From Nemertoderma westbladi (taxonomy: Eukaryota > Animalia > Xenacoelomorpha), in NCBI GenBank assembly GCA_032718475.1, contig JAUCBJ010000050.1, positions 50,448-114,447 of the forward strand: a stretch of 64,000 nucleotides of DNA. The letters are read 5' to 3'. Of this stretch, positions 1 to 64,000 are shown one piece after another (position 1 is the stretch's first letter; every line of letters begins with the position of its first letter). The position numbers and the translations under genes are program-made. The notes beneath the pieces were generated by a model. It searched no databases and was not told where the DNA came from. It saw only the letters and a list, made by a program, of their open reading frames with translations.

Positions 1-3000
1 TTATCATCAACCCTCATCATTATGATAATCTAAGGACATGCGTAGAACATAGTCAACCACAATAATGAACAAGAATGGTGCAAGTGTGTCTCCCTGGAGG
101 ACGCCCCATAACACTTCAAATGTATCTGTATCACCGTCAACAGTAGACACAAATGTTGTCAAACCATCGTATACTGATTTGATTGCTGCAATAATTTTAT
201 CAGGAATCCCATATAATGAATGTATGCTGAACATACGTGAGCGAGAGACTGAATCAAAGGCCTTGAAGAAGTCAACAAAGATAACAGCCAGATGCCTGTC
301 TTTCTTTTTTGATAACTCTTCAATTATCCTTCTAAGTGCCAAAATGGGCTCCATGGTCCCACGACCTTTACGGAACCCATTCTGATTTCCACGGAGCAGA
401 CTCTCAATGGGATCCCTGATGCGATTTAATAGAATTATATTGTATAGCTTTGCAGCAATCGAGATCAATGAGATTCCCCGTAAAGAACCATAGAGTTTTA
501 GGTTGCCCTTCTTGGGAACTGCACCAACTTATTTGTTTTCATTTCTTGTGGGACTCTTGTTGTACGGTACATGTCTACTATGATGGGATAGATGAGCTTT
601 AAACACTCCTAGGTATTTTAAAGACCTCAGGGGGAACACCATCTACTCCACTGGCACGATTGGTCTTAATGCTCTTTGCAGCAGTCTTCACTTCTGCAAA
701 GGAGATATCACCAATGGGAATATCTGGGAGTACAGACTCAGACACTTTTACTTCTATAAAGTTATTTGGCAATACCCTGTCATTATTGAAGAGCTTTTCA
801 AAGTGGGCCTTCCAACCATTGAGGCGATCGGCTGGTGATTCAGCCTTAACCTCCCTTGGTGGTTGGTTGGCTTTTTCGACCAGCAAGCAAGTTGATCGAT
901 CTCCATGCCTGGGATGATTGCCTGCTGTCGTCAGCATCATTGATGACAATCAACCTGTTGGTGTTGGTTTATTAGCTCCTGTAGATTAACAGAGTACTGC
1001 CTGTTCAGGGACCTAGATGCAGCCTTAACTGCATTCTTGGCCGCTGTAGTCTGTTTGAGTCGGGACTCTTTCTGCGCCTTACAGCCTTATAGAGGTCATT
1101 TCGGCACTTCTGAATTTTGTTGTCAGTCCAGGGGGCCCTTTTCCTGTTTCGAGGGTATTCATGAACTGTTTCTGCAGCTGCTAACTTAGCTGCTTCTGTA
1201 AAGGCAGTATAGCCCTCGCAGTGATCTGCCGCCTGAGAGGCAAGAACCTCATACCCGTTGCTCAGCTGTAGTGTGAAGCTGGATCTCACACTTGGCTATT
1301 GCAACAGAGAGGACCAGTCATGCCGTGGCAAGGCATATTTCGTTGTTCTGCTAGCACGCAGACTAAGTCTTACCTTGGCCACAATACGACAGTGATCACT
1401 GGAGAAGGATCGAAGTGTAAATGCATTACAGTCTTGTATAGAGCTCCTGTATTTCCTATGAAACAGAATATGGTCTATCTGGGATTTGTGGCCACTGCGT
1501 CCACTATGAGTCCATAGCTTTCCAGTTCGCTTCTTGAACTTGGTTCCAGCCGAAAACAATCCATTACCAGAGATAAAATCCTGAAGATGGACGGAATTTC
1601 GGTTAACACGATTGCTATAGACCCAGGGCGATGTAGGTGATTAGTGCAGCGACCTGAAATTGAACTGGAACTGAAAGTACGGAAACATTAATTTTTTTAA
1701 AACTGAAACTAGAACTGAAACTTGTTATCTTGGAATACTGGAGCTGTAACTAGAACTGAATTGCCAGAAATTTAAAACTGAAACTATAATCTATAAATTG
1801 GGAAAAAGAACAAATTTAAAATTCGCGTTTTTAGTGGTCATAAATACTATTTCATTTCTGTAATAAATAAATATATGTAATTTGCTTTATTGTGTTGCAA
1901 TGCAAGACTTACTATAGATACGAACAGCCAAATCGCTGCAAAGTTCATAAATTTAGTGGGGCAGTTAAATAGGCCTATCTTAGTTAGAAACTATAAAACA
2001 ATAGGTTTAGCACGTCTAATGTACTTGGCCCTAACTAAATGAAGTCCTCTTTCTGATGATGCAAATAAAAATTGTAATAGCTCCTGCTCCAGTAGTTTTC
2101 GAGATGGGGAGTTCCTGGCACCCATTTTAGCACCTTTCGGAATTGAAATACTCAAATATATATTTTATTTTCAAGAAATACGTAATTGTCAACCTAACAA
2201 TTACCTTTTTGCAGCTAAAAATTTCGGTTATTTTCATTAAAAATGTAATAAATGGCAGTCGGATCCATCGGTGGGTACCAAACGATTGGCCACGGCAGCT
2301 TGTTATGTACAGATATGTAAACAAGACACTTGCAAAACTTTCTGAAAGTATAACTGAAACGATATATTTTTGGGAACTGGAACTGGAACTGAAATAAATA
2401 GGTTTATTAGAACTGAAACAAGAACTAAAACTGAATTATTATTTTTTGGGAACTGAAACTTGAACTGAAATGAACGTGTTTATTAAAACTAAAACTGGAA
2501 CTGAAACCGAAACAAGTCAAATTTTCTTTCAGTTCGCAGCACTATAGGTGATTGATGCAGACTTGCATTAAAATGTTAAGAATGCATGCTGATCCACTCC
2601 ATCAGTAGCTGCTTGTAGATTGTGGTAGAAATTTTCCACCTCCTCTACAGGAGCAACACTAGTTGGAGAGTAGCACACAATCAGAACCACCTTAGGAAAC
2701 TTCTTAGCCAGTCTTCCAGAACATGAGAAGTGGCAACGGATGATGCGGTTAGAGATTTGGTCTATTTTGTCTAATGCTGCATGTGCAGTTGGATTCATCA
2801 ATAGACCAATTCCACCTTTGCCATTATCATCTGCTGATGCGAGGGCGAGTCGCCAACCGCCCCCCATGTCCTTAATCAGAACCTCATCTCATCAGTCTGT
2901 CCAGTCTGCATTCGGTGCTCTCGAACACCCACTGCGCGGAGATAAATCTTATCTGCCAAGGCAGTCAGCTCACCTTGTCGCATTGGGGACCCGAGTGTTA

Positions 3001-3100
3001 GGGTGTTTACTGAGGCTAGTCTAGTGACTTGCCTCAGATTCACCAATGGCTTTGTTGGTCGGGGTGGAACATGAGAGAGTAGCCTCCAACTCCAGAATAC
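1..3100 (-). mobile_element. Degenerate non-LTR retrotransposon (RTE-like LINE): APE endonuclease and RT fragments, runs off the window edge
   Basis: RT motifs in ORF 7-468 (QNGFRKGR, FVDFFKAFDSV, GVLQGDTLAPFLF). APE motifs in 1296-1559 (SQIDHIL, SSDH) and 2568-2867 (GIGLLM, CYSPT, ENFY). Broken by stops, frameshifts and a MITE; the 5' boundary is approximate. Confidence 0.85.
1642..2544. mobile_element. Non-autonomous hAT-type MITE inserted in the LINE endonuclease region
   Basis: TIRs TAGTGCAGCGACCTGAA / TTCAGTTCGCAGCACTA; perfect 8-bp TSD TAGGTGAT at 1634-1641 and 2545-2552; subterminal AACTGAA-type repeats. Confidence 0.9.
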
Positions 3101-3234
3101 CTCTCCCCCTCACAATCTGGCCTCCCTGGTTACCCAGGGTTTGGGCCAGAAAGGTAACGCGGAAAGGGACTCAAAGTATTGCCTTGACTCACTCACTCCT
3201 AAATAACCTGGTTTAGTATGATTGCATGAAGCGT

Positions 3235-3458
3235 GAGTGTCATAAGGACCTAAGTAGATTTTTGACTGATTTTACTTTTTTTTTTACAATTCCAAAGTTT
3301 TTGATATATTTGATAGAGTAAGAGTAGATAGAGTGAATTCCAAGAATCCTATTGGGCAATATTATTGGGTATTGTCGTAATATAACATCTCCATATTTTT
3401 GTAGGCTTTCCTAAACAGTGACCAATTGCAATTTTTGACTTAGGGCCTTATGATACTC
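3235..3458. mobile_element. Short MITE-like foldback
   Basis: 21-bp imperfect inverted repeat GAGTGTCATAAGGACCTAAGT / ACTTAGGGCCTTATGATACTC; no clear TSD. Confidence 0.45.
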
Positions 3459-5706
3459 AAATTACGATCTACCGGTATCATTTTCTTCAGCTATATCTGC
3501 AAAGTAATATCTCGTCTCATTGTTAAATCAATTAAGGGAAAATGTCAGGTTACAATTTAACGTTTATTCTAACCAAAACAATAAACAAAAGTCAATAGAA
3601 TATGTTACAGTTTTATTTTTGAGAGTAATCTGCTGTTATTTGTGTCGATTTTCCGCTGGAGAGGAATAAGTTTTGATGGCGTCGAACCCCCCCCCCCCCC
3701 CATCTGATATAAGAATACGAAATACGATCAAATATTAAAAAATTCATATATTTTTAATGTTAATCGATTTATAGTGCCAAAATGAAGAAAGTATTTCAAA
3801 ATTGAATTAAACTTGAAATGAAAATTATATTTTCATTTCTTTAGGTTTTAAACAAAGATAAACATATTAAACCCCAAGTCAAACAATGTATTTCCGCACC
3901 AACTCAATTAGCTTCTGTTAATAAAATTTAAATGTTCCAGTTTATAAACTATTTTTAAATTACAGATTGTAAAATTGAATTATTAAATTAACTTAACAAC
4001 ATGTGTGACAGTGCCACTACAAACCTTCCCATCACACCAGTACAAAACGAAATTACACAACGCCATAAACTGGTCCATTTAATTTTTATAGCGCTATCTA
4101 GTGGCGGACAATATAATTGTGCAAAGTCAGGGAACTAAAATTAACGCAAATATTTTTATTATTATTATTTTTACCTATTTTTTTGTAAACATTTGACCTA
4201 TTTTTTCGCAGTTACCGTGTGCCATACAGTATATACTGCAATAGTTCAGTACCGGCACCGGTACATCAATTTAGACCTAACCACAAACATACATTACTTG
4301 AGTCCACTTGGCCTATAAAATGTAATTATCTTCTTATTACAGTTATGTTTAACTTCAAATTAAATCCATTAGTCAAACAATTCAATCTGGGTAACACTTT
4401 TCTTGGCACTGCAATTTTCTATGAGAGAATCCCGCTCTTAGCTCTTAGAGAATTCATATCCCATTTCCATGAATTAACAATGTTAAATAATCAGCTGAAA
4501 TCAATTCTGTCAGTTTTATTATTGAACTCAGACCATAATTAATTATATTATACTGTATCTATATTATATTGCAACATAATTCAATATATTATATTAAAAT
4601 GTAAATCAATATTGAAATATAATTCAATATGTTATTATATTATAATTCAATATTATAATGAAATTTAATTTAATAATACTCATGAGATGAGTTCCAAAGG
4701 GAGAAGAAACAGGCACTATGAAACTAGGTGGTTGGGGTGAACCTAAAAAGTAACTACTCTGACAGGGAGGCAGCGCAGCATCACCACAAAAATCACAAAA
4801 TAACGTTTCTGCTTATTAATATGTAAAACATAATACATTTCAGCTTTTGCAGAATTACAGTATAGGATGGATGCGGAAGTCTTACAGTTACTTTGAAGTG
4901 TTTAAACAACTCACCCAGTGCTTTTTTTTCTCTCCCGCTGGAACTCAACTCTTGAAATCCTTTAATCTTGAGCTTATTGTCAGATCTCTTTTCTGGGCCG
5001 GAACATTATCCAAAGGAAAAAGGTTATTACTTCTTGTTAAATTATTAATAAATGCCATTAAATAATCATTTCTATCTTAAGTAACAAGGTACTTCAAGGG
5101 CCTTCTAGCGTCATAGTGTATGCAGTATCAACTCATGATTTAAAGTAAATCTTATGTCTATTTGACTTTATTTCCCACATAGACTCCTACTCCGAGAGTT
5201 TATGGCTTAAAGTATTGCATTTACAAAATCTGCCATAATTATAATTCACCAATATACAAATAATAAGGTATTTATTTAATTACAGTATGCAGAATATATA
5301 AATATTCCTTATATATTATTTAAACAACAATATAAACCACATAATAATAACCACATAATATTCTCATTCAATTTCTGAATGAACATGTTTCAACATGAGA
5401 ATTTCACATTCTCATCTCATGTTATTTTCCATTCAAACTCGGGCCAATTGGGGAAGGGATTTCTTATTTTCGTTACAATCGAGAAGATTATAGCCCACCC
5501 CCCCCCCCCCCCCCCCCCCACCCATTGATTCTTCAGTTCTTAATAATTTGGTGTACCTACCGCTACCGCTACCGGTATAACCTGTGTAAAGAAATGGACT
5601 GGAATGGGAGGGAGATAAAATAGTGATTACAGATATGGAATAAATGTAACCCACATTTTCAAGTTACCAATATTCCATTCTCATTGACTGTGTTAAACAG
5701 GATTAA

Positions 5707-5722
5707 GGGGGGGGGGGGGGGT

Positions 5723-5758
<36 letters not shown>

Positions 5759-6949
5759 AGTCGAATTTCGTGAAAAAAATCATAAATTTTTTTATTGTTT
5801 CATTAAGACCGAAATTTTATGGAGATTTCAAATATTTAAGCGGTTTTGCAATATCATCTTTAGTTTTCGAGATATTGGGCTTTTTACACTACTTGCTCTT
5901 TTCGTTCTATCTCAAAATTTCATAATCCCAAAGATTTGTCTAATTACGCCAATTTTAATTCTTGTGGGGTTTTTGAGGTCGGTGAATCCGATGGAAACAC
6001 TTCATAAAAAATCTCACCCAAGTCTTGCCTGTTATTTTTCCAGTTTTTATGCAGTACTTGCACTTTTCGTTCTATATCAAAATTTCAAAGTGATGGGACA
6101 AACAGACAGACATAACAGACACAAGCCTAGATTCCACCAAACATAAAAATGGACATCGGAAATAAATCTCCGCCCCAGTGAACCTCCATAACGGCAAATT
6201 TAGACAACCAGACAGACAGGCAGACAGACAGACAGAACTAAACCCCATAACGAACTAACTATTAGCTAGTTTTATCATCTTACTTCCTGTCGGACATTAT
6301 TTAACTGGCATTCTTTCATATTCACAGACAGTTTGCGCGGGAAGGTTCAAAAAACGACATTTTTTATTTTCGTCATTATTTCCTATACGTCCTTACGTCA
6401 TTACGTCCTATTTCATTTTTTGGTCACTAAAAATCTATCTCCTTCAATCTTTATCCGATTTGGCTAATTTATTTTTTTATTTGAAATCCCTGAACAGATT
6501 CCCATAGATGGATTTTTGAATTTCGCTCTAGTTCTCGAGAAAGGTTTGATTAAAGCCTGTGTAGTCTATAAAAATGAAAATTTCATGACTTTGTGTCCCA
6601 AAAAGTGCAATAAAATCATTTTGAAAAAGAAATTCAAAAATTCCTCTTAGCATTCTATAAAGGGATAGTCAGTGCCCCTACTCACCAATTTTCAGACCTA
6701 AATACTCAAAATTGTAGGAGGAGATACATTTTAAGAACGGACTAATCAAAAATTTCGTGAAATTGGCTATTTGCCAATCAGAAGCGAGTGTTTTAGGTGT
6801 GTGACCATGGAAATGGAAAGCCCGTCCAATTACCTTTCAGAATATATATATATATATATGTCCTGGTATTCAATATTATAGTACTGTGTTGTATGTATTT
6901 TAAACATTTCTAAAAGGTTGCCAAATCCGACTTCCCCACCCCCCTACCC
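5707..6949. mobile_element. Non-autonomous DNA transposon, Kolobok-like
   Basis: TTAA on both flanks (5703-5706, 6950-6953); GG...CC termini; imperfect TIR (G-run-TAGTCGAATTT vs AAATCCGACTTCCCCACCCCCCTACCC). Confidence 0.55.
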
Positions 6950-7462
6950 TTAACGTGATTGGTTACTGCTTGCTTTGTAGCAGCTTTCTCCAACCACAAC
7001 ACTTCTTTTATACGATATGAAATAAAGGTAACTGGAAATGCCACGATCCAAGCACCACGGGTATCAATAGGAAAAATGAGTAATTATTTCTACAATTGCA
7101 ATTATGAAGTTGAGTTTAATCATATAATAAATTAATATAGTTATAATAAAATAAGTTGAGTTAATAATAATGTAGGGTTTCGATATGGGGTATTTGTGGC
7201 AACTCAGGCGGTGCAAACAGTCTGGATAAGCATAATAATAAAATTTCATCGCATGTAATAATATCTAGAATAACAATAATAGTAAATATTACACACTCCT
7301 AGCTTATACAAACTAATTTAATATTTATAATAAATTTATAAATTTATAATAGGAAAATACTAGTAAAGCTAGCATGGTATAGGTGGTACAGTTTCAATAC
7401 TGCGAGGGGATGTCGTGATCGCTCAGACCCGCACTGTCCCCGAACCCCAAACTGCACCATGA

Positions 7463-7851
7463 TCATCGTCCGCTACGGAGGCAGATGGAACTGGATCGGA
7501 GGAGGGCGAATTGAAGGCGCCGCCGAACACCCCCCAAAACACACGCGAGGCCCATTTCCCTCATCCCTTGGTGTTTAGCAACGAGTGCATCAGCGATGTG
7601 ATTTATCAGTATCTGTGCCTCGCGGCACCAGACACCATGAACGGCATCCTCTGGTCCTCGCATGCGGCGCAGTAGTGGTGCTTCTTATAGCGGCAGTGTT
7701 CATCTAACAACGACTCAGTTGAATGGTTGGCCTGGGCATAAGAGGTGGCGTCAGCATTTAATACAGCAATGCCGAATGACACCACCCGTTGAGAAGCCCA
7801 GACCCCACGTGCAACTAAGTCGGCCCGGATGGGGACGCCACCGACCACCAA
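7463..7851 (-). pseudogene. 3' fragment of a CRE-like non-LTR retrotransposon (restriction-like endonuclease region), frameshifted
   Basis: RADLVARGVW..F.IAV..ADATSY..K..HY...C....F, then INHIADAL...LQFALLR..SICLR: the pattern of RLE C-termini; GC-rich island in AT-rich DNA. Confidence 0.6.
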
Positions 7852-10350
7852 AGCGGCGCTGTCCAGTCCAGGTGACCCCGCGACAGGGTCACCTCCCGCT
7901 CAACGCTCGAACGTCCGACAATTATAAGCATAATAATTGCAAAAGCAGTGCCTGAAAAGGTCTATAATGCTTGAAAGGACTTCCCCCATTGGTTTCCAAA
8001 ATTTGCTTTAGTTTACCTTACCATGTTTGTTAGACGGGCCTGCATTATTGCTGTTTACCTGAAAACCCAAGTTTCTTAGTTTATTTGAATTTGGCCATCC
8101 ATGATTGATTGCCTTTCATTACATCGCCATTCGCCGGTATTCTATTTTATTTACTATGTATTCATTGTATGTGTATGTGTGTGTATCGTATGGTATACAT
8201 AATTATATATAATTGGCAGTATCTTTGGCATCCAGTTTAATCTTAACTTAACTTGATAACTAAATTCGCTTCAGTCGCACTACACAATGGAGAGTCATAC
8301 ATATTCGTCTTCTTCAATCGTCAACCCCATTTTAACATCAGTTCGCTCAATGTCGATGAAAGAATCGGAAAAGGATCAGACAATGGCAATCTCTGAGGTA
8401 CAGTAGTTAGTGGATATGTCTAATATATCGCCCCTAGGCCACTATTTATTTACTTTTAATTATATATAGTATATGTATTTAGTATAATCCATTATAGAAA
8501 TTAATAAAAACCCGCGCTATTTCCAGACTTTTCGATGTTACCCGTTACATAGAAATGGACTGAATGTGAAATGATGGAGGTAACATGATATTGCCTTTAT
8601 CCTCTTCATCTTGGTTACCTGACACAATGGAAAATATTAATAATAATTCATGCGCCCCTAATTAGCTAAACGCACAGACGATATAAATATATATAAGATA
8701 TTAATATACAGTATTTGGTTAGGCTATTTAATAAATTAATTGTTCTTGTTTAGAAACTATTACTCTTTTTTAAACGATAAAAATTTCATTCGCGATTTCT
8801 TTTGCAAAGTACTTAACAGTGTTGTGAACCTCGTTGCTTTATTTGTAGTCATTCACTACGTTCGTTAATATAATAATCCTCAGTTGCACACTGTAGGAGC
8901 AGTGTAGCACACTGTGAAGTGCTACTGCTTCACATTTCACTTGACTTAAATATATAAATAGTTATTATTATTAATTTGTTTATGAATTAAATAAGACTCG
9001 TGCAGGTGAAACAAATATATATAGCTTCTAATATTATTTATTAATAAATAATGAATTTAAAATTTGTTACAATATTAATAATACAAGCCAGTTTTTTTTA
9101 TTATAAGTTTTTCAAAAGTGTATTAGTCTGATAGTATTAACATGTTGTGGTTAGGTTAGATAGAGATACTCATGATAACTGAACTAATTATACCTCCGTT
9201 CTCTAATACTAATATTACATGTTCATACATTAGCATTCATGATATTCAATATTCATACATACACACATTGGAGTGGTGAGTGCACACCTCCTGGTCTCTC
9301 AGTGGTGTATTTTCTGTACAGCTGTACTGCAGTATCCTGGTATCAATTCGGTACTGCAGTAGGCCTACTGCTACATGCTGTATCCTTAGCCTTAGGTATG
9401 TCATTCGGTCTGTTGTTAGGGGCAGTACGGGCAGATGGGGGTCTGGGGGTTGTGCTTTCTGTGCTTCTGTCCTTGTGTCACCGATAGACATTCAGTCATT
9501 AGTGATTATTGCTGTAGTCAGGTAGGCCTAGTGTGTAGGCCTATGCGCCTATGTACAGATGTATCAGTGTATGGAACTGAACTTGTTTATTAGATTAGGC
9601 CTAGTGTATCCAAAGCAGCAAAGATTGTGTTCTCAACTTTCTTGTTCCTGTAACTTTTAATAATAATAATAAAATATTTGATGACGTGCGTTACCTTAAA
9701 TAGGGCTATATTGCTGTATATTGTCTATCTGTCTATGTCAAATTGCTGTATTGTGATTGTCGTACTGTACTGCTGTGTGCTGTAGGTAGCTGGGTAGGCT
9801 GGGCAGCTGGGGTTGTATGGCCATTTTTTCAATTTTTTTTAATCCCACGGGAGCACAGTTACATGAAACCATAATGGCCACTTTTTTAGAAACTTTTGAC
9901 CAGGAACAAAAAAAAATCAGCATGTAGGTTCCGGTAGGCCTACAACTTTTGTTATGATATGATTACAATTTTGAGACTGTGACCTCTAGTTCCAAAATTG
10001 GAAGTTTTTGACCTGCCGTTTTTGGGATTTCTTATTCTGATAGAGGCAGAGCTGCAGAGTGGTTGTAGTCGCAGGCATATATTAGGCCTACAGAACTTTC
10101 GTTGTCAATGTGTCAGCTCGTCATGCCCATGCGGTGACGTGACATTTGAAATTCTAGTGAGTTGCATGTGTCTGTTGCCAGGTTGCTGTTGACCTGGAGA
10201 TGGAAGAAGACTCAGTTCCAGTTGTTGTCTCTATCAGTCTATGTTAGTGTTAGGCCTAGTACTTCCAGAGGCGGTCATTCATTACCATTACCAGTGCTTT
10301 TTGTTTGATTAAATGCCGACTGTGCCACACATCTACCTGTCTACTGCATA

Positions 10351-11095
10351 AGTAACCGCTTTAGATCCTAGAACACCTTAGATCCTGACAGCCTGAAAAA
10401 AGAACTTAGATCTTGGGTGAACTTAGATCTTTCCATTCGAACTTAGATCCTTCCCATACGAACTTAATTCCTTCCCATATGCAGATATGACTGGACTGTA
10501 TGAACTTCGATCCTCAACATACGAACTTCCCAACTTAGATTATACCTTGCATATATTGCTGTACCGTCTGACCGTAGCTGTGTAATGTGAAAACGTCATT
10601 CCATAGGCCCTGACTGCCTGAGGCCAGCAGACCTTACTGCCTTACTGTAAATATTATCAGGCTTGAAGGGAAGCGATCTTAGATCCTACCACAAATACAT
10701 TGCAATGAATTAGGTATTAATTTGCAAATTATAGTTTGTTGGTGAGCTACTGATCTCAACTACTTTGAGTGTAAGACTTATTTGCATTAGATCATTATAA
10801 GTACTTTTATATGCTAAGTGTATGTGTAACACAGTACAATATACTATAATATCAATAGAACACGGGAACACGGCCAACGCACAGTACATGTGGGATCTAA
10901 GATCGCTTCTCCTCTAGCATGGCAGCATACGCATAGCGTGTTCTAAGGAATTTGTATAAATTGGGATCTAAGTTCACCTAGGTAGTTCAGTTGTTATGTA
11001 GTTAGGATCTACGGTAACTTCCCCCTGATAGTATCTAAGTTCACCTAGTTAGGATCTGTCAAAGTCAGGCCCTGCAGGATCTAAGTTCGTTTACC
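10351..11095. mobile_element. Foldback/MITE-like element with subterminal AACTTAGATC repeats
   Basis: Left arm has many (A)ACTTAGATC copies and right arm has the inverse GATCTAAGTT; imperfect ends AGTAACCGCTTTAGATCC / GGATCTAAGTTCGTTTACC. Confidence 0.45.
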
Positions 11096-12120
11096 GAAAT
11101 ATAATGCATTCTAATAAATTTGCATGAAAATAGATTAGTTAAAAATACATTATTAACCTAATAACTGGCTGACTGGTGCCTGCCTATCAATACTACTTCC
11201 AATTTTGGAATTAATGCCGAAATTTGAATAAAAATTTCCATTTTTGAAAACTGCCAATTTTGGCATAGATCACTCACTGATTGTACTGTTGTATATAAGG
11301 CACGTATAACATAATTATTCTAGGCCTAATATAATTGTTTTACTGTAACAATTATACATATAATGGCGTGTCTTTTCTGCTCGCCGGATGAGTGGAATGT
11401 ACCAGTAGGTGTACAGGTATAGGTGCATGCACTAGGTATGTGCCGTTTTTTATTGCATTTTGAATGTTGTGTTTCCAGGTCACTGCGCTTCTGCATAGTG
11501 CATAGATTATCGGGATTAAACTTTTCGTCAACTGCCGGCTGCTGCAGTCTCTTTGCGCAGAGCGCACAATACTGCAATTCAAGAGAAAGCCTGCCATCTT
11601 GCCTGCCAGCTCAAGGTAGCAGCTTTAGTGCAGCACATGGTTTTTTGGGAACATGGCACGGCAAGGGCAACAATCATGTCTTCAGGTTGCCTGTGTTTAT
11701 ATCTAATTGTATGGAACATGGCAGCAATCAGTGGTTGTGAGTGTTTATAATTGTGTAGGTGATTGGCTTACATTACCGGTAAGTGATACCGTACTAAACT
11801 CTGTCATAAAACTGTTTGCCTATAATTCTGTAATTAATCAATAAATGATATTTATTTATTACGACATAAATGCGATTGCAATATAAACTTATATATATTT
11901 ATTTGTGATTTATATATATCTCTACACTTCAAAGCTTTAAGATTATCCAGCTTTTAACATTAATTCACTCACTGCCATTCATTTACTGGACTCATTTTCC
12001 TTCGGGACTCTAACCTACCTTACATATATATATATATCGATCAGTATTTATTTATTGTTAGCCGCGCGACCTGAGTGTCGGGTAGTAATAGTTGGAAATT
12101 ACGAATTCTAAACACAAAAA

Positions 12121-13533
12121 ATGGCAACAAGCAATTCAAATTACATATCGGATGTTAAAGAAATAACGCAGAAAGTCAGTGAGAAACTTGTGCTGACTAA
12201 TGGGGAGCCTGAGGATTCCAGTGAATGGAAGAAAAAACTGAAACTTCCAAAAAAGGATCTTCGAGTAAAGACAGCCGATGTTACGGACACAAAAGGCAAT
12301 GATTTCGAGGAATACTGCCTTCGCAGGGAACTCTTAATGGGTATTTTTGAGAAAGGTTTTGAATCTCCATCGCCGATACAAGAAGAAGCTATCCCAGTCG
12401 CATTGAGTGGTCGCGATATTCTCGCTCGAGCTAAAAACGGAACTGGTAAAACCGCGGCCTACCTCATTCCTATGTTGGAGAAAATCGACAACAAAAACGA
12501 CGCGATCCAAGCGATGGTAATGGTGCCGACACGAGAGTTGGCCCTGCAGACAAGTCAAATATGCCGCGAGTTGGGCAAACACTTAAAGGTGCGGGTCATG
12601 GTGACAACAGGGGGCACCTCGCTCAAAGACGATATTATGCGACTCTACGACCCGGTTCACATAATCATAACGACACCCGGGCGCATTTTAGACCTCATGA
12701 GTAAAAATATCGCCAAGGCCGACAAGTGCAGCCTCTTAGTGCTTGACGAGGCCGACAAACTATTATCGCAGGATTTTAAAGGCCTTCTCGATAAAGTTAT
12801 CAGTTTTATGCCGAGCGGCCGGCAGATTATGCTGTTCTCGGCCACATTTCCCTTGACCGTAGAAGACTTTGCCGCTAAACATCTTAAGGATCCTTACGCT
12901 ATTAACCTGATGGATGAACTTACCCTTAAAGGTATCACGCAGTACTACGCGTACGTTGAAGAGTCACAGAAAGTCCGTTGTCTCAACACGTTGTTCGCCA
13001 AACTCCTCATCAATCAGAGCATAATATTCTGCAACTCGACAACTCGCGTGGAACTTCTCGCCAAGAAGATCACGGATCTCGGATACAGCTGCTTTTTCAT
13101 CCACGCGCGCATGGCGCAGCACCACCGCAACCGTGTGTTCCACGACTTCCGACAGGGGGCCTGTCGCAACCTCGTCTGTAGCGATCTCTTCACACGAGGT
13201 ATCGACATCCCCGCGGTCAACGTTGTAATCAACTTCGATTTCCCCAAGTACTCCGAGACTTACCTGCATCGTATCGGTCGGAGCGGCAGGTACGGCCACC
13301 TCGGCCTCGCCATCAACCTCATCACCAACGACGATCGAATCAATCTCTACAAGATGGAGCGCGAACTCACCACTGAGATTAAACCCATCCCTCGGGCCAT
13401 TGATAAGCGTCTCTACGTGGCCGAGTTCCAGACGCAGGATAAGTTTGGGGGCGGCGTTCCCCAGGGCGATAACGTAAACAACGCGGTGGTTGAAGGCGAC
13501 GTCGATGGAGTGGGCGATGCTCCAGTAAACTAA
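12121..13533 (+). CDS. DDX6: DEAD-box RNA helicase DDX6/Me31B/Dhh1, 470 aa, intronless CDS
   Basis: Q motif PSPIQEE, motif [38 protein letters not shown]; family-diagnostic [21 protein letters not shown]. Confidence 0.97.
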
Positions 13534-16500
13534 AGATCGTCTAAGATCTAAAAAAATGAATCGAGATTTCTATCGGTGTTATTACAAACGTTTTGTCTGT
13601 TACGCCTTTTACGCGTAAATTGTTCCATGCGCGCACTCCCCAGTAATCCAAAGTATTATTTATTTTCTAACATAATAAAATATATTTGATTTCATTAAAC
13701 AAAAATTGCAAGTTTATTTGTATACAATCCCATATATGTTGTTAAACCTGCTAAAACGCCTTTTGCGATAACAATTTAATTAGGGAATCTGTTTACTCGC
13801 CTTTTTATAGCAATATGAATGAACTTGAGCGCTGAAGGGGTGTGCGCATACATTTATTTACGGACGGATTATTATTATTATTATTTGTGGAAGAATCTCA
13901 AGAAAATCTGTTCTATTTGGGATATATTAATGGAAGAGAATGATATGTATTTGTAGGTCGTGTTTGTTTCGTATTTGTTTAAGTTTTTATTACTAAATGA
14001 AGCCAGTTTCTATCCATTAGGTTTCTGGCAACTTCTATCAATGTCTTTGTCTTATTTATTATGTATTTAACCGTATTGAAGCTACACAAACGCGAATTAT
14101 TTTCTTTTAGAGTGGCATATATATATATATTACAGGCTTATATCCCCAATTCAATTATAAGATTGTAACTGTATTTTATTCACTTACGGTTTAGCTTCGC
14201 GTAATTACCGGTATCAAATCAACATAACATGTTTTAAATCCTTTCAATGTTCTTATTTCACAACAGAAATCGATACCATAAAATTATGATCTAATAATAA
14301 ATAATAATAATATATATACTGGACCGGTATATCAATAAAACGTTGTTTATGTGAAATTATCATATCGACTTCACTTAAGACGATGTTTTTTTTTTATATA
14401 TACGGGTAAACGCTTTTGAGCCCATATTAAATTTAAAAAACGTTAAGTTACCGGTATATAATTGTTATATCAACTTCTTATACCGGTACCGGATATTTGA
14501 TCTTTATAATATTGCACCATTATTATTCATTAATGTTATTACTAATATATTCGACTCTACTATTTGCGATTAGTTGGTGGATTTTTTTTTTCAATAGTGC
14601 AGCTACCTGATTCAGTATCACCATCGCTTTACATTTCCGCGGTTATTTTAATAGCTCTGATTTTTTGGGTTTGGTTAGACTATAAAATGTTAGTTGAAAT
14701 TATGAAGTACCTCGGTCTTACTGGAAAAGTGAATAATTCTGTATTGATATACATTTATCATAGCAGCTGTAAGATTGTACAGTACCGCATCAAACAGCTG
14801 GATTTTCAGGGAATTAACCTGTTGAGTTACATATTTTCGTGAATAATATTTGAATGTTTTTCATGTTTTTAGAAGTTGACTGATTTAGTCATAAGAATTC
14901 ATTACGAACTATTTTTTTTAGATATTTTTATGGTGTGTCGTTGAGTCGATGGGTCCCCTGTTTACCTGAAAATCCGTCTGGGTCATATTCGGTACAACTG
15001 AAATAAAAATTATTTTATAATGTAATATAATATTAATTAAGTTAAGTTATAGGTCTACAATGGCAATTTATAATTTCAAACAATATTTTAATCAGCTAAA
15101 AGTTGTTATTTTTTGGGTTTGTTTTGCGATGGTTATATTGCATTTTTAGGCACTCACACTATTGTCTCCATGTCACATTTAATTCGAAAGTTATTACCCC
15201 GTAATTTAGGAATATTTTTAGACAGTTACCTTACTGGTACTCTAACCGAATTGCTTGAATTTTTAAACATATACATCACCTCGATGTTACAGATGAAGCA
15301 TATTTTAAATTTTGCCTTAAAAGGGTTGATATTGTGCTACTATATACCGTATTGTAATATACATAGATATAGAGGGGGTATGTTCTAATATAATAAAGCC
15401 CATTTTGTATGTAGTTTATAACCTATTTGAAACTTTAATGCAGTGCGTAACGACATGAAACACAATCTTAAGCGGTTGTTCCAACATGGTACTTCATAAT
15501 ATGACTCGTTTCCCAAAAGGCACTTCATGCTAAAAGTTGCCCAGGTTATTTCTCATTTTTTATATTATACCTACGAACAGCTGATTAAGTAAGAGATTGT
15601 GAGATTGACTGATGAGATTGTGAGTTGATTTTATCCACAAATGTATTTGTCACAGTTTCACAAGTTACGGGGGTTTTTTAAACCCAAAATGTAAATAAAT
15701 TGTTTGTAATAATAACTCTGGTGTAACATTGACGGGGTGGTGATATATTTGTTCCAAATTTTAAGCAATTAGATTAGATTAATACAAATAAAAAATATAG
15801 AAATTGGAAAATCCGTTCCTTAAAAATATCATTAAATTACGGGTCATCATTATTAATATCCAGTCAGTCCACTCAAACTTAATTAATTATTATGTAGGTA
15901 GATCATTGCTTTCAATATCATTCTAACAGCGATTATTTAAGCGACCCTCCCACTCTATATATAGTTCCATTTGTGGTGTATTTTTTTAGTATTTAGCGTA
16001 GCGGAGCGGTGTACACTTAAGTTGATAAATATTACAAACATCATAGTACAATAATGCTATTTGAAGATTGAGGCTTCTTGTTCTGATATCAGTTGATTTT
16101 TCGTGGTGTTTTCCATAAACGTTTTTTTTTTAGAATTAATTGTTTGTTTTCTACCTGTGTGCATCTGTGCAATACATATTTGTGGCGTGTTATTATTCTA
16201 CTGCGGTGTGTTTGATTACTCTAAATTAAATAAAATGTTTGTTAAGTGAGTAGTGCCCATTGCGGATAAATGGCATTTCGATTACGTACTAAAACTCCAA
16301 ACGTAGTCTACCAATTGCGTGGTCCGGTGGTCGCATATTCTTGTGCTTATTATAATTGTTTCATGAAGTGTTTCTATTGATCGTCGAGTAACAATTTCAT
16401 GAACAGGAATGTTGTTTAGCTAGCCGGGTACTTTTTAACGCAAACCTGTGGATTTGTGCTAATAAACTCATTTGAATTTGTGTTCTATGTCGAATTATGT

Positions 16501-19500
16501 GCGAACGTGTATTTGATTAATTATTATTTATAGGTACTGAGTTGTACCCATGTGTGGTTCCTTACTAAGTTCTCAATTGCTATTGTTCTCTTGTATACTC
16601 TGTATTCCTTATTTAGCGTCGTTTACGTAGCGTATGTAATGTAGGTATATAATTCAGCATGTAAATAGTTCTTATTGTTGTAATTTGTATGAGTAAGGGC
16701 ATTGGCATTGCTGTTTCATAATTGTGTCGCGTATTTTAAACATTATTGCCGGCAAAATACAAACCAGCGGCAACCTGCGACAGAACTAGAGAACACGCGT
16801 ATAGTTTAATCACGGACGTTTGAGAGTTTTAAATTACGCCGTGAATTTTTAACCGTTTGTCTTTTTGGCGGTGTGATGAAGTGACAAACATGCAGTGTTT
16901 GTGTGCGCGTGATTTATTACTTTTTGGAATGTGATGAGCTATTTATCAATGTGTCGGAACACATAGAGTTTGGTAAGTTGTTGAAGTCGATTTGTTTAAC
17001 TTCTGAACCACCTTATTTGTTATGATGTATTTTTAGTAAGTTTTTGATGGCAGTATGTGTGTCTAATCCTAATGTTATACTTAGTATTGTACTTTGTAAT
17101 TGTACATCATCAAGGTATATAAATAACGAAGACCAAAGACCGGTTATGGTAAATAATACCTTGCAACAGCTGTTACAAACTTGGTATATATGTGCCATAT
17201 ATATTTTTATACTTATTACAAAGGCACCATACGTTTATCAGTATTTATATAATACGGTATTTATTAGGAATTATAGTTTTCCTAATTGCTATGGACGTGT
17301 TTAGGGAGTTTAGACGCTTACTTCCATTTCGTAAGGACTGGCGATCGGTATTGGCTTAGCAACCAGCAGTCCATTATTTTTATTAGGCAGACGTCCATTT
17401 CTAATAATTCTAATAATTGTTAACATCGATTAAAAGCGTCATATGGTAAGGCGAATTTATGAATTCGAATAAGACCCTGTTAAAATTTTTAGTCAATATC
17501 TGGAATGGTTCAATTCACCCGGTGCTGTTTAATGTGGCAGCAGACCAACTGTCAATTGTTTTTTTAATTTTTTCGAGCTTATTTACTTTAAGTTTATTAA
17601 GCGCCGGTGTACATGGCGATCACGGTATACCGAACCCGGGTGCATTATCTTCATGGTAAATTTTAGGTGGCTCCATTAGTTTCTAACCGAATCGTTACGT
17701 AACAACATTTCTGTTGGAATCGTAACAACTTTTTCCCCATCGCATCGGTTCGGTTATTGTTAAAAATCTAGTGCCACGAGTTTCAGTAAATGCGAAATAA
17801 TACTGAACTTTTATTGCTGCCAATTAAATTAAACAGCGTAGATAACCAACGTTAACAGCTATATAACAATGTGCAACATACAGTAAGGCTTGGGTAAAAG
17901 GTCATAATAATTTTATAAATTAATTCCATATACTATACAGGTTAGCCATATACTATTATTTCATTTTTAGAGATGTACCTGATTGTGATCTATTCGACAG
18001 TATAGCGAGATTTAGATTCGATACCGTCAGTATGGATAAGCGACTCTGTGGCAGACTATAGACTGGCACGAATAAGGTCATAGCTAAAAAAAAATGTAAA
18101 TGACGTCTTACTCTAGATAACCTTTTTTTTTATATACCAGGAAGTTATATCCAATCGTATATGCTATACTGACGATTGGACTTGCATATCAGTTACATCC
18201 ATATACAACTGTAGAGGTACTATTTTTGCTCTTAAAGGGATTTTAACACTTTTTAATATTTATACCAAATCACAGATTAAATTTGTAAAAATTGCATAGT
18301 TATCTAAATTATTCAAAGTGAGGCTTTCGCCTGCTTGCTCATGCGGATATCCAGATTTCAATTTTCTGGAAATCTCTCGATTTCATCATAAGATTGGTAT
18401 TTTTTGAGATTAGTGCCATGCCGGCTTCCCGGAACTACAAAGGACCTTCCTTACTCGGTTTTGATGCGGCCCTTGCCTTAAATGTAATCAGAAAATATAT
18501 CAGTTGATAAGGTACCTCTACAATTGTGGTTCGTTATGATTATTCCATAGTACCAATAAGTCTGACGCACGCCTGACATTTAATTACACGATGGCGTATA
18601 CATACATTGTATCAAAGCACGGCCATGGGTTAGGATTTATAGAGTAGATTAGGGCGATATAAATCCAGCCTTACGTTTATTATAAAAGGCTGGGGTGGGT
18701 AAATACGGGATGGGTAAGTACGTTTTATCTAGGTACGGGTTGGTTTATGGTTAAGTACGGTTTACTTTATATAAGTACGGGGAGGTTAAGTACTCTGTGT
18801 AGATGATACTAAAATTTTACAATATTTTACTGATCTCGGTTTAAAGAAATTGAATATTGCAACTTTATTTGTCTGTAAACGGTATATGGAAGATGTGTGT
18901 ATGCGTTTATTGCTAATGGTCCTGTCTGCTTTGTTGCTTTTGATAATGAGACAATAGTAACTGACAATAATAACTAATGATGGTTCTCACAATTGTTTTG
19001 CAATATGTCATTTTATTTGTATGTCCTGTCTATACTCGCGAGGTGTTATATTTACAAAGGAAGACTGTTACTATTATGTTATGTTTCCACTGTTACTGTA
19101 TATTTCCGATTATTAAGTGCGAGGCTTGAACTTGAGATTACATTTATTATTTTTTAAATTTTCCATTATTTTGTTAAATTACCTACCGCCGAAATCCGTG
19201 AAGTGTCTGTTCTGTTTTCGTATAAAGTGAGTGATTGTGTAATCTCAAGTTTATTATTTCGGAAACAATCATATTATTTAGAATAATTATTTTAGGTATG
19301 ATATATATATAATTATACCGGTACTAGGAAGGAAGGACTTATTTTGTGCTGATTATTATTCAAACTATATGCCGGTAGTAGCTTCTAATTTGCTACTATG
19401 ATTCTGTATCTGTATGTTGCATACTAAATAGGTATCATTTATTTCACTAGAACATTATAATATGGTTGCATCAAGTTAATTATTATTTTCTTTTTCTTAA

Positions 19501-21075
19501 TTTCCTTAATATTGGGTGGCTTCCGTGACTTACAACCCGGATTCAACTTCATGGTATATTTGCTTTTGGGAATTTTTTAATTCAAATCACGTTTATTGGT
19601 ACTAACTCTAACCCAAAATCACAAATCCGAAAACCCATCTTGCATCTAAAATATCTCATCTAATTGTTAAATTCTCAATTAAGGGAAAGTAGCAAGTTAC
19701 ATACGGCCCAAACTCACAAAAAGTGGCCAAAAACGTTTCCCACACGATTCGACTTAATTTTAGAATGAAATTTTTTTTGGAACCTAGTTAAGTTATATAT
19801 ATTTTTGAAGATAATTTTATGGTCCAACAGATGCACAAAAAATCATAGTGCCACTCCGACTTTGAAAGATTTTACAGACCTTTTAGTACTAAAAATGCAG
19901 GTTTTTCAATTGTCCAAAAAAGTTCATTGTATTCTGGTTGATGTATTTTGACATCTACTGGGTGTATTTCAACAAGTTATAGCTCATTTTAAAGCTAAAT
20001 AATAGAGGAATGCAATGGAATAACTCCCAAATTGTTTTATTGATATCATATTTAAATAAAACAATAGATAATATACCCCTATTTTTGACAATTACTAGTC
20101 CCAAACGGTAACACCTGAATTCACCAAAAGGATTTTATTGGGATTCTATAAACTAAATTCTTATTTGAAAGGAAAATCTTCAAGAAGTGGAATGATCCAG
20201 ATTTTACGAAAAAATACTAAACACAACCGGAGATATGGCTGGTTTTATACGTGCGAGTCGATTATGTCAATTAGGATTGTCCCATGTGTAACACCAAGTG
20301 CACTGCTTTACCATGCTCTAGAATCAGTTCTAACAAACTTGATATGAAGATTCAAATATCAGAAGATAGCCAAGTTCTTGGTCTTTTGCGTGAGTAATCA
20401 TTTGTGGCAACAATTGACTGTGGAATAGACTTTAGTTGCTTTTACATTTATCAGCATGAGCTTTGTCCCACCTGTAACAAAAGCCTGTAACACAAAAAAT
20501 CGTTACAGGGCGGGACGTCCCACATGTAACATGTAAATCGAATAATTTTGGGCTACAGAGTAAGACATGTCTCACCTGTAACACTTTAGTAGTGCAGACT
20601 TCATAATATTGATAAGACTGTAGGTCATGCACACAGAACAGCACTATTAACTGTGAATTGGTACTTACCTACCTACAGTAGTACCGGTAACAGTATCAGT
20701 GCTGCCTCTTTATTGCGTTTGATTCGAAGTTATTGGATCTACAGATCTGCGCAGTGCATAGAGTTTACTATTGACTACTAAACAAACTAATCCTAACCAG
20801 AACCAGTTATAAGACATTGATGCAGACACTATGTGACTACGGTATAGAATAGAGACCACATTTCATTACTTATTAGGCATCAGCTTGCCGTTCCGGTATC
20901 AAGATACTGATAGTAAATAAAAATAGGACTAATAATACTGATCTGTCTTATATGGAATGCGGTCCATCTTAGATCTATCTTCTGCGATTGGGAGAGGGTG
21001 ATTGGGAGCTCCGTGAGGGGAGCAGTTAGAGGTGGGAGGGAAAAAAATAGAGGTGCAAGGGGAGCAGTTAGAGGT

Positions 21076-22245
21076 TGTTCGCGCTTTTAGACCTTTAGCA
21101 GTTTAACCTGCCAAATTGGGATGTCTTCTAGATAATGAATCGTCTTTAGCCTATGACGAGTATTTGATACACTACATTAGCCGAAGCCAGTCTATGCGCG
21201 ACCATACACCCGCTGGATATACCCGGGAGACTGGATTCGGAAGCCTAACCTTATTGCGGTGTAGGCCTACTGTATTATTCGACTGATCGTAATATATATA
21301 ATCTCTGACAAATATTATTCACTTTCGGGAAATATTAACAGTTCCTTTAGGACGTGGCGCTCTAAATATGTAAACAGAGTTATGACTTAAACTAGACACA
21401 ACGGGATGGCTATAGATTCACGTATATGGCGCATTCTTTAGGAGATGCTTTGTTATCAGTCACAATCATACATAATACTGCACAATGCTGCACACCGATC
21501 TGCCGACCTTCACTAATTTTAGTCACATATAAAGAGAACAACAACCAATACATGTAGTGCCTATGAAATAGCATTAGATTCACTTCAAAACCACTTTAAT
21601 GTAAGTCGCAATCGTTATATGTAACCGGTCCCTCTTACCTTCAGTATATCAAGAAGATTGAGGGTTTTATGATTAATTTATCGATATTCTCCAATATAAT
21701 AATATTCCATCAACTGATACAATGAATAACCGACAGTAAATAACAGTGCAAATGTTAAGTTAAGTTTGATATTAATTGAATTGTGGTTTGGTAACAGATA
21801 TACGTTCTATAATTAAGCCTACTAATGTTGGGCTAAAGACTGAAAACACAGAGATTCCAAAAGCCGGTCTTCTGGGCTCAGGACAAAATGTAAACATTGA
21901 CCCATAATGCATTGCGCGATTTCCCGGAGGTTTCTGTACAAAAAGCAGGAGAATCGCTCTGATTGGTTGACCAAACAAAGAAACACCAGAGAACAAGGAA
22001 AAAGCTACATGTGTACAGCTCAGCTGTTAGCTGTCGTCATAGTAACTACACTGTTTCAAGAGGATCTAGCGCATTGCGTCATAGAATTGCTAATTACGTC
22101 CGCTAAAGTAAACATACAGAAGAAATGGCTTTTTATGTCCCCTAAAACACCAGTACAGTAAGGATACGGCTTTTTATGCCTGTTAAACCAACTACAGAGT
22201 ACTTTACGGGGAAAATAACCGGCTAATTCCGCAAAAGCTTTTACA
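21076..22245 (-). repeat. 3' LTR of the outer element (1170 bp)
   Basis: Matches 48643-49815 with about 12 substitutions and one 3-bp indel by eye; preceded on the minus strand by the PPT. Confidence 0.95.
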
Positions 22246-22253
22246 CCGCTCCC
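22246..22253 (-). promoter_or_regulatory. Polypurine tract of the outer element
   Basis: GGGAGCGG directly abuts the 3' LTR on the minus strand. Confidence 0.75.
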
Positions 22254-22323
22254 AGAAAATGGGATTTAAGTCTATAAAATATAAAAAATCACAGTTTCTA
22301 AAATATAAAAATACTCTAAACAG

Positions 22324-23671
22324 TTAGTCTTTCTTATGCGGACGGCGTTTACGCAGTTTTTTGAGGCTAGCAAGAGTCCTTTTCTCTTTGGGGCGAGCCA
22401 CTTTACTAGGAGGGCTGTAACTCCTGGGTGAAGGGTGCAATACAATTGCATCAGAAGGTTTAGGATTACGATCGGTGTATCCGCCAGTCGAGGTACCTGG
22501 TTGATCGATATCAACTTCAGTGGAGCGAGGTCTAACGGCCTTTAGGGCGCGTCTTAGGACAGCAGCTCCTACGGGTCCTTGACGGGTCGTCTGGACAATA
22601 GCGGTAGGTGGACCGTGAGTGGTGAGAAACTTCCTCGGTTTAATGGTTCTTTCCAGCTCGCGTTCTCGGGCTCGATATTCGTAGGGCCGTCGAGATACTT
22701 CTTGTAACTCAGGGTGCGAGTTGATAAATAAATCGCCATACTCAGGGTCTTGACGGATGAAATTGATCAAATGGTATGAAGTAATATCGTTAGGATTGAC
22801 GTTCCTGAGATATTTTCGAACAAATTTGGTGGAAATACACTCACCAACACGCTTCATTAGTTCGTAACTCGGTGTGCGTGTTTTTTGTTCAACAGACGCG
22901 AATAAATAAGGATGGAACGTGTAAACTCCCTCGTAAGAGCGTCCAGGGTAATAGCGATGGCGGGACTCACAATGTAAATCCGCGTTCGCTTCCCAAGCTC
23001 GGATGTAGCGCAGGGTAATCATCTCATCTACGCTTTCTAAATCGTGGTTAAAGGGGCAATTATAACTGGCATGTCCTTTAAGTTGACAGTGGTGGCATTG
23101 AGTCATAAATTGGGGGCAGACTGCAAAAATGTGCGAGTTATTAAGTCTGCAATATGCACAATAGATCTCCATCATCGGTTGTTCGTGGAAATAGGAGCAG
23201 GGTACGTCTGAGTCCATAGGGGTGAAATGGTCTCTCGATGCGCATAATTGACAACGTTTTCGAGAAACATAGTTGGCGTGTCGATAATCGTATGCGGTGA
23301 GACATTGTGGACCTTGATACCACTCCAAGACGTAATCGTTATCGCTGCTCCGGGGCGCTGTAGGCTGGATCGCCTCAGATTCTAAGCATATTGGTTCGTC
23401 TTCCAATTGCATAGCTGAGGTAGGTGCGGCTGTCTCCGCAAGCGGACCCACTGTCTGAACTTCCACGACAGAATAACCCGTGGGTATTCGGGGTCTTTGT
23501 ATAACAGATGAATGTAAGTTCTGTATACAAACGTCCTGGAAAAGGGCAAATCCCGCGCTGTTTAGCTTCTCCGCAGCTGAGTCTCTTAGGCTGAGTTTGG
23601 TCAGAGCGCGGTCCTTGAACTGACTATCAACATTACGGAACGGAGTCAGAAAGCACCTGAAACATTCGAAG
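22324..23671 (-). pseudogene. 3' part of the outer element's accessory gene (Cys/His zinc-binding region, basic tail), split by the nested insertion
   Basis: CQLC..H, CAYC....H....C, CHHC...GH....C motifs; joins 35070-35497 in frame when the insert and one TSD are removed (..HNKFIR|FECFRC..). Confidence 0.85.
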
Positions 23672-23676
23672 CGGAT

Positions 23677-25177
23677 TGTTGCCGTTATTCCTACACCAGG
23701 GGGAAAAACGCCGATGCTGGAGACGTGACTTAACAGACCACCGAGCCCCGGCCAGTCACCGGATATTGATTGTGGGGAGGGAATATTTCTAAGATGCAAG
23801 TTTGCGGTTGAGAAAAGCTGCATTAGTTGGATATACTCTTTAATGTAACTTCCTATAGTTGAAAACCTGTTGAAACCTGATTAAGAATAATTTTGGGCTT
23901 CCCCAAATCAATATACACCAAATATTCACAATAAGTATACACGATAATATAAATCCCTACGGTATATTATTTAATAACCCGCTGTTCGCTCAGAATTTTA
24001 GCCTACCTAATGTTCCCCAGATTTTCCCTCAGTCCCAGTCTTAGTGCCGTAGTGTCGGTGTCGGTCGACCCTGTCGCGTGTCCGTTCCACCCCTCACGAA
24101 CCCCGAAGGGAACGATCATCGAGAACCAGCACGGCTTGGCTAAGGGTCGGTCCAGTCGGTAGACTCTGTCGCGTATCCGTACCACCCCTCTCGAACCCCG
24201 AAGGGTTCGGTCATCGAGAACCAGTACGGCTTGGCTAGGAGTCCGTCAGTTCATCACAGAAACCCAACCACCTAGGCTTTCCGAGTCCTTTTCAGGCTCG
24301 TAGTCGCTTCGGCAGCCGAGAAACTGCTCCGAACAGTCGGTAGGCCAGTAGAGTCTAGTCGAGTCTAGTCCTTTGTCTTTCGACCCCATCGCGTGTCCGT
24401 TCCACCCCTCACGAACCCCGAAGGGAACGATCATCGAGAACCAGAACGGCTTGGCTAAGGGGTCTGTCGTCGGTTCCCGTCGCGAATCACAGTCAAGCAG
24501 TCAGCGTTCCGAGTCCTTTTCAGGCTCGTAGTAGCCGCAGTTGACCCGAGACCGCTAAGGGCAGTCCTTGTCAAACCAGTCCTGTGGCCAGCCCTTTCGC
24601 ATGTCCGTCCCACCCCTCACGAACCCCGAAGGGATCGGTCATCGAGAACCAGTACGGCTTAGGTCAGGGGGCAGTCTTAAGTTGGCCACCTGTTCGCGTG
24701 TCCGCTCCACCCCTCACGAACCCCGGGGTTCGATCATCGAGACCCAGAACGGCTTGGCTACTAAGGGGCCGTCGGTGCCCGTCGCAAATCCCTGACACAA
24801 GCAGTCAGCGTTCCGAGTCCTTTTCAGGCTCGTAGTAGCTGCCGTTGGCCAGGGACCGCTAAGGGCAGTCCTTGTCCTTTAGGCCTGGCGCATTACCAAA
24901 TCCACCCCTACAGGCAGCAGGAAGTTGGCCAGGGCCTAATAGTACTCAGGCTAACCTGAATACTGCTTGCATTTTCCATCCCCCCTGGCCCTTATAACTA
25001 TGAAATTATTCCCGTACCCTGTAAGTTGCCCCAAAGTTCGCCCATAAATCGCCCCCAGTTTAATGAATGTGCCCAAAACCCATGGTCCCGCACCCAGTAG
25101 TAATATCGGAATAATCAATTTTAATAAAATACAAAAATATTCAACTCGCGTTATGGAAAGTTGAAATACCGCGAACA
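23677..25177 (-). repeat. 3' LTR of the nested element (1501 bp)
   Basis: Matches 33569-35069 at offset 9892; only one mismatch seen (25013 vs 34905). Confidence 0.95.
24060..24840 (-). repeat. Array of structured-RNA repeats in the nested LTR (5 K-turn-like hairpins and 3 GAAA hairpins); second copy at 33952-34732
   Basis: Recurring (+) motifs CACCCCTCACGAACCCCGAAGGG..CG.TCATCGAGA.CCAG.ACGGCTT and TTCCGAGTCCTTTTCAGGCTCGTAG, separated by variable sequence. Confidence 0.85.
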
Positions 25178-25187
25178 GTCCCCCCCA
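25178..25187 (-). promoter_or_regulatory. Polypurine tract of the nested element
   Basis: TGGGGGGGAC abuts the 3' LTR on the minus strand. Confidence 0.85.
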
Positions 25188-25343
25188 ATGACCTTCGTGA
25201 AGTCTGTCGGTCGATTGAGTTTGCGTAGGTCATTCCCAATATAAAAAAAAATCCCAAATTTAATATTGCATAGTTTTAATTAATATGGCCTAGAGTTTGT
25301 ATAAATAAATGTTCGATAAATGTTCCTGGAATATCCCAATCCA

Positions 25344-27944
25344 TTATTTCTTTTTCTGGTACGCCTTCCGTCTCTTCGCCCGTCGACTCTCATCGATCGC
25401 TATGGCTGGTAGAGGAGCGTCAACATCCATCGTGAGTAACGCTTCGGCTTGTCTCCTGGCGGCTCTTCCTTTCGAAGGCATCGGGATCATGTCGGTTCGT
25501 CTTTCCAACTCGGAGTTGCGTGCCTCTAGGAACCATTCTCCGTCACCGAACTCCTCTTTATACGAATATAATCGTCTAATAACTTCGAATGGACCGAATA
25601 ATCCGGCGCTCAGTAGCAGATCCACGTAATGGAAGGGTAGCGAGGCCGACGTGTGGAGGCGTTCCGGGAAGGAGAAATATCCGCACGCCATCTCCTGCGC
25701 GATATTCCGAGCGTTTCTCCGAAACTTGGTCTTTAAATGGCTGTTTGCGTATGTCTCAAACATGACCATATTGCCCATAGCGGTAACGTCTTTGGTTGGA
25801 CATTTAATATAGCAGCGGGGGCTAGCGGAATGTCCACGGAAACCGCACGTGGTGCAGAGGTTATAAAGGATCGGACAGACCGAAACGTCGTGGCCCGATA
25901 TCGCGCAGTATGGGCAATAGAGTATCCCAAGGAGCTGGAGGCAAGAATCGGTAACCCGATTCCTTCTGCTGCGTGGGCACTGCTCCGAACCGCAGTCGTC
26001 GCATACCTCCAACTGCATCTCCCGACCGGGGAATATCGGAATAGGAACGCCGGCGTAGTATTCGAGTCGTCGGTCGCTCTTCGGAATATTCTCGGTGGTC
26101 GGTAGCCCGCGGAATGCTGGGCTCTTGCGTAGTATGTTTTCGCTCCGATAACCCTCTTTATGTCCCGATGGTCTCAACTCGGACGACCGTTTCTGGCGGT
26201 GGATCCATTCAGTTTGCTCGGCGTACCAACGGGTTAGTCGCATAGGGTCCTGAGGAACGGCGGGTGTAGTAGCTACCGCTGGTCGGCGAAGAGGTGCCGG
26301 GGTTTTCGACGGAGGGATACCGAGGAGATCATCGGGTGTCGGCGCATCGCTGGGTCCCTCCTCGACCAGTATCGCTGAGCGGGTCCGTAGGTGGCTGGTA
26401 CTCGGGATCTCCGACGACCAATCTTCGCCACCCGGGAAAGGATACGGGGATAACCGTTGGCATATGTCGCCGAAGTCGCTCAATGCAGCCGTAGTGGCTA
26501 CCTCTCTCGCGGGGCTACCGGAGCCGCGTGGGGTGTAGACGCCTGCTCTCTTTATCGGTTCGGCCGAGGCAACCCGTTTGGCGGCCGGTCCGTACGCGGC
26601 CTCCGGTTCGAGTTGTCGCTTCGGGGTGGAGAGTAGAACACCCTCGTTTAGCCATATCTCTTCCCCTTCCGAGGAGATCAGCGGCTCCTCCGCACCGAGA
26701 AGTTCGGTAATCGTAGGGATATCGTAAGGTCCGCTCTCGTCCCAGGATTCGATAATGGCGGGCGTTTTCGATTCTCCCGGTGTAATGTTCTCGACCGCTT
26801 TAAACGCGTGGTTTATAACCTCGTTCCAGTCGTAGTCGACGAAGGAAAGGGGGGCCACCTTGATGAGGTTATCTAGAGTCTTGCAGATAAACTTAGCGAC
26901 GGTGTAGCATTCCATAACGACGTAGATATAGCTCCGTCGATCGGGATTCTCCCACCTTTGGTGTATCGTCCACTTCCGATCGACGTCCTTCCATCGACCC
27001 TCTCGCTCGCTCTTTATCTCTAATCCCGGGTATCCGCCGTATATTTTATTATAGTCCCGGAATTTCTGGGGTTTGAAGTCGATACCGCCGTTGAGCACAG
27101 CGAGGTAGCCGATCCCGGATTTCGTCGGTCTCACTTCTTGGAATCCTCGCATGAACTCGGCGAATCGTAACCAGGCTAGCAGCGTTTGAGTATCGATGCA
27201 ATGGCTAAGTGCGTTGAGGTCGTTTCGTCGGTTTCTTCCTGCGGGAGCGTTCGCGTAATCGTTCCGGACGTCCGCCTTGATATCCGACCCGATTTTAATG
27301 ACGTCGAAGTCGAAGAGGATCTTTTGGATATCCGTAGGCAGCAACCAGATCGCTCCGGCTGCCTGCACTTCATGTCTGGGTGTCGGGAATATTCGGCACA
27401 CCAGTACCAAACCATCCAGGGTTCCGAGGACGACGACTAAGGATCGACCGTATTCTTTCGCCCCGTACTTTTCCTGGTAGTCGTCGCGGTTTTGGATAAT
27501 CGATACGCGTTCCTCTCGAAGCGTCGCCGTACACTCCGACAGGTTTCCCCAGTGGGCGAGGTACGTACTCTTGTCGTCGACGAAACTCTGACATCTCGCC
27601 AACGTAATCGCCTTCGAGGTGGGCGTCGCGTTTCCCTCGTTGTCGTAGATCAAACATCGGGATCTGTAGACGCTCTGCCGGAACGTTTCCCAAAACGACG
27701 AATCGTCCCCTCCGGTTGCCTTTGCGTTCCGAGTCCTTTTCAGGCTCGTAGTAGCATCGGCTAACCGGAGGGCTCGTAGATTCTTAGAATCCGGTCCCTC
27801 TCGCCCGGTGAATTTAATTTCTCGTACGTTCTCATTTAGCAGAATGTTCCAATTTGTATCAAAGTCAGGGGATCCGGGTTGCGAATATTCCAGTAGATCT
27901 ACCGTGTTACGTAATTCGCCGATAATTTGGCGATTTGGGTCCAT
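25344..27944 (-). CDS. Accessory protein of the nested element, 866 aa: DEDDy/WRN-like 3'-5' exonuclease-like region, disordered linker, Cys/His zinc-binding cluster
   Basis: LPTDIQKILFDFDVIKIGSDIKAD, CIDTQ, SGIGYLA and W.......YVVME resemble the ExoII-ExoIII region of WRN/EXD nucleases; CDDC, CPYC...GH....C, CTTC...GH motifs; intact ATG-started ORF. Confidence 0.75.
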   Translation of the reverse strand: MDPNRQIIGELRNTVDLLEYSQPGSPDFDTNWNILLNENVREIKFTGREGPDSKNLRALRLADATTSLKRTRNAKATGGDDSSFWETFRQSVYRSRCLIYDNEGNATPTSKAITLARCQSFVDDKSTYLAHWGNLSECTATLREERVSIIQNRDDYQEKYGAKEYGRSLVVVLGTLDGLVLVCRIFPTPRHEVQAAGAIWLLPTDIQKILFDFDVIKIGSDIKADVRNDYANAPAGRNRRNDLNALSHCIDTQTLLAWLRFAEFMRGFQEVRPTKSGIGYLAVLNGGIDFKPQKFRDYNKIYGGYPGLEIKSEREGRWKDVDRKWTIHQRWENPDRRSYIYVVMECYTVAKFICKTLDNLIKVAPLSFVDYDWNEVINHAFKAVENITPGESKTPAIIESWDESGPYDIPTITELLGAEEPLISSEGEEIWLNEGVLLSTPKRQLEPEAAYGPAAKRVASAEPIKRAGVYTPRGSGSPAREVATTAALSDFGDICQRLSPYPFPGGEDWSSEIPSTSHLRTRSAILVEEGPSDAPTPDDLLGIPPSKTPAPLRRPAVATTPAVPQDPMRLTRWYAEQTEWIHRQKRSSELRPSGHKEGYRSENILRKSPAFRGLPTTENIPKSDRRLEYYAGVPIPIFPGREMQLEVCDDCGSEQCPRSRRNRVTDSCLQLLGILYCPYCAISGHDVSVCPILYNLCTTCGFRGHSASPRCYIKCPTKDVTAMGNMVMFETYANSHLKTKFRRNARNIAQEMACGYFSFPERLHTSASLPFHYVDLLLSAGLFGPFEVIRRLYSYKEEFGDGEWFLEARNSELERRTDMIPMPSKGRAARRQAEALLTMDVDAPLPAIAIDESRRAKRRKAYQKKK

Positions 27945-28498
27945 ATTTACGATTATATCCGTTACAAATTAGTTCAGTTAATTATAAGTCCAGAAAGTCT
28001 GAAACTATAGCGATAGCAGAATAATTCAGTTTTATTTTTAGTACAGTTTATTAATAACATTGCTATATAGGCATCTATCATCTTATTGCTAATACATTCA
28101 GCATTTACAGTTGCTATAACTATACATTAATATCCAACCAGTTTTTTATGACTTTTTTGTCCTTTTTTTTTCCAATTCTTTTCTTTGACCTCTTTTATAC
28201 CTTTTTTTTGTCTTTTTTCATTTCATTATTATTTCATCTCATTTCATTTATTTCCACATATATTTCAACATTTAGTTCCACCATTTATTTCACATTTATT
28301 TATTTCCACATCATCATTGGGTTTATAGCCCCCCGGCTATCATCATTGGTTATAAGCGCAGCACCAGGGTGCGCATCATTACATTTTCATCAGTATACGC
28401 GTCATCATTCAGGTTTATAGCAGAGTTGTCTGATCCTTTTCATCATTTCCAACTATATTGAATCATTTTCTTTGGTTAATCTTTGTCGTGGAAGGGGT

Positions 28499-28909
28499 GT
28501 TACGCGGCAATCTGGGATCTACAGCTGGACTCGTTACACCGCCTACGCCCCAAACTGCGCACGTAACGGACAATGAAGACGCTAGGAGTGAAGTCACGTG
28601 GGTGCACCAGGGACCCACCAGAATAACACTCCCAACAACATAAAGCTCAGTCGACGAAGTCATGTGGGATGGGGTTACGCAACATTCTGGGATCTACAGC
28701 TGGACTCGTTACACCGCCTACGCCCCAAAATCCACGCAACGGTCCCACCAGAATAACGCGACTGAGAAACATAAAACCCTCTATCGTCGAAGTCACGTGG
28801 ATGCACCATGGACCCACCAGAATAACGGGATAGAGGGGGTGTTGCGCGGCAATCCGGGATCTACAGCTGGACTCGTTACACCGCCTACGCCCCGAACTGC
28901 GCACGCAAC
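28499..28909 (-). repeat. Three-copy modular structured repeat between the two ORFs of the nested element
   Basis: Invariant 38-nt (+) core GGGATCTACAGCTGGACTCGTTACACCGCCTACGCCCC x3; second motif GAAGTCAYGTGG...CCCACCAGAATAAC x3. Confidence 0.85.
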
Positions 28910-29188
28910 GGACAACATAACATACTGCAATGAATACAATGAATTCCACTTCAAATCTTTTCCATTTCTAATAATCCAATATCGTAGGTCCTGATGACCA
29001 AAATCAGGGTAAACAATGCATAAACGACCCTGCGTCAGTCGAAACATCTGCAGGGTGATGCTGGACTCCACATAACACACGAGGAAACACAAATACCATT
29101 GCGTGGTTACAGTTGGTTTAAGGGGGGTCCATAACTCGTTGTCGATAAATCACAGTTAAAAGGAGTTTGTCAACATGATGAGAAGGGT

Positions 29189-32100
29189 TTAAACGCATTT
29201 GTAATTGTCACCAATGTCCACAGTAGGATCCGTAGGGAACTTATTACCTCTTGTAGAATCACCACTGTCATTGCCTTCAAGAAGGCACAGCTTCTGGATG
29301 GGGCGTTGGTAGTGGCCCGCTTTCGTTCGTATCGTCACAGTCCTCGCAAGTCCGTCTTTGCTTGGGTGTATGGTCACGACCCGCGCCACAGGCCAGTGAA
29401 CGCGGTCTTTGAGATCTTCTCTAACTAGTACCATGTCGCCAACTGCGACGTTCCGGTGGGTGTTGTTCCATTTCCTCCTGGTCCGGAGGGTTATGAGATA
29501 TTCCTGGGCCCAAATTCTCCACCAATGCGCTGCCAACGCTTGGGCCTTTTTCCAGTTTGTATGCTTCGCGATCTCGTTGGGATCCGGGAACATGGTTTCT
29601 GGGAGAACGTGGGTTTTGGGTCTCCCCAGTAGGTGGTTAGGAGTGAGGGACTCAACTGAGGCGTTCGCCATCCGGGTATTACGGCAGATTAGTCCATGCT
29701 CTCCCATTAATGGTGTCAATGTTATCAACATCATTATTATCATCAACAACCTTATTATCCACCAAAGCATGGGTACGCGCCAATGTCCGTCTTTAAACGT
29801 GGCCTGGTCGAGAACGTCCATACAATATTGGTCCTCTTCGGATGGGTTTTCGTCCTTTTCCGCGAACTCCTGGGTCTCCAAATTAAAATATTTCGTCATC
29901 TCTCGTTGGGTTTTCTCTGTTTCCAGAAACAAATCCTCGTCAAGATCCGAAACTGAGCAATAACCCACAGAGGTTACATTCTCTTTAATCTGACATTTAG
30001 GAAGGTAGGTATAGGTGTCCGTAGTTTCCTCCTTAATGCCGCAGAGTGTCCATCCCATTATTGTTCGTTCAGCATAAAATCCGTCATCCTGATTTATAGA
30101 TCGGGCGATATCTCCGGTGGGGATGTGTAGTTCCGGTGTATCAAGTCCGATCAGTAGGGTGATACGGTTTACGTCCAACTGCGGACACCTCAGGTCTACA
30201 TCGTCCCGGTCCAATTGTATGAGGGGGGCGTACTCGGCTGATTGTCGGAACCGCACCCGGAGGTCTGTGTGTACCAAGGCGTTCTTTATGGTTAACTTAG
30301 CCGTTTCGTAGCCCTTCATCACTCCTTCCATCTGGAGTTGCACCTCCCCGGACTCTACCTCTCTGTTATCGGTGATGGTTTGTATGGGCCGTTTGCAAGG
30401 CTCATATTCTAGGCCGAGTTGCTCGAGGAAATCCCGGTCGATGATGGTTCCGTCGGACCCGTTATCGAGGAATGCGAGTGTCGTCAAAGATTTGCCGACT
30501 CCTTGGATCCTTACTGGGATTACCTTTGCGAAAACCATGTAGCGGCGATTTATAAGATTAATCGTGGCCGAAATATTTGTTACTTGTGGTGTAGCGGTGG
30601 AGATTTTAAACGGGTTGGTTTCTCTCCGTTGGGTTGTCCGGGTTCCTTTGAAGATGTGGTTTGTTTCTCCTCTTCGCCTGGCTTCGATCCGAAAGGGGAG
30701 GGTAGTAAAATCGAAGTTCGCGGGGATGTGGAGGAGCGTGTGATGGCGTTGGTCGTTACAGACAGTACAGCATGATCTTTGGTCGCACTCCCGAACATAG
30801 TGACCTGTTCCAAGACACCGGAAGCATCCTCGGTGTTTCATTATCGCCTCGAAGCGTGGGACGAGTTCGGCGAACTGAAACTTTCTGCAGAATTCCACTT
30901 TGTGTTTCTCCCCACAGAAGAGACATATAGTGGAGGCTGTGGTGCCTTCCCTTTCGGGTGCCCAATTCGCTAGGTAGCATGCCCATTCTTCTGCTAAGGT
31001 CGGTTCCTCGTAATCCTCGTCATCCGAGTCCTCAGCCATACTGATGGCCATCGCACTCACAGGAGTAGGGCGGAATCTTGGGTTTGAAGTGGGTGCCCTG
31101 CTCTGGTAATTGCTCTCCATTGCGTCCAACTTGGCGAGACTTTGTTTCGAGAACATCGAGTCATTCATGGCTTCGGAGATATCGTCCAGGAATGCCGACA
31201 TTTCGAGGAAGCTGGGATCTTGATCTGGATGTCTGCGCCGGAGATCTACGCATTTATAGGCCCACTTACTTTGCAGCCATCCGGGGAACTTCCGGGCGAT
31301 CTGTCGGAGGTTTAGAATGTTGTTCACCTGGTCCTCCTTATTTAAGGGTTTCAGAGTGTAGTAGGCATCCTTCATGGAATCTGAGAAATCCTGGAGGTTC
31401 TGTGGGTCCCCTAGTGATCCCGCGTCTTGTATCAGTTTCTCTAGAGTTTTATTAATTATAGTTCCGGTATTTCCGTATCTTTTATCTAGAGTTTTCCATG
31501 CGTCATAGTATGCCTCATGAGAACCTCCCTCAAAACATGCAACAATTCTGCGTGGTTTGTCACCCAGGTATTGCGATAAATATACCAATTTCTGTGCGTC
31601 GGCTATGTCTGTTGATCCGATCTGCGCAAAGAACCGTTTCTTGAATCTGAGGTAATCGACGGGATCTCCTTCGAAGGTGCGAATCTCCATCTTCGGCATG
31701 GCAAGGCGGTTCTCCAACGCCCGGATGATGCTGACGTCGTCTGAACTAGAGTGACTCGGAGGGTTATAGTTATTGGCACTCACTCCCATACTTGATGGAT
31801 CAATAATAGGTGGAGTTTTAATAATGACGCGGCTACGAGTTTGTGGTGTCGATGTAAACGGGTTATTTGATCGGGGAGTGGCGTCCCGTTCCGAGTCCTT
31901 TTCAGGCTCGTACTTGGGTACACTCGCTGTCGTGGTGTTGGATGGGAAATAAGGTTCCTCATTCTTTAGCGTAGCTGGTGGGGGATGGAACACCGGGGCT
32001 TGTGCCGATAGCGTAGACTGTTTGGTGGGCGGGATCTCGGGTTTCAGAGGCTTCGCCGCTGTTGGTGTAAATGACTTTTCTAACTCCGGTACCGGAATTG

Positions 32101-33046
32101 GTTCATATTCCTGATCTATATCCCTTTCCCAGTCCTCGTAGAGTTGAATATCTCGTTCTATAAGTGCGGCTTCATATTCTGCGAGTTTTGCAATATCCGC
32201 ATTCTTTTTGTGGATGAGAATTGCTTGGGCCTCGGCGTGTTGTTTACGCATTTCCGCTTCCCATTTACGTTGTTCGATCTCTCGTTCGGCCTCTCGTCCG
32301 CGTTGTTCGGCCTCTAGTCTATGTTGTTCGGCCTCTAGTCTATGTTGTTCGGCCTCCTGTTCGCGTTGTTCGGCCTGCCGTTCGGCCGCTTGTTCGGCCT
32401 CTCGCTTTTGTGTCTCGGCGGCTAATACATCTTGCTCGGCTTGCAGTTGAATATACTCATCTTCCATCCGAGCTTTGAGGGCTAATGCCTTCCGTTCTCG
32501 CAGTTGGTCTCGGAGTGGCGGCGCCCCTTGAGAACTGCGCGCTGAGCCGGATATTTCGCTCCTAGCGCTGGAGTGCTGATCTCTAACGGACCCCGTTCTC
32601 TTTCGATGTACTGCTGTCCTGATGCTGGAGGATCGTACCGATTCCGCATCTGTTCTTTCAGCCCTCTTGTAGTACTGTTCCTCATAGCCTCTCACAAGGC
32701 TGAGGGTCCTCCGGTGTTGTTTGCGGAACCCATCTAGATGTACAACGTGTTCTTCCAACTTGGGGTAGTTTTCCAGATCGGTGGGGGGAACGAGCTCTTG
32801 GTACGCCTGTATCATTCTTTCGTACCGCTGTAGGATATTTCGGATACTTTGAAGCTGAGTTTGTACCTCATTGAGGGGGGTTTTGACTCCCTTGAGTTGT
32901 TTCTCCATCCATTGATACGCTCGGGTTACTCTGCCTTTAAGAGCCCCTAACCGACGGGTCATGTTCTTGACGTTTGGTACCTCGTCGGCTTCCGAGTCTG
33001 TGTGGTGATCCATCTCGTCGGTATCGGATACGTTATTTGTGGTCAT
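29189..33046 (-). CDS. BEL/Pao Gag-protease fused to the integrase C-terminal (DUF5641-like) region, 1285 aa; RT, RNase H and integrase core absent
   Basis: DUF1759-like TFEGDPVDYLRFKKRF; three zinc knuckles (CLFC..H...C, CFRC...GH....C, CTVC...HHTLLH); protease AFLDNGS; DGHWRVPMLW followed about 40 aa later by LTPNHLL...GDMVLV...W..ARV...DGLAR. Confidence 0.9.
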   Translation of the reverse strand: MTTNNVSDTDEMDHHTDSEADEVPNVKNMTRRLGALKGRVTRAYQWMEKQLKGVKTPLNEVQTQLQSIRNILQRYERMIQAYQELVPPTDLENYPKLEEHVVHLDGFRKQHRRTLSLVRGYEEQYYKRAERTDAESVRSSSIRTAVHRKRTGSVRDQHSSARSEISGSARSSQGAPPLRDQLRERKALALKARMEDEYIQLQAEQDVLAAETQKREAEQAAERQAEQREQEAEQHRLEAEQHRLEAEQRGREAEREIEQRKWEAEMRKQHAEAQAILIHKKNADIAKLAEYEAALIERDIQLYEDWERDIDQEYEPIPVPELEKSFTPTAAKPLKPEIPPTKQSTLSAQAPVFHPPPATLKNEEPYFPSNTTTASVPKYEPEKDSERDATPRSNNPFTSTPQTRSRVIIKTPPIIDPSSMGVSANNYNPPSHSSSDDVSIIRALENRLAMPKMEIRTFEGDPVDYLRFKKRFFAQIGSTDIADAQKLVYLSQYLGDKPRRIVACFEGGSHEAYYDAWKTLDKRYGNTGTIINKTLEKLIQDAGSLGDPQNLQDFSDSMKDAYYTLKPLNKEDQVNNILNLRQIARKFPGWLQSKWAYKCVDLRRRHPDQDPSFLEMSAFLDDISEAMNDSMFSKQSLAKLDAMESNYQSRAPTSNPRFRPTPVSAMAISMAEDSDDEDYEEPTLAEEWACYLANWAPEREGTTASTICLFCGEKHKVEFCRKFQFAELVPRFEAIMKHRGCFRCLGTGHYVRECDQRSCCTVCNDQRHHTLLHIPANFDFTTLPFRIEARRRGETNHIFKGTRTTQRRETNPFKISTATPQVTNISATINLINRRYMVFAKVIPVRIQGVGKSLTTLAFLDNGSDGTIIDRDFLEQLGLEYEPCKRPIQTITDNREVESGEVQLQMEGVMKGYETAKLTIKNALVHTDLRVRFRQSAEYAPLIQLDRDDVDLRCPQLDVNRITLLIGLDTPELHIPTGDIARSINQDDGFYAERTIMGWTLCGIKEETTDTYTYLPKCQIKENVTSVGYCSVSDLDEDLFLETEKTQREMTKYFNLETQEFAEKDENPSEEDQYCMDVLDQATFKDGHWRVPMLWWIIRLLMIIMMLITLTPLMGEHGLICRNTRMANASVESLTPNHLLGRPKTHVLPETMFPDPNEIAKHTNWKKAQALAAHWWRIWAQEYLITLRTRRKWNNTHRNVAVGDMVLVREDLKDRVHWPVARVVTIHPSKDGLARTVTIRTKAGHYQRPIQKLCLLEGNDSGDSTRGNKFPTDPTVDIGDNYKCV

Positions 33047-33417
33047 TGTAATGCCTCGTCGATGGCGAGATACGCGATGTCGTAAAACAGTTCCTCGTAG
33101 GTATTGTACTCAGCTTGGACCACCCGAACAGTAATCCTGAATCGTCCAACGTTCGTTCCTTGTACCTCAACTTCGACGTGCCAGATTCCTGGCTCAACTT
33201 GAATTATATCAATGGGTGTGATCGATACTTCTATTCCCTGTTAACAACTCTCCCGAATTGTGATCTGCCGACTACGAGTTGGTTAGATCGAGTTTGTTGT
33301 TTAATTAAACCACGACTTTGTCTCAACTCAAATACCAGAGTTTCCTCGTAGTGGGTGCTGGCAAGCACGTAGAGAGTTTTTGAAGAGTATTGAAGGATTC
33401 TCAACTTCCACCAGTTG

Positions 33418-33568
33418 AAGTTGACCGTAATTATCCTTAATTTTGACACCGTGTCAAAATTAACCGCATTAATTATTCTTAATTTTGACACCCCGTCAAA
33501 ATTAACCACGTGAATTATTCTTAATTTTGACACCCGGTCAAAATTAACCATATAATTATTCTTAATTT
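33418..33568. repeat. 42-bp tandem repeat of palindromes next to the nested 5' LTR
   Basis: TTAATTTTGAC-N5-GTCAAAATTAA at 33437-33463, 33479-33505 and 33521-33547. Confidence 0.85.
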
Positions 33569-35069
33569 TGTTGCCGTTATTCCTACACCAGGGGGAAAAA
33601 CGCCGATGCTGGAGACGTGACTTAACAGACCACCGAGCCCCGGCCAGTCACCGGATATTGATTGTGGGGAGGGAATATTTCTAAGATGCAAGTTTGCGGT
33701 TGAGAAAAGCTGCATTAGTTGGATATACTCTTTAATGTAACTTCCTATAGTTGAAAACCTGTTGAAACCTGATTAAGAATAATTTTGGGCTTCCCCAAAT
33801 CAATATACACCAAATATTCACAATAAGTATACACGATAATATAAATCCCTACGGTATATTATTTAATAACCCGCTGTTCGCTCAGAATTTTAGCCTACCT
33901 AATGTTCCCCAGATTTTCCCTCAGTCCCAGTCTTAGTGCCGTAGTGTCGGTGTCGGTCGACCCTGTCGCGTGTCCGTTCCACCCCTCACGAACCCCGAAG
34001 GGAACGATCATCGAGAACCAGCACGGCTTGGCTAAGGGTCGGTCCAGTCGGTAGACTCTGTCGCGTATCCGTACCACCCCTCTCGAACCCCGAAGGGTTC
34101 GGTCATCGAGAACCAGTACGGCTTGGCTAGGAGTCCGTCAGTTCATCACAGAAACCCAACCACCTAGGCTTTCCGAGTCCTTTTCAGGCTCGTAGTCGCT
34201 TCGGCAGCCGAGAAACTGCTCCGAACAGTCGGTAGGCCAGTAGAGTCTAGTCGAGTCTAGTCCTTTGTCTTTCGACCCCATCGCGTGTCCGTTCCACCCC
34301 TCACGAACCCCGAAGGGAACGATCATCGAGAACCAGAACGGCTTGGCTAAGGGGTCTGTCGTCGGTTCCCGTCGCGAATCACAGTCAAGCAGTCAGCGTT
34401 CCGAGTCCTTTTCAGGCTCGTAGTAGCCGCAGTTGACCCGAGACCGCTAAGGGCAGTCCTTGTCAAACCAGTCCTGTGGCCAGCCCTTTCGCATGTCCGT
34501 CCCACCCCTCACGAACCCCGAAGGGATCGGTCATCGAGAACCAGTACGGCTTAGGTCAGGGGGCAGTCTTAAGTTGGCCACCTGTTCGCGTGTCCGCTCC
34601 ACCCCTCACGAACCCCGGGGTTCGATCATCGAGACCCAGAACGGCTTGGCTACTAAGGGGCCGTCGGTGCCCGTCGCAAATCCCTGACACAAGCAGTCAG
34701 CGTTCCGAGTCCTTTTCAGGCTCGTAGTAGCTGCCGTTGGCCAGGGACCGCTAAGGGCAGTCCTTGTCCTTTAGGCCTGGCGCATTACCAAATCCACCCC
34801 TACAGGCAGCAGGAAGTTGGCCAGGGCCTAATAGTACTCAGGCTAACCTGAATACTGCTTGCATTTTCCATCCCCCCTGGCCCTTATAACTATGAAATTA
34901 TTCCTGTACCCTGTAAGTTGCCCCAAAGTTCGCCCATAAATCGCCCCCAGTTTAATGAATGTGCCCAAAACCCATGGTCCCGCACCCAGTAGTAATATCG
35001 GAATAATCAATTTTAATAAAATACAAAAATATTCAACTCGCGTTATGGAAAGTTGAAATACCGCGAACA
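33569..35069 (-). repeat. 5' LTR of the nested element
   Basis: Near-identical to 23677-25177; starts TGTTCGCG and ends CAACA on the minus strand. Confidence 0.95.
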
Positions 35070-36680
35070 CGGATGAATTTATTGTGTTCATCTAGCTTGG
35101 TGAGTTTGGTTCCAAGTATTAAGGGATGGGCGCGGATGGTACGACTGCACACATCGGCTAGCCAACCGGCAAGTGCTGCGTTTTCAAAGATCGTGTATAT
35201 AGCTAAGGAGTGACGAAGTGGAACACTCATAAAGCTATACACGGCGCCAGGTGCGGTCAATGGTCCATCAAAGTATAAACGAGAATAATGATCTCCATAT
35301 ACTTGTTGGTAATTGATAGGATTTCCAACCTTGAAATTCCATCCGTATTCTTGAAAGGCAAGATGTCCGATGGAGGTTCGTTGTACTTTAGTAATGCCGC
35401 TGGGTGTATTGGCATACATAGTGCGGAAGAAACCTCGGCCTTCTGCCCAGGGAGCAATCAGCTGAGTATCAACGAAAGGGTATGGAATGTTCTCCATGTT
35501 CCCGTCGTATGCCTAATATGTTCTCCGACAGCGATGGTAGAGCAGAGGAAAAACTATTTCGCATTCTGAAATATTCAGAAATACGATCTCAGTAGGAGGA
35601 TTCAAACGTTCGAAGACTATCTCCAAATGAATTTATCCCCAGTGATTAGGGGGTGAACAACCAGATTTATGACACATAATGGTACCAGTTGTTCACAGAC
35701 TATCCACGTGTCCTTTTAGTCCTTGAATCACGGTTGTGGACTTAAGGAAATTATTGGTGGTTGATTATCTAATCAACGACAAGAGGGTGGAAGTTGATAT
35801 CATAAATATCAACAGAGTGTGACATGGACAGGAGGTGCGGACACCAATATGAGCATCCAGATTAATAGTAAGGGATGGGAGGTTTATTAAGAGGCGGTAT
35901 GTTCAATACCACGATACGGCAATGATCGGTCGATCGTCTCCCAAAGCTCCGAGCGCGTTGGGGAGAGAAGGTGGGATGAAGTATGTTGTATTTTCAATAG
36001 CGATGTATAGAGGGATAAGGGAAGTAAAGAGGAGGGAGGATATATGGTAGTATCCATAAGATACCACAATGGACATGTTTTCTGTCACGTCATCATTCAT
36101 TCTTGCCTTTTAATTGTGACACTGATCACAATAATTGCAGGAAAACGATGAAGGAAGAGAAAATTACAGCCTCCCGAAGGAGACCGCCCGCGAGCACCCG
36201 TGCCCCGGGGAAAACTATTCACATTATGGACCCTGGACATTAACCCATGTCTCTTCTCCAGTGGTTCTCCTCTATTTGTCTTTACAAGCCTTCTTCCACG
36301 TTCTATCTTTCGAGTTGATTTCGAATAGAATTCTCATTTTCTATTCTCGGTTTATCGTTCCGACTCCGCTGGGTATGATATTTAAATAAAACCATTTCCC
36401 TTTCGGTGTCTACATCATCCGTATCGTGTAAATCGATAGGATGGCCAGTAGTTAAGAAGTCCATATACGTACCATTACGATACGTATAGCGAGCGGTGAA
36501 CTTTCTATAATCCAATTCACGCGTAAATTGCTCCGGGGACATTGGCGGTTCGATATAACGACCATCATCCTCTGTAGTAGTTGGACCAGCGTCGCCGCGT
36601 ATCAAGCTATCGACATACGCTTGTAAAGGTAGAGTATATCGCTCCCTGATACCAAGATCATCTTCTATCAACTCAGTCAT
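35070..36680 (-). pseudogene. 5' part of the outer element's accessory gene (exonuclease-like region), decayed
   Basis: FVDTQLI...TSIGHLAFQEYGWNFK in ORF 35033-35497 aligns by eye with CIDTQTL...SGIGYLAVLNGGIDFK of the 866-aa protein; upstream pieces 35903-36100 and 36303-36680 are separated by stops, so their membership is tentative. Confidence 0.6.
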
Positions 36681-37506
36681 ATCTGCTATATGAGTTTATC
36701 AATATTATAATGAGTTTATATATTAGGCTAACGGGCGTCGCTGCCTACCCCTCTTTTGCCCCCGGACAGTGCAAGATCCTCAGCGCCGATGTACCGTCGT
36801 CGCTGTGCTTTCGCCAACGATGTAGCTACACAACGACAACGATAACCGGCACAAGTCACTCCACTGTCCGTCCCAAAGGCTTGGATGTACTTCAGGTTCT
36901 TTCTGGAGAGTTAGGGCTACTTTCACAATTGCGACTCGCTACTGTAAACACACTTTAGCAGTAACATATAAATACTATAAATGCACAAATTCAACACAAC
37001 TGTCACAAACTGTACACATTCGGGCCATTTGTCCGTTAGTCAGTGCCTTCCAGAATGTCACTTTATTTATTAGGTATCCTTGGATACTAGCAGTGCGCTA
37101 TTTATTCCCTATGCTATTCAATGGGGCAAGCTTTCTATTGTTCTTTTAACTCACTTCTAATTCTAGCGTGGTTGTTGCCATGGTGACATTATGGAAAGCT
37201 AGCGGTATAATTAGGGTAATTCTCATGCATACAGATCTGGGATGCTATTTAATAGTAATTCTTTAATGGTCAATATCCTCTCTATACATGATTTTATGAA
37301 TTTTATCGGCTATTGACTATATATTGGAGATTCTCGCACACTAATACACTTAATAGAATGAATCTCCGCTCCCATGATCTATTAATTAAAGGAATTTTGG
37401 GAATGTTATAAATTGCATAAAAATGACAATTTATCAAATTCGTTAAAATATGAATTTAAATTTATTCCCGTAAATTTTATTATTTAATATTAAATAGACA
37501 CAATTT

Positions 37507-37795
37507 TATTCCAGAACATGTCTGGGGACTGGGATCCTTGATTCTAGGAAATTGGTCTTTTTAAGAAGATCGGTAAGTGCTACGATATCTTAATAGACTA
37601 GAATTTTAAAGGATCTAAAATTTGACAGATTTTGTAAATATTAATAATTAATATTTAGGATGGGCACCAGTTTATTCCAGAACTTGTCTGGGGACGTTAA
37701 CCACTGATTCTAGAATTTTGTCTTTCAAGTATATCGGTGGGTGCCGCGATATCTTAACCGACTAGAATTGCAGATGGTCAAAGGGTTTAACAGAT
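37507..37795. repeat. Diverged ~165-bp tandem duplication in the outer element's intergenic region
   Basis: TTATTCCAGAAC.TGTCTGGGGAC...GATTCTAG...GATATCTTAA..GACTAGAATT at 37507 and 37672. Confidence 0.65.
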
Positions 37796-38318
37796 TTATT
37801 TTGCATTATACGCTACTGTTAAAGGGACATCACGCTACTATATGTATTATTTAATATACGGTATGAGAGCAATATCGCACGAAGCAATGTCAGTGAGAAG
37901 AGGCAAGTCGTTTCCAAGGTCTACCCAGAGCTTGGTTTAGCCGAGACACGAGGATCTGCATTTTGCATTCCTAATACTCTACTTACCAATAATACTTGAA
38001 TATAGTAGGAGCTTTATTGTACTTTAATAAGTACGGACATTTCATCTTACTGTAGTTACGTATTTGTAATGTAATACGGACAGTAACGAAAGAGAAAAAG
38101 AATTATTTCTCGCCGTCGTACTAAATATATAATATATAAGTAATTAAGTAATAAACACTAATATACATTGCACTAATCTACTAAATAATCGCTAAAATAA
38201 CATTCTACTAAATAAAATTAAAGAAAACGATTATAATAAAATTACATAATAATACATACATAAATATAAAATGATAAGAATATAAAATAATATGGTCACA
38301 CACCCACTCCATATGCTA

Positions 38319-40034
38319 CTAAGCTGGGGAGTCCCTAGATGTTTGTTGGATTAGGGAGGTGGTCGTGGGAAGAGTATCTTGTCTTCCATAGTTTCCGGAG
38401 AGTTCTCTGTCTCTTTCCAGTAGACATAAACGACCAACTGGGCGATTGAGCTGCTGTGTCTCGATGACAATTCCCGGTTTCTTGAAGTTACGTCGCTTGA
38501 CGACGAGTTCTACCGATCGCACCAAACCGTCATCCGAGATGTGAGTCTCGATGATACGACCTGTCTGCCACCGCTTACGTGGAAGATCTGAATCCACAAT
38601 AAGGACCATGTCTCCAGCGCTGACATTTTCTTGCTGCGCAAACCACTTCGTTCGAAGTTGTAGTGTGGGCAGATAGTGTTTTTCGAAATGGTCAGCGAAA
38701 CGACGGGATAACAACTGCATAAGTTGCCAAGTTTGCCGGCAGTATTCGTCTCCGTCTGTGATTTCCGATTGTGGGAGCATGGCTACAGGTTTCTTCAGTA
38801 GGAAGTGCGCAGGTGTTAGCGCTTCCAGGGAATCGGGACTCGATGAGACTGGCATAAGCGGTCTCTCATTGAGATAGGCGGTGATTTCCTCCATTAACGT
38901 CCACAAAAGTTCGTCGGTGAGATACGCGCGGCACGTCACTATAAAGTGAAATGCGGTCTTCACACTTCTAATTAATCTCTCCCAACTTCCTCCCCACCAA
39001 GGGGCGTCGGTGGCGTTGAAGGTCCAGCTAGACGCTGTTACCTTTAGCTGATCGTCCACCTGTCTTTGGTTCCAATCTTTGATGTAAGCTTTGATTTCAT
39101 TGTTGGCACCAATGAAGTTTGTTCCCTTATCAGATCTCATCGTGTTACTGGTTCCAAAGCGAGCGATCTGTCGTCGTAAGCTTAATAGGAAGCTGTTGGT
39201 AGATAAATCGTTCACCATGTCGAGATGGATAGCTCTACAAGTCATACAAACAAAGATGACACACCATCTCTTGACTATAGTCCTAGCACGATATACTTCA
39301 ATAGGGCCAAATAAATCTACACCGGTATTAGTAAAGGGTGGTTCATAGAAGCTTACTCGTTCCCTAGGTAATTCTGCCTCTCGCTGTGTTAAAGGCCTAC
39401 TGAATGCTTTCCTACAGGGTATGCAGTTCCTAAGAACTTGGTTCAGAGCTCTACGGGGTTTATAGAAATAATAGCGAGTTCGAATTTCGCTAAGAACTCG
39501 TTCTCTACCAGCATGATAAAGTTTGCTGTGAACATCTACAATCATCTTGACTTGTATCTCAAGATTTCTAATGAGTATGGGAAACTTAGTGTCAAAGGAT
39601 AATGGAGCATTCGTTAATCTTCCTCCGACACGTATCAACCCATCTATCATTGTGCTAGAGAAACGATCCCTTAAGCGCATCTGTGGATTTCTCAACAACA
39701 GGAAATACTTATCGGAATCATCATAGCATTGCAGGAGTCTCAGCATCTGCTTGTTGGTTTCTTCATGCTCCTGATAACTGATCTTCTCCTTCAGAAACCT
39801 GTCGGATATCTTATATTTGGGAAGATCTTTAACAACATGGACCTGCACCGATGTCAGCGGAGCGGTATCACTATTGGTCTTCATCCCGGAGTAGTGATGG
39901 TGAAAACATCTTTTTAAATTTTTTAACGGCCTTACAGAGCCGATTCCAGGAACTGTAGTGATGTATCGCTCTATGCAGGAGAGGTGAGAGTCCTTGCGAG
40001 ACGTCTGGTATTCCAGATTTCCAATCCTTCTCAC
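38319..40034 (-). pseudogene. BEL/Pao integrase part of gag-pol, downstream of a 1-nt frameshift near 39915
   Basis: H..H..CIPC zinc finger; GVDLFGP, RSDKGTNF, WWGGSWER (DDE triad); DUF5641-like tail. Confidence 0.93.
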
Positions 40035-40185
40035 GGATTTCCACTACAGACTTATTTGTGGCTGTGGGTTTCTGATCCAAAGCGTTGTCTCCGGAAGTAT
40101 GTAGTACAGACAGATCTACCATAGGTTTAAATAACTTCGATTTACTCGCCCGAGTTTTAGGTTTGACTTTCTCCGCTCCCTTGGC

Positions 40186-43100
40186 CTATCTGATCTCTGC
40201 CGTAGTAAGATGAGGAGGCCATTCTTCTTCTTCTTTGTAGAGGAAGTCGGGTCCACCTAACCAGTCTGGAGTATCTACCAGTTCTTGTGGAGTAGCTCCC
40301 CTGGAGGCGATGTCTGCTGGATTGATCGTTCCGGGGCAATGTCTCCATTGATCCATCTTCGTGCGACTAAGTATAATGGCTACTCTGTTGGTAACGAAGA
40401 CACTGAACTGACAGACTTCATTGGTTATATACTCCAACACGAGTAAAGCATCGGTCCAATAGACAGTTTTCTCCAGTGGATAGTCGATCTGTTCTGTTAC
40501 ATTCCGGCCGATGGCTGTAGCGTATAGAGCCGCTTTTAACTCCGCTCGAGGAACTTTCAACTTGTTGTTTATCAATGCCTTAGAGGTAACCAAAGCGACT
40601 TTGATTCCATCCGGAGTTTCCACTCTTAGGTAGGCTACTATACCTATTCCCATATCGCTGGCGTCTCCAAACACATGGAGTTGATAGGAATAAGTATGGA
40701 GAACATGACCAAAATATGAACGGGAAATTATAAAGTTCTCGATGGCTGGTAGAGAATCTTCCCATTTCATCCACTTCTTTAATAATTCTCCCTTAAGTGG
40801 ATCGTCCCATGAGTGGTTTTCAAGCCACATTTGTTGTACTAAACTCCAAGCAATCAATATAACTGGGCTAATAAATCCCAATGAATCGAAATAAGTGCTC
40901 AGGATACTTAAACAAATCCGTTTAGTCCGAACTGGATTATCTCGCTGTTTTAGCTGGAAAAACAGGATATCTCTCTCTGTGTCCCATTTCAAACCAAGTG
41001 TCTTGGTTTCTGGAAGATCATCTTTGATTAGATCTAGGTCTTTCGCTCCTCGATCTTCTACCGGGATCGACTCCAGAAACTCACGGGAGTTGCTGGTGAA
41101 TTTAGTTAATCGAAATCCACCTCTTTTTAAGCACTCTACCAGTCCTTTAGCGACATCAATGGCTTCTTCGACTGATGGAAGGGACTTTAGATTGTCATCC
41201 ATGTATATATCCCGTTTGATGTTGTCAATCACCTCTTTAGAGAAGGCTTCTCGGTTGTCATCCGCAGTGGTGCGCACCACTGAACAGGCGTTTGAAGGGC
41301 TTGAGATTATCCCAAAAGCCTGGATGGTCACCCAGTACTCCACCGGTTTCTGGTTGAGGTCTCCTTCAGGCCACCACAGAAATCGTAGGCTATCTCGATC
41401 CCTATCCAGCACCTTGACTTGTAAGAACATGCCTTCTATATCTGAGGCGAAAGCGATTGAATATTGTCTTAATCTTAAGAGTATTCCCAACAAGGATTGG
41501 AGTAAGTTGGGTCCGGTTAACAATTCGGAATTAAGGGATTGGCCCATGTAGAGTGCGGAGCCATCAAACACTACTCGTACCTCATGGGGTTTACCGGGTT
41601 TGGGAACGTAATGGTGAGTTAAATAATACGTTCTCTCAGTTATAGGTGTTTCTTCCAGTACTCGCTCCGCATATCCCTTGCTAATAAATTTCTTCAACTG
41701 CGTTTGATACATTTCTTTAGCTGAAGAATTTGCCATAAGGCGTCGATGTAGTTGAGCAATTCTTTTCTCCGCCAAGGGTCTGTTGTTTATGAACTTTGGT
41801 TCTCGTTTTCGGAAAGGTAGACCGATTTCATATCTACCTTGATCTTTAAGAAAACGTGTAGTTGTCTCTTGGATCTGCTTGGCTCTTTCTTCTTCTACCG
41901 ATAGGGCCTTATCGTAGGAATTGGGCTCTACAGCCTCTTGAGTAAAGAATCGTACGGCGTGTTCATCCCGAGTCTTGGCATTATAACGTTCAATGACGTC
42001 ATTAAGTTCGTCGTTATAGTCGTCTCGTTCTGATGGACGAAGGAGCTGACATAAGTTCACTTGGTTTTGCCAAGTCTCGTTTTCCTTAAGGAGATCAATG
42101 GTATTCTCCTCGTCGAAGAGTTGGTGGACATCGTCATTATCTGAGGAGTATGGTGTTCCCTCAGTTGGATCGTCTAACTCACTGCTCTCAACTTCCCAAT
42201 CTCTTACTTGATATACCTGATCTTTCGGTAATCTTTCCATGAGAGTTCTACGGGAAGGGCCAGTAAAGTACCAACCCACTCTAGTTCTTCCCGCATAAGC
42301 TTGTAGTGGTTGCGGTTGAGCAGGCCGTTTCTCCAATGTCTCGAGCGCCTCATGCGCATTTTGACCGATGAGTATTTGCACTCCACTGTAATCGGTGTTG
42401 AATCTAGGTATTTCAAGCTGCTGGGTGAAATCGTCCTCATCCCAGTTATAAGGTTCCACTTGGCTGGTAGCGAAGTTCTTTATCGCCACCATTTTTACTG
42501 ACCTTATACTATGTTCTCCTAGTTCATCCTGGGGGGTGGACAACGCACCTACATAATAATCCGCTATTACTGTAGATTTCCAAACTTGCATAATTCCTGA
42601 CATGTTTAGCTTAGTTCGGAACTTGGGTTGTCCAGCAAAGATGTCTTCGGCTAGTTCTTTGTCGATGAATGTTCCTGTACTACCGGAGTCAAGAAGGGCG
42701 TTCACTATATAACTCCTTTTAGGTCCGTGGACCCTTAACTGTACTACAGGAAATTCTCGGATTCCTACATTGGAAGTTGGCGCTTTCCAAAATGGTTGTC
42801 GATCAGAAGTAGTTAGGGTGAGGTCGCTGTCTGTGTCTTTTTCATACGTAAGTGCTCGATACACTGCGGTATTTATCATGTAACAGGATTCATCTTCGTC
42901 GGAGAATTCATCCGTATAGAATCCTTCCATCTCAGAACTTTGGTCAGTGTCGTTCACATCACTGAATTGGACATGTAGTTCGGAATCACTTACCTGACTC
43001 GGGCTGTTTCGTTCGAATTCAGTGTGCAACAAGATATGATGTTTCGCACCGCACTTTGCACACCTTGTGTCGGAGTAACAGGTTCGCCATTGGTGTCCTT

Positions 43101-44412
43101 GTCTGAGGCAATTATAACACAACCGCTTATCCCACATGACTTCCCGTCTCTCCGTTAATGATTTCTTCAGGAATTCATCACACATATTCAAACGGTGGGT
43201 CCCGTCACATAGCACACATTTCGGTTTGATGTTACTTACCTTATTTTGAATAACATTGTGCACACTCGTTCTTTCTTCGGGCTTTCTCACCTGAATTCTC
43301 TTAGGAGACGTAGGAGGAGTTTTTCTTACATGTTCTCTCCTGTCATTGGTTCGAGACTTGAATTTACTTACCTGTTCTTTAGGCATTTTATTGACATAAT
43401 ACGATCTTTCAGTGTCTTTCCCGCTATCCTCTCCTTGAGAAGTCTGGCTTTCGCCGTTGTCGGTATAACACACTGGTGTTACTTTTCTCCTAGAAACGGG
43501 TTTCTCACTTACCTTGTTTTCCGGTGTCTTCTCTCTGGACTGCCTTAGGAGCTGTAATTTCACTTCTCCATCTAAGAATGACATGAGATCAGCCATGGTA
43601 GGGTCTCGTCGTTGTTGTTCCATCATATATAACACTTTCTTATCCCAGCGTGTACCTACTCCACCCTTCGGTAAAGTAGAAGCCACGGCTCCAATAACCA
43701 TAGAACTCTGATATTCATGAGACTTACCTAACCAATCTAATTGTCTACAGATCTCTTGAATCTCATCGGAAAACTCTATTATCCCGCTGCTAATGAACTT
43801 TCGGGGCGCTACTAATTTTGCATACAAATATTTAGCTATGTTATTCCTATTACCATACCTGATGTTTAGTGTATCCCAAACTTGTCTTAATCCATCTGGA
43901 TGTCCAATAAACTTTAACGCCATTAACTTGGGAGATCCTTCCAAGCACTCGATGAGGAATCTAAGTTTCTCTCCATTAGATAGTACAGAGTTCTGTATGT
44001 TATCTTTGTAATATTCATTAAAAGGTAACCATTTCATCTCATCTCCATTGAACTTGACTATCTCTCCCACCTTTACCGCTTGACGGGCTTCGGTTCTAGC
44101 CATTTGACGCGTAAAACTTTCTTGGGCCATCGTGTTATTTAATATCGAGTTATCGGTATATAAATTTTTTGGATTATGATCAAGTCTATAGGGAATATCA
44201 TTGTCAAAAGGTTTATAATTACCCTTAATAGGGTTCACTATAGGAGTTTCTACTTCACTAGCAGTATAGATGCGTGTAGGCTCTACACCTTGCGCATGAG
44301 ATACTTCAGACCTAACAGGTTGACACATTGTTACCGGGGGTGGTGGTATACCCTTTTGTGTATTTACTAATTTATCGCGTTCTAACGCGATAATTTGCTG
44401 CACTTCTTGCAA
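40186..44412 (-). pseudogene. BEL/Pao Gag-protease-RT-RNase H part of gag-pol
   Basis: KFNGDEMKW; three knuckles ending HHILLH; ALLDSGS; RVVFDGS, SDIEGMF, YMDD; FGDAS, PRAEL, WTD, NPAD. Confidence 0.95.
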
Positions 44413-46449
44413 CTATAACCTACTTTCCCTTACTGTGCCCTTGAACTGCTTAACAGTCTCCTGCATCTGCCCGAGCAGGAGATCCATCCCCCGCCGTCTC
44501 TCATCCACCCACTCGACCGCCGAAGCGGGAGCCGCCAACGTTGTAGCGGGCGGATGAGGGACAACGGGCGACAAATCATTAATATTTTGCTCGGAGTCCA
44601 AGACATAAACTGTCTCATGGGCTGTTCTGCTGGGCACAGGTAGCTTAGTGCTATGCAAAGAGAATTTAGAGGTAGGTTCTGGGAGTACAGGTGTCTCTAT
44701 CACCGAAGGGGTGGCTTCGAGAACAGGCCTAATTATTTCAGGCTCATCTACTATAGTAGGGAGTCTGTCTATTTTAATAATTTGGTCTATAGGTTCTGTA
44801 CTACCTAAGTCTGTGCTAGTTAGTTGTTTTCGAACAGCTGGGGGCAAATCAGGCAATTTCTGACGGTGGGACATTCTTCTACGTCTGCTGAGACGAGATC
44901 TATTTCCTCCACCTTCAGTATCGGTGGTATCGCCTTCCTCAGATGATGTATATCCCTGTCTTTTGGGAGTAGATCGACTCATCATCTGCATCTGACTAGC
45001 TGTTAACTGTTTATTTATGCAGTCTTGCTTCTCTTGAATATTTTCCAACTCTAGTTGGGTGGTCTCTTCAGATGCTCTTCTTTCTGCTTCTGCCACTGCT
45101 CGCTTTCTTTCCGCTTCTACTGCTGCCGCTGCCGCTTTTCTTTCTGATACTGCCGCTGCCGCTTTTGCTTCTGCCGCTGCCACTTTTGCCTCTGCCGCTG
45201 CCTCTGCCGCTTTTCTATCCACTTCTGCCGCTTTTCTTTCTGCTTCTGCCTCTGCTGCTGCCGCTGCTGCTATCTTTCTGTCTTCTATACGTTTTTTCTT
45301 TACTTGTTCTTCTTGGACTCTAGTGATGCGGAGGCGTTCATCAAATTTAGCTTGGTTCGCAGCTCTCATATCCGCATCGATTGCGTCCAACACAAGCTTG
45401 GCTCCTTCACTGTTAGGGCTAAGTCCATCTAGCCTTCTCCTCAACTCTTCATCTCCTACAAAACGTTGATAGTCCGACAGATAGATGTCAATAGCATCCC
45501 TCTTATGCGGTTTCTCTACCGTCGCTTCACTTTCCACTTGGGAAAATGTAGCGTCTGTGGATTCTCCATGGGTTGAGCGCTCAGCTAACTGAGATTTCCA
45601 CGGGGCAGTTCTTTGAACTTGGAGACTCACCCGCTGTAACCAAGTCTTTACGGCAACTTGCAACGACGTGTCTTGTCTTCTTTTCGAAGCCTCCTCAAAG
45701 GCCGATAGGATTAGTCTGATTCTTAGAATTCTTTCTCGAACTTGATAAAGCAGCTCTCCCTGCTCTTGAGGTCCTTGTGGTTGTCTAAACAATTGTTCTT
45801 CTAATCGCTCCATGGAGCTGAAGAATCCCTGTACGTATCCGGCTGCGGACCTCTTCCACACAGCTGGATCGATGGTTTCCTTGGTTACTCCCATCCTGTG
45901 TATGTTTTCCCAGGCAGCTTCCGATAAGTCAAACGGGAGTCCGGGTCCGGGGAAGTTCCATTGCGACTCGACAATAGACTTCAGTTCTTCCCTTGTGTAT
46001 CCCGCATAACTATCCTTAGTCGATCGCTTACTTCTCGCCCAATCAATCTGGTGTTCCTCCACCGCAATCAATACCCTAGTGAGTACGGCTGCAGGAAGGA
46101 TGAGAAGGGGATCCGAATAAACCGCATCTGTCATCTTTGCTCCGTGCTCGGGTGTCAGCTCTACAGTATCCGCACTACTGGAGCTGTCGGGCCGCTGAGA
46201 AATAAGTTCTCGGCTCGCGGGTTGTTGCTGTTCCGCTGCTTCTTGGTCCCGCTTGACCTGAGCTCGAGTGCCTATGATAGACCTACGGTGTTGGACCAGC
46301 CTAGGGTCTGATATTACTACTGGGGGAATGATCTTTCTTACAGTAGGAGGTGAGTTGAACTTCGGTCTCACACGTTCCACACTCCTGTCTGGGTCACAGA
46401 TGGTTGTATCTAGGAGACTGTCTGACAGGTTTTGCTTGGTGTCAGACAT
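44413..46449 (-). pseudogene. N-terminal Gag extension (678 aa, Ala/Glu/Lys coiled coil), in frame with the next ORF across one TAG
   Basis: ORF ends with TAG at 44413-44415 and the 1408-aa ORF continues in the same frame. Confidence 0.8.
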
Positions 46450-47791
46450 GTTTGTTTGTACAGTTGAATGCCTACTGCTCTATTACAGTTTAAGCAAGTC
46501 TAGTAATTCAGTATCACTGTTAGCCTAGTAATTAATTACCGATACTGCTACTCAGTGTAGCGTAATATATATATAATATATTAGAATACCGGTATGCTTA
46601 TAGTATATATATATAAGTATTATCACAGACTAGATTTGTCACAGAATACGAATACCGGTATGTAATTTCAGCACAAGTATATATAAATATATAATAGGCC
46701 TATTGTGAATACCGGTATACAGCTTACACTTATAGTATATATAAGTATAATTATGAACTAGAATTAATTACAGAATACCGGTATAATTTCAGCCTAAATT
46801 TATAAATATATAGTAGGCCTATCGTGAATACCGGTATACAATTATTTTAGAATAATTGAATTTCTGAAATTTAGGGGTTACTTGGTTACTTTAACTTACT
46901 TTATTACCGTTATTTAAGCAGTAGTCCAACTGATATTGAGACCTAATTGTTGTATGACAGGCCTACTATTTTATAAATCGGTTTGAGTTGATTTATAATA
47001 TATATACCCGTTTTAATGGGTTTTGTCAATATTTGAATTAAATGTTATTATTTCTGGGAAAGAGTCACTACACAGAAGCTGTGCGCTCTCAGTGAAGTGC
47101 TACTTGTTGGACACTAAAACAAATAATTCTAATTTACCTAAGTTACTTAATACTACAAATTACATACAATTCGGGGTGAGATTACAATCTCTAAATAAAC
47201 ACAAAATTACACGTACGAATTTTTTAGGGTAATTTTACAAGAAGTCTACAAACCAGCCTAACAAAGGGTTAGATTATCTGGTTATTACAACGGACAGAGT
47301 ACTACGGTATTTGAAAATAATAAGTAGTAGTAAATATACTGTGTTGTCCAGATAGGAAAAATACCACCGTCTGACGACCTATAGCCGTATCGCTATAGGT
47401 ACTACGTTATGTATCACGGAGTGTTCCTACCCAGAAGTTAATTACCGCGGTCTACCAGAACCAACGTGCCTATTAACCACTTTACAACACAAATATACTG
47501 CCCACACACTAATCACCTTCGGAAAGCACTGTACACTCAACCCTAAATTAGGTACAAGTACTTATACAACAAATAATCAGTAGTTAAAAATACTGCTAAT
47601 ACAGCTAAAAGAACCACGGTATCTGCTGGAGTGACCGGGGCACAAAATCACCAGTCTTTACCTACGCCAAGCAGCCCTGATGTAGTACCGGGGTTAGTTT
47701 AACTATAACGGTATATATAACAAGCACAATTACTGTAGGAATAAACTTGGGGATATGAATGTTGCGAATAATCGCATAAACTCTGAATAAT

Positions 47792-48363
47792 AAATATTAC
47801 GCTACTCGTACGGACTACTCAAACAAAATGCAGACCAAATGCTGACAGACTACTATCAAGCCTAAACAAACTACGGTATATGCAGACTCCGAAATGGTTA
47901 GTTAGTATGCGTTCTAACCGAGTAGTACGACTTATTCTTTCGAGGGGTTTACCTCACAGCACTGGAAGCCCCTACGTTCCCAACTGGCACTTTATCGGAC
48001 ATACACTCTACCCACACCGAAATTTCTTCAGACCTAACAACAGCCAGACAACAATCAAGCCTACAAATTATCTAAATAAGAAATATTACGCTACCCGTAC
48101 AGACTACACAAACAAAGTACAGACCAAACGCTGGCAGACTACTATCAAGCCTAAATAAACTACAGTATATGCAGACTCCGAAATGGTTAGTTAGTATGCG
48201 TTCTAACCGAGTAGTACGACTTATTCTTTTGAGGGGGTTTACCTCACAGCACTGGAAGCCCCTACTTTCCTAACTAGTACTTTTGCGGACATACGCTCTA
48301 CACACACTACAGTCCCTTCAGACTTAACAACAGTCAGACAACAGTCCAGCCTACAAATTATCT
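47792..48363. repeat. ~289-bp tandem duplication in the outer 5' leader
   Basis: AAATATTACGCTAC...CCTACAAATTATCT at 47792-48073 and 48081-48363. Confidence 0.85.
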
Positions 48364-48642
48364 GTGCAATCTGAGCAGGCTTACACGTCTTCTGCTCAAT
48401 ATTAACCTACAAATAAATAAAACTGACAGAAATAAGTAAAATCTCAATAAAAAACCAGGGCTGCAGTCCCTGATTAATTATTAAGGCCTACCGGTATATA
48501 ACTATCAAAATCGAATAATACTGCTGTACCTGTACTGCTGTAGGTACCGGTCCGGGTGGTTAGGTAGTCAGGCCTACTAGGTACCGGTTAACCGGTACTT
48601 CAGCTTTATTGCCTACCGCAATACAGAAGCTATATCTGTTAT

Positions 48643-49815
48643 TGTTCGCGCTTTTAGACCTTTAGCAGTTTAACCTGCCAAATTGGGATGTCTTCTAGAT
48701 AATGAATCGTCTTTAGCCTATGACGAGTATTTGATACACTACATTAGCCGAAGCCAGTCTATGCGCGACCATTCACCCGCTGGATATACCCGGGAGACTG
48801 GATTCGGAAGCCTAACCTTATTGCGGTGTAGGCCTACTGTATTATTCGACTGATCGTAATATATATAATCTCTGACAAATATTATTCACTTTCGGGAAAT
48901 ATTAACAGTTCCTTTAGGACGTGGCGCTCTAAATATGTAAACAGAGTTATGACTTAAACTAGACACAACGGGATGGCTATAGATTCACGTATATGGCGCG
49001 TTCTTTAGGAGATGCTTTGTTATCAGTCACAATCATACACAATACTGCACAATGCTGCACACCGATCTGCCGACCTTCACTAATTTTAGTCACATATAAA
49101 GAGAACAACAACCAATACATGTAGTGCCTATGAAATAGCATTAGATTCACTTCAAAACCACTTTAATGTAAGTCGCAATCGTTATATGTAACCGGTCTCT
49201 CTTACCTTCAGTATATCAAGAAGATTGAGGGTTTTATGATTAATTTATCGATATTCTCCAATATAATAATATTCCATCAACTGATACAATGAATAACTGA
49301 CAGTAAATAGCAGTGCAAATGTTAAGTTAAGTTTGATATTAATTGAATTGTGGTTTGATTACAGATATACGTTCTATAATTAAGCCTACTAATGTTGGGC
49401 TAAAGACTGAAAACACAGAGATTCCAAAAGCCGGTCTTCTGGGCTCAGGACAAAATGTAAACATTGACCCATAATGCATTGCGCGATTTCCCGGAGGTTT
49501 CTGTACAAAAAGCAGGAGAATCGCTCTGATGATTGGTTGACCGAACAAAGAAACACCAGAGAACAAGGAAAAAGCTACACGTGTACAGCTCAGCTGTTAG
49601 CTGTCGTCATAGTAACTACACTGTTTCAAGAGGATCTAGCGCATTGCGTCATAGAATTGCTAATTATGTCCGCTAAAGTACACATACAGAAGAAATGGCT
49701 TTTTATGTCCCCTAAAACACCAGTACAGTAAGGATACGGCTTTTTATGCCTGTTAAACCAACTACAGAGTACTTTACGGGGAAAATAACCGGCTAATTCC
49801 GCAAAAGCTTTTACA
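48643..49815 (-). repeat. 5' LTR of the outer element (1173 bp)
   Basis: Matches 21076-22245; flanked by TSD GAGGT. Confidence 0.95.
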
Positions 49816-50830
49816 GAGGTGTGAGGGGAAAGGGTAGAGGTGCAAGGGGAGCAGTTGGAGGTGCGAGGGGAAAAGGTAGAGGTGCAAGAGGAGCAGTTGG
49901 AAGTGTGAGGGGAAAAGGTAGAGGTGCAAGTGGAGCAGTTGGAGGTGTGAGGGGAAAAGGTAGAGGTGCAAGTGGAACAGTTGGCGAGAGCAGTAGTTAA
50001 GGTGCGAGAGGAGAATGGGAGGATCTGTGGAGGGTGTGGGAGTCAGGGTGAAAAGTACAGGAGGATCTGTGGAGGGTGTGGGAGACGGAGTGGGAAGCAC
50101 AGGAGGATCTGTGGCGGGTGTGGGAGACGGAGGGGGAAGTACAGGATGATCTGTGGAGGGTGTGGGAGACGGAGTGGGAGCTATGGGTGGATCTGTGGAG
50201 GGTGTGGGAGACGGAATGGGAAGTACAGGAGGATCTGTGGAGGGTGTGGGAGACAAGGTGAGAAGTACAGGAGGATCTGTGGAGGGTGTGGGAGACATGG
50301 TGAGAAGTACAGGAGGATCTGTGGAGTGTGTGGGAGACAGGGTGAGAAGTACAGGAGGATATGTGGTGAGTGTGGGAGACGGAGTGGGAAGTACAGGATG
50401 ATCTGGGGAGGGTGTGGGAGACAGGGTGAGAAGTACAGGAGGATCTGTGGAGGGTGTGGGGGGGGGGGCAGGGTGAGAAGTACAGGAGGATCTGTGGAGG
50501 GTGTGGGAGACAGGGTGAGAAGTACAGGAGGATCTGTGGAGGGTGTGGGAGACAGGGTGAGAAGTACAGGAGGATCTGTGGAGGGTGTGGGAGACAGGGT
50601 GAGAAGTACAGGAGGATCTGAGGAGGGTGGGGAAGTTGGAGTGGAAGGTACAGGTGGATCTGTGGAGGGTGGGGATGAAAGTGATAATGAACAATTTACA
50701 GGTTTTGAAGGAGTGGGGGGTATGGGAAGATCCGTGGCGGCTATACAAGATAACGTCTGGAATACAGGAGAATCTATGGAGGGTGTAGAAGATGGAGTGG
50801 GGAGTACAGGAGGTTCTGTGGAGGGTGGAG
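49816..50830 (-). repeat. 39-bp purine/pyrimidine-skewed minisatellite; could encode Pro/Thr-rich repeats on the minus strand
   Basis: Units GAGGGTGTGGGAGACAGGGTGAGAAGTACAGGAGGATCT and GAGGGGAAAAGGTAGAGGTGCAAGGGGAGCAGTTGGAGGT-like; the second type continues at 21014-21075 on the other side of the LTR element. Confidence 0.8.
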
Positions 50831-52300
50831 ATGAAACTGATGAACAATTTATAGGTTTTGACTAACTGCTCAGCCATAGTGATATACAGTTATAAACTCA
50901 GTAATAAACTCGTCATACTTTTGTGAATTTTCATATAAATCGTCACTAAAGTACCTTAAGTGGTTAAAATGTTTTAATAAACTCTTTATGTTTATTTGAT
51001 AAACTATAATATTTTATAATTTTTCCAGAAATGGGGACCATAAAGATTTATTATGATTGATTTTATTTTCAAATAAGCTTTATTGGGATGTGTTACTGGG
51101 ATCAGGAATGGCTGAATAGCTCCCACTTAGAGACGAAATCTAGGTTAATTTAACATTTCAGTGTAATTACAACTGGTGTTACATGGTGGGACAAATTGTT
51201 ACAGGCATCGGAAATCACCATTCAAGGGCTCTGATTGGCTGATTTCGGGCGTTACATTGTGGGACAAGTGTTACAGGAATGGACATCTGTTTTTCTCAAT
51301 TATTTGTTACCATGAGGTCGGGGCTATTGGGAAATTACCACCATTGAATTCAGTGCATCAAGAGCTTTCTGATGATATATAATATTACATACTTTGGGAA
51401 ACTTTTTTTTTTTACAAAAAAAATAATTTTTTTGGCCACTTTTTGTTATTTTAAGCCATACAGTGGCGCGTTGTTCAAATCAAAACAATAAACTAGAGTA
51501 AGTGGAGAATTTGATATATTTCCCATAATGACAAATATTAATTTTTTCCTGAGTGCCGATAATTAAAAACTTTAGAAATTATTGTTCTATTGTGAGTTAA
51601 AATATTCATTGAAAGTGCGTGGGTGTAAGCCGCAGCCCAATCTCCTCTTTAAGAGACTTCTCCAGAACGTCATGGGCTGTCCGCCACCTTTAGGTTGATA
51701 TTATACTTCTAGGATTACTAGAATGCTGACTTATGTGAATGACCTCCTGCTGCCATAGTAATAAGGGACTCAAATTACATTTAAAAGTTATTTCCATTTA
51801 GTAGATTATGAGGTCACGAGCGGTCAGGGGGGGGGGAGGGGGGGGCAAAAATTTAATGAAATAAATAATAAAATGTGTTTTTGCACTCAAAACTGACATT
51901 TTATTGAAATTCATACATTTTTTATTGATAAACTTGTGATCTAAATGTAGAAACTCTACATACTTACAGCCAGACAGTAAGTTACTCTATTCTTCAAATA
52001 CCGTGCACAGTAAGTTACTCTATTCTTCAAATACCGTGCACACCTGTATTCCACACCTGGCGCTGGCAAGCCACCTAAATTTAGATTTTGAAATATTAGC
52101 TAATCTTAAATCTTGTATTTTTCGTAGATGTATTATCTCCAATAAAAAAATGAATAATCTAATTTTATATATTTAAATAAACAAACTGCAAGTTATAGTA
52201 GTTAGAAACTTTAGGGCTAAGTATGTACACTTAGGCCTACAGCGGTATCAAAAGGCACAGGTTACAGTTACATTTTCGACATAAAAAGTTGCGTGATCTG

Positions 52301-53535
52301 GGGCGGTATTCATAAATGTGACTAACTAGGAACTTACTCCTAGTCACATCAAGTTAGTAAGTGCTTGTACTAATTCGGTATTCAGAGAAGTTGGTGCTAC
52401 TTATTACTAACGTAATTAGTACTAGTTGTTGCTAAACTCGTATTTATAGAATTTAGTCTTTCATAAGTTAGTATTAGCTGTAACTTAAATTTCTAGTCAC
52501 ATGAAGATGTGACTAAGTTGGTAAGACCGCTTACTTATTCATATTGGCCTTCATACATACAGTGTGGTTATTATGTTACTGACGACTCCGGCCACATTAT
52601 ACTCTCTCTTGTTTTTCTAGCATTCTGTGTTCATTGTAAATGTGTTGTTGCAGAGAAACTGTCAAATGTAACGACATAAAGCTTTTTGTTTTTTAAACAT
52701 ATATCCGACTTAAATTTTCAAATTTCAGCGTACATTCTTGAATGGTTTGATTGCTCCCGAACGGTCCGCGTCCGTTGAAAAATGTATTTCGCTAAAGAAT
52801 ACCATTCGCTAACTTTTGCAAGATGAAAAAGCGGTAGCGTTCCCACTTCATTATTTTCCTCTCTATGGTAGCCAATTGATTATCGCCTTACTAAAAATAA
52901 TAATTTTTCACTAAAATTTTAACAGGAAATTAACAGGAAAAAGTTTCCACTAAAATCTATTAATTAACATTAAATCTATTAATTATAAATTATTGCTAAA
53001 ATGTGGGAAAGGGCAGGTTACAGTGCCACGTTATTCTAACCTAAATAATAAAGGGATTTTATTACAACAGGCCGTAACAGATTTATTTTTGATGATTCAA
53101 AAATATATTTTAGTGATAATTAAATTGAGTGGAGGAAATATATATTTGATAACGAAAAAAATTTACTGGAAAACAGGAATTGTTTTAGTGACCAATAAAA
53201 TTAATGGGTTTAATGTAGGCTACCAATACTAGTACTAGTAAAACAGTAAACATGAGACATGCAGGGCATAGCTACCGTCCTTAAGTTGAAACTGAAAGCT
53301 TTTTGATAAACATAAGTTAAAGTACCGGCACTGCTACTAATGGGCTGGAACTAAGTTTAGTAACAGTTTATGAATACTGATATTTTTTAAGGGCTAGTTG
53401 AAACTAATAGTCAAATGCTCTTACTAAAATCAGTTGTTTATAGTAACAGATAGCTCTCACTAAACATAGTTGCAGCTCTTACTAAAAGCTGCCACTAAGT
53501 AGCTGTAACTAATACTAACTCGATGAATACCGCCC
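52301..53535. mobile_element. Non-autonomous PIF/Harbinger-like element
   Basis: TIR GGGCGGTATTCAT / ATGAATACCGCCC flanked by CTG / CAG; subterminal ACTAA/TTAGT repeats. Confidence 0.7.
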
Positions 53536-54446
53536 CAGGTCACCGGCGGAAACATTAAGTTGGGGAACTGAATGCAAATCCTAACTCGGCGGATTAATAT
53601 CTCGTCTCAATGTTAAATTATCAATTTAGGGAAAGGAGTAGGTTACAGTGGCACCAAGTGCCAGTGGCATTCTAAATTAGATTCGCCATTGTTCATAATT
53701 TAGCACATTAAAGCTTTTAAAGCCCTCGTTCTGTTATTTCCCTCGCTGTCGCTCGGGAAACAAAATCACTCGTTCCGTAACGCTATAATGTGCTATTTTA
53801 TGTACAATGACGTATATAGTTATTATTTATTTTTGGGGAATTTGATGACTGTATTAACTTTAAACTTACTAAACTTAAACTTTAATTTTAAATTAGCACT
53901 TTAAACTTTCTAGAACAACCTTGTAATAGGAAGAAAACATGTCATGTTAACTATAAACACTTTCATCTCGTACCAAATTATATTCGAATTAAGTTAAATT
54001 CGATCCTACAACCTTTTGATTACAAGTCCGGCCACTCTACTAGGCTTACATAGCTACAAGTGCCTTCTGTTTATATAACATTAAGGTGGCTCAACATGAA
54101 AATTAAATGTAAAAATCAAATTTTTTTATTATTGATTCTAAACCACAATTTAATGGAGATTCCGAATATGTAAGTTATATTCATTGAATGTCGCTCTGTC
54201 AAAAGTTATGAGTAACAATGTGTTGGCAAGCTGTATTTTTCGAGGTGTTTGTTATTATACATTTATTATAGGAAGGGATCTAGGGGTCTTAACCGCGAAT
54301 GATAAGTTTAATTTACCGAAAATAACTTATCTTTTATTGGCGCAATTGTCAGTTCAGGAGACGGAAAAAACTAATTTAGAAACTAACTTTGTACGAATGC
54401 GATATTATTGGAAGTGACAAACGAAACGAGACTTACTTTGGGTCGC

Positions 54447-54662
54447 GGACCCAATTACGGTTACCAAGAGTTACAGTAACTGACTACCACATACATTTAC
54501 AAGCCCATAAGGGTCACCCTTTCGCGTGTGCGTGTGCATTCCTAACAAATTGCTAAAGCTGTCTATGTGAGTGTTTACCTCTGTGTGTGAGTGTATAGCT
54601 CTGTGTGGACCCAATTACGGTTACCAAGAGTTACAGTAACTGACTACCACATACATTTACAA
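54447..54662. repeat. ~56-bp exact direct duplication
   Basis: GGACCCAATTACGGTTACCAAGAG...CATTTACAA at 54447 and 54607. Confidence 0.8.
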
Positions 54663-55021
54663 ATCGAGAAACTTGATCAACACGATTCCTATTTTATCGG
54701 AAATACCAGTCTTATATTCTACCAGGAGATTGAGATTAATTACATCGATACATTTATGGACACAATTAAATTTTGAGCTTGAGTCCTTATTGTTACCAGA
54801 GCCACGGGCATAGTTGCATATTTATGAACAGCAAATATATTAATATTAATATTAATATATAATAGTATATAATAATTTTAATATACATTTACATATACAG
54901 TACCATACGATTTGATTCATTCTTGTGCTTACTCATTCAATTTATAGATAGAACTACTGGTGTTCATCTAGAATCCTTATGTGAGACGAATCCGTCCGTG
55001 AGATTATACTCAAAACGTGAT

Positions 55022-56928
55022 CTATATTATTACTGATTAACTATAATATTACTGATTAACTATATTATTACTGATTAACTATATTGTTACTGATTCACTA
55101 TATTATTACTGATTAACTATAATATTACTGATTAACTATATTATTTCTGATTAACTATAGTATTACTGATTAACTATATTATTACTGATTAACTATATTA
55201 TTACTGATTAACTATATTATTACTGATTAACTATATTGTTACTGATTCACTATATTATTACTGATTAACTATATTATTACTGATTAACTATATTATTACT
55301 GATTAACTATATTGTTACTGATTCACTATATTGTTACTGATTCACTATATTGTTACTGATTAACTATATTATTACTGATTAACTATATTATTACTGTTTA
55401 ACTATATTATTACTGATTAACTATATTGTTACTGATTCACTATATTATTACTGATTAACTATATTGTTACTGATTAACTATATTATTACTGATTAACTAT
55501 ATTATTACTGATTAACTATATTATTACTGATTAACTATATTATTACTGATTAACTATATTATTACTGATTAACTATATTGTTACTGATTCACTATATTAT
55601 TACTGATTAACTATATTGTTACTGATTCACTATATTATTACTGATTAACTATATTGTTACTGATTAACTATATTGTTACTGATTCACTATATTATTACTG
55701 ATTAACTATATTGTTACTGATTAACTATATTATTACTGATTAACTATATTATTACTGATTCACTATATTATTACTGATTAACTATATTATTACTGATTAA
55801 CTATATTATTACTGATTAACTATATTGTTACTAATTCACTATATTATTACTGATTAACTATATTGTTACTGATTAACTATATTATTACTGATTAACTATA
55901 TTATTACTGATTAACTATATTATTACTGATTCACTATATTATTACTGATTAACTATATTGTTACTGATTCACTATATTATTACTGATTAACTATATTATT
56001 ACTGATTAACTATATTGTTACTGATTCACTATATTATTACTGATTAACTATATTGTTACTGATTAACTATATTATTACTGATTAACTATATTATTACTGA
56101 TTAACTATATTATTACTGATTAACTATATTATTACTGATTAACTATATTATTACTGATTAACTATATTGTTACTGATTAACTATATTATTACTGATTAAA
56201 TATATTATTACTGATTAACTTTATTATTACTGATTAACTATATTGTTACTGATTAACTATATTATTACTGATTAACTACATTATTACTGATTAACTATAT
56301 TATTACTGATTAACTATATTGTTACTGATTCACTATATTATTACTGATTAACTATATTGTTACTGATTTACTATATTATTACTGATTAACTATATTATTA
56401 CTGATTAACTATATTATTACTGATTAACTATATTATTACTGATTAACTATATTATTACTAATTAACTATATTGTTACTGATTCACTATATTGTTACTGAT
56501 TAACTATATTATTACTGATTAACTATATTGTTACTGATTAACTATATTATTACTGATTAACTATATTATTACTGATTAACTATATTATTACTGGTTAACT
56601 ATATTATTACTGATTAACTATATTATTACTGATTAACTATATTATTACTGATTAACTATATTGTTACTGATTCACTATATTATTACTGATTAACATATTA
56701 TTACTGATTAACATATTATTACTGATTAACTATATTATTACTGATTAACTATATTATTACTGATTAACTATATTATTACTGATTAACTATATTATTACTG
56801 ATTAACTATATTGTTACTGATTAACTATATTGTTACTGATTAACTATATTATTACTGATTAACTATATTGTTACTGATTAACTATATTATTACTGATTCA
56901 CTATATTGTTACTGATTAACTATATTGT
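55022..56928. repeat. 19-bp minisatellite, about 100 copies
   Basis: Unit ACTGATT(A/C)ACTATATT(A/G)TT. Confidence 0.97.
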
Positions 56929-58508
56929 GGGGCGAGACACGTAGTCGGCGAGCCTTGGCATACGGTTCATATAGGGCAAATGGGGCATGTCCGTCTGTCT
57001 GTCCGTCTGTCTGGTAAATCTTTGAACGCGAATTTCTCGGCATCGCTGATTCGAAATGAACCAAACTTAGTAGGTAAGTAGTAGAGGGAAAGTTTAGAAA
57101 ATTTGTAAAGTTTGGTGAAAAATCATGCAGTCTGACGTCAGCTACGGCAGATTATGTGGTTTTTAGAAAATGTTAAATTTCTCGGGAACGCCTTATTTTC
57201 CAGAGCTGAAATTTTGGTTACTGGTAGAGAATCATAAAGTCTATCTTCTAAGAAATTGAAAAGTTAAGACATTTAAGTGGGGATCGGCTAGAGACTCCGA
57301 AGTAATGACATAGGCCTACCGGTACGGTACTGCTGTACTGTACAAGTACGAAATTGCAGAATATTAATTTGACACCACCTAGCGGATTAATATATAATTG
57401 TATATCGATCGTATACATTTTATAGCATGGGGTATAGGGTCCGAGCCACGTAGTTGGTGAAGCCTTTGCGAACTGACGCTATCTCTTATGGGGGTAGGTA
57501 ATTTATGGCAAATAGTTCATTCAATAATGGTACTGTATGTCATCATCGTCGCTACGATTTTAACTTACTTATAACTTCGTCTGATTTAAAGCTTTCGAGT
57601 CTAAAATTAGTAGGCATCAATAAGACCATAAGTTTTGTTTTTTAGGGACTTCCAGACACCATCAAATCCTCAGTCTCTCGCTAGAGGGCTACATGTCTAG
57701 ATATTAAATATCCTCACATTTTCTTTGCTTTAAACCCGTTCTAGCTGAAACTTGGCATATTTGTACTAGACAATTCCAACAATTCCACAATTATTGACAA
57801 TCCCATGCATTAAGAATGCTATGCCGGGGCTAATCAAGAAAGTTGCACCGCCACAACAACTCCCTATCAATAGTAATGATATCAAAAATACTGATATTTC
57901 CCATAAAACGACGTTTATATAATTAGTTAAGTGGTTACAGTACCATGGCAACTTGCTTTTCGAAATTATCGCAATGAATTAATTTCTATTGGCGATTTTA
58001 ATGGTAGGTTAGGGTTAGTATTCGATTGGAGTCTTGGAAAATTGTGTTGTGCAACGAATTTACTGAGCACGATGGCAAAATCGATATATCAACATGAAAT
58101 CTGTCCTGCAATTGTAATCCAATTTGTATGTCATTAGTTAAATTAATTAATTAATAAATACATGGATAGTATTACATAGTTTAATAAATTCTAAAAAATG
58201 ATGTAAAGTAACTCTCGATCATCCATTTATTTCAAATTTTGATTTTTAGATAGTCTGTACTCGTGTATTAAGTTTTGTACACGTTGCAAATGTAACACTC
58301 GTTTCGTTCTTACTAAAAACTTGCCAAATGATGGTGGAAAACACAATAGTTCAATTTCGGTCTCTAAAAGGCGCAGTGGCAAAGAAGTGGTAAGATTGGT
58401 AGTAAGCGATTCAAGGTGACAGTTCATGCGTTAGTAGACGCAGACCTTTGCGCGATTTCGCGCATGATTATTATATGTATTGCACTTGCGGACTCGGCTT
58501 GATATGCG

Positions 58509-59195
58509 TTAATTGGTTACATGAATCGTTTCCATTCCCATTTGAAGATCAATCACTCTGTTGACTATAGGCCTAGGCCTTCTGAAACAATTTCCTCTCA
58601 AAATGCTTCGTAACCCATCCCGGAAAGATTTCAATGAAGCTGCGTATATTATTATATTCCAAAAACTGTTGGTATATCCAACCCACCAAACCACAAAGTT
58701 TATTTCAGTGGGAACCTCCACGATGAGTCCCACAACTTGAACCACGCCACAAGGTACCCATGCTATCATGTACCCTCCAACCACAATGCTTAGAACACGT
58801 ATCAGATTGTGATTGGCACCAACTTCATTCCGATTGGCTGGAGCTGGCAGTGCGTTAATGGCGTTGACATGGCGTCTAGCAATAACAAATATCCGGCTGT
58901 ATATTGCGATCAATGTGATACTAGGCACTACCACAAAGGAAAATACTGCGATTCCAGTGAAATAAACGAATTCCGGATTGTAATACTTTGGGTAGCAGTT
59001 ACACATGGCTGGGTCAAAGTAAATCATACCCATGTTGTCGTTAGAAGACGATATCAAAAACATTGATCCGGTCTCTAGGGCTACGATTAACCACATAGAT
59101 AGTGTAAGAAGGATAGCTCTTCTGAGCGTGACTAGGCGCTCAAAAGTGAGCGCGTATTCGATACTCATCCAGCGTTCAAGTGAAAGTTGCACCAA
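58509..59195 (-). pseudogene. Rhodopsin-class (aminergic-like) GPCR, TM3-TM7 only, copy 1
   Basis: SLERW (TM3), Y.RIF.IARRH (TM5), AWVP (TM6), NSFWNIIIY (TM7), FRDGL (helix 8); in-frame TGA 13 codons upstream; TM1-2 not seen. Confidence 0.8.
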
Positions 59196-59400
59196 TGTTA
59201 TAATGCTAATCGTATGGGGAGTAGCGACAAATCAACATTGCGACTACGACTACGCACATATCTTTGTTACATCGAAAGAGGGATTTTGTGTCTGTCAGAA
59301 GGGTTATTGAGCATCGTGTCACATGTATCTATTGTGTACCCTGGGCCATGCATGCATTCGTTTAGTTCACTTGCATGGGTACCAGTAGTCAAGCCAGTTG

Positions 59401-61175
59401 ATTATTACTGATTAACTATATTGTTACTGATTCACTATATTGTTGCTGATTAACTATATTGTGACTGATTAACTATATTATTACTGATTAACTATATTAT
59501 TACTGATTAACTATATTATTACTGATTAACTATATTGTTACTGATTCACTATATTGTTACTGATTAACTATATTTTTACTGATTAACTATATTATTACTG
59601 ATTAACTATATTATTACTAATTAACTATATTATTACTGATTAACTATATTATTACTGATTAACTATATTATCACTGATTAACTATATTGTTACTGATTCA
59701 CTATATTATTACTGATTAACATATTATTACTGATTAACATATTATTACTGATTAACTATATTATTACTGATTAACTATATTATTACTGATTAATTATATT
59801 ATTACTGATTAACTATATTATTACTGATTAACTATATTGTTACTGATTAACTATATTGTTACTGATTAACTATATTGTTACTGATTAACTATATTATTAC
59901 TGATTAACTATATTGTTACTGATTAACTATATTATTACTGATTAACTATATTATTACTGATTAACTATATTGTTACTGATTAACTATATTATTACTGATT
60001 AACTATATTATTACTGATTAACTATATTGTTACTGATTCACTATATTATTACTGATTAACATATTATTACTGATTAACATATTATTACTGATTAACTATA
60101 TTATTACTGATTAACTATATTATTACTGATTAACTATATTATTACTGATTAACTATATTATTACTGATTAACTATATTGTTACTGATTAACTATATTGTT
60201 ACTGATTAACTATATTGTTACTGATTAACTATATTATTACTGATTAACTATATTGTTACTGATTAACTATATTATTTCTGATTCACTATATTGTTACTGA
60301 TTAACTATATTGTTACTGATTAACTATATTGTTACTGATTAACTATATTATTACTGATTAACTATATTGTTACTGATTAACTATATTATTACTGATTAAC
60401 TATATTATTACTGATTAACTATATTATTACTGATTAACTATATTATTACTGATTAACTATATTGTTACTGATTCACTATATTGTTACTGATTAACTATAT
60501 TGTTACTGATTACCTATATTATTACTGATTAACTATATTATTACTAATTAACTATATTATTACTGATTAACTATATTATTACTGATTAACTATATTATTA
60601 CTGATTAACTATATTGTTACTGATTCACTATATTATTACTGATTAACATATTATTACTGATTAACATATTATTGCTGATTAACTATATTATTACTGATTA
60701 ACTATATTATTACTGATTAACTATATTATTACTGATTAACTATATTATTACTGATTAACTATATTGTTACTGATTAACTATATTGTTACTGATTAACTAT
60801 ATTATTACTGATTAACTATATTGTTACTGATTAACTATATTATTACTGTCACTATATTGTTACTGATTAACTATATTGTTACTGATTAACTATATTGTTA
60901 CTGATTAACTATATTATTACTGATTGACTATATTGTTACTGATTAACTATATTATTACTGATTAACTATATTGTTACTGATTAACTATATTATTACTGAT
61001 TAACTATATTATTACTGATTAACTATATTGTTACTGATTCACTATATTATTACTGATTAACTATATTATTACTGATTAACATATTATTACTGATTAACTA
61101 TATTATTACTGATTAACTATATTGTTACTGATTCACTATATTATTACTGATAAACTATATTATTACTGATTAAAC
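59401..61175. repeat. 19-bp minisatellite, about 93 copies
   Basis: Same unit and orientation as 55022-56928. Confidence 0.97.
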
Positions 61176-62674
61176 ATGGACTCATCCCTACAGCTGGCCC
61201 CCTGATCCAGGACTGGTGGGGCAGCGACACCAGGATAGTAGTAGTCACAGTCTACTGTACGAGACTACTACTACTACTATAATCGGCCTGCTGCATTGAA
61301 ACTGCACATTGAGATGCTATGCCAGCTTAAGAGGGGGAATCTGCAAACTGCTATTTAATAGCTCTTTTAGTTTTCAAGTTATAACAATTTCTATTTAGGG
61401 AGACCTATTGAAATTACTATTACTATGTATAATAAAAGGTCTACTGTATTATCTCCAAATATTTTTTTTATGAAATTGTCAACTTCCAAAACCCTACTAC
61501 TTCGAAAATTTTTGAGTAATTAGTCTGAAAATTGATGTGGGTGTCTAGAGAGCCACCCTGCATAAAAGTATCAGACAACTTTTCGAACTTTTCGAAATTT
61601 TTTGTTAATAAAATTTAATCCTATTTATAACAAACCTAAACAATTACCATAAATTTGCAGCGCCACCTAGCGGTGCAGAAATATTTTCACAAAATTTCGC
61701 CTGATAGTTATGTTGCCCCATCTTTGATCTATCATATAAAAAAACTTTCCTGAGATTATATTAAAAACTGTAAATGTTGAATATTAATAAATATATATAA
61801 TATATAAAAATATTAAATAGCGAAAAATAAAATAGAATCTTAGGAACCTATGTTCCAATTTATAGCCAAAATCAAACAATTTTGAAACGCTGAGATTGAT
61901 AAATCGAAGAGTTGTCCGAAAATGGTGTACCACCCCCATTTGTCACCACCATAAAATCCTCAATTTATTGACAATCCCAATGCAGCGTGCATTAAGAATG
62001 CTATGCCGGGGCTAACCAAGAAAGCAACAACTCCCTATCAATAGTAATGATATCAAAAATACTGATATTTCCCATAAAACGTGTAAATAATTAGTTAAGT
62101 GGTTACAGTACCATGGCAACTTGCTTTTCGAAATTATCGCAATGAATTAATTTCTGTTGGCGATTTTAATGGTAGGTTAGGGTTAGTAATCGATTGGAGT
62201 CTTGGAAAATTGTGTTGTGCAACGAATTTACTGAGCACGATGGTAAAATCGATATATCAACATCAAATCTGTACTGCAATTGTAATCCAATTTGTATGTC
62301 ATTTTAGTTAAATTAATTAATAAATAAATACATGGATAGTATTACATAGTTTAATAAATTCTAAAAAATGATGTAAAGTAACTCTAGATCATCCATTTAT
62401 TTCAAGTTTTGATTTTTAGATAGTCTGTACTTGTGTATTAAGTTTTGTACACGTTGCAAATGTAACACTCGTTTCGTTCTTACTAAAAACTTGCCAAATG
62501 GTGGAAAACACAATAGTTCAATTTCGGTCTCTAAAGGCGCAGTGGCAAAGATGTGGTAAGATTGGTAGTAAGCCATTCAAGGTGACAGTTCATGCGTTAG
62601 TAGACGCAGACCTTTGCGCGATTTCGCGCATGATTATTATATGTATTGCACTTGCGGACTCGGCTTGATATGCG

Positions 62675-63355
62675 TTAATTGGTTGCATGAATCGTTTCCA
62701 TTCCCATTTGAAGATCAATCACTCTGTTGACTATAGGCCTACTAAAACAATTTCCTCTCAAAATGCTTCGTAACCCATCCCGGAAAGATTTCAATGAAGC
62801 TGCGTATATTATTATGTTCCAAAAACTGTTGGTATATCCAACCCACCAAACCGCAAAGTTTATTTCAGTGGGAACCTCCACGATGAGTCCCACAACTTGA
62901 ACCACGCCACAAGGTACCCATGCTATCATGTACCCTCCAACCACAATGCTTAGAACACGTATCAGATTGTGATTGTCACCAACTTCGTTCCGATGGGCTT
63001 GAGCTTGCAGTGCGTTAATGGCGTTGACATGGCGTCTAGCAATAACAAATATCCGGCTGTATATTGCGATCAATGTGATACTAGGCACTACCACAAAGGA
63101 AAATACTGCGATTCCAGTGAAATAAATGAATTCCGGATTGTAATACTTTGGGTAGCAGTTACACATGGCTGGGTCAAAGTAAATCATACCCATATTGTCG
63201 TTAGAAGACGATATCAAAAACATTGATCCGGTCTCTAGGGCTACGATTAACCACATAGATAGTGTAAGAAGGATAGCTCTTCTGAGCGTGACTAGGCGCT
63301 CAAAAGTGAGCGCGTATTCAATACTCATCCAGCGTTCAAGTGAAAGTTGCACCAA
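62675..63355 (-). pseudogene. Rhodopsin-class GPCR, TM3-TM7 only, copy 2
   Basis: Near-identical to 58509-59195; part of the duplication 57791-59401 / 61965-63561. Confidence 0.8.
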
Positions 63356-64000
63356 TGTTATAATGCTAAACGTATGGGGAGTAGCGACAAATCAACATTG
63401 CGACTACGACTACGCACATATCTTTGTTACATCGAAGGAGGGATTTTGTGTCTGTCAGAAGGGTAATTGAGCATCGTGCCACATGTATCTATTGTGTACC
63501 CTGGGCCATGCATGCATTCGTTTAGTTCACTTGCATGGGTACCAGTAGTCAAGCCAGTTGACAGTTATTCCTTTTTGGCTTGGACATGGCATATAATGCT
63601 CTGATCTCTGTAGAACTAATCAGATTGTTCCACTTCCGCATCCGCTTCCGCCAAGGGTATTGATTGGAGGTTGTCCTGTATCTCTCCCTTCGCAGCAAGT
63701 AGTCCACTGCATTCATTGTGGAGTAAGTGCACCTTGAAGGACGACACACTGATGACAGAAAAATTGGTATGATGTAGAAAAGGTTTTGCTGATCATCATT
63801 CAGTAATTCGAATTTTAAATTTTTAAGTAACTTTTCAGTGATCTCACAGGCCTCCAGAATCTTGAACATGCATGGGCGTGAGTGCCTATGTTCTTGAAGA
63901 AGTCTTCAAAGATAATGGCTATATGCCTGTCATTTCTTGTAGACAATTCTTCAATGATCATCCAAAGTGCCACAATAGGATTCAAGGTATTTTTACGTTT

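What the first reader, a model, noticed from the sequence alone, without database searches (positions are those of the whole stretch)
25344..27944. Retrotransposon-encoded DEDDy/WRN-like 3'-5' exonuclease fold fused to zinc-binding motifs, in the env position
Seen: an intact 866-aa ORF between Gag-PR and the PPT, with no obvious signal peptide or transmembrane segment, so not env. Residues ~165-350 resemble DnaQ-family WRN/EXD/Mut-7/Egalitarian domains (KIGSDIKAD as ExoII; YVVME where YAAxD is expected). I cannot find a clear ExoI DxE, so it may be a pseudonuclease. Established: EXD1, Mut-7/Nibbler and Egalitarian act in small-RNA processing or RNA transport. Inference: an anti-silencing factor, an RNA-localisation adaptor, a primer-trimming enzyme, or the protein that binds the element's hairpin arrays.
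Basis: partly seen in the sequence, partly recalled or inferred. Interest (0 to 1): 0.8.

Follow-up and report, generated by a model that had tools for sequence, protein, structure and literature searches.

The report
Dead exonuclease-knuckle protein in BEL/Pao retrotransposon
A recently inserted jumping gene carries an extra, conserved gene whose protein joins three zinc knuckles to a likely exonuclease-type domain that has lost its first catalytic motif, so it likely binds RNA rather than cuts it, and would act on a hairpin repeated through the element's own RNA.

Summary
The 866-aa ORF is real. It is the third ORF of a young BEL/Pao LTR retrotransposon (23677-35069, minus strand; LTRs differ at 1 of 1501 bases). 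This copy lacks RT, RNase H and the integrase core. It is nested inside the homologous, broken third ORF of an older BEL/Pao element. Seven distant homologues were found: all share a CCHC zinc-knuckle module, and four have a clearly homologous N-terminal domain. Several searches point to a DEDDy (Egalitarian/EXD2/RNase D) fold, but each is below its significance threshold. Two homologues keep ExoI DxE, ExoII D and ExoIII YxxxE. This protein has ExoII and ExoIII but no ExoI, and is about 19 residues short there. Variants among copies favour synonymous changes (pN/pS about 0.3). An identical 24-nt hairpin core occurs three times per LTR, once in gag and once inside this ORF. Best reading: a catalytically dead RNA-binding adaptor for the element's own RNA, Rev/CERV-like (0.4; binding untested). 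DEDDy third ORFs are known from rotifer LTR elements; a dead, knuckle-fused BEL/Pao version was not found in my searches. New variant of a known kind.

The parts
25344..27944 (-). Third ORF (ORF3), 866 aa
26835..27536 (-). DEDDy-like domain, about aa 137-370
   Evidence: profile of four homologues scores 56.4 bits against at most 0.4 for 200 shuffles; weak Egalitarian/EXD2 hits
27445..27510 (-). Region where homologues carry ExoI; about 19 residues shorter here, no DxE
27270..27296 (-). ExoII motif with D225
26910..26924 (-). ExoIII motif Y341-x3-E345 (E in place of D, also in P0002, P0004 and the outer copy)
25614..26003 (-). Zinc-knuckle module (one degenerate, two CCHC) and conserved extension, about aa 648-777
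25347..25385 (-). Basic C-terminal tail, candidate nuclear localisation signal (inferred)
27707..27770 (-). Stem-loop with the invariant 24-nt core (27727-27750), inside ORF3 from codon 65
   Evidence: (z -6.8)
31869..31932 (-). Same stem-loop core (31889-31912) inside gag from codon 379, in a different codon phase
23677..25177 (-). 3' LTR of the inner element: three copies of the 24-nt core (24279, 24507, 24811) and five copies of a second structured repeat
33569..35069 (-). 5' LTR, 1 difference in 1501 bases from the 3' LTR; 5-bp target duplication at 23672-23676 and 35070-35074
25178..25186 (-). Polypurine tract
   Evidence: seen directly
29189..33046 (-). gag-protease fused to integrase tail; RT, RNase H and integrase core missing near 29650-29780
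27999..28004 (-). Candidate splice acceptor about 55 nt before the ORF3 start (inferred)
35075..35512 (-). Piece of the outer element's homologous ORF3 (exonuclease-like part), broken upstream
   Evidence: P0002 hit E 1.8e-6; profile hit
22324..23671 (-). Rest of the outer element's ORF3, with the knuckle module

Best explanation
ORF3 is a conserved accessory gene of a BEL/Pao retrotransposon whose protein is likely a catalytically dead exonuclease domain joined to zinc knuckles, and it would bind the element's own RNA at the repeated stem-loop and steer that RNA's fate, most likely export or protection of unspliced genomic RNA in the manner of Rev or CERV. Shown: position, reading frame, knuckles, missing ExoI, excess of synonymous variants, and the repeated hairpin core. 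Inferred: (1) ORF3 is made from a spliced RNA through the acceptor at 27999; (2) the basic tail takes it to the nucleus; (3) the knuckles read unpaired bases and the dead domain contacts the stem; (4) several bound copies license export or shield the RNA until Gag packages it.
Against: No fold match is significant. Pfam has no exonuclease hit for this protein, the model is poor (mean pLDDT 48; 31 without alignment), and in VIA-align four helical decoys rank above the exonuclease rows. The outer element has a homologous ORF3 but no comparable motif shared between its LTR and interior. The hairpin lies in ORF3 and the LTR as well as gag, so it would be on spliced RNA too and does not mark unspliced RNA alone. 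My pattern found no splice donor in the 5' leader, only donor-like words inside LTR repeats. Gag has its own knuckle and could be the hairpin's reader. Losing a central strand could destabilise the domain. The genomic context of P0002-P0008 is unknown.
Confidence: 0.4

Rival explanations
1. Anti-silencing decoy: the dead domain mimics host small-RNA factors (EXD1, Nibbler/Mut-7, Egalitarian), or coats element RNA or piRNA precursors, and so blunts silencing; the hairpin is incidental or is its landing site.
For: The closest structural relatives include Egalitarian and Nibbler domains. PMC5408684 notes that inactive DEDD derivatives act in piRNA biogenesis (section 14). The family is very abundant in the runs laid (9010 and 4393 contigs in X1 and X2).
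Against: No interaction or small-RNA data. The hairpin is kept letter for letter inside two coding regions, which suggests a cis signal rather than general suppression.
Confidence: 0.2
2. Second nucleocapsid-like cofactor: ORF3 acts in the cytoplasm as a packaging, chaperone or transport adaptor that brings hairpin-bearing RNA to Gag or to motors.
For: Tandem knuckles match retroviral nucleocapsid (P0002, E 1e-4). An element lacking most of pol still carries the hairpin copies, gag-protease and ORF3 open, as expected for cis packaging signals.
Against: Gag already has a knuckle. The basic tail suggests nuclear import (inferred). No LOTUS-like or coiled-coil adaptor family was hit.
Confidence: 0.2
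3. Active 3'-5' exonuclease that trims element RNA, primers or small RNAs, like trypanosome RNase D, with D154, D155 or E158 standing in for ExoI.
For: D225 and Y341/E345 are kept. A profile aligns D155 with the ExoI aspartate column. P0002 and P0004 have all motifs, so some family members may be active. Same domain order as TbRND.
Against: No DxE and no hydrophobic strand before D155; about 19 residues missing. ExoI supplies two of the four metal-site residues in TbRND (PMC7797062, passages).
Confidence: 0.08
4. ORF3 is a functional accessory protein, but its target is not element RNA (for example host RNA or chromatin), or the exonuclease-like part has decayed to a spacer and only the knuckles matter.
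For: 2 of 7 homologues (P0005, P0008) are shorter and match only in the knuckle region. The outer element lacks a shared motif.
Against: The exonuclease-like domain itself shows a synonymous excess (16 of 31, p 4e-4 to 7e-3), and no small indel was listed there in four runs.
Confidence: 0.09
5. Envelope gene or neutral passenger.
For: Env position. One hydrophobic stretch at aa 168-186 and four furin-like basic words. Some copies carry deletions through ORF3 (two joints in X4).
Against: The hydrophobic stretch is the conserved beta-hairpin. Zinc knuckles are intracellular modules. pN/pS 0.22-0.34.
Confidence: 0.03

Closest known systems
DEDDy ORF3 of bdelloid rotifer LTR elements Juno and Vesta, and of Athena/Terminons (PMC5408684: passages and Discussion read; PMC6431247: passages)
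   Same: DEDDy-type domain as a separate third ORF in the env position, without transmembrane segments; function unknown.
   Different: There the catalytic residues are intact (DEED) and the word CCHC does not occur in the paper, though a Cys-His-Cys motif is noted in two families; ORF3 evolution was reported as not departing significantly from neutrality. Here: BEL/Pao, ExoI lost, ExoIII YxxxE, knuckle module, synonymous excess. Homology to the rotifer ORFs was not tested.
Trypanosoma brucei RNase D (TbRND; PMC7797062, passages)
   Same: Exonuclease domain followed by tandem CCHC fingers. Top Foldseek row; top ESM cluster for homologue P0003 is euglenozoan PF01612+zf-CCHC, 0.86.
   Different: TbRND is an active cellular enzyme with four fingers behind a linker of about 28 aa; here a 250-aa low-complexity linker and no ExoI. 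Shared order may be convergent.
Egalitarian exonuclease-homology domain (PMC13186709, passages)
   Same: Best sequence-profile hit (E 0.022); binds RNA stem-loops without using catalytic residues.
   Different: Egl uses LOTUS-like domains, XAD and BicD; none is seen here.
CERV of C. elegans Cer1 (PMC10309623, abstract and section 15); HIV Rev/RRE (as described there)
   Same: Accessory protein of an LTR element with an enzyme-like domain not expected to be active plus a Cys finger; needed for export of unspliced RNA.
   Different: No homology tested or expected; CERV's domain is G-protein-like. Functional analogy only.
Dada DNA transposons with a DEDDy domain (PMC3706591, passages)
   Same: Mobile element that captured a DEDDy exonuclease.
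   Different: Inserted inside a transposase, all four catalytic residues kept.

Membership tests
BEL/Pao LTR retrotransposon | TG...CA LTRs, short target duplication, polypurine tract | tested here: met
   1501-bp LTRs, 5-bp duplication, tract at 25178-25186
BEL/Pao LTR retrotransposon | DUF1759 gag, aspartic protease, DUF5641 integrase tail | tested here: met
   the outer element also has Peptidase_A17. That these Pfam families mark BEL/Pao is my own knowledge.
BEL/Pao LTR retrotransposon (autonomous) | RT, RNase H, integrase core | tested here: not met
   absent from this copy; other copies carry different sequence at both sides of the gap (loose ends)
DEDDy / DnaQ-like exonuclease fold (PF01612) | Significant profile or structure match | tested here: inconclusive
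Active DEDDy exonuclease | ExoI D-x-E on strand 1 | tested here: not met
   absent in three registers considered; segment about 19 aa short
Active DEDDy exonuclease | ExoII D | tested here: met
   D225
Active DEDDy exonuclease | ExoIII Y-x3-D | tested here: inconclusive
   Y341-x3-E345; E also in P0002, P0004 and the outer copy
Active DEDDy exonuclease | Metal-dependent 3'-5' cleavage | not testable with these tools
   needs an assay
CCHC zinc knuckle | C-x2-C-x4-H-x4-C | tested here: met
   aa 677-690 exact; aa 697-711 with x5; first knuckle lacks His
Envelope glycoprotein | Signal peptide and C-terminal membrane anchor | tested here: not met
   hydropathy scan: the five best windows all lie at aa 165-188; no dedicated predictor run
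Rev/CERV-like export factor | Made from spliced RNA, nuclear, binds a structured element, needed for export | not testable with these tools
   only a candidate acceptor, a basic tail and a repeated stem-loop
Rotifer DEDDy ORF3 family | Sequence homology to Juno/Vesta ORF3 | not tested
   sequences not available to the tools
Known Rfam RNA family (stem-loop) | Covariance-model match | tested here: not met
   20900-36000: two chance-level rows, neither on the motif

The most novel reading that the evidence does not exclude
The family would span active and dead versions, showing an enzyme becoming an RNA adaptor inside a retrotransposon.
Probability: 0.25. Interest if true: 0.8.

Novelty: new variant of a known kind. 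Interest (0 to 1): 0.55.

Why it matters
The role of exonuclease-type third ORFs in LTR elements has been open since their report in rotifers (PMC5408684), where no activity or target was shown. This family supplies a testable pair: natural variants with and without the catalytic motif, and a defined candidate RNA target about 35 nt long. If binding holds, it adds an independent origin of Rev-like control and warns that ORFs in the env position of BEL/Pao elements need not be env.

Tried and rejected
No whole genome is held for this window. Word-index protein searches found nothing for P0001 aa 60-400 or alignment A1, and only two already known homologues with A3. phmmer of P0001 against PDB gave one chance row. 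The single-sequence fold failed. The viral structure library gave no match at E<=0.001. No related loci in metagenome contigs (protein; 24-mer) or viral contigs (3 of 8 proteins tried), so the homologues have no context. No RNA holder was listed; X6 is only guessed to be RNA and shows nothing on expression. Rfam found nothing on the hairpins, so known ribozyme families are not supported. A copy-specific ExoI deletion was considered: a 1104-nt X4 contig crosses the site without a gap and no indel is listed in 26700-27950 in four runs from three samples, so the loss looks family-wide; 136 of 160 loose-end rows were not shown. A register that reads aa 146-153 as the ExoI strand with D and E substituted scores 1 against 33 for the first-strand register with P0004, and is tied or unclear for the other three homologues; either way no DxE. 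No complex prediction was run (shallow alignments, no defined protein partner). Earlier scan findings: none by sequence, place or words on this locus. Paper searches listed no report of a BEL/Pao DEDDy-plus-knuckle ORF; I judged most rows by title and abstract start only. The library lacks most subscription papers and Repbase, and I read no supplements, where such elements could be listed.

Full report
Observation. The ORF is at 25344-27944 on the minus strand, 866 aa; chance does not give it (2.5e-16). It lies in an LTR element at 23677-35069 whose 1501-bp LTRs differ at one base, with a 5-bp target duplication and a purine tract before the 3' LTR, so the insertion is recent. The upstream ORF has DUF1759, a zinc knuckle, an aspartic protease and DUF5641, but no RT, RNase H or integrase core. 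This is a shortened BEL/Pao element (family assignment from my knowledge of these Pfam domains), and the ORF is in the third-ORF position. BEL/Pao elements were described only from animals in PMC2774666 (passages); I call the host a likely animal on that basis.

Surroundings. The element sits inside an older BEL/Pao element (LTRs 21075-22245 and 48642-49815, 98.7% identical). The interrupted sequence is that element's own third ORF, and it is homologous: its knuckle region matches P0001 (E 3e-4) and P0003 (E 2.5e-9), and its upstream piece matches P0002 (E 1.8e-6). Two diverged BEL/Pao families in this genome therefore carry this ORF type after pol. These are the only two members with known context.

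Family. A full HMMER scan gave 7 proteins at E<=0.001, about 21-28% identical in alignment (five of them). All 7 share a module of up to three Cys/His knuckles plus a conserved extension; P0002, P0003, P0004 and P0006 also share the N-terminal domain by BLASTP, P0007 only by weak alignment, and P0005 and P0008 not. A profile from those four, built without P0001, scores P0001 at 56.4 bits; the best of 200 shuffles scores 0.4. The knuckles resemble retroviral nucleocapsid, Lin28 and Air2.

Catalytic site. P0002 and P0004 have D-x-E, D and Y-x3-E; P0003 has D but not E; P0006 shows no clear DxE. P0001 has D225 and Y341/E345. The distance from the first strand to the beta2-beta3 turn is 28 residues against 47, 47, 48 and 77, and BLASTP with P0004 opens gaps of 10 and 9 residues there. 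The register is firm only against P0004; a profile alternatively puts D155 in the ExoI column, without E and without a hydrophobic strand. In TbRND the two ExoI residues coordinate the metals (PMC7797062, passages). I put 'not an active nuclease' at about 0.9. The loss appears shared by other copies: no indel is listed over 26700-27950 in four runs, one long contig crosses the site without a gap, and one low-depth contig is a further 33 nt shorter there.

Selection. Thousands of contigs from three studies lie on the element. Of the variants listed, 54 distinct ones fall in ORF3 (19 of 40 rows, 40 of 40, 5 shared; 577 and 159 rows were not shown): 29 synonymous, 25 not, against 24-29% synonymous expected; pN/pS 0.27-0.34. 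Dropping 13 rows of a low-depth cluster at 26976-27010 gives 24 of 41 and 0.22-0.28. The gag-protease ORF gives 6 of 13 after I dropped 3 rows in the filler, 0.33-0.44. One listed change reads as a stop if taken alone; it is in the low-depth cluster. This is a crude count on the best-supported rows, one site at a time. None of the 12 indel rows shown (of 54) is in ORF3, but two joints in X4 skip parts of it, so broken copies exist.

The hairpin. A 24-nt word occurs 8 times exactly in the window, all in the inner element: three per LTR, one in gag (codon 379) and one in ORF3 (codon 65), in different codon phases. On the element's strand all five distinct contexts give the same minimum-energy core: a stem with a bulged A and a GAAA loop, a 5x4 internal loop, and an outer stem; z-scores are -2.9, -2.9, -4.4, -6.8 and -1.75, better than the opposite strand in 4 of 5. 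In the structure I named from these folds, 2 of 3 outer pairs change on both sides; 5 of 500 shuffles reach the covariation score, which with five related rows is suggestive only, and the 7 inner pairs never vary. The gag copy's internal loop reads AGUA/GAA, a sarcin-ricin (loop E) motif sequence (PMC1865062, passages); the other four read ACUA, which that paper does not list. The outer element has no such shared word. That ORF3 binds this RNA is inference.

Mechanism. The best reading is a dead exonuclease plus knuckles acting as an adaptor on the element's own RNA, most likely in export or protection of genomic RNA (0.4). It rests on loss of catalytic residues while zinc ligands are kept, a candidate acceptor before the ORF, a basic tail also seen in P0002, P0004 and P0006, and two precedents: Egalitarian's exonuclease-homology domain contacts stem-loops with its catalytic residues about 15 A away (PMC13186709, passages), and CERV (PMC10309623, abstract and section 15). 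Rivals are an anti-silencing decoy (0.2), a cytoplasmic packaging or transport cofactor (0.2), a non-element target (0.09), an active nuclease (0.08), and env or neutral cargo (0.03).

Comparison and novelty. DEDDy third ORFs in LTR elements are in print for bdelloid rotifers, with intact catalytic residues and unknown function (PMC5408684, passages and Discussion). Exonuclease-plus-CCHC order is in print for TbRND, whose authors call it very unusual. Seven searches listed no BEL/Pao case with knuckles, ExoI loss or a cognate hairpin; coverage is limited and no supplements were read. It works like Egalitarian or CERV if the inference holds; it is not a member of active DEDDy nucleases, since ExoI was tested and not met. 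Verdict: real, selected, a new variant of a known kind; interest 0.55.

Noticed in passing
window 24060-24770 and 33950-34660: A second LTR repeat of about 90 nt, five copies per LTR, folds as a long stem with an internal GA-rich bulge and a UUCG-capped tip on the element strand; 3 of 26 pairs show double changes. It recalls a kink-turn (from memory, not tested). No Rfam match.
   Followed up: partly
window 33430-33565: Three to four near-palindromic 41-42 nt units in the 5' leader directly after the LTR, where a primer-binding site is expected; no clear tRNA-complementary site was identified by eye.
   Followed up: no
window 21075-49815: Outer BEL/Pao element, LTRs 98.7% identical, with a single stop between its first ORF and the next at 44413, further breaks near 40040-40186, and a decayed ORF3 hit by the inner insertion.
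   Followed up: partly
window 29650-29780: About 130 nt of filler replaces most of pol in frame; contigs in X1, X2 and X4 also carry it, so the shortened form is not unique to this assembly.
   Followed up: partly
window 28480-28920: Three-copy repeat between pol and ORF3; depth there is about tenfold higher than in ORF3 in run X4.
   Followed up: no
window 12121-13533: Uninterrupted 470-aa DDX6/Dhh1/Me31B-type helicase ORF: a host gene without introns or a retrocopy.
   Followed up: partly
window 54850-58500: Satellite of 19-nt units, at least 182 overlapping windows.
   Followed up: no
window 49800-51000 and 21016-21075: G-rich tandem repeat flanks both ends of the outer element, suggesting insertion into a minisatellite.
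   Followed up: no
P0003: This homologue has the knuckle module twice.
   Followed up: no
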